From Nostoc sp. PCC 7120 = FACHB-418 (GTDB lineage: Bacteria > Cyanobacteriota > Cyanobacteriia > Cyanobacteriales > Nostocaceae), in the NCBI RefSeq assembly GCF_000009705.1, contig NC_003272.1, positions 4,530,001-4,562,000 on the forward strand: a stretch of DNA of 32,000 nt, written 5' to 3'. The position numbers were made by a program, and so were the translations under genes. Under the pieces are notes generated by a model, which searched no databases, was not told the DNA's origin, and worked only from the letters and a program-made list of their open reading frames with translations. The first letter of the stretch is position 1. Each line of letters starts with the position of its first letter. This document shows positions 1 through 32,000 of the stretch, in pieces.

Positions 1-354
1 AAACATACAAGTACATCTCGTACTACTAATTACATCAGTCTCTACACAGGTAGTCAACCTCTAGCCTACGTGACGGTTTTACCGCAAGAAAATATCAGTA
101 TTGGTGACAATATTACAGTTACAGATCAATCTGGTCAAAGCATCAATGCCAACGTTACCAGAGAAGGAGAGAAAATGAGAATTAGCTTTGCTCAACCAGT
201 AGCGCCAGGAAGCACTCTAGAAATTGTTCTCACAGATTTGGCATTTGGTTATCCGTATCCCTCCAAGAGTACTTTTAATTATGAATTAGCTGGTGGACAT
301 ATTGGCTTCAACCGAGAGATTCCTTATGGTTTAGCTCAGTTTCAAGTATATTAA
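1..354 (+). CDS. Hypothetical protein, C-terminal part (5' end lies outside the window); resembles cyanobacterial DUF2808-type proteins
   Basis: Frame 1 is open from base 1, with no stop before the listed GTG at 70, so the ORF probably starts upstream of the window. Stop is TAA at 352-354. The DUF2808 label is from memory of this cyanobacteria-restricted family and is unverified. Confidence 0.55.
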   Translation, partial: KHTSTSRTTNYISLYTGSQPLAYVTVLPQENISIGDNITVTDQSGQSINANVTREGEKMRISFAQPVAPGSTLEIVLTDLAFGYPYPSKSTFNYELAGGHIGFNREIPYGLAQFQVY

Positions 355-390
355 CTCCATTTGTTAATTCAATGTCTCAAGAAAATTAGG

Positions 391-430
391 AAGTGTTGGG
401 TTGGAAGTCTTAATTTTCAACTCAACACTT
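391..430. terminator. Stem-loop between convergent genes, possible bidirectional terminator
   Basis: AAGTGTTGGGTTG (391-403) pairs with CAACTCAACACTT (418-430): a 13-bp stem with one G:U pair and a 14-nt loop. The minus-strand side is followed by a T-rich run (CCTAATTTTCTT). It lies between the stop at 354 (+) and the stop at 462 (-). Confidence 0.45.
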
Positions 431-461
431 AATTATTAATAACTATCGACCAAATAGATCA

Positions 462-1253
462 TTATTTATTTTCCTGCATATTCCTGACAATTTTAGTTAC
501 TAGTTTCCTGGGGATAAATCTGATACTTTTCGCCATGATTTTATTGATCAAACCAGGAATAACAATTGTTTTACCCTGCATTAAACCACGATAACCAATA
601 TCGGCTACTGTTGACGCATCCATCATCCTTTTACCTTTGACTAGTTTAGAATCTGCCATCCCCGTTCTTTGATGGAAAGCAGACTGTGTTGTTCCTGGGC
701 AAAGAACCGTCACAGTGACACCTGTACCGTCTAATTCATTGGCGAGTGCTTCAGAAAAAGATAATACGTAGGCTTTAGTCGCAAAATAAACGGCCATCAA
801 AGGCCCTGGTTGAAAAGCCGCAGCAGAAGAGACATTTAATATTTTTCCCTCACCTTGCTGAACCATATTTTTGAGAAATAACTTAGTTAAATGGGTAGTA
901 CATACCACATTTACCTGTAGCATTTCTAGTTCATCAGTAAGGTTAGTGTCATTAAATAATCCATAAGTACCAAACCCAGCATTATTGACTAGCACATCAA
1001 CTTTAATATTTGCCTGTTCTACCTCTTGAAAAATTTCTTCAGGAGATGTTGTTTTAGATAAATCTCGGACAATAGGCTTAACAGAAATTCCGAATTTATC
1101 TTGAAACTCAATCGCTATTTCTTCTAGTTTTTCCTTTGCCCGATCTACTAATACGAGATTGTAATCATTTTCAGCGAAAATACACACTAATTCATAACCA
1201 ATACCACTAGCTGCACCAGTAATTAGAGCAGTCTGCTTATGTGTTGTGTTCAT
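462..1253 (-). CDS. Short-chain dehydrogenase/reductase (SDR) family oxidoreductase
   Basis: 263 aa. It has the TGAASGIG Rossmann motif (TGxxxGxG), NNAG, and a Ser...YxxxK catalytic arrangement (SSAAAF...YFATKAY). Confidence 0.9.
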   Translation of the reverse strand: MNTTHKQTALITGAASGIGYELVCIFAENDYNLVLVDRAKEKLEEIAIEFQDKFGISVKPIVRDLSKTTSPEEIFQEVEQANIKVDVLVNNAGFGTYGLFNDTNLTDELEMLQVNVVCTTHLTKLFLKNMVQQGEGKILNVSSAAAFQPGPLMAVYFATKAYVLSFSEALANELDGTGVTVTVLCPGTTQSAFHQRTGMADSKLVKGKRMMDASTVADIGYRGLMQGKTIVIPGLINKIMAKSIRFIPRKLVTKIVRNMQENK

Positions 1254-1939
1254 GTTTGATGTTGGGTGATTTCAATAGATTAACTAGGTCTGTATTTATC
1301 AAAAGAGACTTGATAATTAAGGAATTGACCTATTTTAAAAACCAAAATGATAACGCTTTAAATATGATTCAGCAGCCTGCGATAACTATCAGGGTAAATA
1401 AATTTCAGCAATCGAACTTAGTTAGTGTGCGCTTAAATCCTCTTGTTTTGGTTAAGGATCAGGAGAAGCTAGCTGCATCCGTAATTTGCACATAATTTTT
1501 GCTGATTTCAGGCTCCTGAATTCTAATTTTTATTTGATAAATATGAACGAGCCGTCCAAAATTATATTCAACTTATTGGGTCATTTTTGTATATATATAT
1601 TCTATCTAAAAAATAATTTTTGTTCGGAATTAAAACTATATTATTTAGAGTAATGCTTGCAAAAGTTTAAATATGTATATCTGACTGGATGAATTTTTGT
1701 GTAGTATGTGCTGGACAAATATCATACTTAATCTCCGACTTTACGGTGGTTATGAAACTAGAAACCCTTGTAAAGTATGGATTTTTTAATTTTTAATTGG
1801 TATTCAAATGAAGTTAAATTTTATTTAATTTTTTCAAACATTAAAAGAAATTTCTATAGTGTCGAGTAAGTTAAAGTGGGCAACAGCAGAAAAATAATTC
1901 TGAGATTGTTGCTAATACTACAAAGTATGATATTTCATT

Positions 1940-3241
1940 ATGAAAATTAGCGCCTACTATAACTTTGTATATCGATACAAGTATGCTAAACACTTTTCGC
2001 CAGGACTAAAGATTCAGCTTATTTTATTTTGGAGTTTGGGTATTTGGGCGTTATTAACAGCGAATTCACAAGCTGCTCCAATACACAGAAATTGGGATAA
2101 GCCCTCAAAATCGCTAGAAAATATCACTTCTAATAATCCTGGAGATGATGTTAATTTACTCTTTATCCAGAACAATCAACGCCAACTCAATATACTTTTA
2201 AATCAATTAAATAAAAAACATATCTTAATTGCTGCCCCGGAAAACTTCAATCCTGGATTACGATTACCTCCAGCTATACCAATACCACCCACAAGACAGC
2301 CTAACCTGATTCCACCCGCAAAACCCACCGAATCGGTTAAGCCAGTGACAGTATTAGAAGGTATTCAAACAGACTTTCGTAATGATACTAATAATTTTGG
2401 TCAAAGTAACTTACTTGTTGAACCAATAATTCAATTTAAATTGCCTAATGGGAATAAAATATTTTTCAAAACAGGGTTAGAATTTTTTGAGCAACGGGAT
2501 ATGAAATCGGTCACTAACATTCCTGTGGAAATTGGTTGGCAAGGAAAATTAGATGAAATAACTCTACAAACAACAGTAGGAGTTGATGTTTTTAATCGGT
2601 TACCTACAGTTATCAATTTCAATGCTCAGATGGAAGCTCCTATTATACCACTACAAGTTTCTTCTTCAGGTCAATTAGTATCGGGTTTAATCATATCAGC
2701 TAACTTAGAACAAGGCCCTTATAAATCTAATGTTCAAACCTTAGAAAATCAAATTACAGCTTGGCGGTTTGGGCCTAATTTATATTGGCAAATTGATCGT
2801 GACACTAGTTTATTCTCATCGCTGCGTTTGGGTAATTACAGCGATCGCAATTTTGAAGTTCAGTCTTTTAGCCGGCTAGAACGCAAGTTTGGACAATTTT
2901 CTTTGGCGGCTAACTTATTCAATTGGAGTTACAGTCGCAATCTGGAAAGCACTAGCGGCTATTTTTCTCCCCCAGATTTTCTCGCATACAACGCTGAAGT
3001 TGCTTGGCAGGGGGATATTGCTAATTTCTTGCAGTGTCGGCTGTCGGCTAACTTGGGACAACAGCGCATTAATGGAAAAACTGATAACGCCAACACTTAT
3101 CAAAGTCTTTGTACAGTCAAGTTATCGCCAAAAATAGAGGCCGATATAGGCTATGGCTTCAGCAATGTGCGAAATCAAGATACAGATGGAAGTGATTATA
3201 GTGGTGGTTCTTTAACGGGACAGTTAAGGATGAGATTTTAG
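1940..3241 (+). CDS. Predicted outer-membrane beta-barrel protein (possible polysaccharide export porin)
   Basis: 433 aa. An N-terminal hydrophobic segment ends ...LLTANSQA/AP, resembling a signal peptidase I site. A Pro-rich linker follows (PPAIPIPPTRQPNLIPPAKP). The remaining ~290 aa have alternating polar/hydrophobic strand-like segments, and the C-terminus ...GQLRMRF ends in Phe, a typical OMP beta-signal. No family was recognised. It lies upstream of and co-directional with the GT2 cluster. Confidence 0.6.
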   Translation: MKISAYYNFVYRYKYAKHFSPGLKIQLILFWSLGIWALLTANSQAAPIHRNWDKPSKSLENITSNNPGDDVNLLFIQNNQRQLNILLNQLNKKHILIAAPENFNPGLRLPPAIPIPPTRQPNLIPPAKPTESVKPVTVLEGIQTDFRNDTNNFGQSNLLVEPIIQFKLPNGNKIFFKTGLEFFEQRDMKSVTNIPVEIGWQGKLDEITLQTTVGVDVFNRLPTVINFNAQMEAPIIPLQVSSSGQLVSGLIISANLEQGPYKSNVQTLENQITAWRFGPNLYWQIDRDTSLFSSLRLGNYSDRNFEVQSFSRLERKFGQFSLAANLFNWSYSRNLESTSGYFSPPDFLAYNAEVAWQGDIANFLQCRLSANLGQQRINGKTDNANTYQSLCTVKLSPKIEADIGYGFSNVRNQDTDGSDYSGGSLTGQLRMRF

Positions 3242-3320
3242 ATGTTAGTTAAATTTGGGAGTTGGGAAAGATAACTTTGTTGAAGCTTTGAGTAAATTAC
3301 ACAATAGGGTTTGATACAGC

Positions 3321-4808
3321 ATGAGTTCCGACTTTCAACCCCCACCTCCAGGCTTATCTATACTAGTCGCTGTTGGAGGGGTGGTTACCGCAGTGATAGC
3401 GATCGCTGGGTTAAATTCTTTGTCTAGTCGTTTGGCTCAAAATACCTCAATATCTGCAATATCAACACCTCAAACTATCTCTCCTACAGCTAATGTGGAA
3501 ACACAAGCACAAAAGGTAGCAAAACTTGATGCTAAATCTGTAGTTATACCAGGAACCTCTGTTCCTGCTAGTGAATTAACTAAAACTAAAACACCTTACA
3601 TCGGGGTGAAAATTGGCAAACTGGATGCAGCAGATATGGCTAACGCTCGGATAGCTTGGTCATATTTTCAACACAACTGGAACGATGAAACCGGCTTAGT
3701 TAATTCCGCCGATGGCTTTAGTTCTGTAACTATGTGGGATCAGGCGGCGGCGATCGCTGCTTTGGTGAGTGCTAGAGAACTTAATCTCATTCCAGTGGCA
3801 GAATTTGAGGCGAAGATGAGTAAAACGTTGCAGACTCTAGCAACCCTACCTTTATATAAAGGTGAGCTACCCAACAAAGTCTACAACGCCAAAACTCTCC
3901 TTCCTGTTAATTATGGAAAATTAGATCAACGAGAAGAAATTGGCTGGTCAGCTATTGATTTAGGACGAATGGCAATTTGGCTAAAGATCGTCGAAGCCAA
4001 GTATCCCCAAATGCGATCGCCTGTGCAAGCTGTTTGGAAGCATTGGCAAGTTAAGCGCCTCACCAAAAACGGGCAAATGTACGGCACTAGCGTTGTTCAA
4101 GGTCAAGAACAATATCACCAAGAAGGGCGCTTAGGCTATGAAAGCTACGCCGCCTACGGTTTGCAACTATGGGGGTTAGATGTCAAGCAAGCCTTAGATT
4201 ATCGGTCGCAAACCGCTTTTGTCAATCTCTACGGACAAGGTGTTCCTTACGATCGCCGCGACGCTACCAACTCAGGCGGAAATAACTACGTCCTCAGCGA
4301 ACCCTATATTCTGGATGGCATAGAAACTGGGTTTAAGGCTTTGCCTAAAGCTTATGCTGATAGAGTTTTAGCTGCTCAAGCCGCCCGTTATCAAGCAACA
4401 CAAGAGTTAACCGCTTTGACAGAAGACAATGTAGACCGTCTGCCTTACTTTGTTTACAACAGCTTGTTTGTGAACGGCAAAGCTTGGGCAACAATTACAG
4501 ATACTGGACAACAGTACAACGATTTACGCTTTCTCAGTGCCAAAGCAGCGATCGGCTGGCATATACTTTACAACACTGATTACACAAGCACTTTATCTCA
4601 CACTGTCTTCCAGCAACTGAAATCTGAGAAAGGCTGGTACAACGGATTGTACGAATCTTTACGTCAGCCAAATAAAGCCCTCACAGCTAACAATAACGGC
4701 GTAATTTTAGAAAGTTTTCTGTATAAGCAAGTTGGCAAACCCCTCACTGTTTGGGCAGGAGTTAAGGTTCAAAGCGGAGGTGTTGGAGCGATCGCACCTG
4801 AGCAATAG
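3321..4808 (+). CDS. Membrane-anchored periplasmic protein with one DUF3131-like domain (putative glycan-active six-hairpin fold)
   Basis: 495 aa. An N-terminal TM anchor (LSILVAVGGVVTAVIAIAGL) is followed by a ~400-aa domain. That domain shares conserved blocks with both halves of the next ORF: TMWD, LPNKVYN, GWSAIDLGR, EGRLGYESYA, NNYVLSEPYILDGIE, LTALTEDNVD, NKALTANNNG. The DUF3131 (PF11329) label is from memory and was not checked. Confidence 0.7.
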   Translation: MSSDFQPPPPGLSILVAVGGVVTAVIAIAGLNSLSSRLAQNTSISAISTPQTISPTANVETQAQKVAKLDAKSVVIPGTSVPASELTKTKTPYIGVKIGKLDAADMANARIAWSYFQHNWNDETGLVNSADGFSSVTMWDQAAAIAALVSARELNLIPVAEFEAKMSKTLQTLATLPLYKGELPNKVYNAKTLLPVNYGKLDQREEIGWSAIDLGRMAIWLKIVEAKYPQMRSPVQAVWKHWQVKRLTKNGQMYGTSVVQGQEQYHQEGRLGYESYAAYGLQLWGLDVKQALDYRSQTAFVNLYGQGVPYDRRDATNSGGNNYVLSEPYILDGIETGFKALPKAYADRVLAAQAARYQATQELTALTEDNVDRLPYFVYNSLFVNGKAWATITDTGQQYNDLRFLSAKAAIGWHILYNTDYTSTLSHTVFQQLKSEKGWYNGLYESLRQPNKALTANNNGVILESFLYKQVGKPLTVWAGVKVQSGGVGAIAPEQ

Positions 4809-5049
4809 TTTCAAAGTCACGATCACTGTGAACTAAAAGTAAATAAAGCATTCTACCCAGAATATATCAGTATATTAACTTGTATTTTGTACCTAAGTAC
4901 AAGAGATTCAGTGTATTCCTCGCTGATATAGCAAAGATTTCCGCCTAATATCTAAATTCATGAGTCCCCGACTTCATGTTATTCGCTAATGCGATTCAAT
5001 TCATTTCTACCGCAGTGCTATCAATGTACTGATTTTTAACTCTCCGTAT

Positions 5050-7869
5050 ATGCTATACAAGCAACGCCAACAAAAGCTGTGGAAATGGATGGCATTGTTC
5101 CTAGTTGGGACATTGTTGCAGTTTTTGTTTTATGTTCCAGTACGCACCTTGGCAGAGAGTTCTAATGTTGCTGCTAATTCCGCCAGTTGTAGCAGTATTA
5201 CATCTCCTCTCAGCCCTGAGGAACAAACTTATGCTCGTGCGGCTTGGCAATATTTTGTCAAAAACTATCAGCCAGCAACAGGATTTACTAATTCTACAGG
5301 GGGTTATCCTTCCGGTACGCTGTGGGATATGGGGAACTACTTAATGGCGTTGAATGCGGCGCGGTGGTTGAATCTCACCGATCAAGCAGACTTTGACGCT
5401 CGCCTGAATAAGTTTTTGACTGGTCTGGGAAATCTGAAGTTGTTTGAGGATGCTTTACCTAATAAAGTCTACAACGCAGCCACCGGACAGATGGTAGATT
5501 ACACTAATACTCCCATCGAACGGGGTATTGGCTGGTCGGCTTTAGATGTCGGTCGGATATTGGCGGCCTTTGATGTGATTCGCACTTGTCACCCTCAATA
5601 TAATGATTGGCTCAAAGGGATTGTCACTAAGTGGCAAGTAGGGCGATCGCTTAAAGATGAACAACTGTTTGGCGCAACAGTCCTCCCGGATAACACCACA
5701 TTACTGGTACAAGAAGGACGACTCGGCTATGAAGAATACGCCGTTAGGGGTTATCAACTTTGGGGTTTTGCCGCACCAAAAGCTCTGGCATTAGAACCAT
5801 ATAAAATGGTGGAAATTAATGGTGTACAGATTCCTGTTGATACCCGTGATTTCCAAAGCACCAATGCCAATAATTATGTTGTGAGTGAGTCTTATATTCT
5901 TGAGGGTATCGAATTTGGTTTTCAGGGAGAGTTAGGCGATTTTGCTGCTAGGGTTTTGGAGGTGCAGAAGCGGCGCTATGATGCGACAGGTCAGTTAACT
6001 GCGGTGACGGAAGACAACATCGACCAAGAACCTTATTTTCTTTACAACACTGTTTACGCCAACGGTAAAAACTGGGCAACTATCACCGATACAAATCAAC
6101 CTTACCCTCAGTTTCGTAGTGTTAGTAGCAAAGCGGCTTTTGGTTGGCGCTATCTTTTCCCAGATAATGCTTATGCACAAAAGATTTTTGATGCGGTAAA
6201 GGATCTCCGCAGTCCCGATGGCGGTGGTTTTTACGCTGGTATTTATGAGGAATCGAAACAGCCGAATAAAGCTTTAACTGGCAATACCAATGGGCTAATT
6301 TTGGAGATTTTATACTACAAAGCCAGAGGGAATCGTCCTTTAATTGGTTCGAGTGCTGTTAGTCAACCAAGCAAACCAACAAACAACAATACTTCCTCTG
6401 CTGCGACTCCCCCACCAAGAGAGACTCCCAAGGTGGCGCAAACATCTACAACCCCAACAAATTCTACCCCTCCCGCACCAGGAAATACTCCTCAGGTTGG
6501 GGAAGTGACGATCGCACCCATTCCCCCAGTGGGTAATCCAGACCCATCCTCTACCCTGAAACTCGCTCGACCCCTAACGGTAGTGGAACGACGCTATGCA
6601 GAAGCAGCATGGAGGTATTTTCAAGCCAATTATCATGCTCGTAGTGGGTTAATCGACGATCGCAGTGATTTTCAGGGTGCTACTCTTTGGGGATTGGGAG
6701 ATTATTTAGCTGCGCTTCATGCGGTGCGATCGCTGGAGATTATTTCCCCGAAGGAATTTGACCAGCGTACCCGCCATTTATTAGCGGCCTTAGCTCAACT
6801 ACCCTTATTTGCGGGAGAATTACCGAATCGAGGCTATGATACGCGAGTTCTCCAACCAATTGATTATGGTGGGAATCCTGTTCCCCAAGGTAACGGCTGG
6901 TCAGCTTTAGATGTTGGTAGGCTACTAGCAGCGCTGTATAACTTAAAAAGCTGTCACCCAGAATATACTCAAGCAGTTGATCAAATTGTTTTAGATTGGT
7001 CATACTTGCGGGTGGTGCGGGATGGAGTTCTTTCCAGCGCCACAGTTACCCCAGGTAAGGAAGGACGATATCTTACCCGCGTTAATCTAGAAACCCGCTT
7101 GGGTTATGAAGAATACGCTGCTCGTGGTTTTCAACTATGGGGATTTGAGGTAGAGGGTTCGGCTGTTGGTGGTGAATATCAAACTACCCTGGTGGAAGGG
7201 GTAAAGGTTCCTACCCAACGCCACCGCACAGATACTAACTCCAAAGTTAACCAATATACAGTCAGTAATCCTTTCTTACTTTACGCCCTGGAATTTGGTT
7301 TAGATCCCCAAATGCGATCGCTCTTTGAGTCCATTTTCCAAGCACAGGCAGAGCGTTATCGCCGCACCGATACCCTCACAGCCTCAGCTACCACTCTCAT
7401 AGACCGCAAGCCTTACACCGTCCACAGCACGATTACTGGTAAGGGTGAACCTTGGCAAACCTTAGGAGATGACGGAAAAACTGTACCTCAAGGGCGAATG
7501 GTAAGTACAGCAGTAGGTTTTGCTTATCATGCACTCCTACCAGAAAATCAATATAGTCAAAAGTTATTTGCAGGAACCACAGACTTATATAACCCACTAG
7601 CAGGGTTTTATGAGGGCTTTTATGAAACCACAGGTAAAACAGCCGTTGGTTTCACCAGCAGCACCAACAGCATGATTTTACAATCTTTACTGTACAAGGT
7701 CACGAATCGCCAACCCTTAATTCGTCCATCAAGCGCCATGCAATCACCTTGGTGGCAAGCTGTGGCTCAAGGGGACTCCGGCCGAGGCTTACCGAGAATT
7801 GCTAAATCAAAAGTCAGATTAATTTCTGATAGTTATGGCAGTTATTGGATGTCTGGTGCTTCCCAGTGA
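5050..7869 (+). CDS. Secreted or anchored protein with two tandem DUF3131-like domains joined by a Pro/Thr-rich linker
   Basis: 939 aa. There is an N-terminal hydrophobic signal or anchor (WKWMALFLVGTLLQFLFYVPVRTLA). Domain A spans roughly aa 55-435 and domain B roughly aa 505-900. Both align block by block with the 495-aa protein. The linker is SQPSKPTNNNTSSAATPPPRETPKVAQTSTTPTNSTPPAPGNTPQ... Confidence 0.75.
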   Translation: MLYKQRQQKLWKWMALFLVGTLLQFLFYVPVRTLAESSNVAANSASCSSITSPLSPEEQTYARAAWQYFVKNYQPATGFTNSTGGYPSGTLWDMGNYLMALNAARWLNLTDQADFDARLNKFLTGLGNLKLFEDALPNKVYNAATGQMVDYTNTPIERGIGWSALDVGRILAAFDVIRTCHPQYNDWLKGIVTKWQVGRSLKDEQLFGATVLPDNTTLLVQEGRLGYEEYAVRGYQLWGFAAPKALALEPYKMVEINGVQIPVDTRDFQSTNANNYVVSESYILEGIEFGFQGELGDFAARVLEVQKRRYDATGQLTAVTEDNIDQEPYFLYNTVYANGKNWATITDTNQPYPQFRSVSSKAAFGWRYLFPDNAYAQKIFDAVKDLRSPDGGGFYAGIYEESKQPNKALTGNTNGLILEILYYKARGNRPLIGSSAVSQPSKPTNNNTSSAATPPPRETPKVAQTSTTPTNSTPPAPGNTPQVGEVTIAPIPPVGNPDPSSTLKLARPLTVVERRYAEAAWRYFQANYHARSGLIDDRSDFQGATLWGLGDYLAALHAVRSLEIISPKEFDQRTRHLLAALAQLPLFAGELPNRGYDTRVLQPIDYGGNPVPQGNGWSALDVGRLLAALYNLKSCHPEYTQAVDQIVLDWSYLRVVRDGVLSSATVTPGKEGRYLTRVNLETRLGYEEYAARGFQLWGFEVEGSAVGGEYQTTLVEGVKVPTQRHRTDTNSKVNQYTVSNPFLLYALEFGLDPQMRSLFESIFQAQAERYRRTDTLTASATTLIDRKPYTVHSTITGKGEPWQTLGDDGKTVPQGRMVSTAVGFAYHALLPENQYSQKLFAGTTDLYNPLAGFYEGFYETTGKTAVGFTSSTNSMILQSLLYKVTNRQPLIRPSSAMQSPWWQAVAQGDSGRGLPRIAKSKVRLISDSYGSYWMSGASQ

Positions 7870-7924
7870 TGTAACAGGACTTGGGAGTCCTGTCTCCGAC
7901 AAGAATTTTATTACCAGTGTCAAA

Positions 7925-9916
7925 ATGACTTCTATTAATCATGATCCAACTTTTTCTGGCAATAGTCGCTCCACCCTCAAAAAAAGAACACTTTTATTTC
8001 GTTACCTCGCAGAAATCAATTTAATTTTTGGTCTGTGGTATTTACAATGGCGCATTACCAACTCCATCAATTTTGATGCGTTATGGCTCTCGATTCCGTT
8101 GTTGCTGGCGGAAATTTATAGCTACCTTGGCGGAGTGATGTTTGTCATTGGCTTGTGGCGACCTTTAGTCCGACAGATTAAGTCACTTGACCAGTTGACT
8201 CCATCTCTACCGCAAACAGATTGGCCAATTGTAGATGTCTTTATCACCTGTTACAACGAACCGCCGGAGATGGTCGAACAAACGGCCCAAGCAGCTTTAG
8301 CCATAGATTATCCACCAACTAAGCTGTATGTTTATGTTTTGGATGATGGTAACTCCCCTGCTATGCGAGCCATGACGGAAAAGTTATGTATTGCAGATTT
8401 ACAGTCACCACTACTACAGCAAGAAGCCAACCGCATTGATGCAGAACGCTCACACTTGGTAGAACGTCTGCAAAAGTTAGAAAGTTTCACCTCTAATATT
8501 CAAGTGGCTGAAGAATGGTTGTCAAAATCGTCATCAGTTCCCAACCAGGACAAAACCACAGATGAAGTTTTAGCGCAGAGTTTGCAACAGTTTATTCGTT
8601 GGTTATCTCCCAAACATCACAGTATTGCTGAACGCCTCAAAACTGAACGCCAAGTTTTAGCAGGCGCTATTCGCCAAAAAGAACTGGAATTGGTCGAACT
8701 CACTAGATTTCGTTATATTGCTCGTCCCAAACCTGCGGGTGTACCCCACCATGCGAAAGCAGGAAACCTCAATTACGCAATTTTTTCTGGTGAAACTTCG
8801 GGAGAATTTATTCTCACTTTAGATGCTGATCATATTCCCAAACCCCAATTTCTCAAGCGGGTTTTGCCATATTTCTACACATATAATCTGTTTAATGGCA
8901 AGTATGAGCAAAACCGCATTGCTTTTGTACAGACACCTCAGGACTTTTATAATATTCCTCCCAGTGATCCCTTTGGGCATCGAGCCAGTTTATTTTATGG
9001 GCCACTACAACAGGGTAAAGATGGGATGAATGCGGCCTTTTATACAGGTACTAACGCTATTTTGCGACGTGAGGCCTTAATTAATGTGGGACTACAATAT
9101 TTTGCCGATGATTTTACCAAAGATGAAAAACGATTAGATGAATTTCAATTGGTTGGTGGTCTATCTAGCAACAGTATTACAGAAGATATGAATACCGCTA
9201 TGCGTTTGCATGGTGCTGGTTGGAAATCAGTTTATCATCATGAACTTTTGGCAGAAGGTTTAGCACCTGATGACCTCAGTTCTACTTTAAAACAAAGACT
9301 ACGTTGGGCGCAGGGAACAATCCAAGTACTAGTTAAAGAAAACCCACTGAGGAAATCAGGACTCACGTTTTGGCAACGTCTGCAATATTTTAAGACGATG
9401 TATAGTTATTTTTCCGGTTTTGCTACGCTTATTTTTATTTCTTGTCCAATTATTTATTTTTTTACAGAAATTGTTCCTGTAAAAACATACGGTACTGATT
9501 TCATTCTACACTTTTTACCCACCTTTATAATCAATCGTCTAACGTTTGTTGTAGCAATATGGGGTATTCCAGCTAGTGAAATCTGGCGTTCTGAACAATA
9601 TGCGATCGCTTTATTTCCCATATTTATTCAAGCTGTTTGGAGTGTATTCACTGGACAGAAGATGAACTTTCAAGTTACCCCTAAAGAACGGCAATCAGGT
9701 ATTTATCTGAGCATGATTTGGCCACAATTATTAATCTTCTTTTTAACTATTATAGGCATATTTTGGAGTCTTTATAGCTTTGCGATTGGTCGTCTCAATC
9801 ATCCTTGGGTAAACCTGCTCAATAGTTCCTGGGCTGTCTATAACTTGCTACTCTTATCAGGTATCATTCGTGCATCTGTTTGGCAAATGCCAAAATATGA
9901 TTCAAAGAAAGTGTAA
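7925..9916 (+). CDS. Processive family-2 glycosyltransferase, cellulose-synthase-like (CesA/BcsA type), no PilZ domain
   Basis: The conserved motifs appear in canonical order: VFITCYNEP, VLDDGN, HAKAGNLN, TLDADH, QTPQ, ITEDMNTA and QRLRWAQG (QxxRW). Two TM helices precede the catalytic domain and several follow it. I prefer the ATG at 7925 (MTSINHDP...) because the ORF-track start at 7835 would overlap the upstream gene by 35 nt. The start is uncertain. Confidence 0.85.
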   Translation: MTSINHDPTFSGNSRSTLKKRTLLFRYLAEINLIFGLWYLQWRITNSINFDALWLSIPLLLAEIYSYLGGVMFVIGLWRPLVRQIKSLDQLTPSLPQTDWPIVDVFITCYNEPPEMVEQTAQAALAIDYPPTKLYVYVLDDGNSPAMRAMTEKLCIADLQSPLLQQEANRIDAERSHLVERLQKLESFTSNIQVAEEWLSKSSSVPNQDKTTDEVLAQSLQQFIRWLSPKHHSIAERLKTERQVLAGAIRQKELELVELTRFRYIARPKPAGVPHHAKAGNLNYAIFSGETSGEFILTLDADHIPKPQFLKRVLPYFYTYNLFNGKYEQNRIAFVQTPQDFYNIPPSDPFGHRASLFYGPLQQGKDGMNAAFYTGTNAILRREALINVGLQYFADDFTKDEKRLDEFQLVGGLSSNSITEDMNTAMRLHGAGWKSVYHHELLAEGLAPDDLSSTLKQRLRWAQGTIQVLVKENPLRKSGLTFWQRLQYFKTMYSYFSGFATLIFISCPIIYFFTEIVPVKTYGTDFILHFLPTFIINRLTFVVAIWGIPASEIWRSEQYAIALFPIFIQAVWSVFTGQKMNFQVTPKERQSGIYLSMIWPQLLIFFLTIIGIFWSLYSFAIGRLNHPWVNLLNSSWAVYNLLLLSGIIRASVWQMPKYDSKKV

Positions 9917-10250
9917 ATATTATTTATTGGTCGTTATTTTACAAACAAAATTGATGTCCGGCAGGGGATATTATCCACAAAAATACTTAATCTCATCCAA
10001 TAATTAAATTTTATTTGTATGAAAAAATACTGATTCGAGAAATTCTATAGTCAAGGCAATGCTGATAAAAATTCATATAGATAACGTTAAATTTGTTCAA
10101 CAATTATAATTTTAATATTTTTGTTAAAGTTTCCTTTTGTCTGCTTAACTACCTTGCCGTTTCAATATAATAATGCCAGAATGTATAAAACAATAATTAA
10201 ATAGCAAACCGATAGTAATCTAACAATTTATTTAAAGAAAAAAACAGCTT

Positions 10251-10589
10251 ATGAATACAAACTTTCAAGTCATAGAAGTATCGGGTATTTTAGATGGAAT
10301 TAGGGGTAATCAACTACGTCGTGAAATTAGCGAATTGATTGCTGATGGTAACAATATTGTGTTGCTGGACATGAATTCAGTGACTTTTATGGATAGTTCT
10401 GGCTTAGGCTCTTTAGTATCGGCAATGCAAATGCTACGTTCTGTTAATTCCCAACTTTTTATCTGCTCTATGAATGACCAAGTTAAGATGTTGTTTGAAT
10501 TAACTAAAATGAATAGGATTTTTCAAACCTTTATCGATCAAGATGACTTTAAACGGCAAGTACTGACAGCCACAAGGGTTATTTCCTAA
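10251..10589 (+). CDS. STAS-domain anti-sigma-factor antagonist (SpoIIAA/RsbV-like)
   Basis: 112 aa. The typical STAS layout is present, with the conserved phosphorylatable serine motif FMDSSGLGSL (Ser50 in DSSG). Confidence 0.85.
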   Translation: MNTNFQVIEVSGILDGIRGNQLRREISELIADGNNIVLLDMNSVTFMDSSGLGSLVSAMQMLRSVNSQLFICSMNDQVKMLFELTKMNRIFQTFIDQDDFKRQVLTATRVIS

Positions 10590-10613
10590 TTAAAAAGAAT
10601 CAATATAACTCTA

Positions 10614-11804
10614 TTAACCCAAAGTAATTTTTAATAATGACAAATCATCTTCAATTATTTGTTGAATATTTAATGTCATTATTTGCATTAATATGTAATG
10701 AATATTACAGGGTTCTGCCTGGCTAGATTTAATTAGTATTTCAATAAAAGCATCGAGTCCTAAAATCTTGCCATCTGGCTCTCTAATTTCATAAATGCCA
10801 TCACTAAATATGTACAGAGTACTGTCTTTTTTTACTTCCCAGGCAGCATCTTCAAACTGCACATCAGGTAAAAATCCTATGGGTAAATCTAAAGAATTGA
10901 GTTGTTTAACTTGAAAACCAGTTTCAGATGTACCAGATAAAATTACAGCCGGGGGATGTCCGGCGCTAGCATAGACGAGTTGATGTTGAATACAGTGATA
11001 AACTCCATACCAAATTGTGAAGTATTTATCACCGTGGTTTGTCATCTGGAAAGCATGATTTAGTGCCTTGAGAACTTCTCTAGGCTTGTAGAAATTAGTA
11101 TTAGGTAAAGATTGCGATCGCAGAATATTCAAGATAGAGACAGATAATAGGGCAGAACCTATTCCATGTCCTGATACATCCAATAGATAAATTGCTAAAT
11201 GCTCGTCATCCAGCCAGTAATAATCGAAGCAATCACCCCCCAACTGGGTTGAAGGAATAAATAAGGCTTCTGTATTTACTCTTCCTTCTAGAGGTTTAGG
11301 TAGAAGCGATCGCACATAATCAGCAGCCTCGGCTAAGTCTGCTTCTAAAGTTTGCTTTTGGGTTTGTAAATCATGGTTGAGTATTTCTAAAGTTTGCTTT
11401 TGGGTTTGTAAATCCTGATTGAGCTGATGTAACCTGAGTCCGGCTCTTACCCGCGCTTTTAATTCAATCATTTCGATTGGTTTAGAGATAAACTCATCAG
11501 CTCCAGCATCCAGTCCTTTAACTCTGTCTTTCTCTTCTCCTGGCGCTGCTCCCTTAGCCGTTAACAAAATAAAAAAACTAGTTGCTAACTCTGGATTTGC
11601 TTTAATTTGACGACATACTTCCAATCCATCTAACGGAGACATTACCCAATCACAGATAATCAATGCGGGACGGAGCAGTTCTGCTTGAATAATTCCTTCC
11701 TTCCCATTGTTGACAACAGTAGTTTCATAACCCTGATTCTCAAGAGTTCTTTTTAGCACCGTCCGTACAACCGGATCATCATCAATAACTAAAATTTTTA
11801 CCAT
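10614..11804 (-). CDS. Response-regulator receiver fused to a PP2C/SpoIIE-type serine phosphatase (RsbY/RsbU-like)
   Basis: 396 aa. The N-terminal REC domain shows KILVIDDDP...LIICDWVMSPLDG...LTAKG...KP. A coiled-coil linker follows, then PP2C/SpoIIE motifs: LGGDCFDYYW, LLDVSGHGIGSALLS and IFSDGIYE. Confidence 0.85.
   Translation of the reverse strand: MVKILVIDDDPVVRTVLKRTLENQGYETTVVNNGKEGIIQAELLRPALIICDWVMSPLDGLEVCRQIKANPELATSFFILLTAKGAAPGEEKDRVKGLDAGADEFISKPIEMIELKARVRAGLRLHQLNQDLQTQKQTLEILNHDLQTQKQTLEADLAEAADYVRSLLPKPLEGRVNTEALFIPSTQLGGDCFDYYWLDDEHLAIYLLDVSGHGIGSALLSVSILNILRSQSLPNTNFYKPREVLKALNHAFQMTNHGDKYFTIWYGVYHCIQHQLVYASAGHPPAVILSGTSETGFQVKQLNSLDLPIGFLPDVQFEDAAWEVKKDSTLYIFSDGIYEIREPDGKILGLDAFIEILIKSSQAEPCNIHYILMQIMTLNIQQIIEDDLSLLKITLG
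11343..11426. repeat. 42-bp direct tandem duplication inside the REC-PP2C linker
   Basis: Unit 1 (11343-11384) is ttctaaagtttgcttttgggtttgtaaatcatggttgagtat. Unit 2 (11385-11426) is ttctaaagtttgcttttgggtttgtaaatcctgattgagctg. The first 30 nt are identical. The duplication is in frame and encodes LNQDLQTQKQTLEI / LNHDLQTQKQTLEA. Confidence 0.9.
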
Positions 11805-11953
11805 AAGTGATGGGCTAATAAATATAATCTCAATTGAGTATTGTATTTATTTCAAATTAACTATAATCGAGTTGATAATGTACAGTGAAAATACTCAAAT
11901 TAAATAAAATGATCATTGTGTATGCTTGATTCAAGTCTATTCTTATCTAAGAA

Positions 11954-12370
11954 GTGAATAATAAAATTTATTTAAAATTAAATACGGACTTAGCAGCCTC
12001 GACTGAGGTGTTGTCATGGTTCGAGCAGATAAATCGACCAGTTATTTCTCATCAGCAAATCTGGTGGCAATGTCAAACATTACTAATGGAGGGATTTGCT
12101 AATATTGTTGAACATTCACACAAACATTTACCAATAGAAACACCTATTGAGATAGAAGTTTCACGAACACAGGATTATATAGAAATACGTATATGGTCGC
12201 AAGGTGAACCCTTTGACTTAGAACAGCGATTAAAAAAAACAACTGAACTGGAAGAAAATATTCAAGAGCGCGGTCGCGGCTTAAGAATTATGGAAGCGAT
12301 CGCCGATGATTTAAGTTATGAAAAACTAGCAGATAATCGCCACTGTTTATTTATTCGTAAATACTATTAA
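11954..12370 (+). CDS. RsbW/SpoIIAB-like anti-sigma factor serine kinase (HATPase_c only)
   Basis: 138 aa with a GTG start. It has an N-box-like [11 protein letters not shown] and a G2-like [16 protein letters not shown]. The G1 position reads SQGEPFD, which is degenerate relative to DxGxG. It is divergent from the PP2C gene and lies 37 bp upstream of the hybrid kinase. Confidence 0.75.
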
Positions 12371-12407
12371 ACCTATTTATTATCACACCCTCATCTGTAA
12401 TTTAAAG

Positions 12408-15400
12408 ATGAAAGCACAATTGCCTGATAACGAAGTGCAGAGAATTGCAGCACTTTTAGAGTATAAAATTCTTGATACTCCACCCGAAGCAGCATTTGAT
12501 GATATCACCCGTTTAGCATCATATATTTGTGGAACTCCGATTGCTTTAATCAGCTTAATTGACCAAAATCGTCAATGGTTTAAGGCAACATTTGGGCTGG
12601 AGAGGCGAGAAACACCGCGAGATGAGGCATTTTGCGCTCATACTATTTTAGAATCTGAAGCCTTTATCGTACCTGATGCCACAGCCGACGAACGCTTTGC
12701 TACAAATCCATTAGTCATATCTGATCCCAAAATTCGATTTTATGCGGGTGTACCTCTCACTAACCCTGAAGGCTATTCCTTGGGAACACTTTGTGTTATT
12801 GATTACATACCCAGGAACTTAAGTTTTGAACAGATTGAGGCGCTACAAATTCTAGGTCGCCAAGTCATAAAGCAATTGGAACTGCGGCGTAACTTAGCGA
12901 ATTTAGTACTGGTAAATAATCAACACAAACAAGCACAAAAAATCCGCCATCCATTTTTTAAAAAAATTGCTGGTGGCTTTGGATTGGCATCAGTCTTTTT
13001 AGTCTTACTTGGCTTGGCTTCCTATCAGGCTGAAATCGAATTAATTCATAATGGCAATCAAGTCCAAACAACCCAAGAAAGCATTAATAACTTAGAACAA
13101 CTGCTGTCTCAAATGAAGGATGCAGAAACTGGACAACGTGGTTACATTTTGACAGGAAAAGACCCTTATCTGCAAACTTATCAAACAGCGCTAGCAAACA
13201 TTGATCAGAAGTTTGATGAACTGAGAAATGCCACAGTTGATCCAGTCCGCCAACAGCGTCTTGTCATACTCAAACCTCTGATTACCGCAAAAATTACTGA
13301 ACTGAATCAAACTATCAAACTACGACAGAATCTAGGCTTCCAGGCAGCATTACAGGTCATCCAATCCGATCAAGGGCAAACTCTCATGGATGACATCCGC
13401 AAAGTGATGCGTGAAATGGAGACAGAGAACAAGGTGCGCCTTCAACAGCAATTACAAGCGGTAAAAGCCAGTGAGCAAAAAGTTATTTTCATCTTGGCGA
13501 TCGCTATCGTCTCAGGTTTTATCATTCTCGCTGTTGTTTACTACCTAATTTATTGTGAAGTTATTGCCCGCCAGTCGATGGAAAATATACTCAACGAAGA
13601 GCGTAATTTTATTTCGGCAGTACTGGATACAGTCAGCGCCTTGGTCATCGTCCTAGATTCCCAAGGGCGAATTGTTCGCTTTAATCAAGCTTGTGAGGTG
13701 ATAACTGGTTACTCATTCGATGAGGTCAGGGGTAGGCATTTTTGGAATCTGTTTTTGCTTCCTGAAGACGTAGAGTCAAGCAAAGAATTTTTTGCCAAGT
13801 TCCCAGCAGATCCAACAGTACCCAGTGTTCAGGAGTCTGAAAACTATTGGGTAACTAAAGATGGTAGTCGGCGCTTAATTGCATGGTCGAGAACTATCCT
13901 GCAAAACCATGAGGGTTCGGTAGAATACATTATTGGTACAGGCATTGATATTACTGAGCGCAAACGTGCAGACAAGCATTTGACAATACAATATGCCATC
14001 ACTCGTGTCTTGGCAGAATCTACAACGATTACCGAAGCTACGCCCCAAATTTTGCAAGCCATTTGTGAAACCTTGGGATGGAATGTCTGTGAAATTTGGA
14101 TGGTAAATCAGCAAGCAAATTTCTTGAGTTTTTTCGACCTGTGGCATCACACATCTTTGGAAATGCAGGAGTTTAGAACCCAAAGTCAGCCAATCACATT
14201 TGCATCGGGGATTGGATTGCCAGGACGGATTTGGGCTAGTGGTCAACCCATTTGGCTGACCGATATCGTCAATGATGGCAGCTTTCTGAGAAACCAATTA
14301 GCAGCGCAAGTAGGATTGCGTGGTGCTTTTGGTTTTCCGATTCGGAGTGGGCAAAAAATTCTGGGAGTCATTACCTGCTTTAGTCATCAAGTTCAGCCGC
14401 ATGACCCAGATTTGGCAAAAATCATGGATTCTATTGGCGAACAAGTAGGGCAGTTTATCCATCGTAAACAGGCAGAGGAGGAACTGCAACGGCAAAACCT
14501 GCGATCGCAATTATTCACAGAAATCACTCTCAAAATTCGCCAATCTTTGCAAATTGAAGAAATCTTACAAATCACTGTCAAAGAAGTACAAAAGATTCTC
14601 CAGACTGATCGAGTTTTAATTTATCAGTTACTGCCTGATGGTTCTGGAAGTCTGATCATTGAGGCAGTCGTGGCTGGTTGGGCAGCAATTAAAGGACAAA
14701 ATATTACTGATTTTTATTTGCAAACAGAATATCAACAGCAGTATTGTCTACAACAGTATCGCCTCAGGCATCTGGAGGCGATCGCTAACCTAGATTTGGG
14801 AGAGATTCAACAAAGCCATCTAGAATTACTCAGAAAGTTTGGGGTTAAAGCTAATTTAGTTATACCTATTCTTGTCAAAGATGAACTCTGTGGCTTACTA
14901 ATTGTCCATCAGTGCGCCACCTCCCGCCAATGGACAAGTTTTGAGACCCATCTTTTACGACAAATAGCAGACCAAGTAGGTATCGCTGTAGCCCAAGCCC
15001 AACTCTTAGAAGTAGAAACTCGACAGCGACAGGAACTAGAAGTTGCCCGTAGTCAGGCTGAATTAGCTTCTCATGCTAAAAGCGCTTTTTTGGCGAATAT
15101 GAGTCATGAAATCCGCACACCCATGAATGCTGTATTGGGGATGACTGGCTTAATGCTAGAAACTCTTCTCAACCAAGAGCAGCGAGATTTTATGGAAACT
15201 ATTCGCATTAGTGGCGATGCACTTTTAACTCTCATTAACGAGATATTGGATCTCTCCAAACTGGAGGCTGGGGAAATGGCTTTAGAAAATTTGAATTTTA
15301 ATTTATCAACCTGTGTGGAAGAAGTTTTAGATTTATTAGCCCCCCAAGCTCATAGTAAGGGATTAGAAATTGCTGCTTTAATCTATCGCCACGTTCCTAT

Positions 15401-17060
15401 CCAACTCCAAGGAGATGCTAGCCGTCTGCGACAAATTCTCATGAACCTGATTGGCAACGCTATCAAGTTCACTAGTTTTGGGGAAGTAGTCATGCGAGTA
15501 GAATTGCGATCGGAAACTCCTACTACAGCTATTATCCACTTTGCCGTTACAGATAGTGGCTTGGGCATTACTTTAGAAGACCAACACAAACTGTTTACCC
15601 CTTTTACTCAAGTAGATGCTTCCACCACGCGTAAGTATGGTGGTACTGGTTTGGGATTAGCAATATGCAAACAATTAGTGACATTAATGGGAGGAGAAAT
15701 TGGTGTAGAAAGTCAGTTAGGCAAAGGTTCTAAATTTTGGTTTGAAATTCCTTTCGCCAAACAACTCCAGCCTGTTTCTTTTGTAGAAGATTGCGGACTA
15801 TTAAACAATCGCCGTTTACTGGTGGTGGATGACCACGCCACTAATCGAAAAATTATTTATCACCAAGTTAGTCGATGGGGAATGCAGGTAGATCAAGCTG
15901 ATAGAGCTGTTGCGGCTCTAAGTATGATTGTGGAAGCTTGTCAGCAGAATAAGCCCTACGATGTCATCTTAATCGATATGCAGATGCCTGAAATGGATGG
16001 GATGGCTTTGGGAAAACAAATTAAGGCCAATTCTGCTATTCCTCCAACACCCTTAATTATGCTCACTTCTACTAATCAACGTGACGAAGTGCAACAGGCA
16101 ATTAAGATTGGATTTGCTGCTTATTTGGTCAAACCTGTAAAATCATCTCGGTTGCTCGACACTATAATGAGTGTTTTAAAAACTCCGTCACAATTGGAAG
16201 CAGAGAAGTTGGAAGTAAAGAGTCAAGAGTTAGAAAAGAACAATTTAGATCACAGCCGCAACCATAATTTTACTGCTACCCAGGCTCAGAATTCTGTTTC
16301 AACAAAAACTAGAATCCTACTGGCTGAGGATAACTTAGTTAACCAAAAAGTGGCTCTTAAACAACTCCAAAGCCTTGGTTATACAGCTGATGTTGCTGCT
16401 AACGGCAAAGAGGTTTTACAACTATTAAAACAAATTCCCTACGATTTGATTTTAATGGATTGTCAAATGCCAATTCTTGATGGTTTGGAAGCCACAAAAG
16501 AAATTCATCGTTGGGCAGAAAGCTCCTTTGCTAGCTGTCGTCGTCCTGTGATTATTGCGATGACAGCTAATGCCATGAAAGAAGACAAACAAATGTGTCT
16601 AGATGCCGGCATGGATGATTATTTGAGCAAGCCTGTGATGAAAGAACAATTGGCGACAGCATTAGAATATTGGTGCCAGTTAATACTAAATTCACGACAG
16701 GCAGTAGAGTTTGATCTAAATAGTCTTCCTCTTGACTGGGAACACTTACATCAACTTTCCGAAAACGATACAGAATTTGAATTACATTTGTTGCAAATAT
16801 TCGTTGAGGATGTCCGAGCTAGATTAGAGTTAGCTAAAGAGGCGATCGCTAACACTGACTTTCAACAGATGGCTCAACAAGTCCATCAGCTGAAAGGCGC
16901 TAGTACCAATATCGGCGCTACAGCTATGTATCTAGCTGCTGAAAAGCTAGAACAGCTAGCTCAAAACCAAGAGCGTAGAGGCAGCATGGAGTTAATTACA
17001 GAAATAGAAGAGGGTGTCAACCAGATTCAAGCCTTTCTAACTAGAAGCCAAATTGTTTGA
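12408..17060 (+). CDS. Multi-sensor hybrid histidine kinase: GAF - TM - CHASE3 - TM - PAS - GAF - GAF - HisKA - HATPase - REC - REC - Hpt
   Basis: 1550 aa.
- N-terminal GAF-like domain: [25 protein letters not shown]....
- TM1: [20 protein letters not shown].
- CHASE3-like region: [25 protein letters not shown].
- TM2: [24 protein letters not shown].
- PAS: [20 protein letters not shown]....
- Two GAF domains.
- H-box [12 protein letters not shown], with His900 at nt 15105-15107.
- HATPase N and G boxes.
- REC aspartates at D1190 (nt 15975) and D1351 (nt 16458).
- Hpt motif [12 protein letters not shown], with H1493 at nt 16884. Confidence 0.9.
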
Positions 17061-17176
17061 CCATGTTTTATGAGTAGTTAGTCGTATACGCAGTTCTTCC
17101 CTCTGGTCTTGAGACAAGATTGTTAAACCAGATCAAAAGCAACTAACAAATGACCACTGACAACTGACACACAGTG

Positions 17177-17207
17177 CAAAAAAAAGGTTTGGCTCACCAC
17201 CAAACCT
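17177..17207 (-). terminator. Rho-independent terminator oriented on the minus strand
   Basis: On the plus strand, AGGTTTGG (17185-17192) and CCAAACCT (17200-17207) are separated by a 7-nt loop and preceded by an A8 run (17178-17185). On the minus strand this reads as an 8-bp GC-containing hairpin followed by U8. Confidence 0.7.
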
Positions 17208-17376
17208 CTCTATAAATCCAGTGCATAACAACATCCCGAAATAATGTACCTGTTATTTTGAGGCGATCGCATCTTCCTATAGGATGTAGCTAAGGGTCAA
17301 AAAACCTGATTTTAGCCAAAACTAGTATTAATAATTACATTTAAGGCAATTTAATCCGTTTTTTCCATTGATTGCC

Positions 17377-17402
17377 AAAAAAAAGACGGGTTTTACCCCG
17401 TC
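17377..17402 (-). terminator. Rho-independent terminator oriented on the minus strand
   Basis: On the plus strand, an A8 run (17377-17384) precedes GACGGG (17385-17390), a 6-nt loop and CCCGTC (17397-17402). On the minus strand this reads as a hairpin followed by U8. Confidence 0.7.
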
Positions 17403-17800
17403 GAAGTAGCTTGAAAGTGGCAATACACCTTGGACTCTGGAAAATAGGAAAAATAAAATTTAATAGATTGAAAGGAATATCAATGATGTGAACAACAAGA
17501 ACGTTGATCTATGCCGTACTTGGACTGTTAATCATTTCTATCCTCACAATTCCCATCAAGTTATCATAGGCAATTTTGCATCAGTTGCCAAAATGCCAAA
17601 ACTGACAAAATGAATCAATTCAAAGTACCCTACGGGAAGCAAGCTACAAAATTCAAAATAAAAAAATGCTGTTTCTGAGTATTTTAAAACAACATTCAAA
17701 AATAGTAGTACTATTTATTACATTTAAAGCTTGAGGATTTACCGTTACTACACCTGTAATCAATCAAGCCAATAACTAATACTGCTAGAGAAAATCCAAC

Positions 17801-19567
17801 ATGGGTATCTTGAATAAATTTTGTCAGGGTCAAATTTTTACTTGGTCGTTACTCAATATCTTTTTGCTTGCTGCTTGTTCTTCTCCTCAGGGGGAAACTC
17901 CTACAAACTCTACACCCGTAACAAACTCTAGTGCAGGGGAAACCTTACGTCTACTCTATTGGCAAGCACCAACTATACTCAATCCTCACCTAGCACAAGG
18001 ATCTAAAGACTTTGAAGCCAGTCGTATCGTCTATGAACCCCTGGCCAGCCATGATAAAGACGGTAAATTAGTGCTGTTTTTAGCCGCAGAGGAACCTACT
18101 CTAGAAAATGGTGGTATTGCCAAAGATGGCAAATCAGTTACCTGGAAACTCAAGCAAGGAATCAAATGGTCTGATGGTCAACCTTTTACGGCTGCGGATG
18201 TGGTATTTACTTACAAATTTCTCTCCAATCCGGCTGTCGGTGCTACCACCTCGGCTAATTACGAAGTCGTGAAAAGCGTCGAAGCCATCGACGATTACAC
18301 CGTCAAAGTTAATTTCCAGAGTCCTAACCCAGCTTGGTCACTACCTTTCGTGGGCTTAAATGGAATGATTATCCCCCGTCACATTTTCGAGAAATTTAAT
18401 GGTAGTAACGCCAGGGAAGCCCCAGGGAATTTAATTCCTGTAGGTACAGGCCCTTATAAAGTCGGAGAATTTAAACCCGGTGACACCATTATCTATGAGG
18501 CTAATTCTGTATTCCGTGAAGCCAATAAACCTTTCTTTAAGCGAGTAGAACTCAAGGGAGGTGGTGATGCGACATCAGCCGCTAGAGCAGTACTGCAAAC
18601 TGGAGATGTAGACTACGCTTGGAACTTGCAAGTAGAAGCCCCAATCCTCAAGCAACTAGAAGCAGCCGGTAAAGGGAGATTAGATATTAGTTTTGGTTCT
18701 TTTTTAGAACGGATTACTATCAATCATACCGATCCGAATAAACAAACAAAAGACGGCGAACGTTCCAGCACTGAATTTCCTCATCCTTTTTTCCAAGATA
18801 TCAAAGTGCGTCAAGCGTTTAACTATGCAATTGATCGGGACACAATTAATCAGCAATTATACGGATCAAGTGGTCGTCCTGCTGCCAATATCCTATTAGC
18901 ACCAGAGATTTATAACTCACCTAATACTAAATATGAATTTAGCCCCAAAAAAGCTATTGATTTATTAGATGAAGCTGGATGGAAAGATACAAATGGTAAT
19001 GGCATTCGAGATAAAAACGGTATAGAGATGAATGTTTTACTTCAGACATCTGTAAATCCAGTAAGACAAAAAACTCAGGAAATTATTAAACAAGGATTAA
19101 CCTCTATTGGTGTCGGGGTGGAACTAAAAAGTATTGATGGTAGTATCTTCTTTTCTGGAGATCCATCGAACCCAGATACCTTAGGAAGGTTTCAAGCTGA
19201 TTTACAAATGTTTAGTACAGGTAGTACGAATGTAGACCCTGGTGCTTATATGAAAGGCTTTACTTGTAGCGAGATTTCCCAGAAAAAGAATAACTGGTCA
19301 AAATCCAATTATTCACGTTACTGTAATCCTGAATATGACAAGCTCTGGCAACAGTCCAACACAGAATTAAATCCTGAAAAACGTCGGCAGCTATTTATTC
19401 AGATGAATGATTTGCTATTCAAAGATATTGCCCTAATTCCCTTGATTGCCCGTGCTGATGTCAATGGCGTGAGCAATAGACTAGTCGGTGTAGATTTAAC
19501 TCCTTGGGATACCGATACGTGGAATATTAAAGATTGGCGACAAGTCCAGCCTCTTGGTAACAGGTAA
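17801..19567 (+). CDS. ABC-transporter substrate-binding lipoprotein, family 5 (peptide/nickel/opine type)
   Basis: 588 aa. The signal peptide carries a lipobox (LLAAC|SS). Size and sequence blocks (e.g. KWSDGQPFTAADVVFTY, GTGPYKV, DYAWN) are typical of OppA/DppA/NikA-like SBPs. No permease or ATPase genes are present in the window. Confidence 0.85.
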   Translation: MGILNKFCQGQIFTWSLLNIFLLAACSSPQGETPTNSTPVTNSSAGETLRLLYWQAPTILNPHLAQGSKDFEASRIVYEPLASHDKDGKLVLFLAAEEPTLENGGIAKDGKSVTWKLKQGIKWSDGQPFTAADVVFTYKFLSNPAVGATTSANYEVVKSVEAIDDYTVKVNFQSPNPAWSLPFVGLNGMIIPRHIFEKFNGSNAREAPGNLIPVGTGPYKVGEFKPGDTIIYEANSVFREANKPFFKRVELKGGGDATSAARAVLQTGDVDYAWNLQVEAPILKQLEAAGKGRLDISFGSFLERITINHTDPNKQTKDGERSSTEFPHPFFQDIKVRQAFNYAIDRDTINQQLYGSSGRPAANILLAPEIYNSPNTKYEFSPKKAIDLLDEAGWKDTNGNGIRDKNGIEMNVLLQTSVNPVRQKTQEIIKQGLTSIGVGVELKSIDGSIFFSGDPSNPDTLGRFQADLQMFSTGSTNVDPGAYMKGFTCSEISQKKNNWSKSNYSRYCNPEYDKLWQQSNTELNPEKRRQLFIQMNDLLFKDIALIPLIARADVNGVSNRLVGVDLTPWDTDTWNIKDWRQVQPLGNR

Positions 19568-19637
19568 TTGGAATATTCTCATTACTTATTACATCAATCT
19601 CAAGCTAGAAATTCAATTTTTTAATTTATAGCTTGAG

Positions 19638-19643
19638 TATAAT
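19638..19643 (+). promoter_or_regulatory. Candidate -10 box (TATAAT) upstream of the small peptide ORF
   Basis: A perfect TATAAT lies about 75 nt upstream of the ATG at 19719. It immediately follows a 9-bp inverted repeat, CTCAAGCTA (19599-19607) / TAGCTTGAG (19629-19637). The -35 region is only weakly TTG-like. Confidence 0.3.
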
Positions 19644-19718
19644 TTAATCTCTGCAAAATCCTACTTATATAAAACCATAGGTGTTATTTACCTATTGACG
19701 TAAGTGAGGCTAACAATC

Positions 19719-19895
19719 ATGTCAAATCAAATTTTTGTATCAGATTTACTCATGGATTTATCCGCAGAGGAACAGCAATTTCTTGCTGGGGGTCAAGACC
19801 GTAGAGATGAAGAATTCCAAAGAGATAGAGGTGATAGAGGTGATAGAAGAAATAGATACTTCTGTCGCTACTGCTATGATTGTCGCCGTGACTAA
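19719..19895 (+). CDS. Small secreted-peptide precursor candidate with a double-glycine leader and an Arg/Asp-rich, CxxCxxC core
   Basis: 58 codons: MSNQIFVSDLLMDLSAEEQQFLAGG | QDRRDEEFQRDRGDRGDRRNRYFCRYCYDCRRD. The ATG at 19719 is preceded by GTGAGG (19704-19709). The leader LSAEEQQFLAGG fits the LSxxELxxIxGG-type double-glycine consensus. A hairpin lies downstream at 19935-19957. The ORF-track version (19704, GTG) is 5 codons longer. Confidence 0.6.
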   Translation: MSNQIFVSDLLMDLSAEEQQFLAGGQDRRDEEFQRDRGDRGDRRNRYFCRYCYDCRRD

Positions 19896-19934
19896 ACTTG
19901 TTAGTTATAGCTGTGTTGACTGTTGACAGATTTT

Positions 19935-19963
19935 AAATCCTTTGATTGTCAGGATTTTATCTT
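19935..19963 (+). terminator. Possible intrinsic terminator after the small peptide ORF
   Basis: AAATCCT (19935-19941) pairs with AGGATTT (19951-19957) across a 9-nt loop, followed by TATCTT. The stem is AT-rich, so this is a weak terminator. Confidence 0.4.
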
Positions 19964-20032
19964 AGCTTGATGTCTTGATCTATCTGGCTACAGCTATAAC
20001 ACCAAATTCTATAATCCTGTCGGCAAGTGGAT

Positions 20033-20091
20033 GATAGTAGAAGGGTATGGAATTATCCTTCTACTATCGTATTTATTGCATTCTTTTTTTT
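20033..20091. terminator. 12-bp hairpin between the peptide ORF and the convergent kinase gene, followed by a T-run on the plus strand
   Basis: GATAGTAGAAGG (20033-20044) pairs with CCTTCTACTATC (20057-20068) across a 12-nt loop. A T9 run sits about 12 nt downstream (20083-20091). The spacing from stem to T-run is non-canonical. Confidence 0.35.
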
Positions 20092-20133
20092 AAATTACAA
20101 TAACTTAATTTCAGAAGTCCGAGAAATTCTTCC

Positions 20134-21243
20134 TCAAATATTTTTAGGCAGTTTGACTGTGAATTTACTACCTTTACCTACTTCAGAAACCAAGCTAATC
20201 ATACCTTCGTGGGCTTCAACAATACGACTGGACAAATGCAGACCTAAACCACTACCTGAACGTTTATTCCTTCCCTGTCGAAAGCGCTCAAAAATGGTTA
20301 CTTGGTCTTCGGGAGCAATACCATAACCAGTATCTTCAATTTCAATTGTTAACCAATGATTATTGGGTTCAAAAAAGCGAATTTCAATGCCGCCAGTATC
20401 TGTAAACTTGATGGCATTTGCTACTAAGTTGTACAACACGCGGCGTAGTTCGAGGGTATCGCCCATGACTATACCTGCTTTTTCTCCTAAGTTATCTATC
20501 TGACTGCTATCTATTTTTAAGGCGATACCTTTTTCATTAGTTAGAGTTGTGAGTTCGCTAACCACTTCTTGAGCGATTTCTTTTAAGTTACAGCTTTCAT
20601 AATTTAATGTTTTCTTACCGGCTTCAAAGCGATAAACTTCTAGTAAGGTATTAACCATCTGCATCAAATTTTGATTGCTGCGAATCATGACAGCGATCGC
20701 CTGTTTCATTTCTGGCGAAATTTTGCAAAAAGCTTCTTGTTGAAACAAGTCCAACATCCGATCGGCTGCTACTAGCGGTGTGCGTAAATCGTGGGTCAGG
20801 CGTGACACAAAGTCTTCCCTTTGGCGTGCCATTTTCTTTTGTTCGTCCAGACTGTGCTTGAGGCGTAGGAGCGATCGCACTCTAGCCAATAGTTCATCTG
20901 TATCAAATGGTTTGCGAATGAAATCATCCGCGCCTACGTCCAAACCTTCCACAACACTCGATTCGTGAAAAGCTGTAATCAACAATATTGGTATATAACT
21001 GAGGGCTGGGTTATTGCGAATGCGTCGCGTCACTTCATAACCATCCATCCCCGGCATCATTACATCTAATAAGATTAAATCTGGTGGAGACTGTTCTACT
21101 TTTTGCAAAGCTGAAATGCCATCACTGGCTAAATCAATTTCATAGCCTTCACTTTCTAAAATTGTTTGCACTAAAATCAGATTATCTCTAGTGTCGTCAA
21201 CAGCCAAAATTCGATCAATTTGATGATTTTCCACAACAGACAT
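20134..21243 (-). CDS. Hybrid REC-HisKA-HATPase histidine kinase (N-terminal receiver)
   Basis: 369 aa. REC motifs are ILAVDDTRDN...LILLDVMMPGMDG...KP. The H-box is LTHDLRTPL. HATPase motifs are NLVANAIKFT, DTGYGI and GSGLGLHL. Confidence 0.9.
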   Translation of the reverse strand: MSVVENHQIDRILAVDDTRDNLILVQTILESEGYEIDLASDGISALQKVEQSPPDLILLDVMMPGMDGYEVTRRIRNNPALSYIPILLITAFHESSVVEGLDVGADDFIRKPFDTDELLARVRSLLRLKHSLDEQKKMARQREDFVSRLTHDLRTPLVAADRMLDLFQQEAFCKISPEMKQAIAVMIRSNQNLMQMVNTLLEVYRFEAGKKTLNYESCNLKEIAQEVVSELTTLTNEKGIALKIDSSQIDNLGEKAGIVMGDTLELRRVLYNLVANAIKFTDTGGIEIRFFEPNNHWLTIEIEDTGYGIAPEDQVTIFERFRQGRNKRSGSGLGLHLSSRIVEAHEGMISLVSEVGKGSKFTVKLPKNI

Positions 21244-21272
21244 GATAATAAATTTGTTTTATATATATAAAT

Positions 21273-22604
21273 TTATAACTTAAGATTATGATATTTTCTG
21301 GCGGTTGGGTTGGATTTAGCCGTAGGGTGGTGTACTTTGTGATCTGGCTGCATCATTTCTTTCGCATCTTGCACAGATGATGAAGATAGAGATGAATTTG
21401 ATAATGGCAATTGTCTTGGCAATGTAATGGTAAAAATTGAACCTACTCCCAATTGACTTTCTAGGAAAATTTTACCACTCATCATTTGCACTAATGAGTC
21501 GATAATTGCCAATCCCAAACCTGTCCCTGGATACTTGCGAGTAATGCTTTGATCAACTTGTCGAAAAGCCTCAAAAATATATTTAAAATCTTTAGCTGCT
21601 ATACCAATACCTGTATCTTTTACTTTAATTTCCACCCAACTTCCTGGTAAGTCTTTTACGTCGATCCAAATACTACCAGAGTCTGTGAACTTAATGGCAT
21701 TAGATAATAAATTTATTAAAATTTGTTTAATTCGTACTGGATCATTTACTAGCAAAGAATTTTGTAAGTCAATCTGCACTAGCAAAGACAACTTTTTTGC
21801 CTCAGCTAGAGAACGCATTTCCATAACTACGGCGTTAATGACTTTAGTTAAATCAAATAATTCTGGCTTCAGTTCTAATCTTCCTTCTTCCAATTTGGAG
21901 AAGTCTAAAACTTCGTTTAATAGCATCAGTAAATGTTTGCCGTTATTCAAAATACGTTCTACCATGTCGGCTTGCTGACCTGTGAGATTACCGAATTTAG
22001 GGCGTGATAGTATCTGAGCAAAACCGATAATCGCGTTCATTGGTGTCCTTAATTCATGGGACATGGTAGCGAGAAATTGAGATTTCAGCCGCGATGCTTC
22101 GAGCAATTTTAAGTTTTGAATTTGGATTTGTTGCCGTTGTCGTTCTAATTCTTGATTTTTTCGCACCAGTTGCTCATGACTTTCTCTCAGTTGTTGGTAG
22201 GCAATAGTAGTCTGCATTTCCGCACGATAAAGCCGTATCGCATTGCGTAAAACTTGAGCTAAAGTTTCTGATGAGACTCTAAATTTAGATAGGTAATCTG
22301 TTGCACCAGCTTTCATTAACTCCACAGCAATTTGTTCATCACCTTGAGAAGTCAAAACTACTAAAGGAATTTTGATATTTAAGCCACGAATTGTTTCGAT
22401 TAAGTTCAAACCGTCTTGGTCGGGTAAACGATAGTCGATAAAGGCACAATCAAAAGACCTATGTCTTAAGATAGAGAGTGCCGTACTTCCATCACTTACC
22501 TCTGACATTTCCATGCGTACCCCAGCTTTAACCAAGGCACGGCGGACTGCCATACGGTCTACTTCATCATCGTCTACAACCAAAATCTTGAGCGTTTCTT
22601 CCAT
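21273..22604 (-). CDS. Hybrid REC-coiled coil-HisKA-HATPase histidine kinase (N-terminal receiver)
   Basis: 443 aa. REC motifs are ILVVDDDEVD...FIDYRLPDQDG. The H-box is MSHELRTPMNAI. HATPase motifs are NLLSNAIKFT, DTGIGI and GTGLGLAI. It lies 29 bp upstream of the next kinase gene. Confidence 0.9.
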   Translation of the reverse strand: MEETLKILVVDDDEVDRMAVRRALVKAGVRMEMSEVSDGSTALSILRHRSFDCAFIDYRLPDQDGLNLIETIRGLNIKIPLVVLTSQGDEQIAVELMKAGATDYLSKFRVSSETLAQVLRNAIRLYRAEMQTTIAYQQLRESHEQLVRKNQELERQRQQIQIQNLKLLEASRLKSQFLATMSHELRTPMNAIIGFAQILSRPKFGNLTGQQADMVERILNNGKHLLMLLNEVLDFSKLEEGRLELKPELFDLTKVINAVVMEMRSLAEAKKLSLLVQIDLQNSLLVNDPVRIKQILINLLSNAIKFTDSGSIWIDVKDLPGSWVEIKVKDTGIGIAAKDFKYIFEAFRQVDQSITRKYPGTGLGLAIIDSLVQMMSGKIFLESQLGVGSIFTITLPRQLPLSNSSLSSSSVQDAKEMMQPDHKVHHPTAKSNPTARKYHNLKL

Positions 22605-22854
22605 CGGTTTTTATATTTGCTGCCAAATACAGGTTGATTTCAAACATTTCTCGGTTCAACTTGTTCAACTAAAAATTAGAGCCTCTTGAATATAGTCTTG
22701 GTTAATTCTTATATTTGATTTGAGCAAGGCTGATTCTCAATATCAAAGATAAAAATTAGTGTTTCTCATTTTGTTTAGATCAATTTAATAGGGCATAATT
22801 CATGTTACTGAAAAATACGATAGTCTCGGCTCACAAAATCTGTTGTTACACAGA

Positions 22855-23286
22855 CTAAGGCATTTCACAGAATACCCAATATTTATTGAGTGCTGCTATT
22901 ATTTCTACAAAATTGGAGAATGTGACGGGCTTGAGGATATAACCAGCAACGTTTAAGTTGTAAGCTTCCACACGGTCTTTATCTTGGTTTGATGTCGTCA
23001 TCACAACTACAGGCGTTAGTCGTAGTTGGGGATCGGATCTTAATTCCTGCAAGAATTCAATACCACCCATTCTAGGCATATTCAAGTCTAGCAAAATTAG
23101 GCGACGTTCATGGGGGAAAGTTGGCGTTTGGGCATGATCGCCACGCAAAATCTTTAAAGCCTCTAAGCCATTATTTGCTAAATAAATAGGATTAGTAATA
23201 TTAACTTTTTTGAATGCTCGTTTGACATTCATGACATCAACTTCATCATCCTCCACTAATAGTATGTTAATCACTCTTTCCTGCAT
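22855..23286 (-). CDS. Single-domain CheY-like response regulator
   Basis: 143 aa consisting of a REC domain only: ILLVEDDEVD...LLDLNMPRMGG...GYILKP. It resembles the stand-alone receivers often paired with cyanobacterial sensor kinases. Confidence 0.9.
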   Translation of the reverse strand: MQERVINILLVEDDEVDVMNVKRAFKKVNITNPIYLANNGLEALKILRGDHAQTPTFPHERRLILLDLNMPRMGGIEFLQELRSDPQLRLTPVVVMTTSNQDKDRVEAYNLNVAGYILKPVTFSNFVEIIAALNKYWVFCEMP

Positions 23287-23523
23287 TTTTTGTATTTAAA
23301 CTATGCTTTTTATGGGAGGCTAGCTAATTCGTGAATAGTTATTCATGAATTAGTAATGAGTACTATAAAAATGCTGAGTGCTTGTGCAGACTAAGCTTTT
23401 ACTAAGTAAAATACAATACTTGAGTGAAGCTTCAACCCAATTGTAAAAGAGCGACTGAACGCACGTCCTCACCCATTAGTGAGAGTTGGAGAAAATCATT
23501 GTGTACCATAAGCTTGAGCTATT

Positions 23524-25050
23524 TTACTCAAGAGAACGTTTAGGCCAAGTAAAACGAAATGTACTACCAGGCCCGGAGACAGGCTGCAAATTTATGGAAC
23601 CCCCTTCCGTTTCGACAATTTTTTTGACGATCGCCAAGCCAATTCCCGTATTTTCTTTGCGATCGCGCGGTTCGAGAGTTTGGAAAATTACAAAAACCTT
23701 GTCGTGATATTCTACAGGTATGCCAGGGCCATCATCTTCTACACTAAATTCGTAGTATTTGCCCAAATCTCGCACCGAAATTTTTACCCTACCATCAACC
23801 CGTGTGTGGTGTTCAATTGCATTTTCGATTAAGTTAGCGAACACCTGTTGTAAGGGAACTCTCTTTGTGACTAAAGTAGGCATTTCTGTCTGGATTTGAA
23901 TATGAAAACTTGCCGGTGGTTGCAACGAGTCGATTACTTCCCTGAGTAATGAGTCCACATTGACCTGTGTTAATTCTGTGTGGACGCGGCCAATACGCGA
24001 ATATTCCAGTAGACCATTAATTAAGGCTTCCATGCGCCGCACCCGACCCCGCAACAATTGCATTTGATGTTGATTTTCTTCGGGAAGCTGGTCGGCGAGG
24101 TCTTCTTCTAACCATTCTGATAAACTAGCGATCGCCCGTAAAGGCGCTTTTAAATCATGGGATGCAACATAAGCAAACTGGTCTAATTCTTGATTGCGTT
24201 GTTGCAACAACGTGGTAGTTTTCGCCAGGATAGTGTTTAAGCGTGTCAGTTGTTTAGTTCGTTGTTGGAGTGTAATTTCTACTTGCTTACGTGGGTTAAT
24301 ATCAACGCAGGAACCTACATAACCAGCGAAACTACCATCTGAATTAAATCTGGGTGTACCTGTATCAAAAATCCAGCGATATTGACCATCAAAACGTTTG
24401 AGGCGATACTCCATCATGAAAACTTCTCGATGGTCGAAAGCTGTAGTATATGTGTGAATACAACGTTCTCGGTCTTCTGGATGTACCCCTTCTACCCAAC
24501 CATTACCTAATTCTTCTGCCATTGTGCGTCCTGTGAAGTCTAGCCAGCCTTGATTAAAAAAATTGCAGAGTTTGTCTAGTCCTGACATCCAAATCATCAC
24601 AGGCGCGCTATTCGCCATAATTGCGAATCTTCCTTCACTCTCGCGCAATGCTTCTTCTATCTGGTGACGTTCACTAATATCCACTACTGTGCCGATATAG
24701 CCGACTATCCGCCCATCTTCATCAATTTCTACTACTGCTTCTGACAGTACCCAAGTAATTTTGCCTTGAGGATCTTGTAAGCGCAACTCAGTTTTATCTG
24801 ACTTCTGCTTTGACAAAATTAACTGGGCTTGCGTTTCTACAAGTTTCAAATCATCTGGATGAATAGCTACTTGCCAACCTCGACCCAATGATTGTTTTTT
24901 AGAAAGACCAGACATTTCACACCAACGCTCGTTGACATAAAGACAATTACCCAATAAGTCTGCACGCAATATGCCAACGGGGGCTATTCTTGCTATATTT
25001 TCAGAGTGGCGATCGCTCTCTGGAGTTGTTTGATTGCTTGTAGTTATCAT
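23524..25050 (-). CDS. PAS-PAS sensor histidine kinase (soluble)
   Basis: There are two PAS/PAC-like repeats (NERWCEMSGL...; FNQGWLDFTGR...). The H-box is VASHDLKAPLRAI. HATPase motifs are NLIENAIEHH, DDGPGI and GIGLAIVKKI. I place the start at the ATG at 25050 (MITTSNQ...), which has AAGGA 7 nt upstream. The track start at 25101 is a TTG. Confidence 0.85.
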   Translation of the reverse strand: MITTSNQTTPESDRHSENIARIAPVGILRADLLGNCLYVNERWCEMSGLSKKQSLGRGWQVAIHPDDLKLVETQAQLILSKQKSDKTELRLQDPQGKITWVLSEAVVEIDEDGRIVGYIGTVVDISERHQIEEALRESEGRFAIMANSAPVMIWMSGLDKLCNFFNQGWLDFTGRTMAEELGNGWVEGVHPEDRERCIHTYTTAFDHREVFMMEYRLKRFDGQYRWIFDTGTPRFNSDGSFAGYVGSCVDINPRKQVEITLQQRTKQLTRLNTILAKTTTLLQQRNQELDQFAYVASHDLKAPLRAIASLSEWLEEDLADQLPEENQHQMQLLRGRVRRMEALINGLLEYSRIGRVHTELTQVNVDSLLREVIDSLQPPASFHIQIQTEMPTLVTKRVPLQQVFANLIENAIEHHTRVDGRVKISVRDLGKYYEFSVEDDGPGIPVEYHDKVFVIFQTLEPRDRKENTGIGLAIVKKIVETEGGSINLQPVSGPGSTFRFTWPKRSLE

Positions 25051-25490
25051 ACAAACATCCTTCATAAAAATTCGACAAGACAATATCCCCAACTTCTTCA
25101 AGAAGTCGGGGATCTGAGTAATCAGACTTTGTGTTTATATTCCTGATACAAATTATCCACCTATTAATATTTACTACCTTACTTTCATAAAGTTGACAAT
25201 ACTTCGTCATAAGATGAAATTAAATTTAAAACATTACTACCCAGAAATGATTTTACCTTTGCCAAAACCAATATATTGTCACAGTATTCTATATTTTCTT
25301 GTAAAATAGCGATATATCTATAGCCAGATTTTTATCTCTATCTAGACCCAAAAAAAATAGATTTATTATTTCTATCGGTGGATGCAGGCGCATCAAGATA
25401 TCATCTATCTTTGGTTTGGGAAAATAATAGAAGTGACTGAAAAAATAGCTTAGTTTGCAAGAAGCAATTAGACAAAGAGTGAGTGTAACG

Positions 25491-26213
25491 ATGAGTGAAA
25501 TCAGCATTATTTTAATTGAAGATCATGACCTAACCAGAATGGGGCTAAGAGCTGCGTTACAGGCCAACACTGGCATCAAAGTAATTGGTGAAGCGGCTAA
25601 CGCCACTCAAGGGCTGAAACTTTTGGAAACGGCGAAGCCGGATGTAGCGGTGGTAGATATTGGCTTGCCGGACATGGATGGTATTGAACTCACTCGCAAG
25701 TTTAGGCGTTATCAAGCTGAGAGTGGGCAAACCCACACCAAGATTCTCATCCTGACAATGGATCATACCGAAGATGCGGTACTGGCGGCTTTTGCGGCTG
25801 GGGCAGATTCTTACTACATGAAAGAAACCAGCATTAGTAGGCTAACAGAAGCAATTCAAGCTACTTTTGGTGGTAACTCATGGATTGATCCAGCGATCGC
25901 TAATGTAGTATTACAGAAGATGCGCCAAGGCATCCCCGGAGAGAGCCAATCATCTGATAAGCCCAAAACCGTCAAAATTGAGGCTCTGCCTTCTGAATAC
26001 GAACAAGTATTAGAAACCTACCCCCTTACACAACGGGAATTAGAAATTCTAGAGTTGATTGTTGCTGGCTGTAGCAACGGTCAAATTGCGGAGAAACTTT
26101 ATATTACTGTTGGTACGGTTAAAACCCACGTCCGCAACATCCTAAATAAACTCTGCGCTGATGACCGTACCCAAGCGGCTGTACGTGCTTTGCGTTCTGG
26201 GTTAGTAGCTTAA
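25491..26213 (+). CDS. NarL/FixJ (LuxR-type HTH) response regulator
   Basis: REC motifs are IILIEDHD...VAVVDIGLPDMDG. A linker of about 55 aa follows. The C-terminal LuxR HTH reads LTQRELEILELIVAGCSNGQIAEKLYITVGTVKTHVRNILNKL. The ATG at 25491 (MSEISI...) is preferred over the track TTG at 25455. Confidence 0.9.
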   Translation: MSEISIILIEDHDLTRMGLRAALQANTGIKVIGEAANATQGLKLLETAKPDVAVVDIGLPDMDGIELTRKFRRYQAESGQTHTKILILTMDHTEDAVLAAFAAGADSYYMKETSISRLTEAIQATFGGNSWIDPAIANVVLQKMRQGIPGESQSSDKPKTVKIEALPSEYEQVLETYPLTQRELEILELIVAGCSNGQIAEKLYITVGTVKTHVRNILNKLCADDRTQAAVRALRSGLVA

Positions 26214-26258
26214 ACATGAAACCATAACGCACCTACCAAAATTTAACACCCATACCCT

Positions 26259-26296
26259 AACCTTGGTTTCTCCGGCAATCAAGGTTTTAGCTTTTT
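26259..26296 (+). terminator. Possible intrinsic terminator after the LuxR-type regulator
   Basis: AACCTTG (26259-26265) pairs with CAAGGTT (26280-26286) across a 14-nt loop, followed by TTAGCTTTTT. Confidence 0.45.
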
Positions 26297-26462
26297 GCGC
26301 TAATTTCCTTAACGGTTATTACGGAATGGTTGCGAGTTGCTGAATAATTACCTTATAGCCCATCCACAGGTGTTAGAAGAGCTGCCATCATGCCAAACTC
26401 CTGAGCGATAGGGTCTGCCAAGATAAGTAGTTGGTTCTGATGGTGAGAAATTTCTGAAGTGG

Positions 26463-27185
26463 GTGATTAGAGTGTCAAGCCTAAAAACGATCGCATACTC
26501 CCGCGTGATTCACTTAAGTCATATAATTGACCCAGATATTCCCCAATGGCCTGGCGACCCTCCCATTGAATTTACCACTGTTGCCCAACTCCCAGATGAT
26601 GGCTATTATCTACGGGGCTTCTCAATCGGGGAACACAGCGCCACTCATATCAATGCTCCTAATAGTTTTTATCAAGCAGGTATAGGAATTGACCAATACC
26701 CGGCTCAGTCGTTGATTGTGTCTGCGGTAGTTATAGATATCCAAGCAGCCGCAGCCGTCAACGCTGATTATAGACTCACAATTGATGATATCTTCACCTG
26801 GGAAGCAGAACACGGTGAAATTCCTATTGGTAACGTAGTGTTATTACATACTGGTTGGCAGAATAAATGGTCTGATAAACACGCTTTTCTCAACCAAGAT
26901 GCTGAAGGAATCATGCACTTTCCGGGTTTTGGTAGCGATGCAACCCAGTTTCTCTTGGATGAACGGCAAATTACAGGCGTAGGAATTGATACTCATGGTG
27001 TAGACCCTGGACAAGATGCCAGTTTTGCTACCAACCGCTTAGTATTGGCGCAACAAGGTATTGTGTTAGAAAATTTGACAAATTTGCATCAACTACCAGC
27101 AAAAGGTAGTAATCTGGCGATCGCAATCCTCAGATTACGCGGTGGCTCAGGTTCGCCAGTGGGAGTTTTGGCATTAGTGCCTTGA
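26463..27185 (+). CDS. Putative cyclase-family protein (kynurenine-formamidase-like fold)
   Basis: 240 aa with a GTG start; an in-frame alternative GTG lies at 26472. Family-typical blocks are VIHLSHIIDPDIPQWPGDPP, GEHSATHINAPNSF, LLHTGW and GVGIDTHGVDPG. Confidence 0.7.
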   Translation: MIRVSSLKTIAYSRVIHLSHIIDPDIPQWPGDPPIEFTTVAQLPDDGYYLRGFSIGEHSATHINAPNSFYQAGIGIDQYPAQSLIVSAVVIDIQAAAAVNADYRLTIDDIFTWEAEHGEIPIGNVVLLHTGWQNKWSDKHAFLNQDAEGIMHFPGFGSDATQFLLDERQITGVGIDTHGVDPGQDASFATNRLVLAQQGIVLENLTNLHQLPAKGSNLAIAILRLRGGSGSPVGVLALVP

Positions 27186-27187
27186 TA

Positions 27188-27239
27188 GGGGTGTGGGGGT
27201 GTGAGGGTGTAGGGGTGTGGGGGTGTGGGGGTGTAAGGG
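27188..27239. repeat. Tandem octamer array (GGGGTGTR)x6, starting 3 nt after the cyclase stop codon
   Basis: Reading in 8-nt units from 27188: GGGGTGTG, GGGGTGTG, AGGGTGTA, GGGGTGTG, GGGGTGTG, GGGGTGTA, then AGGG. It resembles the STRR short tandem repeats of heterocystous cyanobacteria but has an 8-nt period. Confidence 0.95.
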
Positions 27240-27360
27240 AAAAATATTTTCATGTTTGGTTGTGTAATTTGCCTGTGATTGGTTGTCTTGATGTTTCCCG
27301 TCCATTCCGCAAACTAGACGATAACCTAGAAGTCAAGCCAAACTTATTTAAAACTTATTT

Positions 27361-27520
27361 AACGCGATGTGCGACTTATTTTTGAAACCCCTCTCCAAAC
27401 CTCTCCCCGTTGGCGTTAGCCTGCCGTTAGGCAAGCAGAGAGAGGCTTTGAATCTTGCTCCCCTTCCCTTATAGGGAAGGGTTTGGGGGTTAGGTTTGAG
27501 AGAAAGTTGCACACGGCGTT
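27361..27520. mobile_element. MITE-like small dispersed repeat with imperfect terminal inverted repeats
   Basis: AACGCGATGTGCGACT (27361-27376) matches the reverse complement of AGTTGCACACGGCGTT (27505-27520) at 13 of 16 positions. Internal palindromic modules include a 9-bp perfect stem, CCCTTCCCT-tat-AGGGAAGGG (about 27461-27481), and CTCTCCAAACCT / AGGTTTGAGAGA arms. These are typical of Nostoc/Anabaena miniature repeats. No clear target-site duplication was seen. Confidence 0.4.
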
Positions 27521-27550
27521 ATTTAACTGCTTAAGGGTGTAAGAGCTTTA

Positions 27551-27594
27551 CCCCTACACCCCTACACCCCTACACCCCTATACCCCTATCCCCC
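27551..27594. repeat. Tandem octamer array (CCCCTAYA)x5, the reverse complement of the 27188 array, ending 2 nt before the ALDH start codon
   Basis: Reading in 8-nt units from 27551: CCCCTACA x3, CCCCTATA, CCCCTATC, then CCCC. The reverse complement of CCCCTACA is TGTAGGGG, a circular permutation of GGGGTGTA. Confidence 0.95.
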
Positions 27595-27596
27595 AA

Positions 27597-29093
27597 ATGA
27601 AAACTCCCCTAAACTGCCAAAATTACATCAATGGTCAATGGTTAAACGCCGCCACAGAAACCACCCTCAACAGTCACAACCCTGCGGATAAGAGCGAAAT
27701 CGTTGCTACTTTCCCCCGTTCCCAGGCTGACGATGTAGATAGAGCCGTAGCCGCCGCCCGTCAAGCCTACGGCAGTTGGCGCAAAGTCCCAGCCCCAGCC
27801 AGAGCCGAATATATCTTTCGTGTCGGTGAATTATTACTCCAGCATAAAGAAGAACTAGCCCAGTTAATTAGTCGGGAAATGGGTAAACCCTTAACTGAAG
27901 CCAGGGGCGATGTGCAGGAAGGTGTTGACTGTGCTTTTTATAGCGCTGGTGAAGGACGGCGGTTGTTTGGGCAAACCACACCATCCGAAATGCCCAACAA
28001 ATTCGCCATGACTATGCGAATGCCCATTGGAGTCTGTGCTTTAATTACTCCCTGGAACTTCCCCGTAGCCATTCCTTGCTGGAAAGCCATGCCAGCTTTG
28101 GTTTGTGGCAATACGGTGATTCTCAAACCTGCGGAAGACACCCCCGCCTGTGCGACTAAATTAATTGAGATTTTCGCCGCCGCAGGTTTACCACCGGGCG
28201 TAATTAACTTGGTGCATGGAGTTGGAGAGGAAGTAGGGAAAGCTTTAGTCGAACATCCAAATATTGATTTAGTTTCATTTACTGGTTCTTCCGCCACTGG
28301 TGCCTATGTTGGTGAGACTTGTGGACGTACCCACAAGCGCGTCTGTTTGGAAATGGGCGGGAAAAATGCTCAAGTGGTGATGGAAGATGCAGATTTAGAG
28401 CTTGCCCTTGATGGGGCATTGTGGGGAGCCTTCGGCACAACCGGACAACGTTGTACAGCTACCAGCCGCTTAATTTTACATCGTGACATCAAAGAAAAAT
28501 TTACAACCATGCTGCGTGAACGTACCAGCCAATTACGCTTGGGTGCGGGTACTGAGCCTGAGACAGATATCGGGCCGATAATTAATAACCGACAGTTGCA
28601 ACGGGTACATGAATATATGAATATTGCCCGTGAGGAAGGAGCTAAAATTTTAATCGGTGGCGAAATTGCCACCGAGGGACAATTACAACAGGGTTACTTT
28701 TTTCAACCCACGATTTTAGATAATGTCACCCCACAGATGCGCGTTGCCCGTGAAGAGATATTCGGGCCTGTAGTGGCATTGATTGAGGTTAGCACCTTTG
28801 AGGAGGCGATCGCTATCCTTAACGATACCAAATATGGTCTTTCCTCCTCAGTCTACACTCGTGACATCAATCGCGCCTTTGTTGCCATGCGCGACATCGA
28901 AGCCGGTATCACCTACATCAACGGCCCCACCATTGGCGCAGAAGTACACTTACCTTTTGGTGGTGTCAAACAAACCGGTAACGGACACCGGGAAGCCGGC
29001 ACCACCGCTTTAGATGTGTTTACAGAATGGAAAAGCGTTTATGTAGATTTTTCCGGCAGTTTACAACGCGCGCAAATTGATAACAGGAGTTAG
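27597..29093 (+). CDS. NAD(P)-dependent aldehyde dehydrogenase family protein
   Basis: 498 aa. ALDH hallmarks are present: FTGSSATG, LEMGGKNA (catalytic Glu), GQRCTATSR (catalytic Cys) and EEIFGPV. Confidence 0.9.
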   Translation: MKTPLNCQNYINGQWLNAATETTLNSHNPADKSEIVATFPRSQADDVDRAVAAARQAYGSWRKVPAPARAEYIFRVGELLLQHKEELAQLISREMGKPLTEARGDVQEGVDCAFYSAGEGRRLFGQTTPSEMPNKFAMTMRMPIGVCALITPWNFPVAIPCWKAMPALVCGNTVILKPAEDTPACATKLIEIFAAAGLPPGVINLVHGVGEEVGKALVEHPNIDLVSFTGSSATGAYVGETCGRTHKRVCLEMGGKNAQVVMEDADLELALDGALWGAFGTTGQRCTATSRLILHRDIKEKFTTMLRERTSQLRLGAGTEPETDIGPIINNRQLQRVHEYMNIAREEGAKILIGGEIATEGQLQQGYFFQPTILDNVTPQMRVAREEIFGPVVALIEVSTFEEAIAILNDTKYGLSSSVYTRDINRAFVAMRDIEAGITYINGPTIGAEVHLPFGGVKQTGNGHREAGTTALDVFTEWKSVYVDFSGSLQRAQIDNRS

Positions 29094-29114
29094 GGGACTG
29101 GAGGAAGAATTAAA

Positions 29115-30050
29115 CTAAGAACGTCTGATAAAGCGTCCAATCGCGGATGCACACCGTAACTCAATTTTTTTCGTCAAGTATGACCGTCTTGGATAAAGTT
29201 GAATTGGTGATTGTGTATGTTGCCAATAGGCTTTATCAGTCAAGCTTGGAGGAACGCCACCCAAAGCTTTTAAAAGCAATTTTTTGCGCCACGGCTTGAT
29301 TGCTGCCCCTGATGCGTGGGACATCAGATAAGTACTAGCATTGCCAAAATCCATACCCAATCGGCTAACAGTACTCAGGGGTTCATGAGACAATGTTACT
29401 GCTAAATTCAAAACACATTGATCAGTTAAAAAATAAGGATATTGCTCCGAATAAAGATGAAAATTATGGAGGTCAAAATATCCCGCAGATTCAAAAGTTT
29501 CTAGTAAATTTTTCCACAATACTAGTATGTCTTTTTGATTCTGTTTTACTCCAATGAAACCTGCATTGTAATATCTATCTAGTTCCCGAAGAGAAGGATA
29601 ACCGTGACGCTCTGCCAGTTCCTTCCAAGCGATGCGATTAGGATCATTGGCAGGCATATAATCATAGGCATCTTCACATAAAGCAATGCCTCGACCAACC
29701 CACTCTTCGTAAAAAGCCCAGCGTCTTTTGTTGACAATATCAGGGTCAAAATAAAATATTGCTTCAATTTCTGGGCAGTAATTTTCCCAGAGTTGCAGCA
29801 TAAAATCTGGTTTATAGTTTGTAAAACACTTGTAAGTATCTAACTTAATAAAGCGAATTACACAATCCGGAGAAACAGTAAATTCCTGATAGTTTTCAGC
29901 GTTTTTAACAGATTCAGTCCAAGGTGGTAAATTACCCCGATATCCTGCCCAAATTACACCACGAAAACCGTGGTTATAGAGAGAATTTACCAGGTTTCCC
30001 ACACCGTAGTGGTAATCACCTTCAAATAAAGTACAAATAGCTGTGAGCAT
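29115..30050 (-). CDS. Hypothetical protein; weak resemblance to GT8-like nucleotide-diphospho-sugar transferases
   Basis: 311-aa uninterrupted ORF. The N-terminus AICTLFEGDYHYGVGNLVNSL and a DxD-like FDPD are reminiscent of the GT-A/GT8 layout. This is a by-eye impression only. Confidence 0.5.
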   Translation of the reverse strand: MLTAICTLFEGDYHYGVGNLVNSLYNHGFRGVIWAGYRGNLPPWTESVKNAENYQEFTVSPDCVIRFIKLDTYKCFTNYKPDFMLQLWENYCPEIEAIFYFDPDIVNKRRWAFYEEWVGRGIALCEDAYDYMPANDPNRIAWKELAERHGYPSLRELDRYYNAGFIGVKQNQKDILVLWKNLLETFESAGYFDLHNFHLYSEQYPYFLTDQCVLNLAVTLSHEPLSTVSRLGMDFGNASTYLMSHASGAAIKPWRKKLLLKALGGVPPSLTDKAYWQHTQSPIQLYPRRSYLTKKIELRCASAIGRFIRRS

Positions 30051-30489
30051 GATGGGTTTAAAGGTATATGAACTTTATGATGAAGGAAAATATTCTCAGT
30101 ATGTGATCTTGATGTGCTAGTCACACACTTTCTTAGTCAGATTTTAGATATAAGAGATAATGCTTTTAAAATACTCGGTAGACTGCGATAACAAAAGTTT
30201 CAAGCTGGTTGATGTCCGTTAAAGATAACTTAGCAATTATTCGTTAAGTTGCCATTTTGGCAGATTTCTAAATAACAATTTTATCCGTATTTATTATTTA
30301 CAATGTAGTTAATTCATTTAGTAAGAATATACACACAGATAACGGATAATTTAAACACCCGTGCAACTTAAAAAAACGGTAATAACTAATAAGTATATTG
30401 TCTCTAAATTGTTTTTGATATGGTTTAACACCCTATTCCATTGCAGATAAAATTTTATAATGTATTTTACCAATTACCCATTACCCATT

Positions 30490-30512
30490 ACTTATTCTCA
30501 CAGAGAATAAGT
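30490..30512. other. Perfect 10-bp hairpin abutting the stop codon of the TPR/kinase gene, next to a 3-unit heptamer repeat
   Basis: ACTTATTCTC (30490-30499) pairs with GAGAATAAGT (30503-30512) across a 3-nt loop. Immediately adjacent are ATTACCC ATTACCC ATTACTT (30473-30493). No U-run follows on the minus strand, so terminator function is uncertain. Confidence 0.4.
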
Positions 30513-32000
30513 TAATTGTCTTGCGGGGGATTAGTAAATTCTGGAGTAGGCATGACTGGGATAACTACAGGTTTTGGTGTTGCGGCTTGGAGTTGACGCT
30601 GGGCTTCGTCACGGGCGTTAATTGCTTGGCTATAATCTGGTTTATGTTTAATGGCTTGCTCGTAGGATGCGATCGCTTCCTTATATTGTTTTAAACTAAA
30701 TAAGGCATTTCCCCGACTATACCAACTTTCAATATGTTTTGGCCGGTAACGCACCGCTTTGTTATAAGATGCGATCGCCTCTTGATATTGCTGTAAAATG
30801 TATTGGGAGTTACCTAAACTATACCAAATCTCATAATTACTAGGCTTAATTGTTGCCGCTTTCTTATAAGATTCTATTGCCTCTGCATAGCGTTGATTTT
30901 GATGCTGTGACCAACCTCTGCCATACCATGCTTGATAATTATTAGGATTAAATTTTATGACTTGATTAAAAGATTCAAGGGCTTCGGGATAACGGCGTAA
31001 AATAATTAATACGTTACCTCTTGATAACCAAGCTATAGCATAATCTGTTTTATATTGTACTGCCTTATCATAAGCCTTAAAAGCATCTTCGTAACGGTTT
31101 AAATTAACTAATGAATTTCCTAAATTATACCAAGCTCTCTCATAATCTGATTTAATTTCAATGGCTTTATTATAGGCGTTTATGGCTTCATTATATTCTT
31201 TCATGCTTTGCAAAGCCAATCCCTTGTTATAAAAACTCTCATAAGCATCTGAGTTAAATTCAATGGCTTTATCATAAGATTTAATTGCTTGATCATACTG
31301 TTTTAAATTACTAAAAGCTTCCCCTCTAGCATTCCAGACTTCTGGATAATTTTCATTGAGTTGTAAAGCCTTATCAAAAGAGGCGATCGCTTCTGAATAA
31401 CGCTGTAAATTTTGCAAACTAAAACCCCTGCCACTCCAAGCTTCTACATAATCTGGTTGGATTTGAATCGCCTTATCATAAGCTGTCAATGCGTCTTGAT
31501 ATTGTTTGAGCCGAAATAAAGTTTTACCTTTGCCCTGCCAAGCAGGAGCATAATCTGGTCTGATATCAACCGCTTGTTCATAAGCAGATAACGCGTCTTT
31601 ATATCGTTGTAGTTCAAAAAAAGTATTACCTTTTTTCGCTAGGTCTGTAGCATTATTACTATTAATACTATTGACAACAAATACTGAAGCTATACCAGTT
31701 GCACTAGTTAATAAAATTGCTAATAATAGTTTGATGAATATACTTTTTTTAGTGTGATTAAATCTAAATTTGGCAGGTGGTAAAGTGGGAGTTATGGCGA
31801 TCGTATTAGAAGCAGGTTGTGTTAATTCTGTGAGTGCTTGTAATGCAGTCGTCGCCGCCGCATAGCGTTGGCGGAAATCATAACACACCATTTTGTCTAT
31901 AAATCTGGCAAACTCTGACGAGACTTGAGCATGATTTTGCCAGATAATTTCATGAGTATCGGCATCATGTTCTAGTTGATGGGGTAATAATCCCGTGAGT
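30512..32000 (-). CDS. Ser/Thr protein kinase (C-terminal lobe only in the window) - TM - about 10 TPR repeats; 5' end outside the window
   Basis: The reading frame stays open upstream of the listed Met. The reverse complement of 31892-32000 translates to LTGLLPHQLEHDADTHEIIWQNHAQVSSEFARFIDKMVCYDFRQRY, typical of Hanks-kinase subdomains X-XI. A TM segment follows (IFIKLLLAILLTSATGIASVFVV), then repeated 34-aa TPR units (AxxxYxKAIxxxPDYxxAW...). Confidence 0.8.
   Translation of the reverse strand, partial: LTGLLPHQLEHDADTHEIIWQNHAQVSSEFARFIDKMVCYDFRQRYAAATTALQALTELTQPASNTIAITPTLPPAKFRFNHTKKSIFIKLLLAILLTSATGIASVFVVNSINSNNATDLAKKGNTFFELQRYKDALSAYEQAVDIRPDYAPAWQGKGKTLFRLKQYQDALTAYDKAIQIQPDYVEAWSGRGFSLQNLQRYSEAIASFDKALQLNENYPEVWNARGEAFSNLKQYDQAIKSYDKAIEFNSDAYESFYNKGLALQSMKEYNEAINAYNKAIEIKSDYERAWYNLGNSLVNLNRYEDAFKAYDKAVQYKTDYAIAWLSRGNVLIILRRYPEALESFNQVIKFNPNNYQAWYGRGWSQHQNQRYAEAIESYKKAATIKPSNYEIWYSLGNSQYILQQYQEAIASYNKAVRYRPKHIESWYSRGNALFSLKQYKEAIASYEQAIKHKPDYSQAINARDEAQRQLQAATPKPVVIPVMPTPEFTNPPQDN

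What the first reader, a model, noticed from the sequence alone, without database searches (positions are those of the whole stretch)
1940..9916. OMP + three DUF3131-like domains + CesA-like GT2: a compact, uncharacterised synthase-dependent exopolysaccharide system
**Seen in the sequence**
- Four co-directional genes have gaps of 79, 241 and 55 nt.
- They encode a signal-peptide protein ending in a terminal-Phe beta-signal, which I predict is an outer-membrane barrel.
- A membrane-anchored protein follows, then a secreted protein. Together these carry three paralogous copies of one ~400-aa domain.
- The last gene is a processive GT2 with the full D, DxD, TED and QxxRW motif set.

**Established knowledge**
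- Synthase-dependent EPS systems (Bcs, Pga, Alg, Pel) combine an inner-membrane GT2 synthase, periplasmic glycan-processing proteins and an OM beta-barrel porin.

**Inference**
- This cluster has that logic. However, it lacks a BcsB-like subunit, a TPR scaffold and a PilZ or other c-di-GMP receptor.
- In their place it uses a triplicated domain of unknown function. I recall this domain as DUF3131 and suspect it is an (alpha/alpha)6 glycan-binding or hydrolase fold.
- The polymer made and the role of the DUF3131 domains are, as far as I know, undescribed.
Basis: partly seen in the sequence, partly recalled or inferred. Interest (0 to 1): 0.7.

Follow-up and report, generated by a model that had tools for sequence, protein, structure and literature searches.

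The report
Cyanobacterial CesA cluster with DUF3131 partners

Summary
**Observation: confirmed.** ORFs, gaps (79/241/55 nt), three DUF3131 domains, the GT2 motifs and the terminal-Phe outer-membrane protein are all as described.

**Identity.** The window is Anabaena/Nostoc PCC 7120, genes alr3754 to alr3757. The GT2 is the known PilZ-less "CesA with PCR domain", so the synthase is not new. Its partners are undescribed in the papers I could search.

**Fold and family.**
- DUF3131 models as an (α/α)6 fold. Its nearest solved structures are β-1,2-glucanase-clan enzymes (GH144, GH192–194, GH189), then BcsZ.
- All 20 scanned outer-membrane-protein (OMP) homologues hit Pfam BCSC_C. Longer family members carry TPR arrays.

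**New here: the system extends downstream.**
- STAS, REC-PP2C, an RsbW-like kinase and a hybrid histidine kinase (10251–17060) travel with the GT2 and DUF3131 genes across cyanobacteria.
- The same set occurs in Pantoea, Paracoccus and Vibrio, and is reported for Klebsiella.
- In 106 of the 120 top homologues, the kinase domain is inserted into the GT2 at the position of alr3757's "PCR-like" insert.

**Best reading.** This is a BcsB- and PilZ-less β-glucan (probably cellulose-like) secretion system, gated by partner switching rather than c-di-GMP.

**Open.** The polymer and the DUF3131 activity remain untested.

**Verdict.** New variant of a known kind; interest about 0.7.

The parts
1940..3241 (+). 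alr3754-type outer-membrane protein (433 aa). It has a signal-like N-terminus, a Pro-rich linker and a C-terminal beta-barrel ending in Phe. It is a TPR-less relative of the BcsC C-terminal barrel and the presumed outer-membrane exit pore.
   Evidence: - Pfam BCSC_C matches with E 7e-5, just below the curated cut-off. All 20 homologues scanned hit the same family.
- The only PDB profile hit is the BcsC barrel 6tzk, and it is weak (E 1.1).
- The partial AF2 model shows about 12 antiparallel strands. Its Foldseek hits are all outer-membrane barrels, but none reaches E 1e-3.
- Longer members of the same family carry N-terminal TPR arrays.
- The gene sits next to the DUF3131 gene in 23 of 80 loci.
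3321..4808 (+). alr3755-type membrane-anchored DUF3131 protein (495 aa). It has one N-terminal TM helix, a linker of about 80 aa and one DUF3131 domain with the full set of conserved acidic motifs.
   Evidence: - Pfam PF11329 matches with E 1e-156.
- A TM segment lies at residues 11-29.
- The AF2 model has pLDDT 57 and pTM 0.64. Its Foldseek top hits are GH144, GH192-194 and GH189.
- The motifs WD, QEGRLGYE, SEPY and TEDNVD are all present.
5050..7869 (+). alr3756-type secreted protein (939 aa) with two DUF3131 domains joined by a Pro/Thr/Ser-rich linker. The first domain is canonical. The second has lost several conserved acidic residues.
   Evidence: - Pfam finds two DUF3131 stretches (1073 bits).
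- A signal-like segment lies at residues 13-31.
- In the second domain TEDN becomes ATTL, SEP becomes SNP and WD becomes WG. The same losses occur in the Waterburya orthologue.
7925..9916 (+). alr3757: a processive BcsA/CesA-like GT2 synthase (663 aa) without PilZ. It carries a helical insert of about 110 aa (nt 8357-8719) between the DDG and DxD motifs, the so-called 'PCR-like' region.
   Evidence: - Pfam Cellulose_synt matches with E 1.7e-39. TIGR03030 scores 326.6 bits against a cut-off of 699.1.
- The best PDB matches are BcsA (E 3.6e-50) and plant CesA (E 2e-34).
- Motifs were located.
- The insert alone has no PDB sequence match at E<=10.
- In orthologues an RsbW-like domain sits at this position.
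- The gene is identified as alr3757/NP_487797.1 in PMC12430437.
9805..9819 (+). Published HetR-binding site upstream of alr3758. It lies inside the 3' end of the synthase gene.
   Evidence: The 15-mer matches exactly once, with 0 matches expected by chance. The site and the heterocyst-specific, HetR-dependent expression of alr3758 are reported in PMC4192349.
10251..10589 (+). alr3758: a single-domain STAS protein (anti-sigma-antagonist type) with the conserved phosphorylatable Ser in the FMDSSGLG motif.
   Evidence: - Pfam STAS matches with E 1e-19.
- Ser49 is invariant in the alignment with orthologues from four other clusters.
- The gene lies directly after the GT2 in 24 of 31 GT2-containing loci. 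It is also there in Nodosilinea and Geminocystis.
- STAS genes are present in the Paracoccus and Vibrio clusters.
10614..11804 (-). all3759-type response regulator with a C-terminal PP2C/SpoIIE phosphatase domain.
   Evidence: - Pfam finds Response_reg plus SpoIIE.
- The gene is conserved next to the STAS gene in 24 of 31 GT2 loci.
- The same architecture occurs in the Pantoea cluster. A PP2C gene is also present in the Paracoccus, Vibrio and Nodosilinea clusters.
11954..12370 (+). alr3760: a stand-alone RsbW/SpoIIAB-like serine kinase (HATPase_c_2).
   Evidence: - Pfam PF13581 matches with E 1.3e-19.
- It is 41-48% identical to the domain embedded in the GT2 of four other cyanobacteria.
- The N-box E/N/H residues and the ExGRG motif are conserved, but the G1 box is degenerate.
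- It is listed as one of five Anabaena serine-kinase candidates and did not interact with the All4160 STAS domain (PMC13555669).
12408..17060 (+). alr3761: hybrid histidine kinase with CHASE3, PAS, 3x GAF, HisKA, HATPase, 2x REC and Hpt domains. It is the likely input to the REC-PP2C phosphatase.
   Evidence: - Domains come from Pfam.
- A relative is present in 11 of the 80 loci, 8 of them with the GT2; in some it lies on the opposite strand from the window's arrangement.
- A hybrid kinase with an Hpt domain is also in the Pantoea cluster and is reported in Klebsiella block 3b (PMC12974863).
- alr3760-alr3761 is a predicted operon (PMC12267927).

Best explanation
**What it is.** The region 1940-17060 encodes one system built around the PilZ-less, BcsB-less cellulose-synthase-like GT2 alr3757.

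**Proposed assembly and export**
- The synthase polymerises a β-glucan from a UDP-sugar and pushes it through its own membrane channel. The product is most likely β-1,4-linked and cellulose-like. This step is inferred from family membership and from the PCC 7002 mutant.
- In the periplasm the chain is received by DUF3131 domains with an (α/α)6 fold. One is tethered to the inner membrane (alr3755). Two are in a secreted tandem protein (alr3756).
- The DUF3131 domains with intact acidic motifs probably cut or transglycosylate the chain, as BcsZ does in Bcs systems. The degenerate domain probably only binds it.
- Together the DUF3131 proteins stand in for BcsB and for the TPR scaffold.
- The chain leaves through a TPR-less BcsC-type barrel (alr3754).

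**Proposed control**
- Activity is set by a partner switch rather than by c-di-GMP.
- The RsbW-like kinase (alr3760) is a separate protein in Anabaena. In most cyanobacterial homologues it is a domain inserted into the synthase's cytosolic loop.
- The kinase binds and phosphorylates the STAS protein alr3758. The REC-PP2C phosphatase all3759 reverses this. The phosphatase itself is driven by the hybrid kinase alr3761.
- Binding of unphosphorylated STAS at the loop would switch the synthase on or off.

**Shown versus inferred.** Gene content, domain identities, cross-phylum co-occurrence and the domain fusion are shown here. Every biochemical step is inferred.
For: **Components**
- The DUF3131 model's top 16 Foldseek hits are all β-1,2-glucanase-clan enzymes (GH144, GH192-194, GH189), followed by BcsZ (GH8). 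A DUF3131 profile's best PDB hit is the GH189 domain 8wy1 (E 0.027).
- All 20 scanned OMP homologues hit BCSC_C. Relatives with TPR arrays plus the barrel exist.

**Linkage in cyanobacteria**
- Among 80 loci, 31 hold the GT2. Of those, 28 also hold the tandem DUF3131 gene, 24 hold STAS plus PP2C, and 20 hold the kinase.

**The same gene set, in a different order, in Proteobacteria**
- Pantoea stewartii pDSJ10 has RsbW-like kinase, REC-PP2C, GT2, three DUF3131 genes and a hybrid kinase with Hpt.
- Paracoccus has OpgC, PP2C, GT2, three DUF3131 genes, a TPR plus PgaA-barrel OMP, the kinase and STAS.
- Vibrio has PP2C, STAS, GT2 and three DUF3131 domains.

**The fusion**
- GT2 proteins of about 800 aa carry PF13581 at residues 213-336. 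The flanks are about 70% identical to alr3757 on both sides.
- 106 of the 120 top homologues have this architecture.
- Fused loci hold no stand-alone kinase, whereas 16 unfused loci do.

**Residues**
- The STAS Ser and the kinase N-box are conserved.

**Precedent and polymer**
- A partner-switching-like module acts directly on another Anabaena polysaccharide glycosyltransferase (PMC13555669).
- The PCC 7002 cesA mutant loses a cellulase-sensitive layer that is labelled by a cellulose-binding domain (PMC4851311).
Against: - There is no experimental datum for any alr3754-alr3761 protein apart from alr3758 expression and in-vitro PerR binding.
- Both structure models are low-confidence (pLDDT 57 and 45).
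- DUF3131 catalytic residues could not be mapped onto GH144/GH189. DUF3131's nearest folds act on β-1,2-glucans, not cellulose.
- The GT2 misses the NCBI equivalog cut-off for cellulose synthase (326.6 against 699.1 bits).
- OpgC and GH16 genes in the proteobacterial clusters hint at a different or modified glucan.
- alr3760 has a degenerate G1 box, so it may bind STAS without phosphorylating it.
- 44 of the 80 loci retrieved with the 495-aa protein, mostly Nostoc, carry that gene alone.
- The OMP is absent from several clusters.
- That PCC 7002 A2118 is of the fused type is only inferred, from the amplicon size.
Confidence: 0.6

Rival explanations
1. **The first reader's narrower version.** This is a self-contained four-gene exopolysaccharide machine (OMP, DUF3131 proteins, GT2) with no dedicated post-translational regulator. 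The downstream STAS, PP2C and kinase genes are an unrelated sigma-factor switch for heterocyst gene expression.
For: - alr3758 is HetR-dependent and up-regulated in heterocysts. Its discoverers interpreted it as acting on a heterocyst sigma factor (PMC4192349).
- The HetR site lies at 9805-9819.
- The heterocyst sRNAs NsiR8 and cyano_het_sRNA lie just beyond the hybrid kinase.
Against: - STAS and PP2C follow the GT2 in non-heterocystous cyanobacteria such as Waterburya, Microcoleus, Nodosilinea and Geminocystis. They also occur in the proteobacterial clusters.
- The kinase domain is physically inserted into the GT2 in 106 of the 120 top homologues.
- No sigma-factor gene was found in any cluster examined.
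Confidence: 0.12
2. **A periplasmic-glucan system.** The system makes an osmoprotective envelope glucan (OPG-like, possibly short, branched or cyclised by DUF3131 transglycosylases), not a secreted cellulose-type exopolysaccharide.
For: - DUF3131's nearest folds are β-1,2-glucan enzymes, including the GH189 cyclisation domain of cyclic glucan synthase.
- OpgC sits in the Paracoccus cluster and is reported in the Klebsiella cluster.
- The PCC 7002 cesA mutant grows slowly and forms minicells only at low salinity. The product lies between peptidoglycan and the outer membrane (PMC4851311).
Against: - The GT2 is BcsA/CesA-like, with QRLRW, FxVTxK and a CesA-like FYTGT motif. It scores only about 21 bits against OpgH models.
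- A BcsC- or PgaA-type outer-membrane pore is part of many clusters.
- The PCC 7002 layer is cellulase-sensitive, binds a cellulose-binding domain and is also seen outside the outer membrane.
Confidence: 0.2
3. **DUF3131 as scaffold only.** All three DUF3131 domains are non-catalytic glycan-binding modules that bridge the thick cyanobacterial periplasm between synthase and pore. None is a hydrolase or transglycosylase.
For: - There are three to four copies per system, joined by long Pro/Thr/Ser linkers.
- One copy is membrane-tethered, as BcsB is.
- One paralogue has lost conserved acidic residues yet has been kept since Nostocales and Pleurocapsales diverged.
- No BcsB and no TPR protein is present in the cluster.
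Against: - At least two domains in each of the four systems aligned keep a fixed set of acidic motifs (WD, QEGRLGYE, SE(P/S)Y, TE(D/H)). This holds from cyanobacteria to Proteobacteria, which is the pattern expected of active sites.
- The closest folds are enzymes.
Confidence: 0.3

Closest known systems
Bcs cellulose secretion systems (BcsA-BcsB-BcsC-BcsZ) of Proteobacteria
   Same: - Both have an inner-membrane processive GT2 with the D, DxD, TED, QxxRW and FxVTxK motifs. BcsA is the best PDB match (E 3.6e-50).
- Both have an outer-membrane barrel related to the BcsC C-terminus.
- Both have periplasmic (α/α)6 proteins, BcsZ in Bcs systems and DUF3131 here.
   Different: - There is no PilZ domain and no BcsB.
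- The pore has no TPR array.
- The periplasmic proteins are DUF3131, not GH8, and occur in three to four copies.
- Control appears to be by a STAS/kinase/PP2C switch rather than c-di-GMP.
- The synthase fails the TIGR03030 cut-off.
Cyanobacterial Xcs system (XcsA with PilZ, HlyD-like XcsB, endoglucanase XcsC, TolC) of Thermosynechococcus and S. elongatus
   Same: Both are cyanobacterial cellulose-synthase-family GT2 enzymes accompanied by a periplasmic glucan-active protein (PMC12430437).
   Different: This cluster has no PilZ, no HlyD adaptor and no TolC-type exit. Its accessory set is entirely different. N. punctiforme carries both types, Npun_F6500 and Npun_F1469.
Plant CesA with its plant-conserved region (P-CR)
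   Same: Both have an insertion at the same place in the GT domain, between the first Asp motif and DxD. Pfam's plant Cellulose_synt model matches. The FYTGT motif resembles plant YVGTG (recalled from my own knowledge of plant CesA; not tested here).
   Different: - The alr3757 insert shows no detectable sequence similarity to any PDB chain, plant CesA included.
- In most cyanobacterial homologues this site holds an RsbW-like kinase domain.
- The resemblance to P-CR is therefore positional. Homology is not shown.
Partner-switching control of polysaccharide synthesis: HenR/All4160/Alr3423 in Anabaena, and SypA/SypE in Vibrio fischeri
   Same: - All three combine a STAS protein, an RsbW-like kinase and a PP2C phosphatase. 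In all3759, HenR and SypE the phosphatase carries a REC domain.
- All act on a polysaccharide pathway rather than on a sigma factor (PMC13555669; PMC10120452, listed).
   Different: - In All4160 the STAS domain is fused to the glycosyltransferase. Here the kinase domain is the fused partner and STAS is free.
- The target here is a processive synthase.
- Alr3760 did not interact with the All4160 STAS domain, so this looks like a separate circuit.
β-1,2-glucanase clan GH-S (GH144, GH162, GH192-194) and the GH189 cyclisation domain of cyclic β-1,2-glucan synthase
   Same: They are the best structural matches of the DUF3131 model (E 8e-6 to 1e-3, TM 0.43-0.56). A DUF3131 profile gives a weak match to 8wy1.
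   Different: - Sequence identity is 10-15%.
- DUF3131 is not mentioned in the clan paper (PMC12102758).
- The clan's defining Glu, Tyr and Phe residues were not mapped.
- The genomic partner is a cellulose-synthase-like GT2, not a β-1,2-glucan synthase.

Membership tests
BcsA-type bacterial cellulose synthase | GT2 catalytic motifs D, DxD, TED and QxxRW plus the FxVTxK gating-loop motif | tested here: met
   DDG at 140, DAD at 300, TED at 419, QRLRW at 457 and FQVTPK at 582. BcsA is the top PDB hit.
BcsA-type bacterial cellulose synthase | C-terminal PilZ domain that binds c-di-GMP | tested here: not met
   No PilZ family was found in the GT2 or in any other scanned ORF of the window. The protein ends about 10 residues after the last TM region.
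BcsA-type bacterial cellulose synthase | Score above the curated NCBIfam equivalog cut-off (TIGR03030 or NF008558) | tested here: not met
   326.6 bits against a cut-off of 699.1, and 239.2 bits against 992.
BcsA-type bacterial cellulose synthase | Obligate BcsB partner encoded next to the synthase | tested here: not met
   No BcsB family hit was found in the window, nor in the annotated or gene-called clusters examined.
BcsC-type outer-membrane exporter | C-terminal beta-barrel of the BCSC_C family | tested here: inconclusive
   - The window protein scores 22.6 bits against a cut-off of 23.5. All 20 homologues scanned match at E<=0.01.
- The PDB profile hit to 6tzk has E 1.1.
- The AF2 model is poor (pLDDT 45), with only barrel-like hairpins.
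BcsC-type outer-membrane exporter | N-terminal periplasmic TPR array | tested here: not met
   The 433-aa protein has no TPR. Residues 47-135 form a Pro-rich linker. Longer members of the same family do have TPR arrays.
DUF3131 (Pfam PF11329) | Full-length match above the gathering score | tested here: met
   Three domains match with E 4.5e-157, 2.1e-170 and 6e-155, each covering the 367-position profile.
Glycoside hydrolase clan GH-S (GH144/162/192-194) and GH189 | (α/α)6-barrel fold | tested here: inconclusive
   The top 16 Foldseek hits all belong to this clan (probability 1.00, TM 0.43-0.56). However, the query model has pLDDT 57 and pTM 0.64.
Glycoside hydrolase clan GH-S (GH144/162/192-194) and GH189 | Conserved general-acid Glu plus the Tyr and Phe that define the clan (E239, Y367 and F286 in XcSGL; PMC12102758) | not tested
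   No reliable residue-level alignment could be made. HMMER aligns only about 90 N-terminal residues to 8wy1, and no further structure jobs were available.
Glycoside hydrolase clan GH-S (GH144/162/192-194) and GH189 | Hydrolysis or transglycosylation of β-1,2-glucan | not testable with these tools
   This needs an enzyme assay.
Partner-switching system (RsbV/RsbW/RsbU type) | STAS protein with the conserved phosphorylatable Ser | tested here: met
   Pfam STAS matches with E 1e-19. Ser49 in FMDSSGLG is invariant among the five cluster orthologues aligned.
Partner-switching system (RsbV/RsbW/RsbU type) | HATPase_c_2 serine kinase and PP2C/SpoIIE phosphatase | tested here: met
   PF13581 matches with E 1.3e-19 and SpoIIE with E 1.7e-41. 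The kinase N-box is conserved but its G1 box is degenerate.
Partner-switching system (RsbV/RsbW/RsbU type) | A sigma factor as the kinase's alternative partner | tested here: not met
   No sigma-factor gene was seen in the window ORFs scanned or in the other clusters examined. The kinase domain is instead fused into the GT2.
Plant CesA P-CR | Sequence similarity of the insert to the plant-conserved region | tested here: not met
   Residues 145-265 on their own give no PDB hit at E<=10. Only the position is shared.
OPG synthesis (OpgH/MdoH) | Match to the OpgH glucosyltransferase models | tested here: not met
   21.5 and 19.2 bits against cut-offs of 419 and 550.

The most novel reading that the evidence does not exclude
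The 'plant-like P-CR' insertion of PilZ-less cyanobacterial cellulose synthases is the stalk or docking site of an RsbW-type partner-switching kinase. The kinase is embedded in most lineages and split off as alr3760 in Nostocaceae. On this reading a widespread family of cellulose-synthase-like enzymes, in Cyanobacteria and in enterobacterial, vibrio and rhodobacterial plasmids, is gated by phospho-STAS partner switching instead of c-di-GMP. DUF3131 would then be a new glycan-active family that replaces BcsB, BcsZ and the TPR scaffold.
Probability: 0.45. Interest if true: 0.85.

Novelty: new variant of a known kind. Interest (0 to 1): 0.7.

Why it matters
**An open question becomes testable.** The alr3757 class of synthases is the bacterial group closest to plant CesA. 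A 2025 review lists its mechanism, regulation and interaction partners as open, and states that no other bcs genes accompany it (PMC12430437; PMC4851311). This analysis names concrete partners:
- three DUF3131 domains;
- a BcsC-type barrel;
- a STAS/kinase/PP2C/hybrid-kinase circuit.

**A testable switch.** The recurrent insertion of the kinase domain into the synthase gives a direct hypothesis for c-di-GMP-independent control.

**Wider relevance.**
- The same gene set is reported in an accessory genomic block of Klebsiella pneumoniae that is associated with an ecological gradient in that species (PMC12974863). It also lies on Pantoea, Salmonella and Vibrio plasmids. The module is therefore relevant beyond cyanobacteria.
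- DUF3131 would gain a functional context: a glucan-processing partner of a GT2 synthase, structurally nearest to the β-1,2-glucanase clan.

Tried and rejected
**Structure and fold**
- Both AF2 jobs gave low-confidence models because the alignments were shallow and closely related (pLDDT 57 and 45). The OMP model folded only about 12 strands, and its Foldseek hits were generic barrels with E above 1e-3.
- A sequence search of PDB with the DUF3131 protein gave only noise plus a weak hit to 8wy1. Catalytic residues could not be mapped.
- Pfam at E<=10 found no second family on the DUF3131 domains.

**Outer-membrane protein comparisons**
- hhalign of the OMP profile against the Pantoea 299-aa hypothetical protein and the Paracoccus TPR-barrel protein was not significant.
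- The 100-aa ORF after the Pleurocapsa GT2 is not recognisably STAS.

**Other negative or uninformative results**
- The insert of alr3757 shows no similarity to plant P-CR or to anything else in PDB.
- The promoter and terminator scan was uninformative, with fewer promoter-like sites than in shuffled sequence.

**Literature limits**
- The Römling and Galperin 2015 operon review could not be fetched. Whether it names these genes is unknown. 'BcsW' appears only in the 2025 review.
- I could not retrieve the PCC 7002 locus. Its DUF3131 neighbours and its fused architecture are therefore unverified.

**Hypotheses rejected**
- Chance adjacency of the DUF3131 genes and the GT2 is contradicted by cross-phylum co-occurrence in different gene orders.
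- The idea that the 495-aa gene always travels with the cluster is wrong: 44 of 80 loci carry it alone, and the one of these examined has unrelated neighbours.

Full report

Yes. The window holds four co-directional ORFs at 1940-3241, 3321-4808, 5050-7869 and 7835/7925-9916. With the ATG at 7925 the gaps are 79, 241 and 55 nt. Orthologues align from residue 1 of that start.

- Pfam PF11329 (DUF3131) matches the 495-aa protein once and the 939-aa protein twice, each match covering the whole 367-position profile (E about 1e-155 to 1e-170). The three copies are 32-44% identical to one another.
- The 495-aa protein has a single N-terminal hydrophobic anchor. The 939-aa protein has a signal-like segment.
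- The 433-aa protein has a signal-like N-terminus and ends in LRMRF.
- The GT2 carries DDG, DAD, TED, QRLRW and FQVTPK. Neither PilZ nor BcsB was found in any scanned ORF of the window.

**2. Where are we?**

The DUF3131 protein is 95% identical to a Trichormus variabilis ATCC 29413 protein. The published HetR-binding 15-mer upstream of alr3758 occurs exactly once, at 9805-9819 (PMC4192349).

The genes are therefore alr3754 to alr3757 of Anabaena/Nostoc sp. PCC 7120, followed by alr3758, all3759, alr3760 and alr3761. [quoted passage not shown] That class lacks PilZ and has an insertion between the first two catalytic motifs.

So the synthase itself is long known. The review states that its mechanism and partners are unresolved, and that these operons lack bcsB and the other canonical bcs genes. 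The PCC 7002 study says no other ces genes had been identified (PMC4851311). A full-text search for DUF3131 returned only four papers, none about cyanobacteria.

**3. The outer-membrane protein**

- The window protein hits Pfam BCSC_C just under the cut-off (22.6 against 23.5 bits). All 20 aligned homologues hit the same family.
- The only PDB hit of the family profile is the BcsC barrel 6tzk, sharing the GY(F/Y)SP motif. The hit is weak (E 1.1).
- The AF2 model is poor (pLDDT 45). It shows about 12 antiparallel strands, and all its Foldseek matches are outer-membrane barrels.
- An exhaustive profile search found a small family of 147 clusters at 50% identity. Several longer members carry N-terminal TPR arrays in front of the same barrel. 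That is the classic architecture of synthase-dependent exporters.

I conclude that alr3754 is a TPR-less member of a BcsC/PgaA-like exporter family. Confidence is moderate.

**4. The DUF3131 domains**

The AF2 model of alr3755 has modest confidence (pLDDT 57, pTM 0.64). Its 16 best Foldseek hits are nonetheless all from the β-1,2-glucanase clan: GH144 (4gl3, 5gzh, 3eu8, 4qt9, 5z06), the GH192-194 enzymes (8xuj, 8xuk, 8xul) and the GH189 cyclisation domain of cyclic glucan synthase (8wy1, 8rf0). BcsZ (GH8) follows. A DUF3131 profile's best PDB sequence hit is also 8wy1 (E 0.027).

Aligning twelve domains from Anabaena, Waterburya, Pantoea and Paracoccus shows two classes.
- *Canonical* domains keep a fixed set of acidic motifs: WD, QEGRLGYE, SE(P/S)Y and TE(D/H)xxD.
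- *Degenerate* domains have lost them. In the second domain of alr3756, TEDN becomes ATTL and WD becomes WG. The Waterburya orthologue shows the same changes.

Each of the four systems has at least two canonical domains and at least one degenerate one. This pattern suggests active enzymes working beside a binding-only paralogue. I could not map the residues onto the clan's catalytic positions.

**5. Gene neighbourhoods**

A genome scan with the 495-aa protein returned 80 cyanobacterial loci. tblastn with all the window proteins gave these counts.

| Gene | Loci (of 80) |
|---|---|
| tandem DUF3131 gene | 36 |
| GT2 | 31 |
| OMP | 23 |

- The order OMP, D1, D2, (extra DUF3131), GT2 recurs from Nostocaceae to Microcoleus, Microseira, Waterburya, Coleofasciculaceae and Phormidiaceae.
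- Many lineages have a fourth DUF3131 domain.
- In 44 loci, mostly Nostoc, the D1-type gene stands alone; the one of these examined (L022) has unrelated neighbours. The four-gene synteny is therefore common and probably ancestral, but not universal.

**6.

Of the 31 loci with the GT2, 24 have a STAS gene directly after it and a REC-PP2C gene beside that. Twenty have an RsbW-like kinase and eight a hybrid histidine kinase. Four of the other seven are cut off by the end of the locus; the regulators lie upstream of the cluster in one, and two are unexplained. The window has the same arrangement at 10251-17060.

The same gene set, in a different order, occurs in Proteobacteria.
- Pantoea stewartii pDSJ10: RsbW-like kinase, REC-PP2C, "cellulose synthase catalytic subunit", three DUF3131 genes and a hybrid kinase with Hpt.
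- A Paracoccus plasmid: OpgC, HAMP-PP2C, GT2, three DUF3131 genes, a TPR plus PgaA-barrel protein, the kinase, STAS and two GH16 genes.
- A Vibrio replicon: PP2C, STAS, GT2 and three DUF3131 domains.

**7. The fusion**

In four of the 80 loci the kinase hit falls inside the GT2 gene.
- In Waterburya the GT2 is one 798-aa ORF. It is about 70% identical to alr3757 on both sides of an inserted HATPase_c_2 domain (Pfam E about 1e-19, residues 213-336).
- The insertion point is the tip of the helical "PCR-like" insert of alr3757.
- A database search with the fused protein shows that 106 of the 120 best homologues have this architecture. They come from Coleofasciculaceae, Lyngbya, Pleurocapsa PCC 7319, Geminocystis, Nodosilinea, Acaryochloris, Calothrix and others.
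- Independent gene calls show them flanked by DUF3131 genes. In two of the three places examined a STAS gene also follows, and one has a REC-PAS-GAF-PP2C gene nearby.
- Fused loci have no stand-alone kinase, whereas 16 unfused loci do.
- No sigma-factor gene was seen in any cluster examined.
- The alr3757 insert on its own has no detectable similarity to plant P-CR or to any other PDB chain.

**8. Mechanism proposed**

*Shown:*
- the components and their domain identities;
- their co-occurrence across phyla;
- the domain fusion;
- the conserved STAS serine and kinase N-box.

*Inferred:*
- The RsbW-like module sits on the synthase's cytosolic GT loop. It is embedded there in most lineages and docked as Alr3760 in Nostocaceae.
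- Unphosphorylated Alr3758 binds the kinase and changes synthase activity.
- The kinase phosphorylates and releases Alr3758, and the REC-PP2C All3759 resets it.
- All3759 is controlled by phosphorelay from the CHASE3/PAS/GAF hybrid kinase Alr3761.

A close precedent exists in the same organism. The HenR/All4160/Alr3423 module acts directly on a heterocyst-polysaccharide glycosyltransferase. In that study Alr3760 did not bind the All4160 STAS domain, so it probably has its own partner (PMC13555669).

In Anabaena, alr3758 is HetR-dependent and up-regulated in heterocysts. The switch may therefore be reset during heterocyst differentiation.

**9. Which polymer?**

A β-1,4-glucan is the best guess, at roughly 60%.
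- *For:* the GT2 is closest to BcsA and plant CesA. The PCC 7002 enzyme, which the review places in the same class, is required for a cellulase-sensitive envelope layer that is labelled by a cellulose-binding domain.
- *Against:* the synthase misses the equivalog cut-off. DUF3131's nearest folds act on β-1,2-glucans. OpgC and GH16 genes accompany the proteobacterial versions. The PCC 7002 mutant is impaired only at low salinity, which is an OPG-like phenotype.

A periplasmic or modified glucan therefore remains a live rival.

**10. Verdict**

This is a new variant of the synthase-dependent polysaccharide secretion theme, built around a known synthase. Its accessory and regulatory parts are undescribed in the papers I could search. 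It turns an explicitly stated open question into specific experiments.

Noticed in passing
window 17385-17556 (-) and 17182-17237 (-): Two heterocyst-related small RNAs lie just downstream of the hybrid kinase gene: NsiR8 (215 bits) and cyano_het_sRNA (87.8 bits), both on the opposite strand. Together with the HetR site at 9805-9819, they make the regulatory half of the locus look wired into heterocyst development.
   Followed up: partly
window 9805-9819 (+): The published HetR-binding site for alr3758 lies inside the coding 3' end of the synthase gene alr3757. The STAS gene's heterocyst promoter therefore overlaps the synthase ORF.
   Followed up: yes
window 20134-26213: There is a dense block of further two-component genes: two REC-HisKA-HATPase hybrids, a lone REC, a PAS histidine kinase and a LuxR-type response regulator. 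It was not tested whether any of them feeds the same circuit.
   Followed up: no
L013, L030, L035, L051, L052, L060, L066, L074, L078 (about 1.1 kb directly upstream of the GT2); L070:11552-15742; L083:5763-9935: Many cyanobacteria have a fourth DUF3131 domain. It is either a separate gene just before the GT2 or is fused to give a protein of about 1390 aa with three domains. Anabaena PCC 7120 lacks it.
   Followed up: partly
L082 (Paracoccus plasmid) 4174-7295 and 20032-20868; L081 (Pantoea) 16801-17235 and 19901-22096: The proteobacterial clusters carry extra genes: OpgC acyltransferase and two GH16 genes in Paracoccus, and a globin and a GH2 in Pantoea. These hint at glucan modification or turnover and at gas or redox sensing.
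   Followed up: no
Brucella BMEI1837 (literature only): A Brucella virulence-gene table lists BMEI1837 as a 'DUF3131 domain-containing protein' (PMC6382750). I recall this locus as cgs, the cyclic β-1,2-glucan synthase. If that is right, Pfam DUF3131 overlaps the GH189 cyclisation domain. I could not check it with the tools.
   Followed up: no
L022 4023-18388: Lone D1-type DUF3131 genes in Nostoc species sit among unrelated genes: a NACHT-HEAT protein, a Ser/Thr kinase, an OprB/SLH porin and a hemerythrin-domain protein. The membrane-anchored DUF3131 gene has evidently been separated from the cluster in that genus.
   Followed up: partly

Follow-up and report, generated by a model that had tools for sequence, protein, structure and literature searches.

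A conserved 58-codon gene of Nostoc sp. PCC 7120 as a probable solitary precursor of a CTB-type double-glycine peptide

We focus here on a 58-codon open reading frame (ORF) in a 32-kb window of the Nostoc sp. PCC 7120 chromosome, the window being the whole stretch of DNA that was analysed. Comparison with relatives supports this ORF as coding and conserved. Judging from sequence, it is probably the translated gene of a CTB-type double-glycine precursor, a solitary member of the core subclass that we name class A, whose product would be exported by a remotely encoded C39 exporter. Which exporter acts, as well as the cleavage, the export and the disulfides set out below, we infer.

Gene structure and coding status

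The ORF reads from an ATG at position 19719 to a TAA at 19893-19895 on the forward strand, directly in the sequence. A Shine-Dalgarno site, GTGAGG (19704-19709, forward strand), is located 9 nt 5' of the ATG, and a TATAAT element is found at 19638-19643; the ORF, the GTGAGG and the upstream TATAAT had all been reported by a first-pass annotation of the window, and the sequence bears them out. The string AGTGAGG is almost invariant throughout the CTB-type family. The same annotation had described the ORF as unannotated; however, both the 58-aa product and a 63-aa version starting from a GTG at 19704 are already in public databases, where orthologues carry the name 'hypothetical protein'. Because this GTG falls within the Shine-Dalgarno site, the ATG at 19719 is taken to be the real start. 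On CP183817.1, the gene is positioned at about 4,548,335. A literature search yielded no paper that prints the peptide sequence or discusses the gene, Table S3 of Wang et al. 2011 does not contain it, and its 5' region was not found in the supplements of a survey of small RNAs in heterocystous cyanobacteria.

The first-pass annotation had proposed looking in relatives for a conserved frame with substitutions biased towards synonymous sites, and this pattern is what the comparison reveals: dN/dS of the ORF is 0.11 in the comparison with Anabaena CCY 9910 and 0.27 in that with Nostoc parmelioides, and the sole indel relative to these two genomes is of 3 nt and keeps the reading frame.

The shared cassette and the class A core

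The first 25 codons (19719-19793, forward strand) encode MSNQIFVSDLLMDLSAEEQQFLAGG, which had been read as a double-glycine leader, with cleavage predicted after Gly25. This reading is sustained by a leader match to NF038167 ('CTB family bacteriocin') and by the occurrence of the same leader type directly beside C39-peptidase ABC exporter and HlyD genes in many Nostocales genomes. In the classical consensus, Gly-Gly at −2/−1 is preceded by hydrophobic residues at −4, −7, −12 and −15 and by Glu at −8. Similarly to class II bacteriocins and microcins (colicin V with CvaB, PCAT1 with its substrate), the leader here ends in Gly-Gly (−2 and −1) and has Leu at −4, −12 and −15, Glu at −8 and Ser at −11; unlike them, it has Gln rather than a hydrophobic residue at −7, the gene has no adjacent immunity or exporter gene, and the core is neither Gly-rich nor hydrophobic. 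The NF038167 match (27.6 bits, E = 2.5e-6) falls below the cut-off of 32 and is limited to the leader, aligning residues 1-28 with model positions 1-25 of 72. Since peptides with the same leader, including those adjacent to exporters, also fall below this cut-off (13-27 bits), the model is specific to one core class. Pfam PF28158 ('CTB') has a precomputed match, marked weak, to the window protein and to several relatives, and a local Pfam scan was empty; of the double-glycine leader models, NF038167 alone scored, and no generic one did so at E ≤ 10. A profile search found the leader in common in 38 cluster representatives, and about 95 peptides in the fetched loci align to the type M-S-x-Q-(3-4)-S-D/E-L-L-x-D/E-L-S-x-x-E/Q-Q-Q-x-L-x-G-G, which the window leader follows. 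The first-pass annotation had recognised no class for the peptide; the matches to NF038167 and, weakly, to PF28158 do provide one, as do leader, Shine-Dalgarno site, 5' hairpin and promoter region, which together form a cassette that precedes about 95 CTB-type peptides of Nostocales with hypervariable cores.

The promoter-like region of this cassette (19600-19649, forward strand) includes the TATAAT as a −10-like element and is conserved upstream of class A genes at non-syntenic loci, as well as in a hairpin-anchored consensus of 52 loci in which promoter and 5' leader are held in common. The family consensus reads GA(A/T)TAAT, preceded by tAACtt, with a CAAAAG-like box farther upstream; a sigma-70 scan called no promoter at 19600-19649, where a good −35 is absent. 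Conservation extends over about 130 nt upstream of class A genes whose surroundings are unrelated. The 5' hairpin or palindrome, ATAGGTG-TTATT-TACCTAT (19677-19695, forward strand), consists of a 6-bp core stem and a G.U seventh pair. We defined the cassette family operationally as ATAGGTn-N5-nACCTAT followed by AGTGAGG and then by an ATG about 9 nt on, an arrangement that the window carries at 19677-19721. Scanning 185,579 species genomes for the hairpin plus Shine-Dalgarno pattern returned 50 stretches, 42 of which belong to Nostocales or to one other cyanobacterial MAG; a CTB-type leader ORF begins about 9 nt further on in 41 of these 42. Stems of at least 6 bp are present in 73 of 90 upstream regions, compared with 19 (maximum 28) in shuffles. 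In the hairpin alignment, 91.6% of cells are paired, 11 cells are G.U, and both-side changes are seen in four of the seven pairs; covariation is modest, given how strongly the stem is conserved in sequence. From the G.U pairs on the sense strand, we lean tentatively towards an RNA hairpin rather than a DNA operator. Against Rfam (E ≤ 10), the interval 19400-20300 yielded nothing but spurious microRNA and sRNA matches, far below thresholds, and we found neither a description of the ATAGGTG/CACCTAT cis-element nor an Rfam family for it.

The core comprises the 33 residues QDRRDEEFQRDRGDRGDRRNRYFCRYCYDCRRD (19794-19892, forward strand; monoisotopic mass 4374.95 Da). It contains 11 Arg, 7 Asp and 2 Glu, is thus 61% charged, and closes with YFCRYCYDCRRD, in agreement with the counts and the CxxCxxC end that were noted at first pass. 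Its first half is acidic (pI 4.7) and its second half basic (pI 9.5). A 9-bp direct tandem repeat, two copies of GATAGAGGT (19824-19841, forward strand), encodes DRG-DRG in a length-variable Arg/Asp repeat region, where Anabaena CCY 9910 has one codon fewer and where repeat number varies over class A. The class is defined by its C-terminal motif, here RYFCRYCYDC (residues 46-55; 19854-19883, forward strand), in which Y47, C49, C52, Y53 and C55 are invariant, and R46, R50, Y51 and D54 conserved to at least 90%, in 11 class A sequences. Gly24-Gly25-Gln26 is likewise invariant in class A, so the leader end and the Cys spacing, which the first-pass annotation had wished to see compared among homologues, are both kept.

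Class A is a distinct core subclass of about 14 distinct sequences from several genera, with Arg/Lys-Asp repeats followed by [RK]Y-x-C-x-[YF]-C-Y-x-C, and the window gene is a solitary copy of it. This motif is retained in relatives that are only 49-62% identical and that occupy unrelated genomic contexts, and the class is patchy: the proteins searched contain about 11 clusters of it at 90% identity. The charged core had originally been set against a Gly-rich or hydrophobic norm; within the CTB-type family, however, charged cores are ordinary, the layout of an acidic first and a basic second half being found in 49 of 94 cores, and class A is the extreme (58-70% charged, against a family median of 30%). 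Three Cys occur in 24 of the 94 cores. Pfam and PADLOC scans of the peptide returned no family, and comparison of the core with solved structures produced chance-level matches alone (dynactin, E ~8). AlphaFold2, run with an 11-sequence alignment, gave a mean pLDDT of 49.9 and no confident fold, with helices at the start of the core and in the leader only, the two in the leader being of low confidence.

Gene neighbourhood and candidate exporter

Inspection of the 32-kb window confirmed the earlier statement that C39 exporters and modification enzymes are absent from it. The 10-kb surroundings of four other class A genes likewise lack radical-SAM, lanthionine, cyclodehydratase or similar genes, as does the window. 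Class A genes lie in mutually unrelated neighbourhoods and are accompanied by no immunity gene or conserved neighbour. Two neighbours were considered as partners and rejected: the SBP_bac_5 gene located 5' of the ORF (17801-19567), for instance as a receptor or importer of peptides, because its adjacency is limited to close relatives and lost in all distant class A loci; and a tyrosinase gene near the Komarekiella copy, as a Tyr-modifying enzyme, which occurs in one genome only.

Downstream of the ORF, two structures had been pointed out. The 11-bp inverted repeat (19904-19914 / 19990-20000) is present as described and 100% complementary; it is not, however, a feature of the family, and we rejected it as a regulatory or mobile element of the gene because it bounds a lineage-specific insertion (19904-20000) that contains STRR-like GTTGACT heptamers. 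Anabaena CCY 9910 lacks this segment of about 97 nt; in N. parmelioides it is present at 95% identity with additional GTTGACT heptamers, and it was not found beside other class A genes. The downstream hairpin stands: a terminator-like 17-bp hairpin with a T run (20031-20070; one site found against 0.2 expected from shuffles) sits between the peptide gene and a convergent response-regulator/kinase gene ending at 20134 and is retained in CCY 9910. The fold z-score for 19893-20100 is −4.3.

The canonical CTB cluster is ordered as CTB peptide, HlyD, C39-ABC exporter and then three more CTB peptides. Among loci of other core classes, 24 of 37 have an exporter 78-94% identical to the canonical one within 8 kb, compared with none of nine class A loci (within 8-16 kb; Fisher p = 4.5e-4). 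Because class A never adjoins the exporter, the pairing of the two is drawn from leader similarity alone. The first-pass annotation had suggested looking for a processing exporter in the genome, and there is one: BAB73158.1 (P0221, 722 aa) belongs to a cluster (P0154) that is 81% identical to the canonical CTB-cluster exporter, and it is presumably encoded elsewhere on the window's own chromosome. Its C39 domain aligns to that of PCAT1 (4RY2) with E = 1e-22, and what we take to be the catalytic Cys, His and Asp of PCAT1 appear aligned in it. The exporter and its HlyD-type adaptor are probably Alr1201 and Alr1200 of PCC 7120. In the sister strain Trichormus variabilis, genes for CTB peptides of 62, 86 and 68 aa come after the exporter gene; these peptides have near-identical leaders, and their genes carry the 5' hairpin as well. 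Two of the lengths, 62 and 68 aa, are those of asr1202 and asr1204, which adjoin alr1201 (Wang et al. 2011, Table S3), and the middle gene, asr1203, is given there as 95 aa against 86 aa in T. variabilis. Genomes with class A also hold an exporter-linked array elsewhere, as illustrated by Komarekiella (class A locus L005, array L043), Desmonostoc (L003, L018), Trichormus M33 (L027, L040) and Nostoc B(2019) (L056, L012), and the same exporter is recorded for N. parmelioides and Anabaena CCY 9910. Several C39 exporters are listed for PCC 7120 (PMC12267927), and Alr5147, Alr7014, Alr1927 or HetC (PMC12267927, PMC10986499) could act on the peptide instead of Alr1201.

We thus propose the following route. 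Transcription would start from the gene's own cassette promoter, using the −10 element at 19638-19643, to give an mRNA with a 5' leader of about 70 nt, in which the conserved 7-bp hairpin (19677-19695) would lie just 5' of the strong Shine-Dalgarno site. A peptidase-containing ABC exporter whose gene lies elsewhere on the chromosome would then recognise the helical leader of the 58-residue precursor; the most likely candidate is the 722-residue C39 transporter at the head of the array that belongs to the family, together with the HlyD-type adaptor. This exporter would cleave after Gly24-Gly25 and secrete the 33-residue peptide, whose N-terminal Gln may be cyclised to pyroglutamate. The mature peptide would consist of a well-mixed Arg/Asp segment and a cationic Tyr/Cys module, the three Cys of which are expected to form disulfides outside the cell; their odd number favours intermolecular links or one free thiol.

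Such processing in trans has a parallel in the prochlorosins, in which many precursor genes share a conserved leader in front of hypervariable cores, some being far from a single processing enzyme. Here, too, a conserved leader precedes hypervariable cores, several core classes occur per genome, and satellite precursors are predicted to be processed in trans. Unlike in prochlorosin-type systems, the leader belongs to neither the NHLP nor the Nif11 type, neither of which was matched, and there is no lanthionine synthetase or other modification enzyme near the class A genes examined.

Possible functions and alternative readings

As a working guess, the product is an unmodified cationic extracellular peptide that acts either on other cells or within the matrix of sheath or biofilm, with the Arg/Asp segment as a built-in charge-neutralising spacer. 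Its closest relatives are the CTB family (NF038167, 'cyan_ocin_like'; PF28158), with which it shares the leader type (MSxQ..SDLLxDLSxEEQQxLxGG), the cassette of promoter, 5' hairpin and Shine-Dalgarno site, the Nostocales range and the acidic-then-basic core of about half of the family. It differs in its core, which has no relation to what NF038167 models, and in that class A genes stand alone without exception, well away from the exporter, and have the most charged cores and an invariant Cys/Tyr motif of their own. The family exists at the level of annotation, and the papers we found that mention it report no functional test of its members. Beyond cyanobacteria, the precursors of tachyplesin, protegrin and defensins yield cationic host-defence peptides rich in Arg, Tyr and Cys and carry an anionic pro-segment. 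In composition only, the window peptide is similar, with a short C-terminal module rich in Arg, aromatic residues and Cys (RRNRYFCRYCYDCRRD, pI 9.5) behind an acidic segment (pI 4.7) potentially able to neutralise it; it differs, however, in having three Cys where these peptides have four or six, in lacking homology to them and in its bacterial origin, and its acidic and basic residues are interleaved, with no separate pro-piece or known second cleavage.

The absence of an immunity gene or conserved neighbour beside class A makes it a poor fit to a classical bacteriocin, and we consider it possible, although clearly short of probable, that the peptide is exported and yet serves as a biofilm, sheath-matrix or cell-to-cell factor rather than as an antimicrobial. 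In such a role, its Cys/Tyr end would cross-link, or its charged repeats would bind polysaccharide or cations. The model here is Synechococcus elongatus PCC 7942, in which EbfG1-4, secreted by PteB, enable biofilm formation (PMC12267927); since this role is not antimicrobial, the name 'bacteriocin' need not describe function. Both systems have small double-glycine precursors and a C39 ABC exporter in a cyanobacterium, export being predicted for the window peptide. Furthermore, Alr1201 is reported to be 55.8% identical to PteB (PMC12267927), and asr1202, the CTB-type gene beside alr1201, is reportedly induced 11-fold in Anabaena biofilms (PMC13156569). Class A is single-copy, without an immunity gene and under purifying selection across genera, and for these reasons it resembles a physiological factor more than an arms-race toxin. 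Against this role, the core has no sequence similarity to EbfG cores, PMC12267927 reports that BLASTP detected no homologues of EbfG1-4 in Anabaena, and the window peptide is not among the Wang et al. 2011 candidates that this paper examined. In addition, EbfG1-3 form amyloid, as the account of Frenkel et al. 2023 in PMC12267927 has it, which a core that is about 60% charged is unlikely to do. The two systems also differ in that the ebfG genes adjoin pteB, unlike the window gene and its candidate exporter.

A bolder reading, which we hold to be doubtful as a whole, joins two proposals: that the whole CTB-type repertoire is co-regulated through the promoter box and the ATAGGTG/CACCTAT hairpin, and that class A is no toxin but a conserved secreted redox-active, metal-binding or signalling factor of heterocyst formers. 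The Y-x-C-x-Y-C-Y-x-C module could then be an active site and the Arg/Asp repeats a solubilising tether. If this were true, the exporter array and the scattered satellite genes would come on together, biofilm growth and nutrient stress being possible occasions; biofilm growth and phosphate starvation are both reported to induce CTB-type genes.

It is distinctly unlikely that the protein stays in the cytoplasm, its 'leader' being merely an N-terminal helix and its CxxCxxC binding a metal or an iron-sulfur cluster, or its Arg-rich region nucleic acid. CxxC-type spacing is typical of metal sites, no exporter is nearby, and a fold stabilised purely by disulfides would not readily accommodate an odd number of Cys. 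These points are countered by a leader, Shine-Dalgarno site and hairpin that are the same as in peptides directly beside C39 exporters, by the invariance of Gly24-Gly25-Gln26 in class A, by the frequency of three Cys in this secreted-type family and by the want of a match to any metal-binding family or solved structure.

Less probable still is a developmental signal akin to PatS, HetN and PatX (RGSGR-type), or a substrate of the HetC exporter. The family occurs almost exclusively in heterocyst-forming cyanobacteria, and these morphogens, which act between cells, are also small Arg/Gly-containing peptides of heterocyst formers. The nearest string in the window core is RGDRGDR; it is not RG(S/T)GR, however, and is unconserved even in close relatives (RDRDRGDR, ERGDRGER), distant class A members having plain DRDRDR or KDKDKD. 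Class A is patchy, whereas hetC is, to our knowledge, general to heterocyst formers, and the leader matches peptides of the Alr1201-type array; we know of no double-glycine leader of the CTB type in PatS. A point in favour is that the substrate of HetC is not known and that no double-glycine gene lies near hetC (PMC10986499).

Finally, it is hardly credible that the ORF is not a protein-coding gene and that its conservation reflects a non-coding RNA or regulatory region: in close relatives the upstream 130 nt or so are conserved as strongly as the ORF, and the 3' region folds strongly, but substitutions are synonymous-biased with an in-frame indel, the amino-acid motif is kept although the DNA has diverged, the Shine-Dalgarno site is strong and correctly spaced, and there is no Rfam match.

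The preferred reading, a solitary CTB-type precursor served by a remote exporter, bears on the main model for multicellular cyanobacteria, PCC 7120, in which double-glycine peptides and C39 exporters are almost all functionally uncharacterised and in which HetC, essential for heterocyst formation, has a substrate still to be found. An earlier genome-mining survey was restricted to the surroundings of exporters and missed the window gene. The CTB-type family has satellite genes scattered over the chromosome, and the cassette of promoter, hairpin and leader locates them, which opens the way to a full substrate list and to a search for the regulator. If nothing special emerges, the window gene is a correctly recognised orphan of a known family. 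With its compact 33 residues, which are synthesisable and come without modification enzymes, class A offers a test case for the role of 'bacteriocin-like' peptides.

The class A precursor gene and its charged core

The window peptide adds a new core variant to a known cyanobacterial family of double-glycine peptides, and its ORF is a genuine, conserved orphan precursor gene. The observation made in the first-pass annotation is confirmed and its interpretation partly supported. Every feature described for the 58-codon ORF is present in the sequence: the ATG lies at 19719 and the TAA at 19893-19895, a Shine-Dalgarno GTGAGG (19704-19709) is placed 9 bases upstream of the ATG, and TATAAT occupies 19638-19643. 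The product consists of the leader MSNQIFVSDLLMDLSAEEQQFLAGG and the core QDRRDEEFQRDRGDRGDRRNRYFCRYCYDCRRD, and the latter does hold 11 Arg, 7 Asp and 2 Glu among its 33 residues together with a CxxCxxC triad. It is not, however, unannotated as had been stated, since an identical 58-aa product is found in public protein collections on 28 contigs. These collections also record a 63-aa version beginning at GTG 19704, which falls within the Shine-Dalgarno site; the family-wide start is the ATG.

Close orthologues occur in Anabaena sp. CCY 9910, Trichormus variabilis and Nostoc parmelioides, in the same neighbourhood as in the window. The suggested check on reading-frame conservation in relatives gave dN/dS values against the window of 0.11 and 0.27 (Nei-Gojobori counts), and the sole indel among the compared orthologues is one codon-sized 3-nt unit, in frame, within the Arg/Asp repeat. 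An exhaustive profile search over 1.84 billion cluster representatives yielded five further representatives (cluster identity <50%) of class A, as we call the core subclass of the window peptide, and all five are alike in leader, Arg/Lys-Asp repeats and C-terminal motif. Another three came from a word-indexed search. Conservation of the leader and Cys spacing, also proposed for checking, extends across the 11-sequence alignment, in which M1, S2, L10, L11, L14, S15, Q19, G24, G25, Q26, Y47, C49, C52, Y53 and C55 are invariant. The motif reads [RK]Y-x-C-x-[YF]-C-Y-x-C, and class A ranges over Nostoc/Anabaena/Trichormus, Desmonostoc, Komarekiella and Atlanticothrix.

The core is extreme in its charge without being foreign to the CTB-type family, that is, cyanobacterial double-glycine peptides with a leader like that of NCBIfam NF038167. 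The premise that GG-leader cores are Gly-rich or hydrophobic is untrue of this family, whose 94 cores have a median charged-residue fraction of 30%; class A cores fill nine of the top ten places (58-70%). A net acidic first half and net basic second half are found in 49 of the 94, a plan that the window core fits (pI 4.7 for the N-terminal 17 residues, 9.5 for the C-terminal 16). Gln is the first residue in 39 of them, and the number of Cys is exactly three in 24. Several other core classes end in short Arg/Lys-rich modules, often with Cys or Tyr (...RRYLIRGVVSLRSI, ...RRRYRCCYYSWYPCKKY, ...RRCFRFRRCVRRCFRFS). AlphaFold2 returned no fold for the window peptide, and a search of solved structures with its core found no relative. 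The exporter-linked arrays at loci L010, L015, L018, L024, L030, L031, L043, L047-L049 and L059 carry at least seven recurrent core classes, conserved across genera and forming a mixed repertoire in each genome; these include ...MYVGHKITVTPFSKCVGG..., ...DIRITGNLTT..IPILVLGFR..., ...SRRYPTYICRPVYG..., Trp/Gly/Arg repeats, and poly-Asp followed by ...KIFIVKVYKKPSCCKPK....

The shared upstream cassette and the 3' region

The peptide had been said to match no recognised class; its leader and cis-elements place it in the larger CTB-type family. The leader matches NF038167, 'CTB family bacteriocin', over model positions 1-25 of 72 only, scoring 27.6 bits where the cut-off is 32, and Pfam PF28158, 'CTB', has a precomputed match marked weak. 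Other profile-search matches have the common leader MSxQ..SDLLxDLSxEEQQxLxGG and very different cores. Furthermore, DNA alignment of class A genes from unrelated neighbourhoods reveals some 130 conserved 5' nucleotides, comprising in order a promoter-like block ending in a -10-like (G/T)ATAAT, an A/T-rich stretch, the hairpin ATAGGTn-N5-nACCTAT, and ACGTAAGTGAGG-N9-ATG. Scanning one genome from each of 185,579 species with the pattern ATAGGT-N7-ACCTAT-N4-8-AGTGAGG gave 50 stretches, 42 of them from Nostocales or one other cyanobacterial MAG, and in 41 of these 42 a CTB-type leader ORF begins ~9 nt past the match. The remaining eight, from unrelated phyla and lacking a CTB-type leader ORF, are about the number expected by chance. 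Across the fetched loci there are ~95 distinct CTB-type peptides, commonly in tandem arrays and each with its own upstream cassette, and a 52-locus consensus anchored on the hairpin makes the common promoter and 5' leader visible. In consensus, the cassette (19600-19709 in the window) has a CAAAAG-like box upstream of a -10-like GA(A/T)TAAT, then an A/T-rich block, the hairpin ATAGGTG-N5-CACCTAT and the Shine-Dalgarno sequence AGTGAGG. It stands before genes for CTB-type peptides throughout Nostocales, with equivalents at L005, L007, L009-L012, L014-L018, L020-L031, L034-L044, L046-L051, L053-L057 and L059-L062.

Two class A loci have features of their own. The Desmonostoc vinosum gene (L003) is devoid of the usual upstream cassette, and just 3' of it lies a 69-aa ORF (10414-10623) with another double-glycine-type leader (MITHLSCFEELSTSQTEAISGG...) and a core containing Trp, Tyr and Cys. 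In Komarekiella atlantica (L005), a tyrosinase-family gene (7293-8867) is located ~1.1 kb from the class A gene on the opposite strand, an adjacency noteworthy given the Tyr-rich motif, though observed for this genome alone.

Of 90 upstream regions, 73 have a stem of 6 bp or more where the hairpin is expected; shuffles average 19, with a maximum of 28. In a 56-sequence alignment, 91.6% of hairpin cells are paired, 11 cells are G.U, and four of the seven pairs have changed on both sides (for example TTAGGTG/CACCTAA, TAGATGT/ACATCTA and ACATGTG/CACATGT). The score of the alignment was equalled by only 1 of 500 shuffles. Rfam holds no family for the hairpin or cassette. The strong conservation of the stem sequence itself would suit either an RNA hairpin or a palindromic DNA operator; the sense-strand G.U pairs and the position downstream of the -10 tip the balance slightly towards RNA.

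Downstream, the 11-bp inverted repeat noted at the outset (19904-19914 / 19990-20000) is a perfect match and bounds a segment of ~97 nt in the 3' untranslated region (19904-20000) with STRR-like GTTGACT heptamers. The segment, a lineage-specific insertion of repeat-like DNA, is missing from Anabaena CCY 9910 and present with extra heptamers in N. parmelioides, for which one assembly contig (L001) ends within the repeat. Beyond the insertion, the downstream hairpin that had been reported is a 17-bp terminator-like structure with a T run (20031-20070) and flanking T/A runs; it is kept in Anabaena CCY 9910, separates the peptide gene from a convergent response-regulator/kinase gene ending at 20134, and looks like a bidirectional terminator.

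A candidate exporter and the possible role of the peptide

Gene order in the canonical cluster of Nostoc sp. UIC 10890 runs from one CTB peptide through the HlyD-type adaptor and the 722-aa C39-ABC exporter to three further CTB peptides. With this exporter as the tblastn query against all fetched loci, an orthologue (78-94% identical) was found within the 8 kb fetched at 24 of 37 loci of other core classes and at none of nine class A loci (Fisher p = 4.5e-4). Four class A loci with 10-kb flanks have unrelated neighbours, with neither exporter nor modification enzyme. The window likewise contains no C39 exporter or modification enzyme, as the first-pass annotation had noted, its contents being polysaccharide genes, a partner-switching module, several two-component proteins and a family-5 solute-binding protein. 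The last was rejected as a partner because it adjoins the peptide gene in close relatives only. The polysaccharide-type cluster (1940-9916) encodes a BcsC-like outer-membrane protein, two DUF3131 proteins (one of 495 aa, the other of 939 aa and with the domain in duplicate) and a 693-aa family-2 glycosyltransferase resembling cellulose synthase. The partner-switching module (10251-12370: a STAS-domain protein, a response regulator with a PP2C/SpoIIE phosphatase domain and a small HATPase_c_2 kinase) adjoins a 1550-aa hybrid histidine kinase (12408-17060); on the far side of the peptide gene, downstream of it, 20134-25101 carries another four two-component genes.

On the suggested question of a C39-peptidase exporter in this genome, there is an orthologue, P0221 (BAB73158.1), encoded on a contig of 6,413,771 bp, which is also the length of the longest of the 28 contigs recorded for the window peptide. 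It belongs to an exporter protein cluster (P0154) that is 81% identical to the Nostoc sp. UIC 10890 exporter and has further members in T. variabilis, N. parmelioides, Anabaena CCY 9910 and A. subtropica. The C39 domain of P0221 aligns to PCAT1 (E = 1e-22), and counterparts of what we take to be the catalytic Cys, His and Asp of PCAT1 appear aligned. Downstream of the exporter in T. variabilis come peptides of 62, 86 and 68 aa, whose leaders (MSNQMLASNLLEDLSLDQQQSLAGG and similar) and hairpins match those of the window peptide. A group III cluster with asr1202 (62 aa), asr1203 (95 aa) and asr1204 (68 aa) is listed by Wang et al. 2011 (Table S3, PMC3140520), and its C39 exporter and HlyD protein are Alr1201 and Alr1200 (PMC12267927); we therefore infer from the matching arrays that P0221 is probably Alr1201. 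The window gene is absent from that table, which comes from a survey covering exporter surroundings only (PMC3140520). The genome encodes a likely exporter for the window peptide at another locus, although one of the other PCC 7120 C39 exporters, Alr5147, Alr7014, Alr1927 or HetC (PMC12267927, PMC10986499), may export it instead.

On the most economical reading of these sequences, the window gene would be a satellite whose product is a substrate of the Alr1200/Alr1201-type exporter. Transcription from the common cassette would yield a precursor cut by this exporter after Gly25, with release of a 33-residue peptide of computed mass 4374.95 Da, or 4357.93 Da with a cyclised N-terminal Gln; we infer export, cleavage, disulfide state and activity alike. 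Despite the name 'bacteriocin', the papers found to mention the CTB family report no functional test of any member, and a matrix or signalling role is a serious rival to an antimicrobial one. First of all, class A genes are single-copy and under purifying selection, and their loci carry no immunity gene. Second, Alr1201 is 55.8% identical to PteB, the exporter of the biofilm-enabling EbfG peptides of Synechococcus elongatus (PMC12267927). Finally, asr1202 is induced 11-fold in Anabaena biofilms (PMC13156569) and phosphate starvation induces CTB genes in Nodularia (PMC9846622). Lack of conservation in the RGDRGDR string makes a PatS-like role unlikely.

The most useful by-product of this work is the cassette that these genes have in common (promoter, hairpin and leader), a means of finding all satellite genes of this kind. 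Should class A turn out to be a signalling or metal-binding factor, or the cassette a new regulatory element, the significance would be greater.
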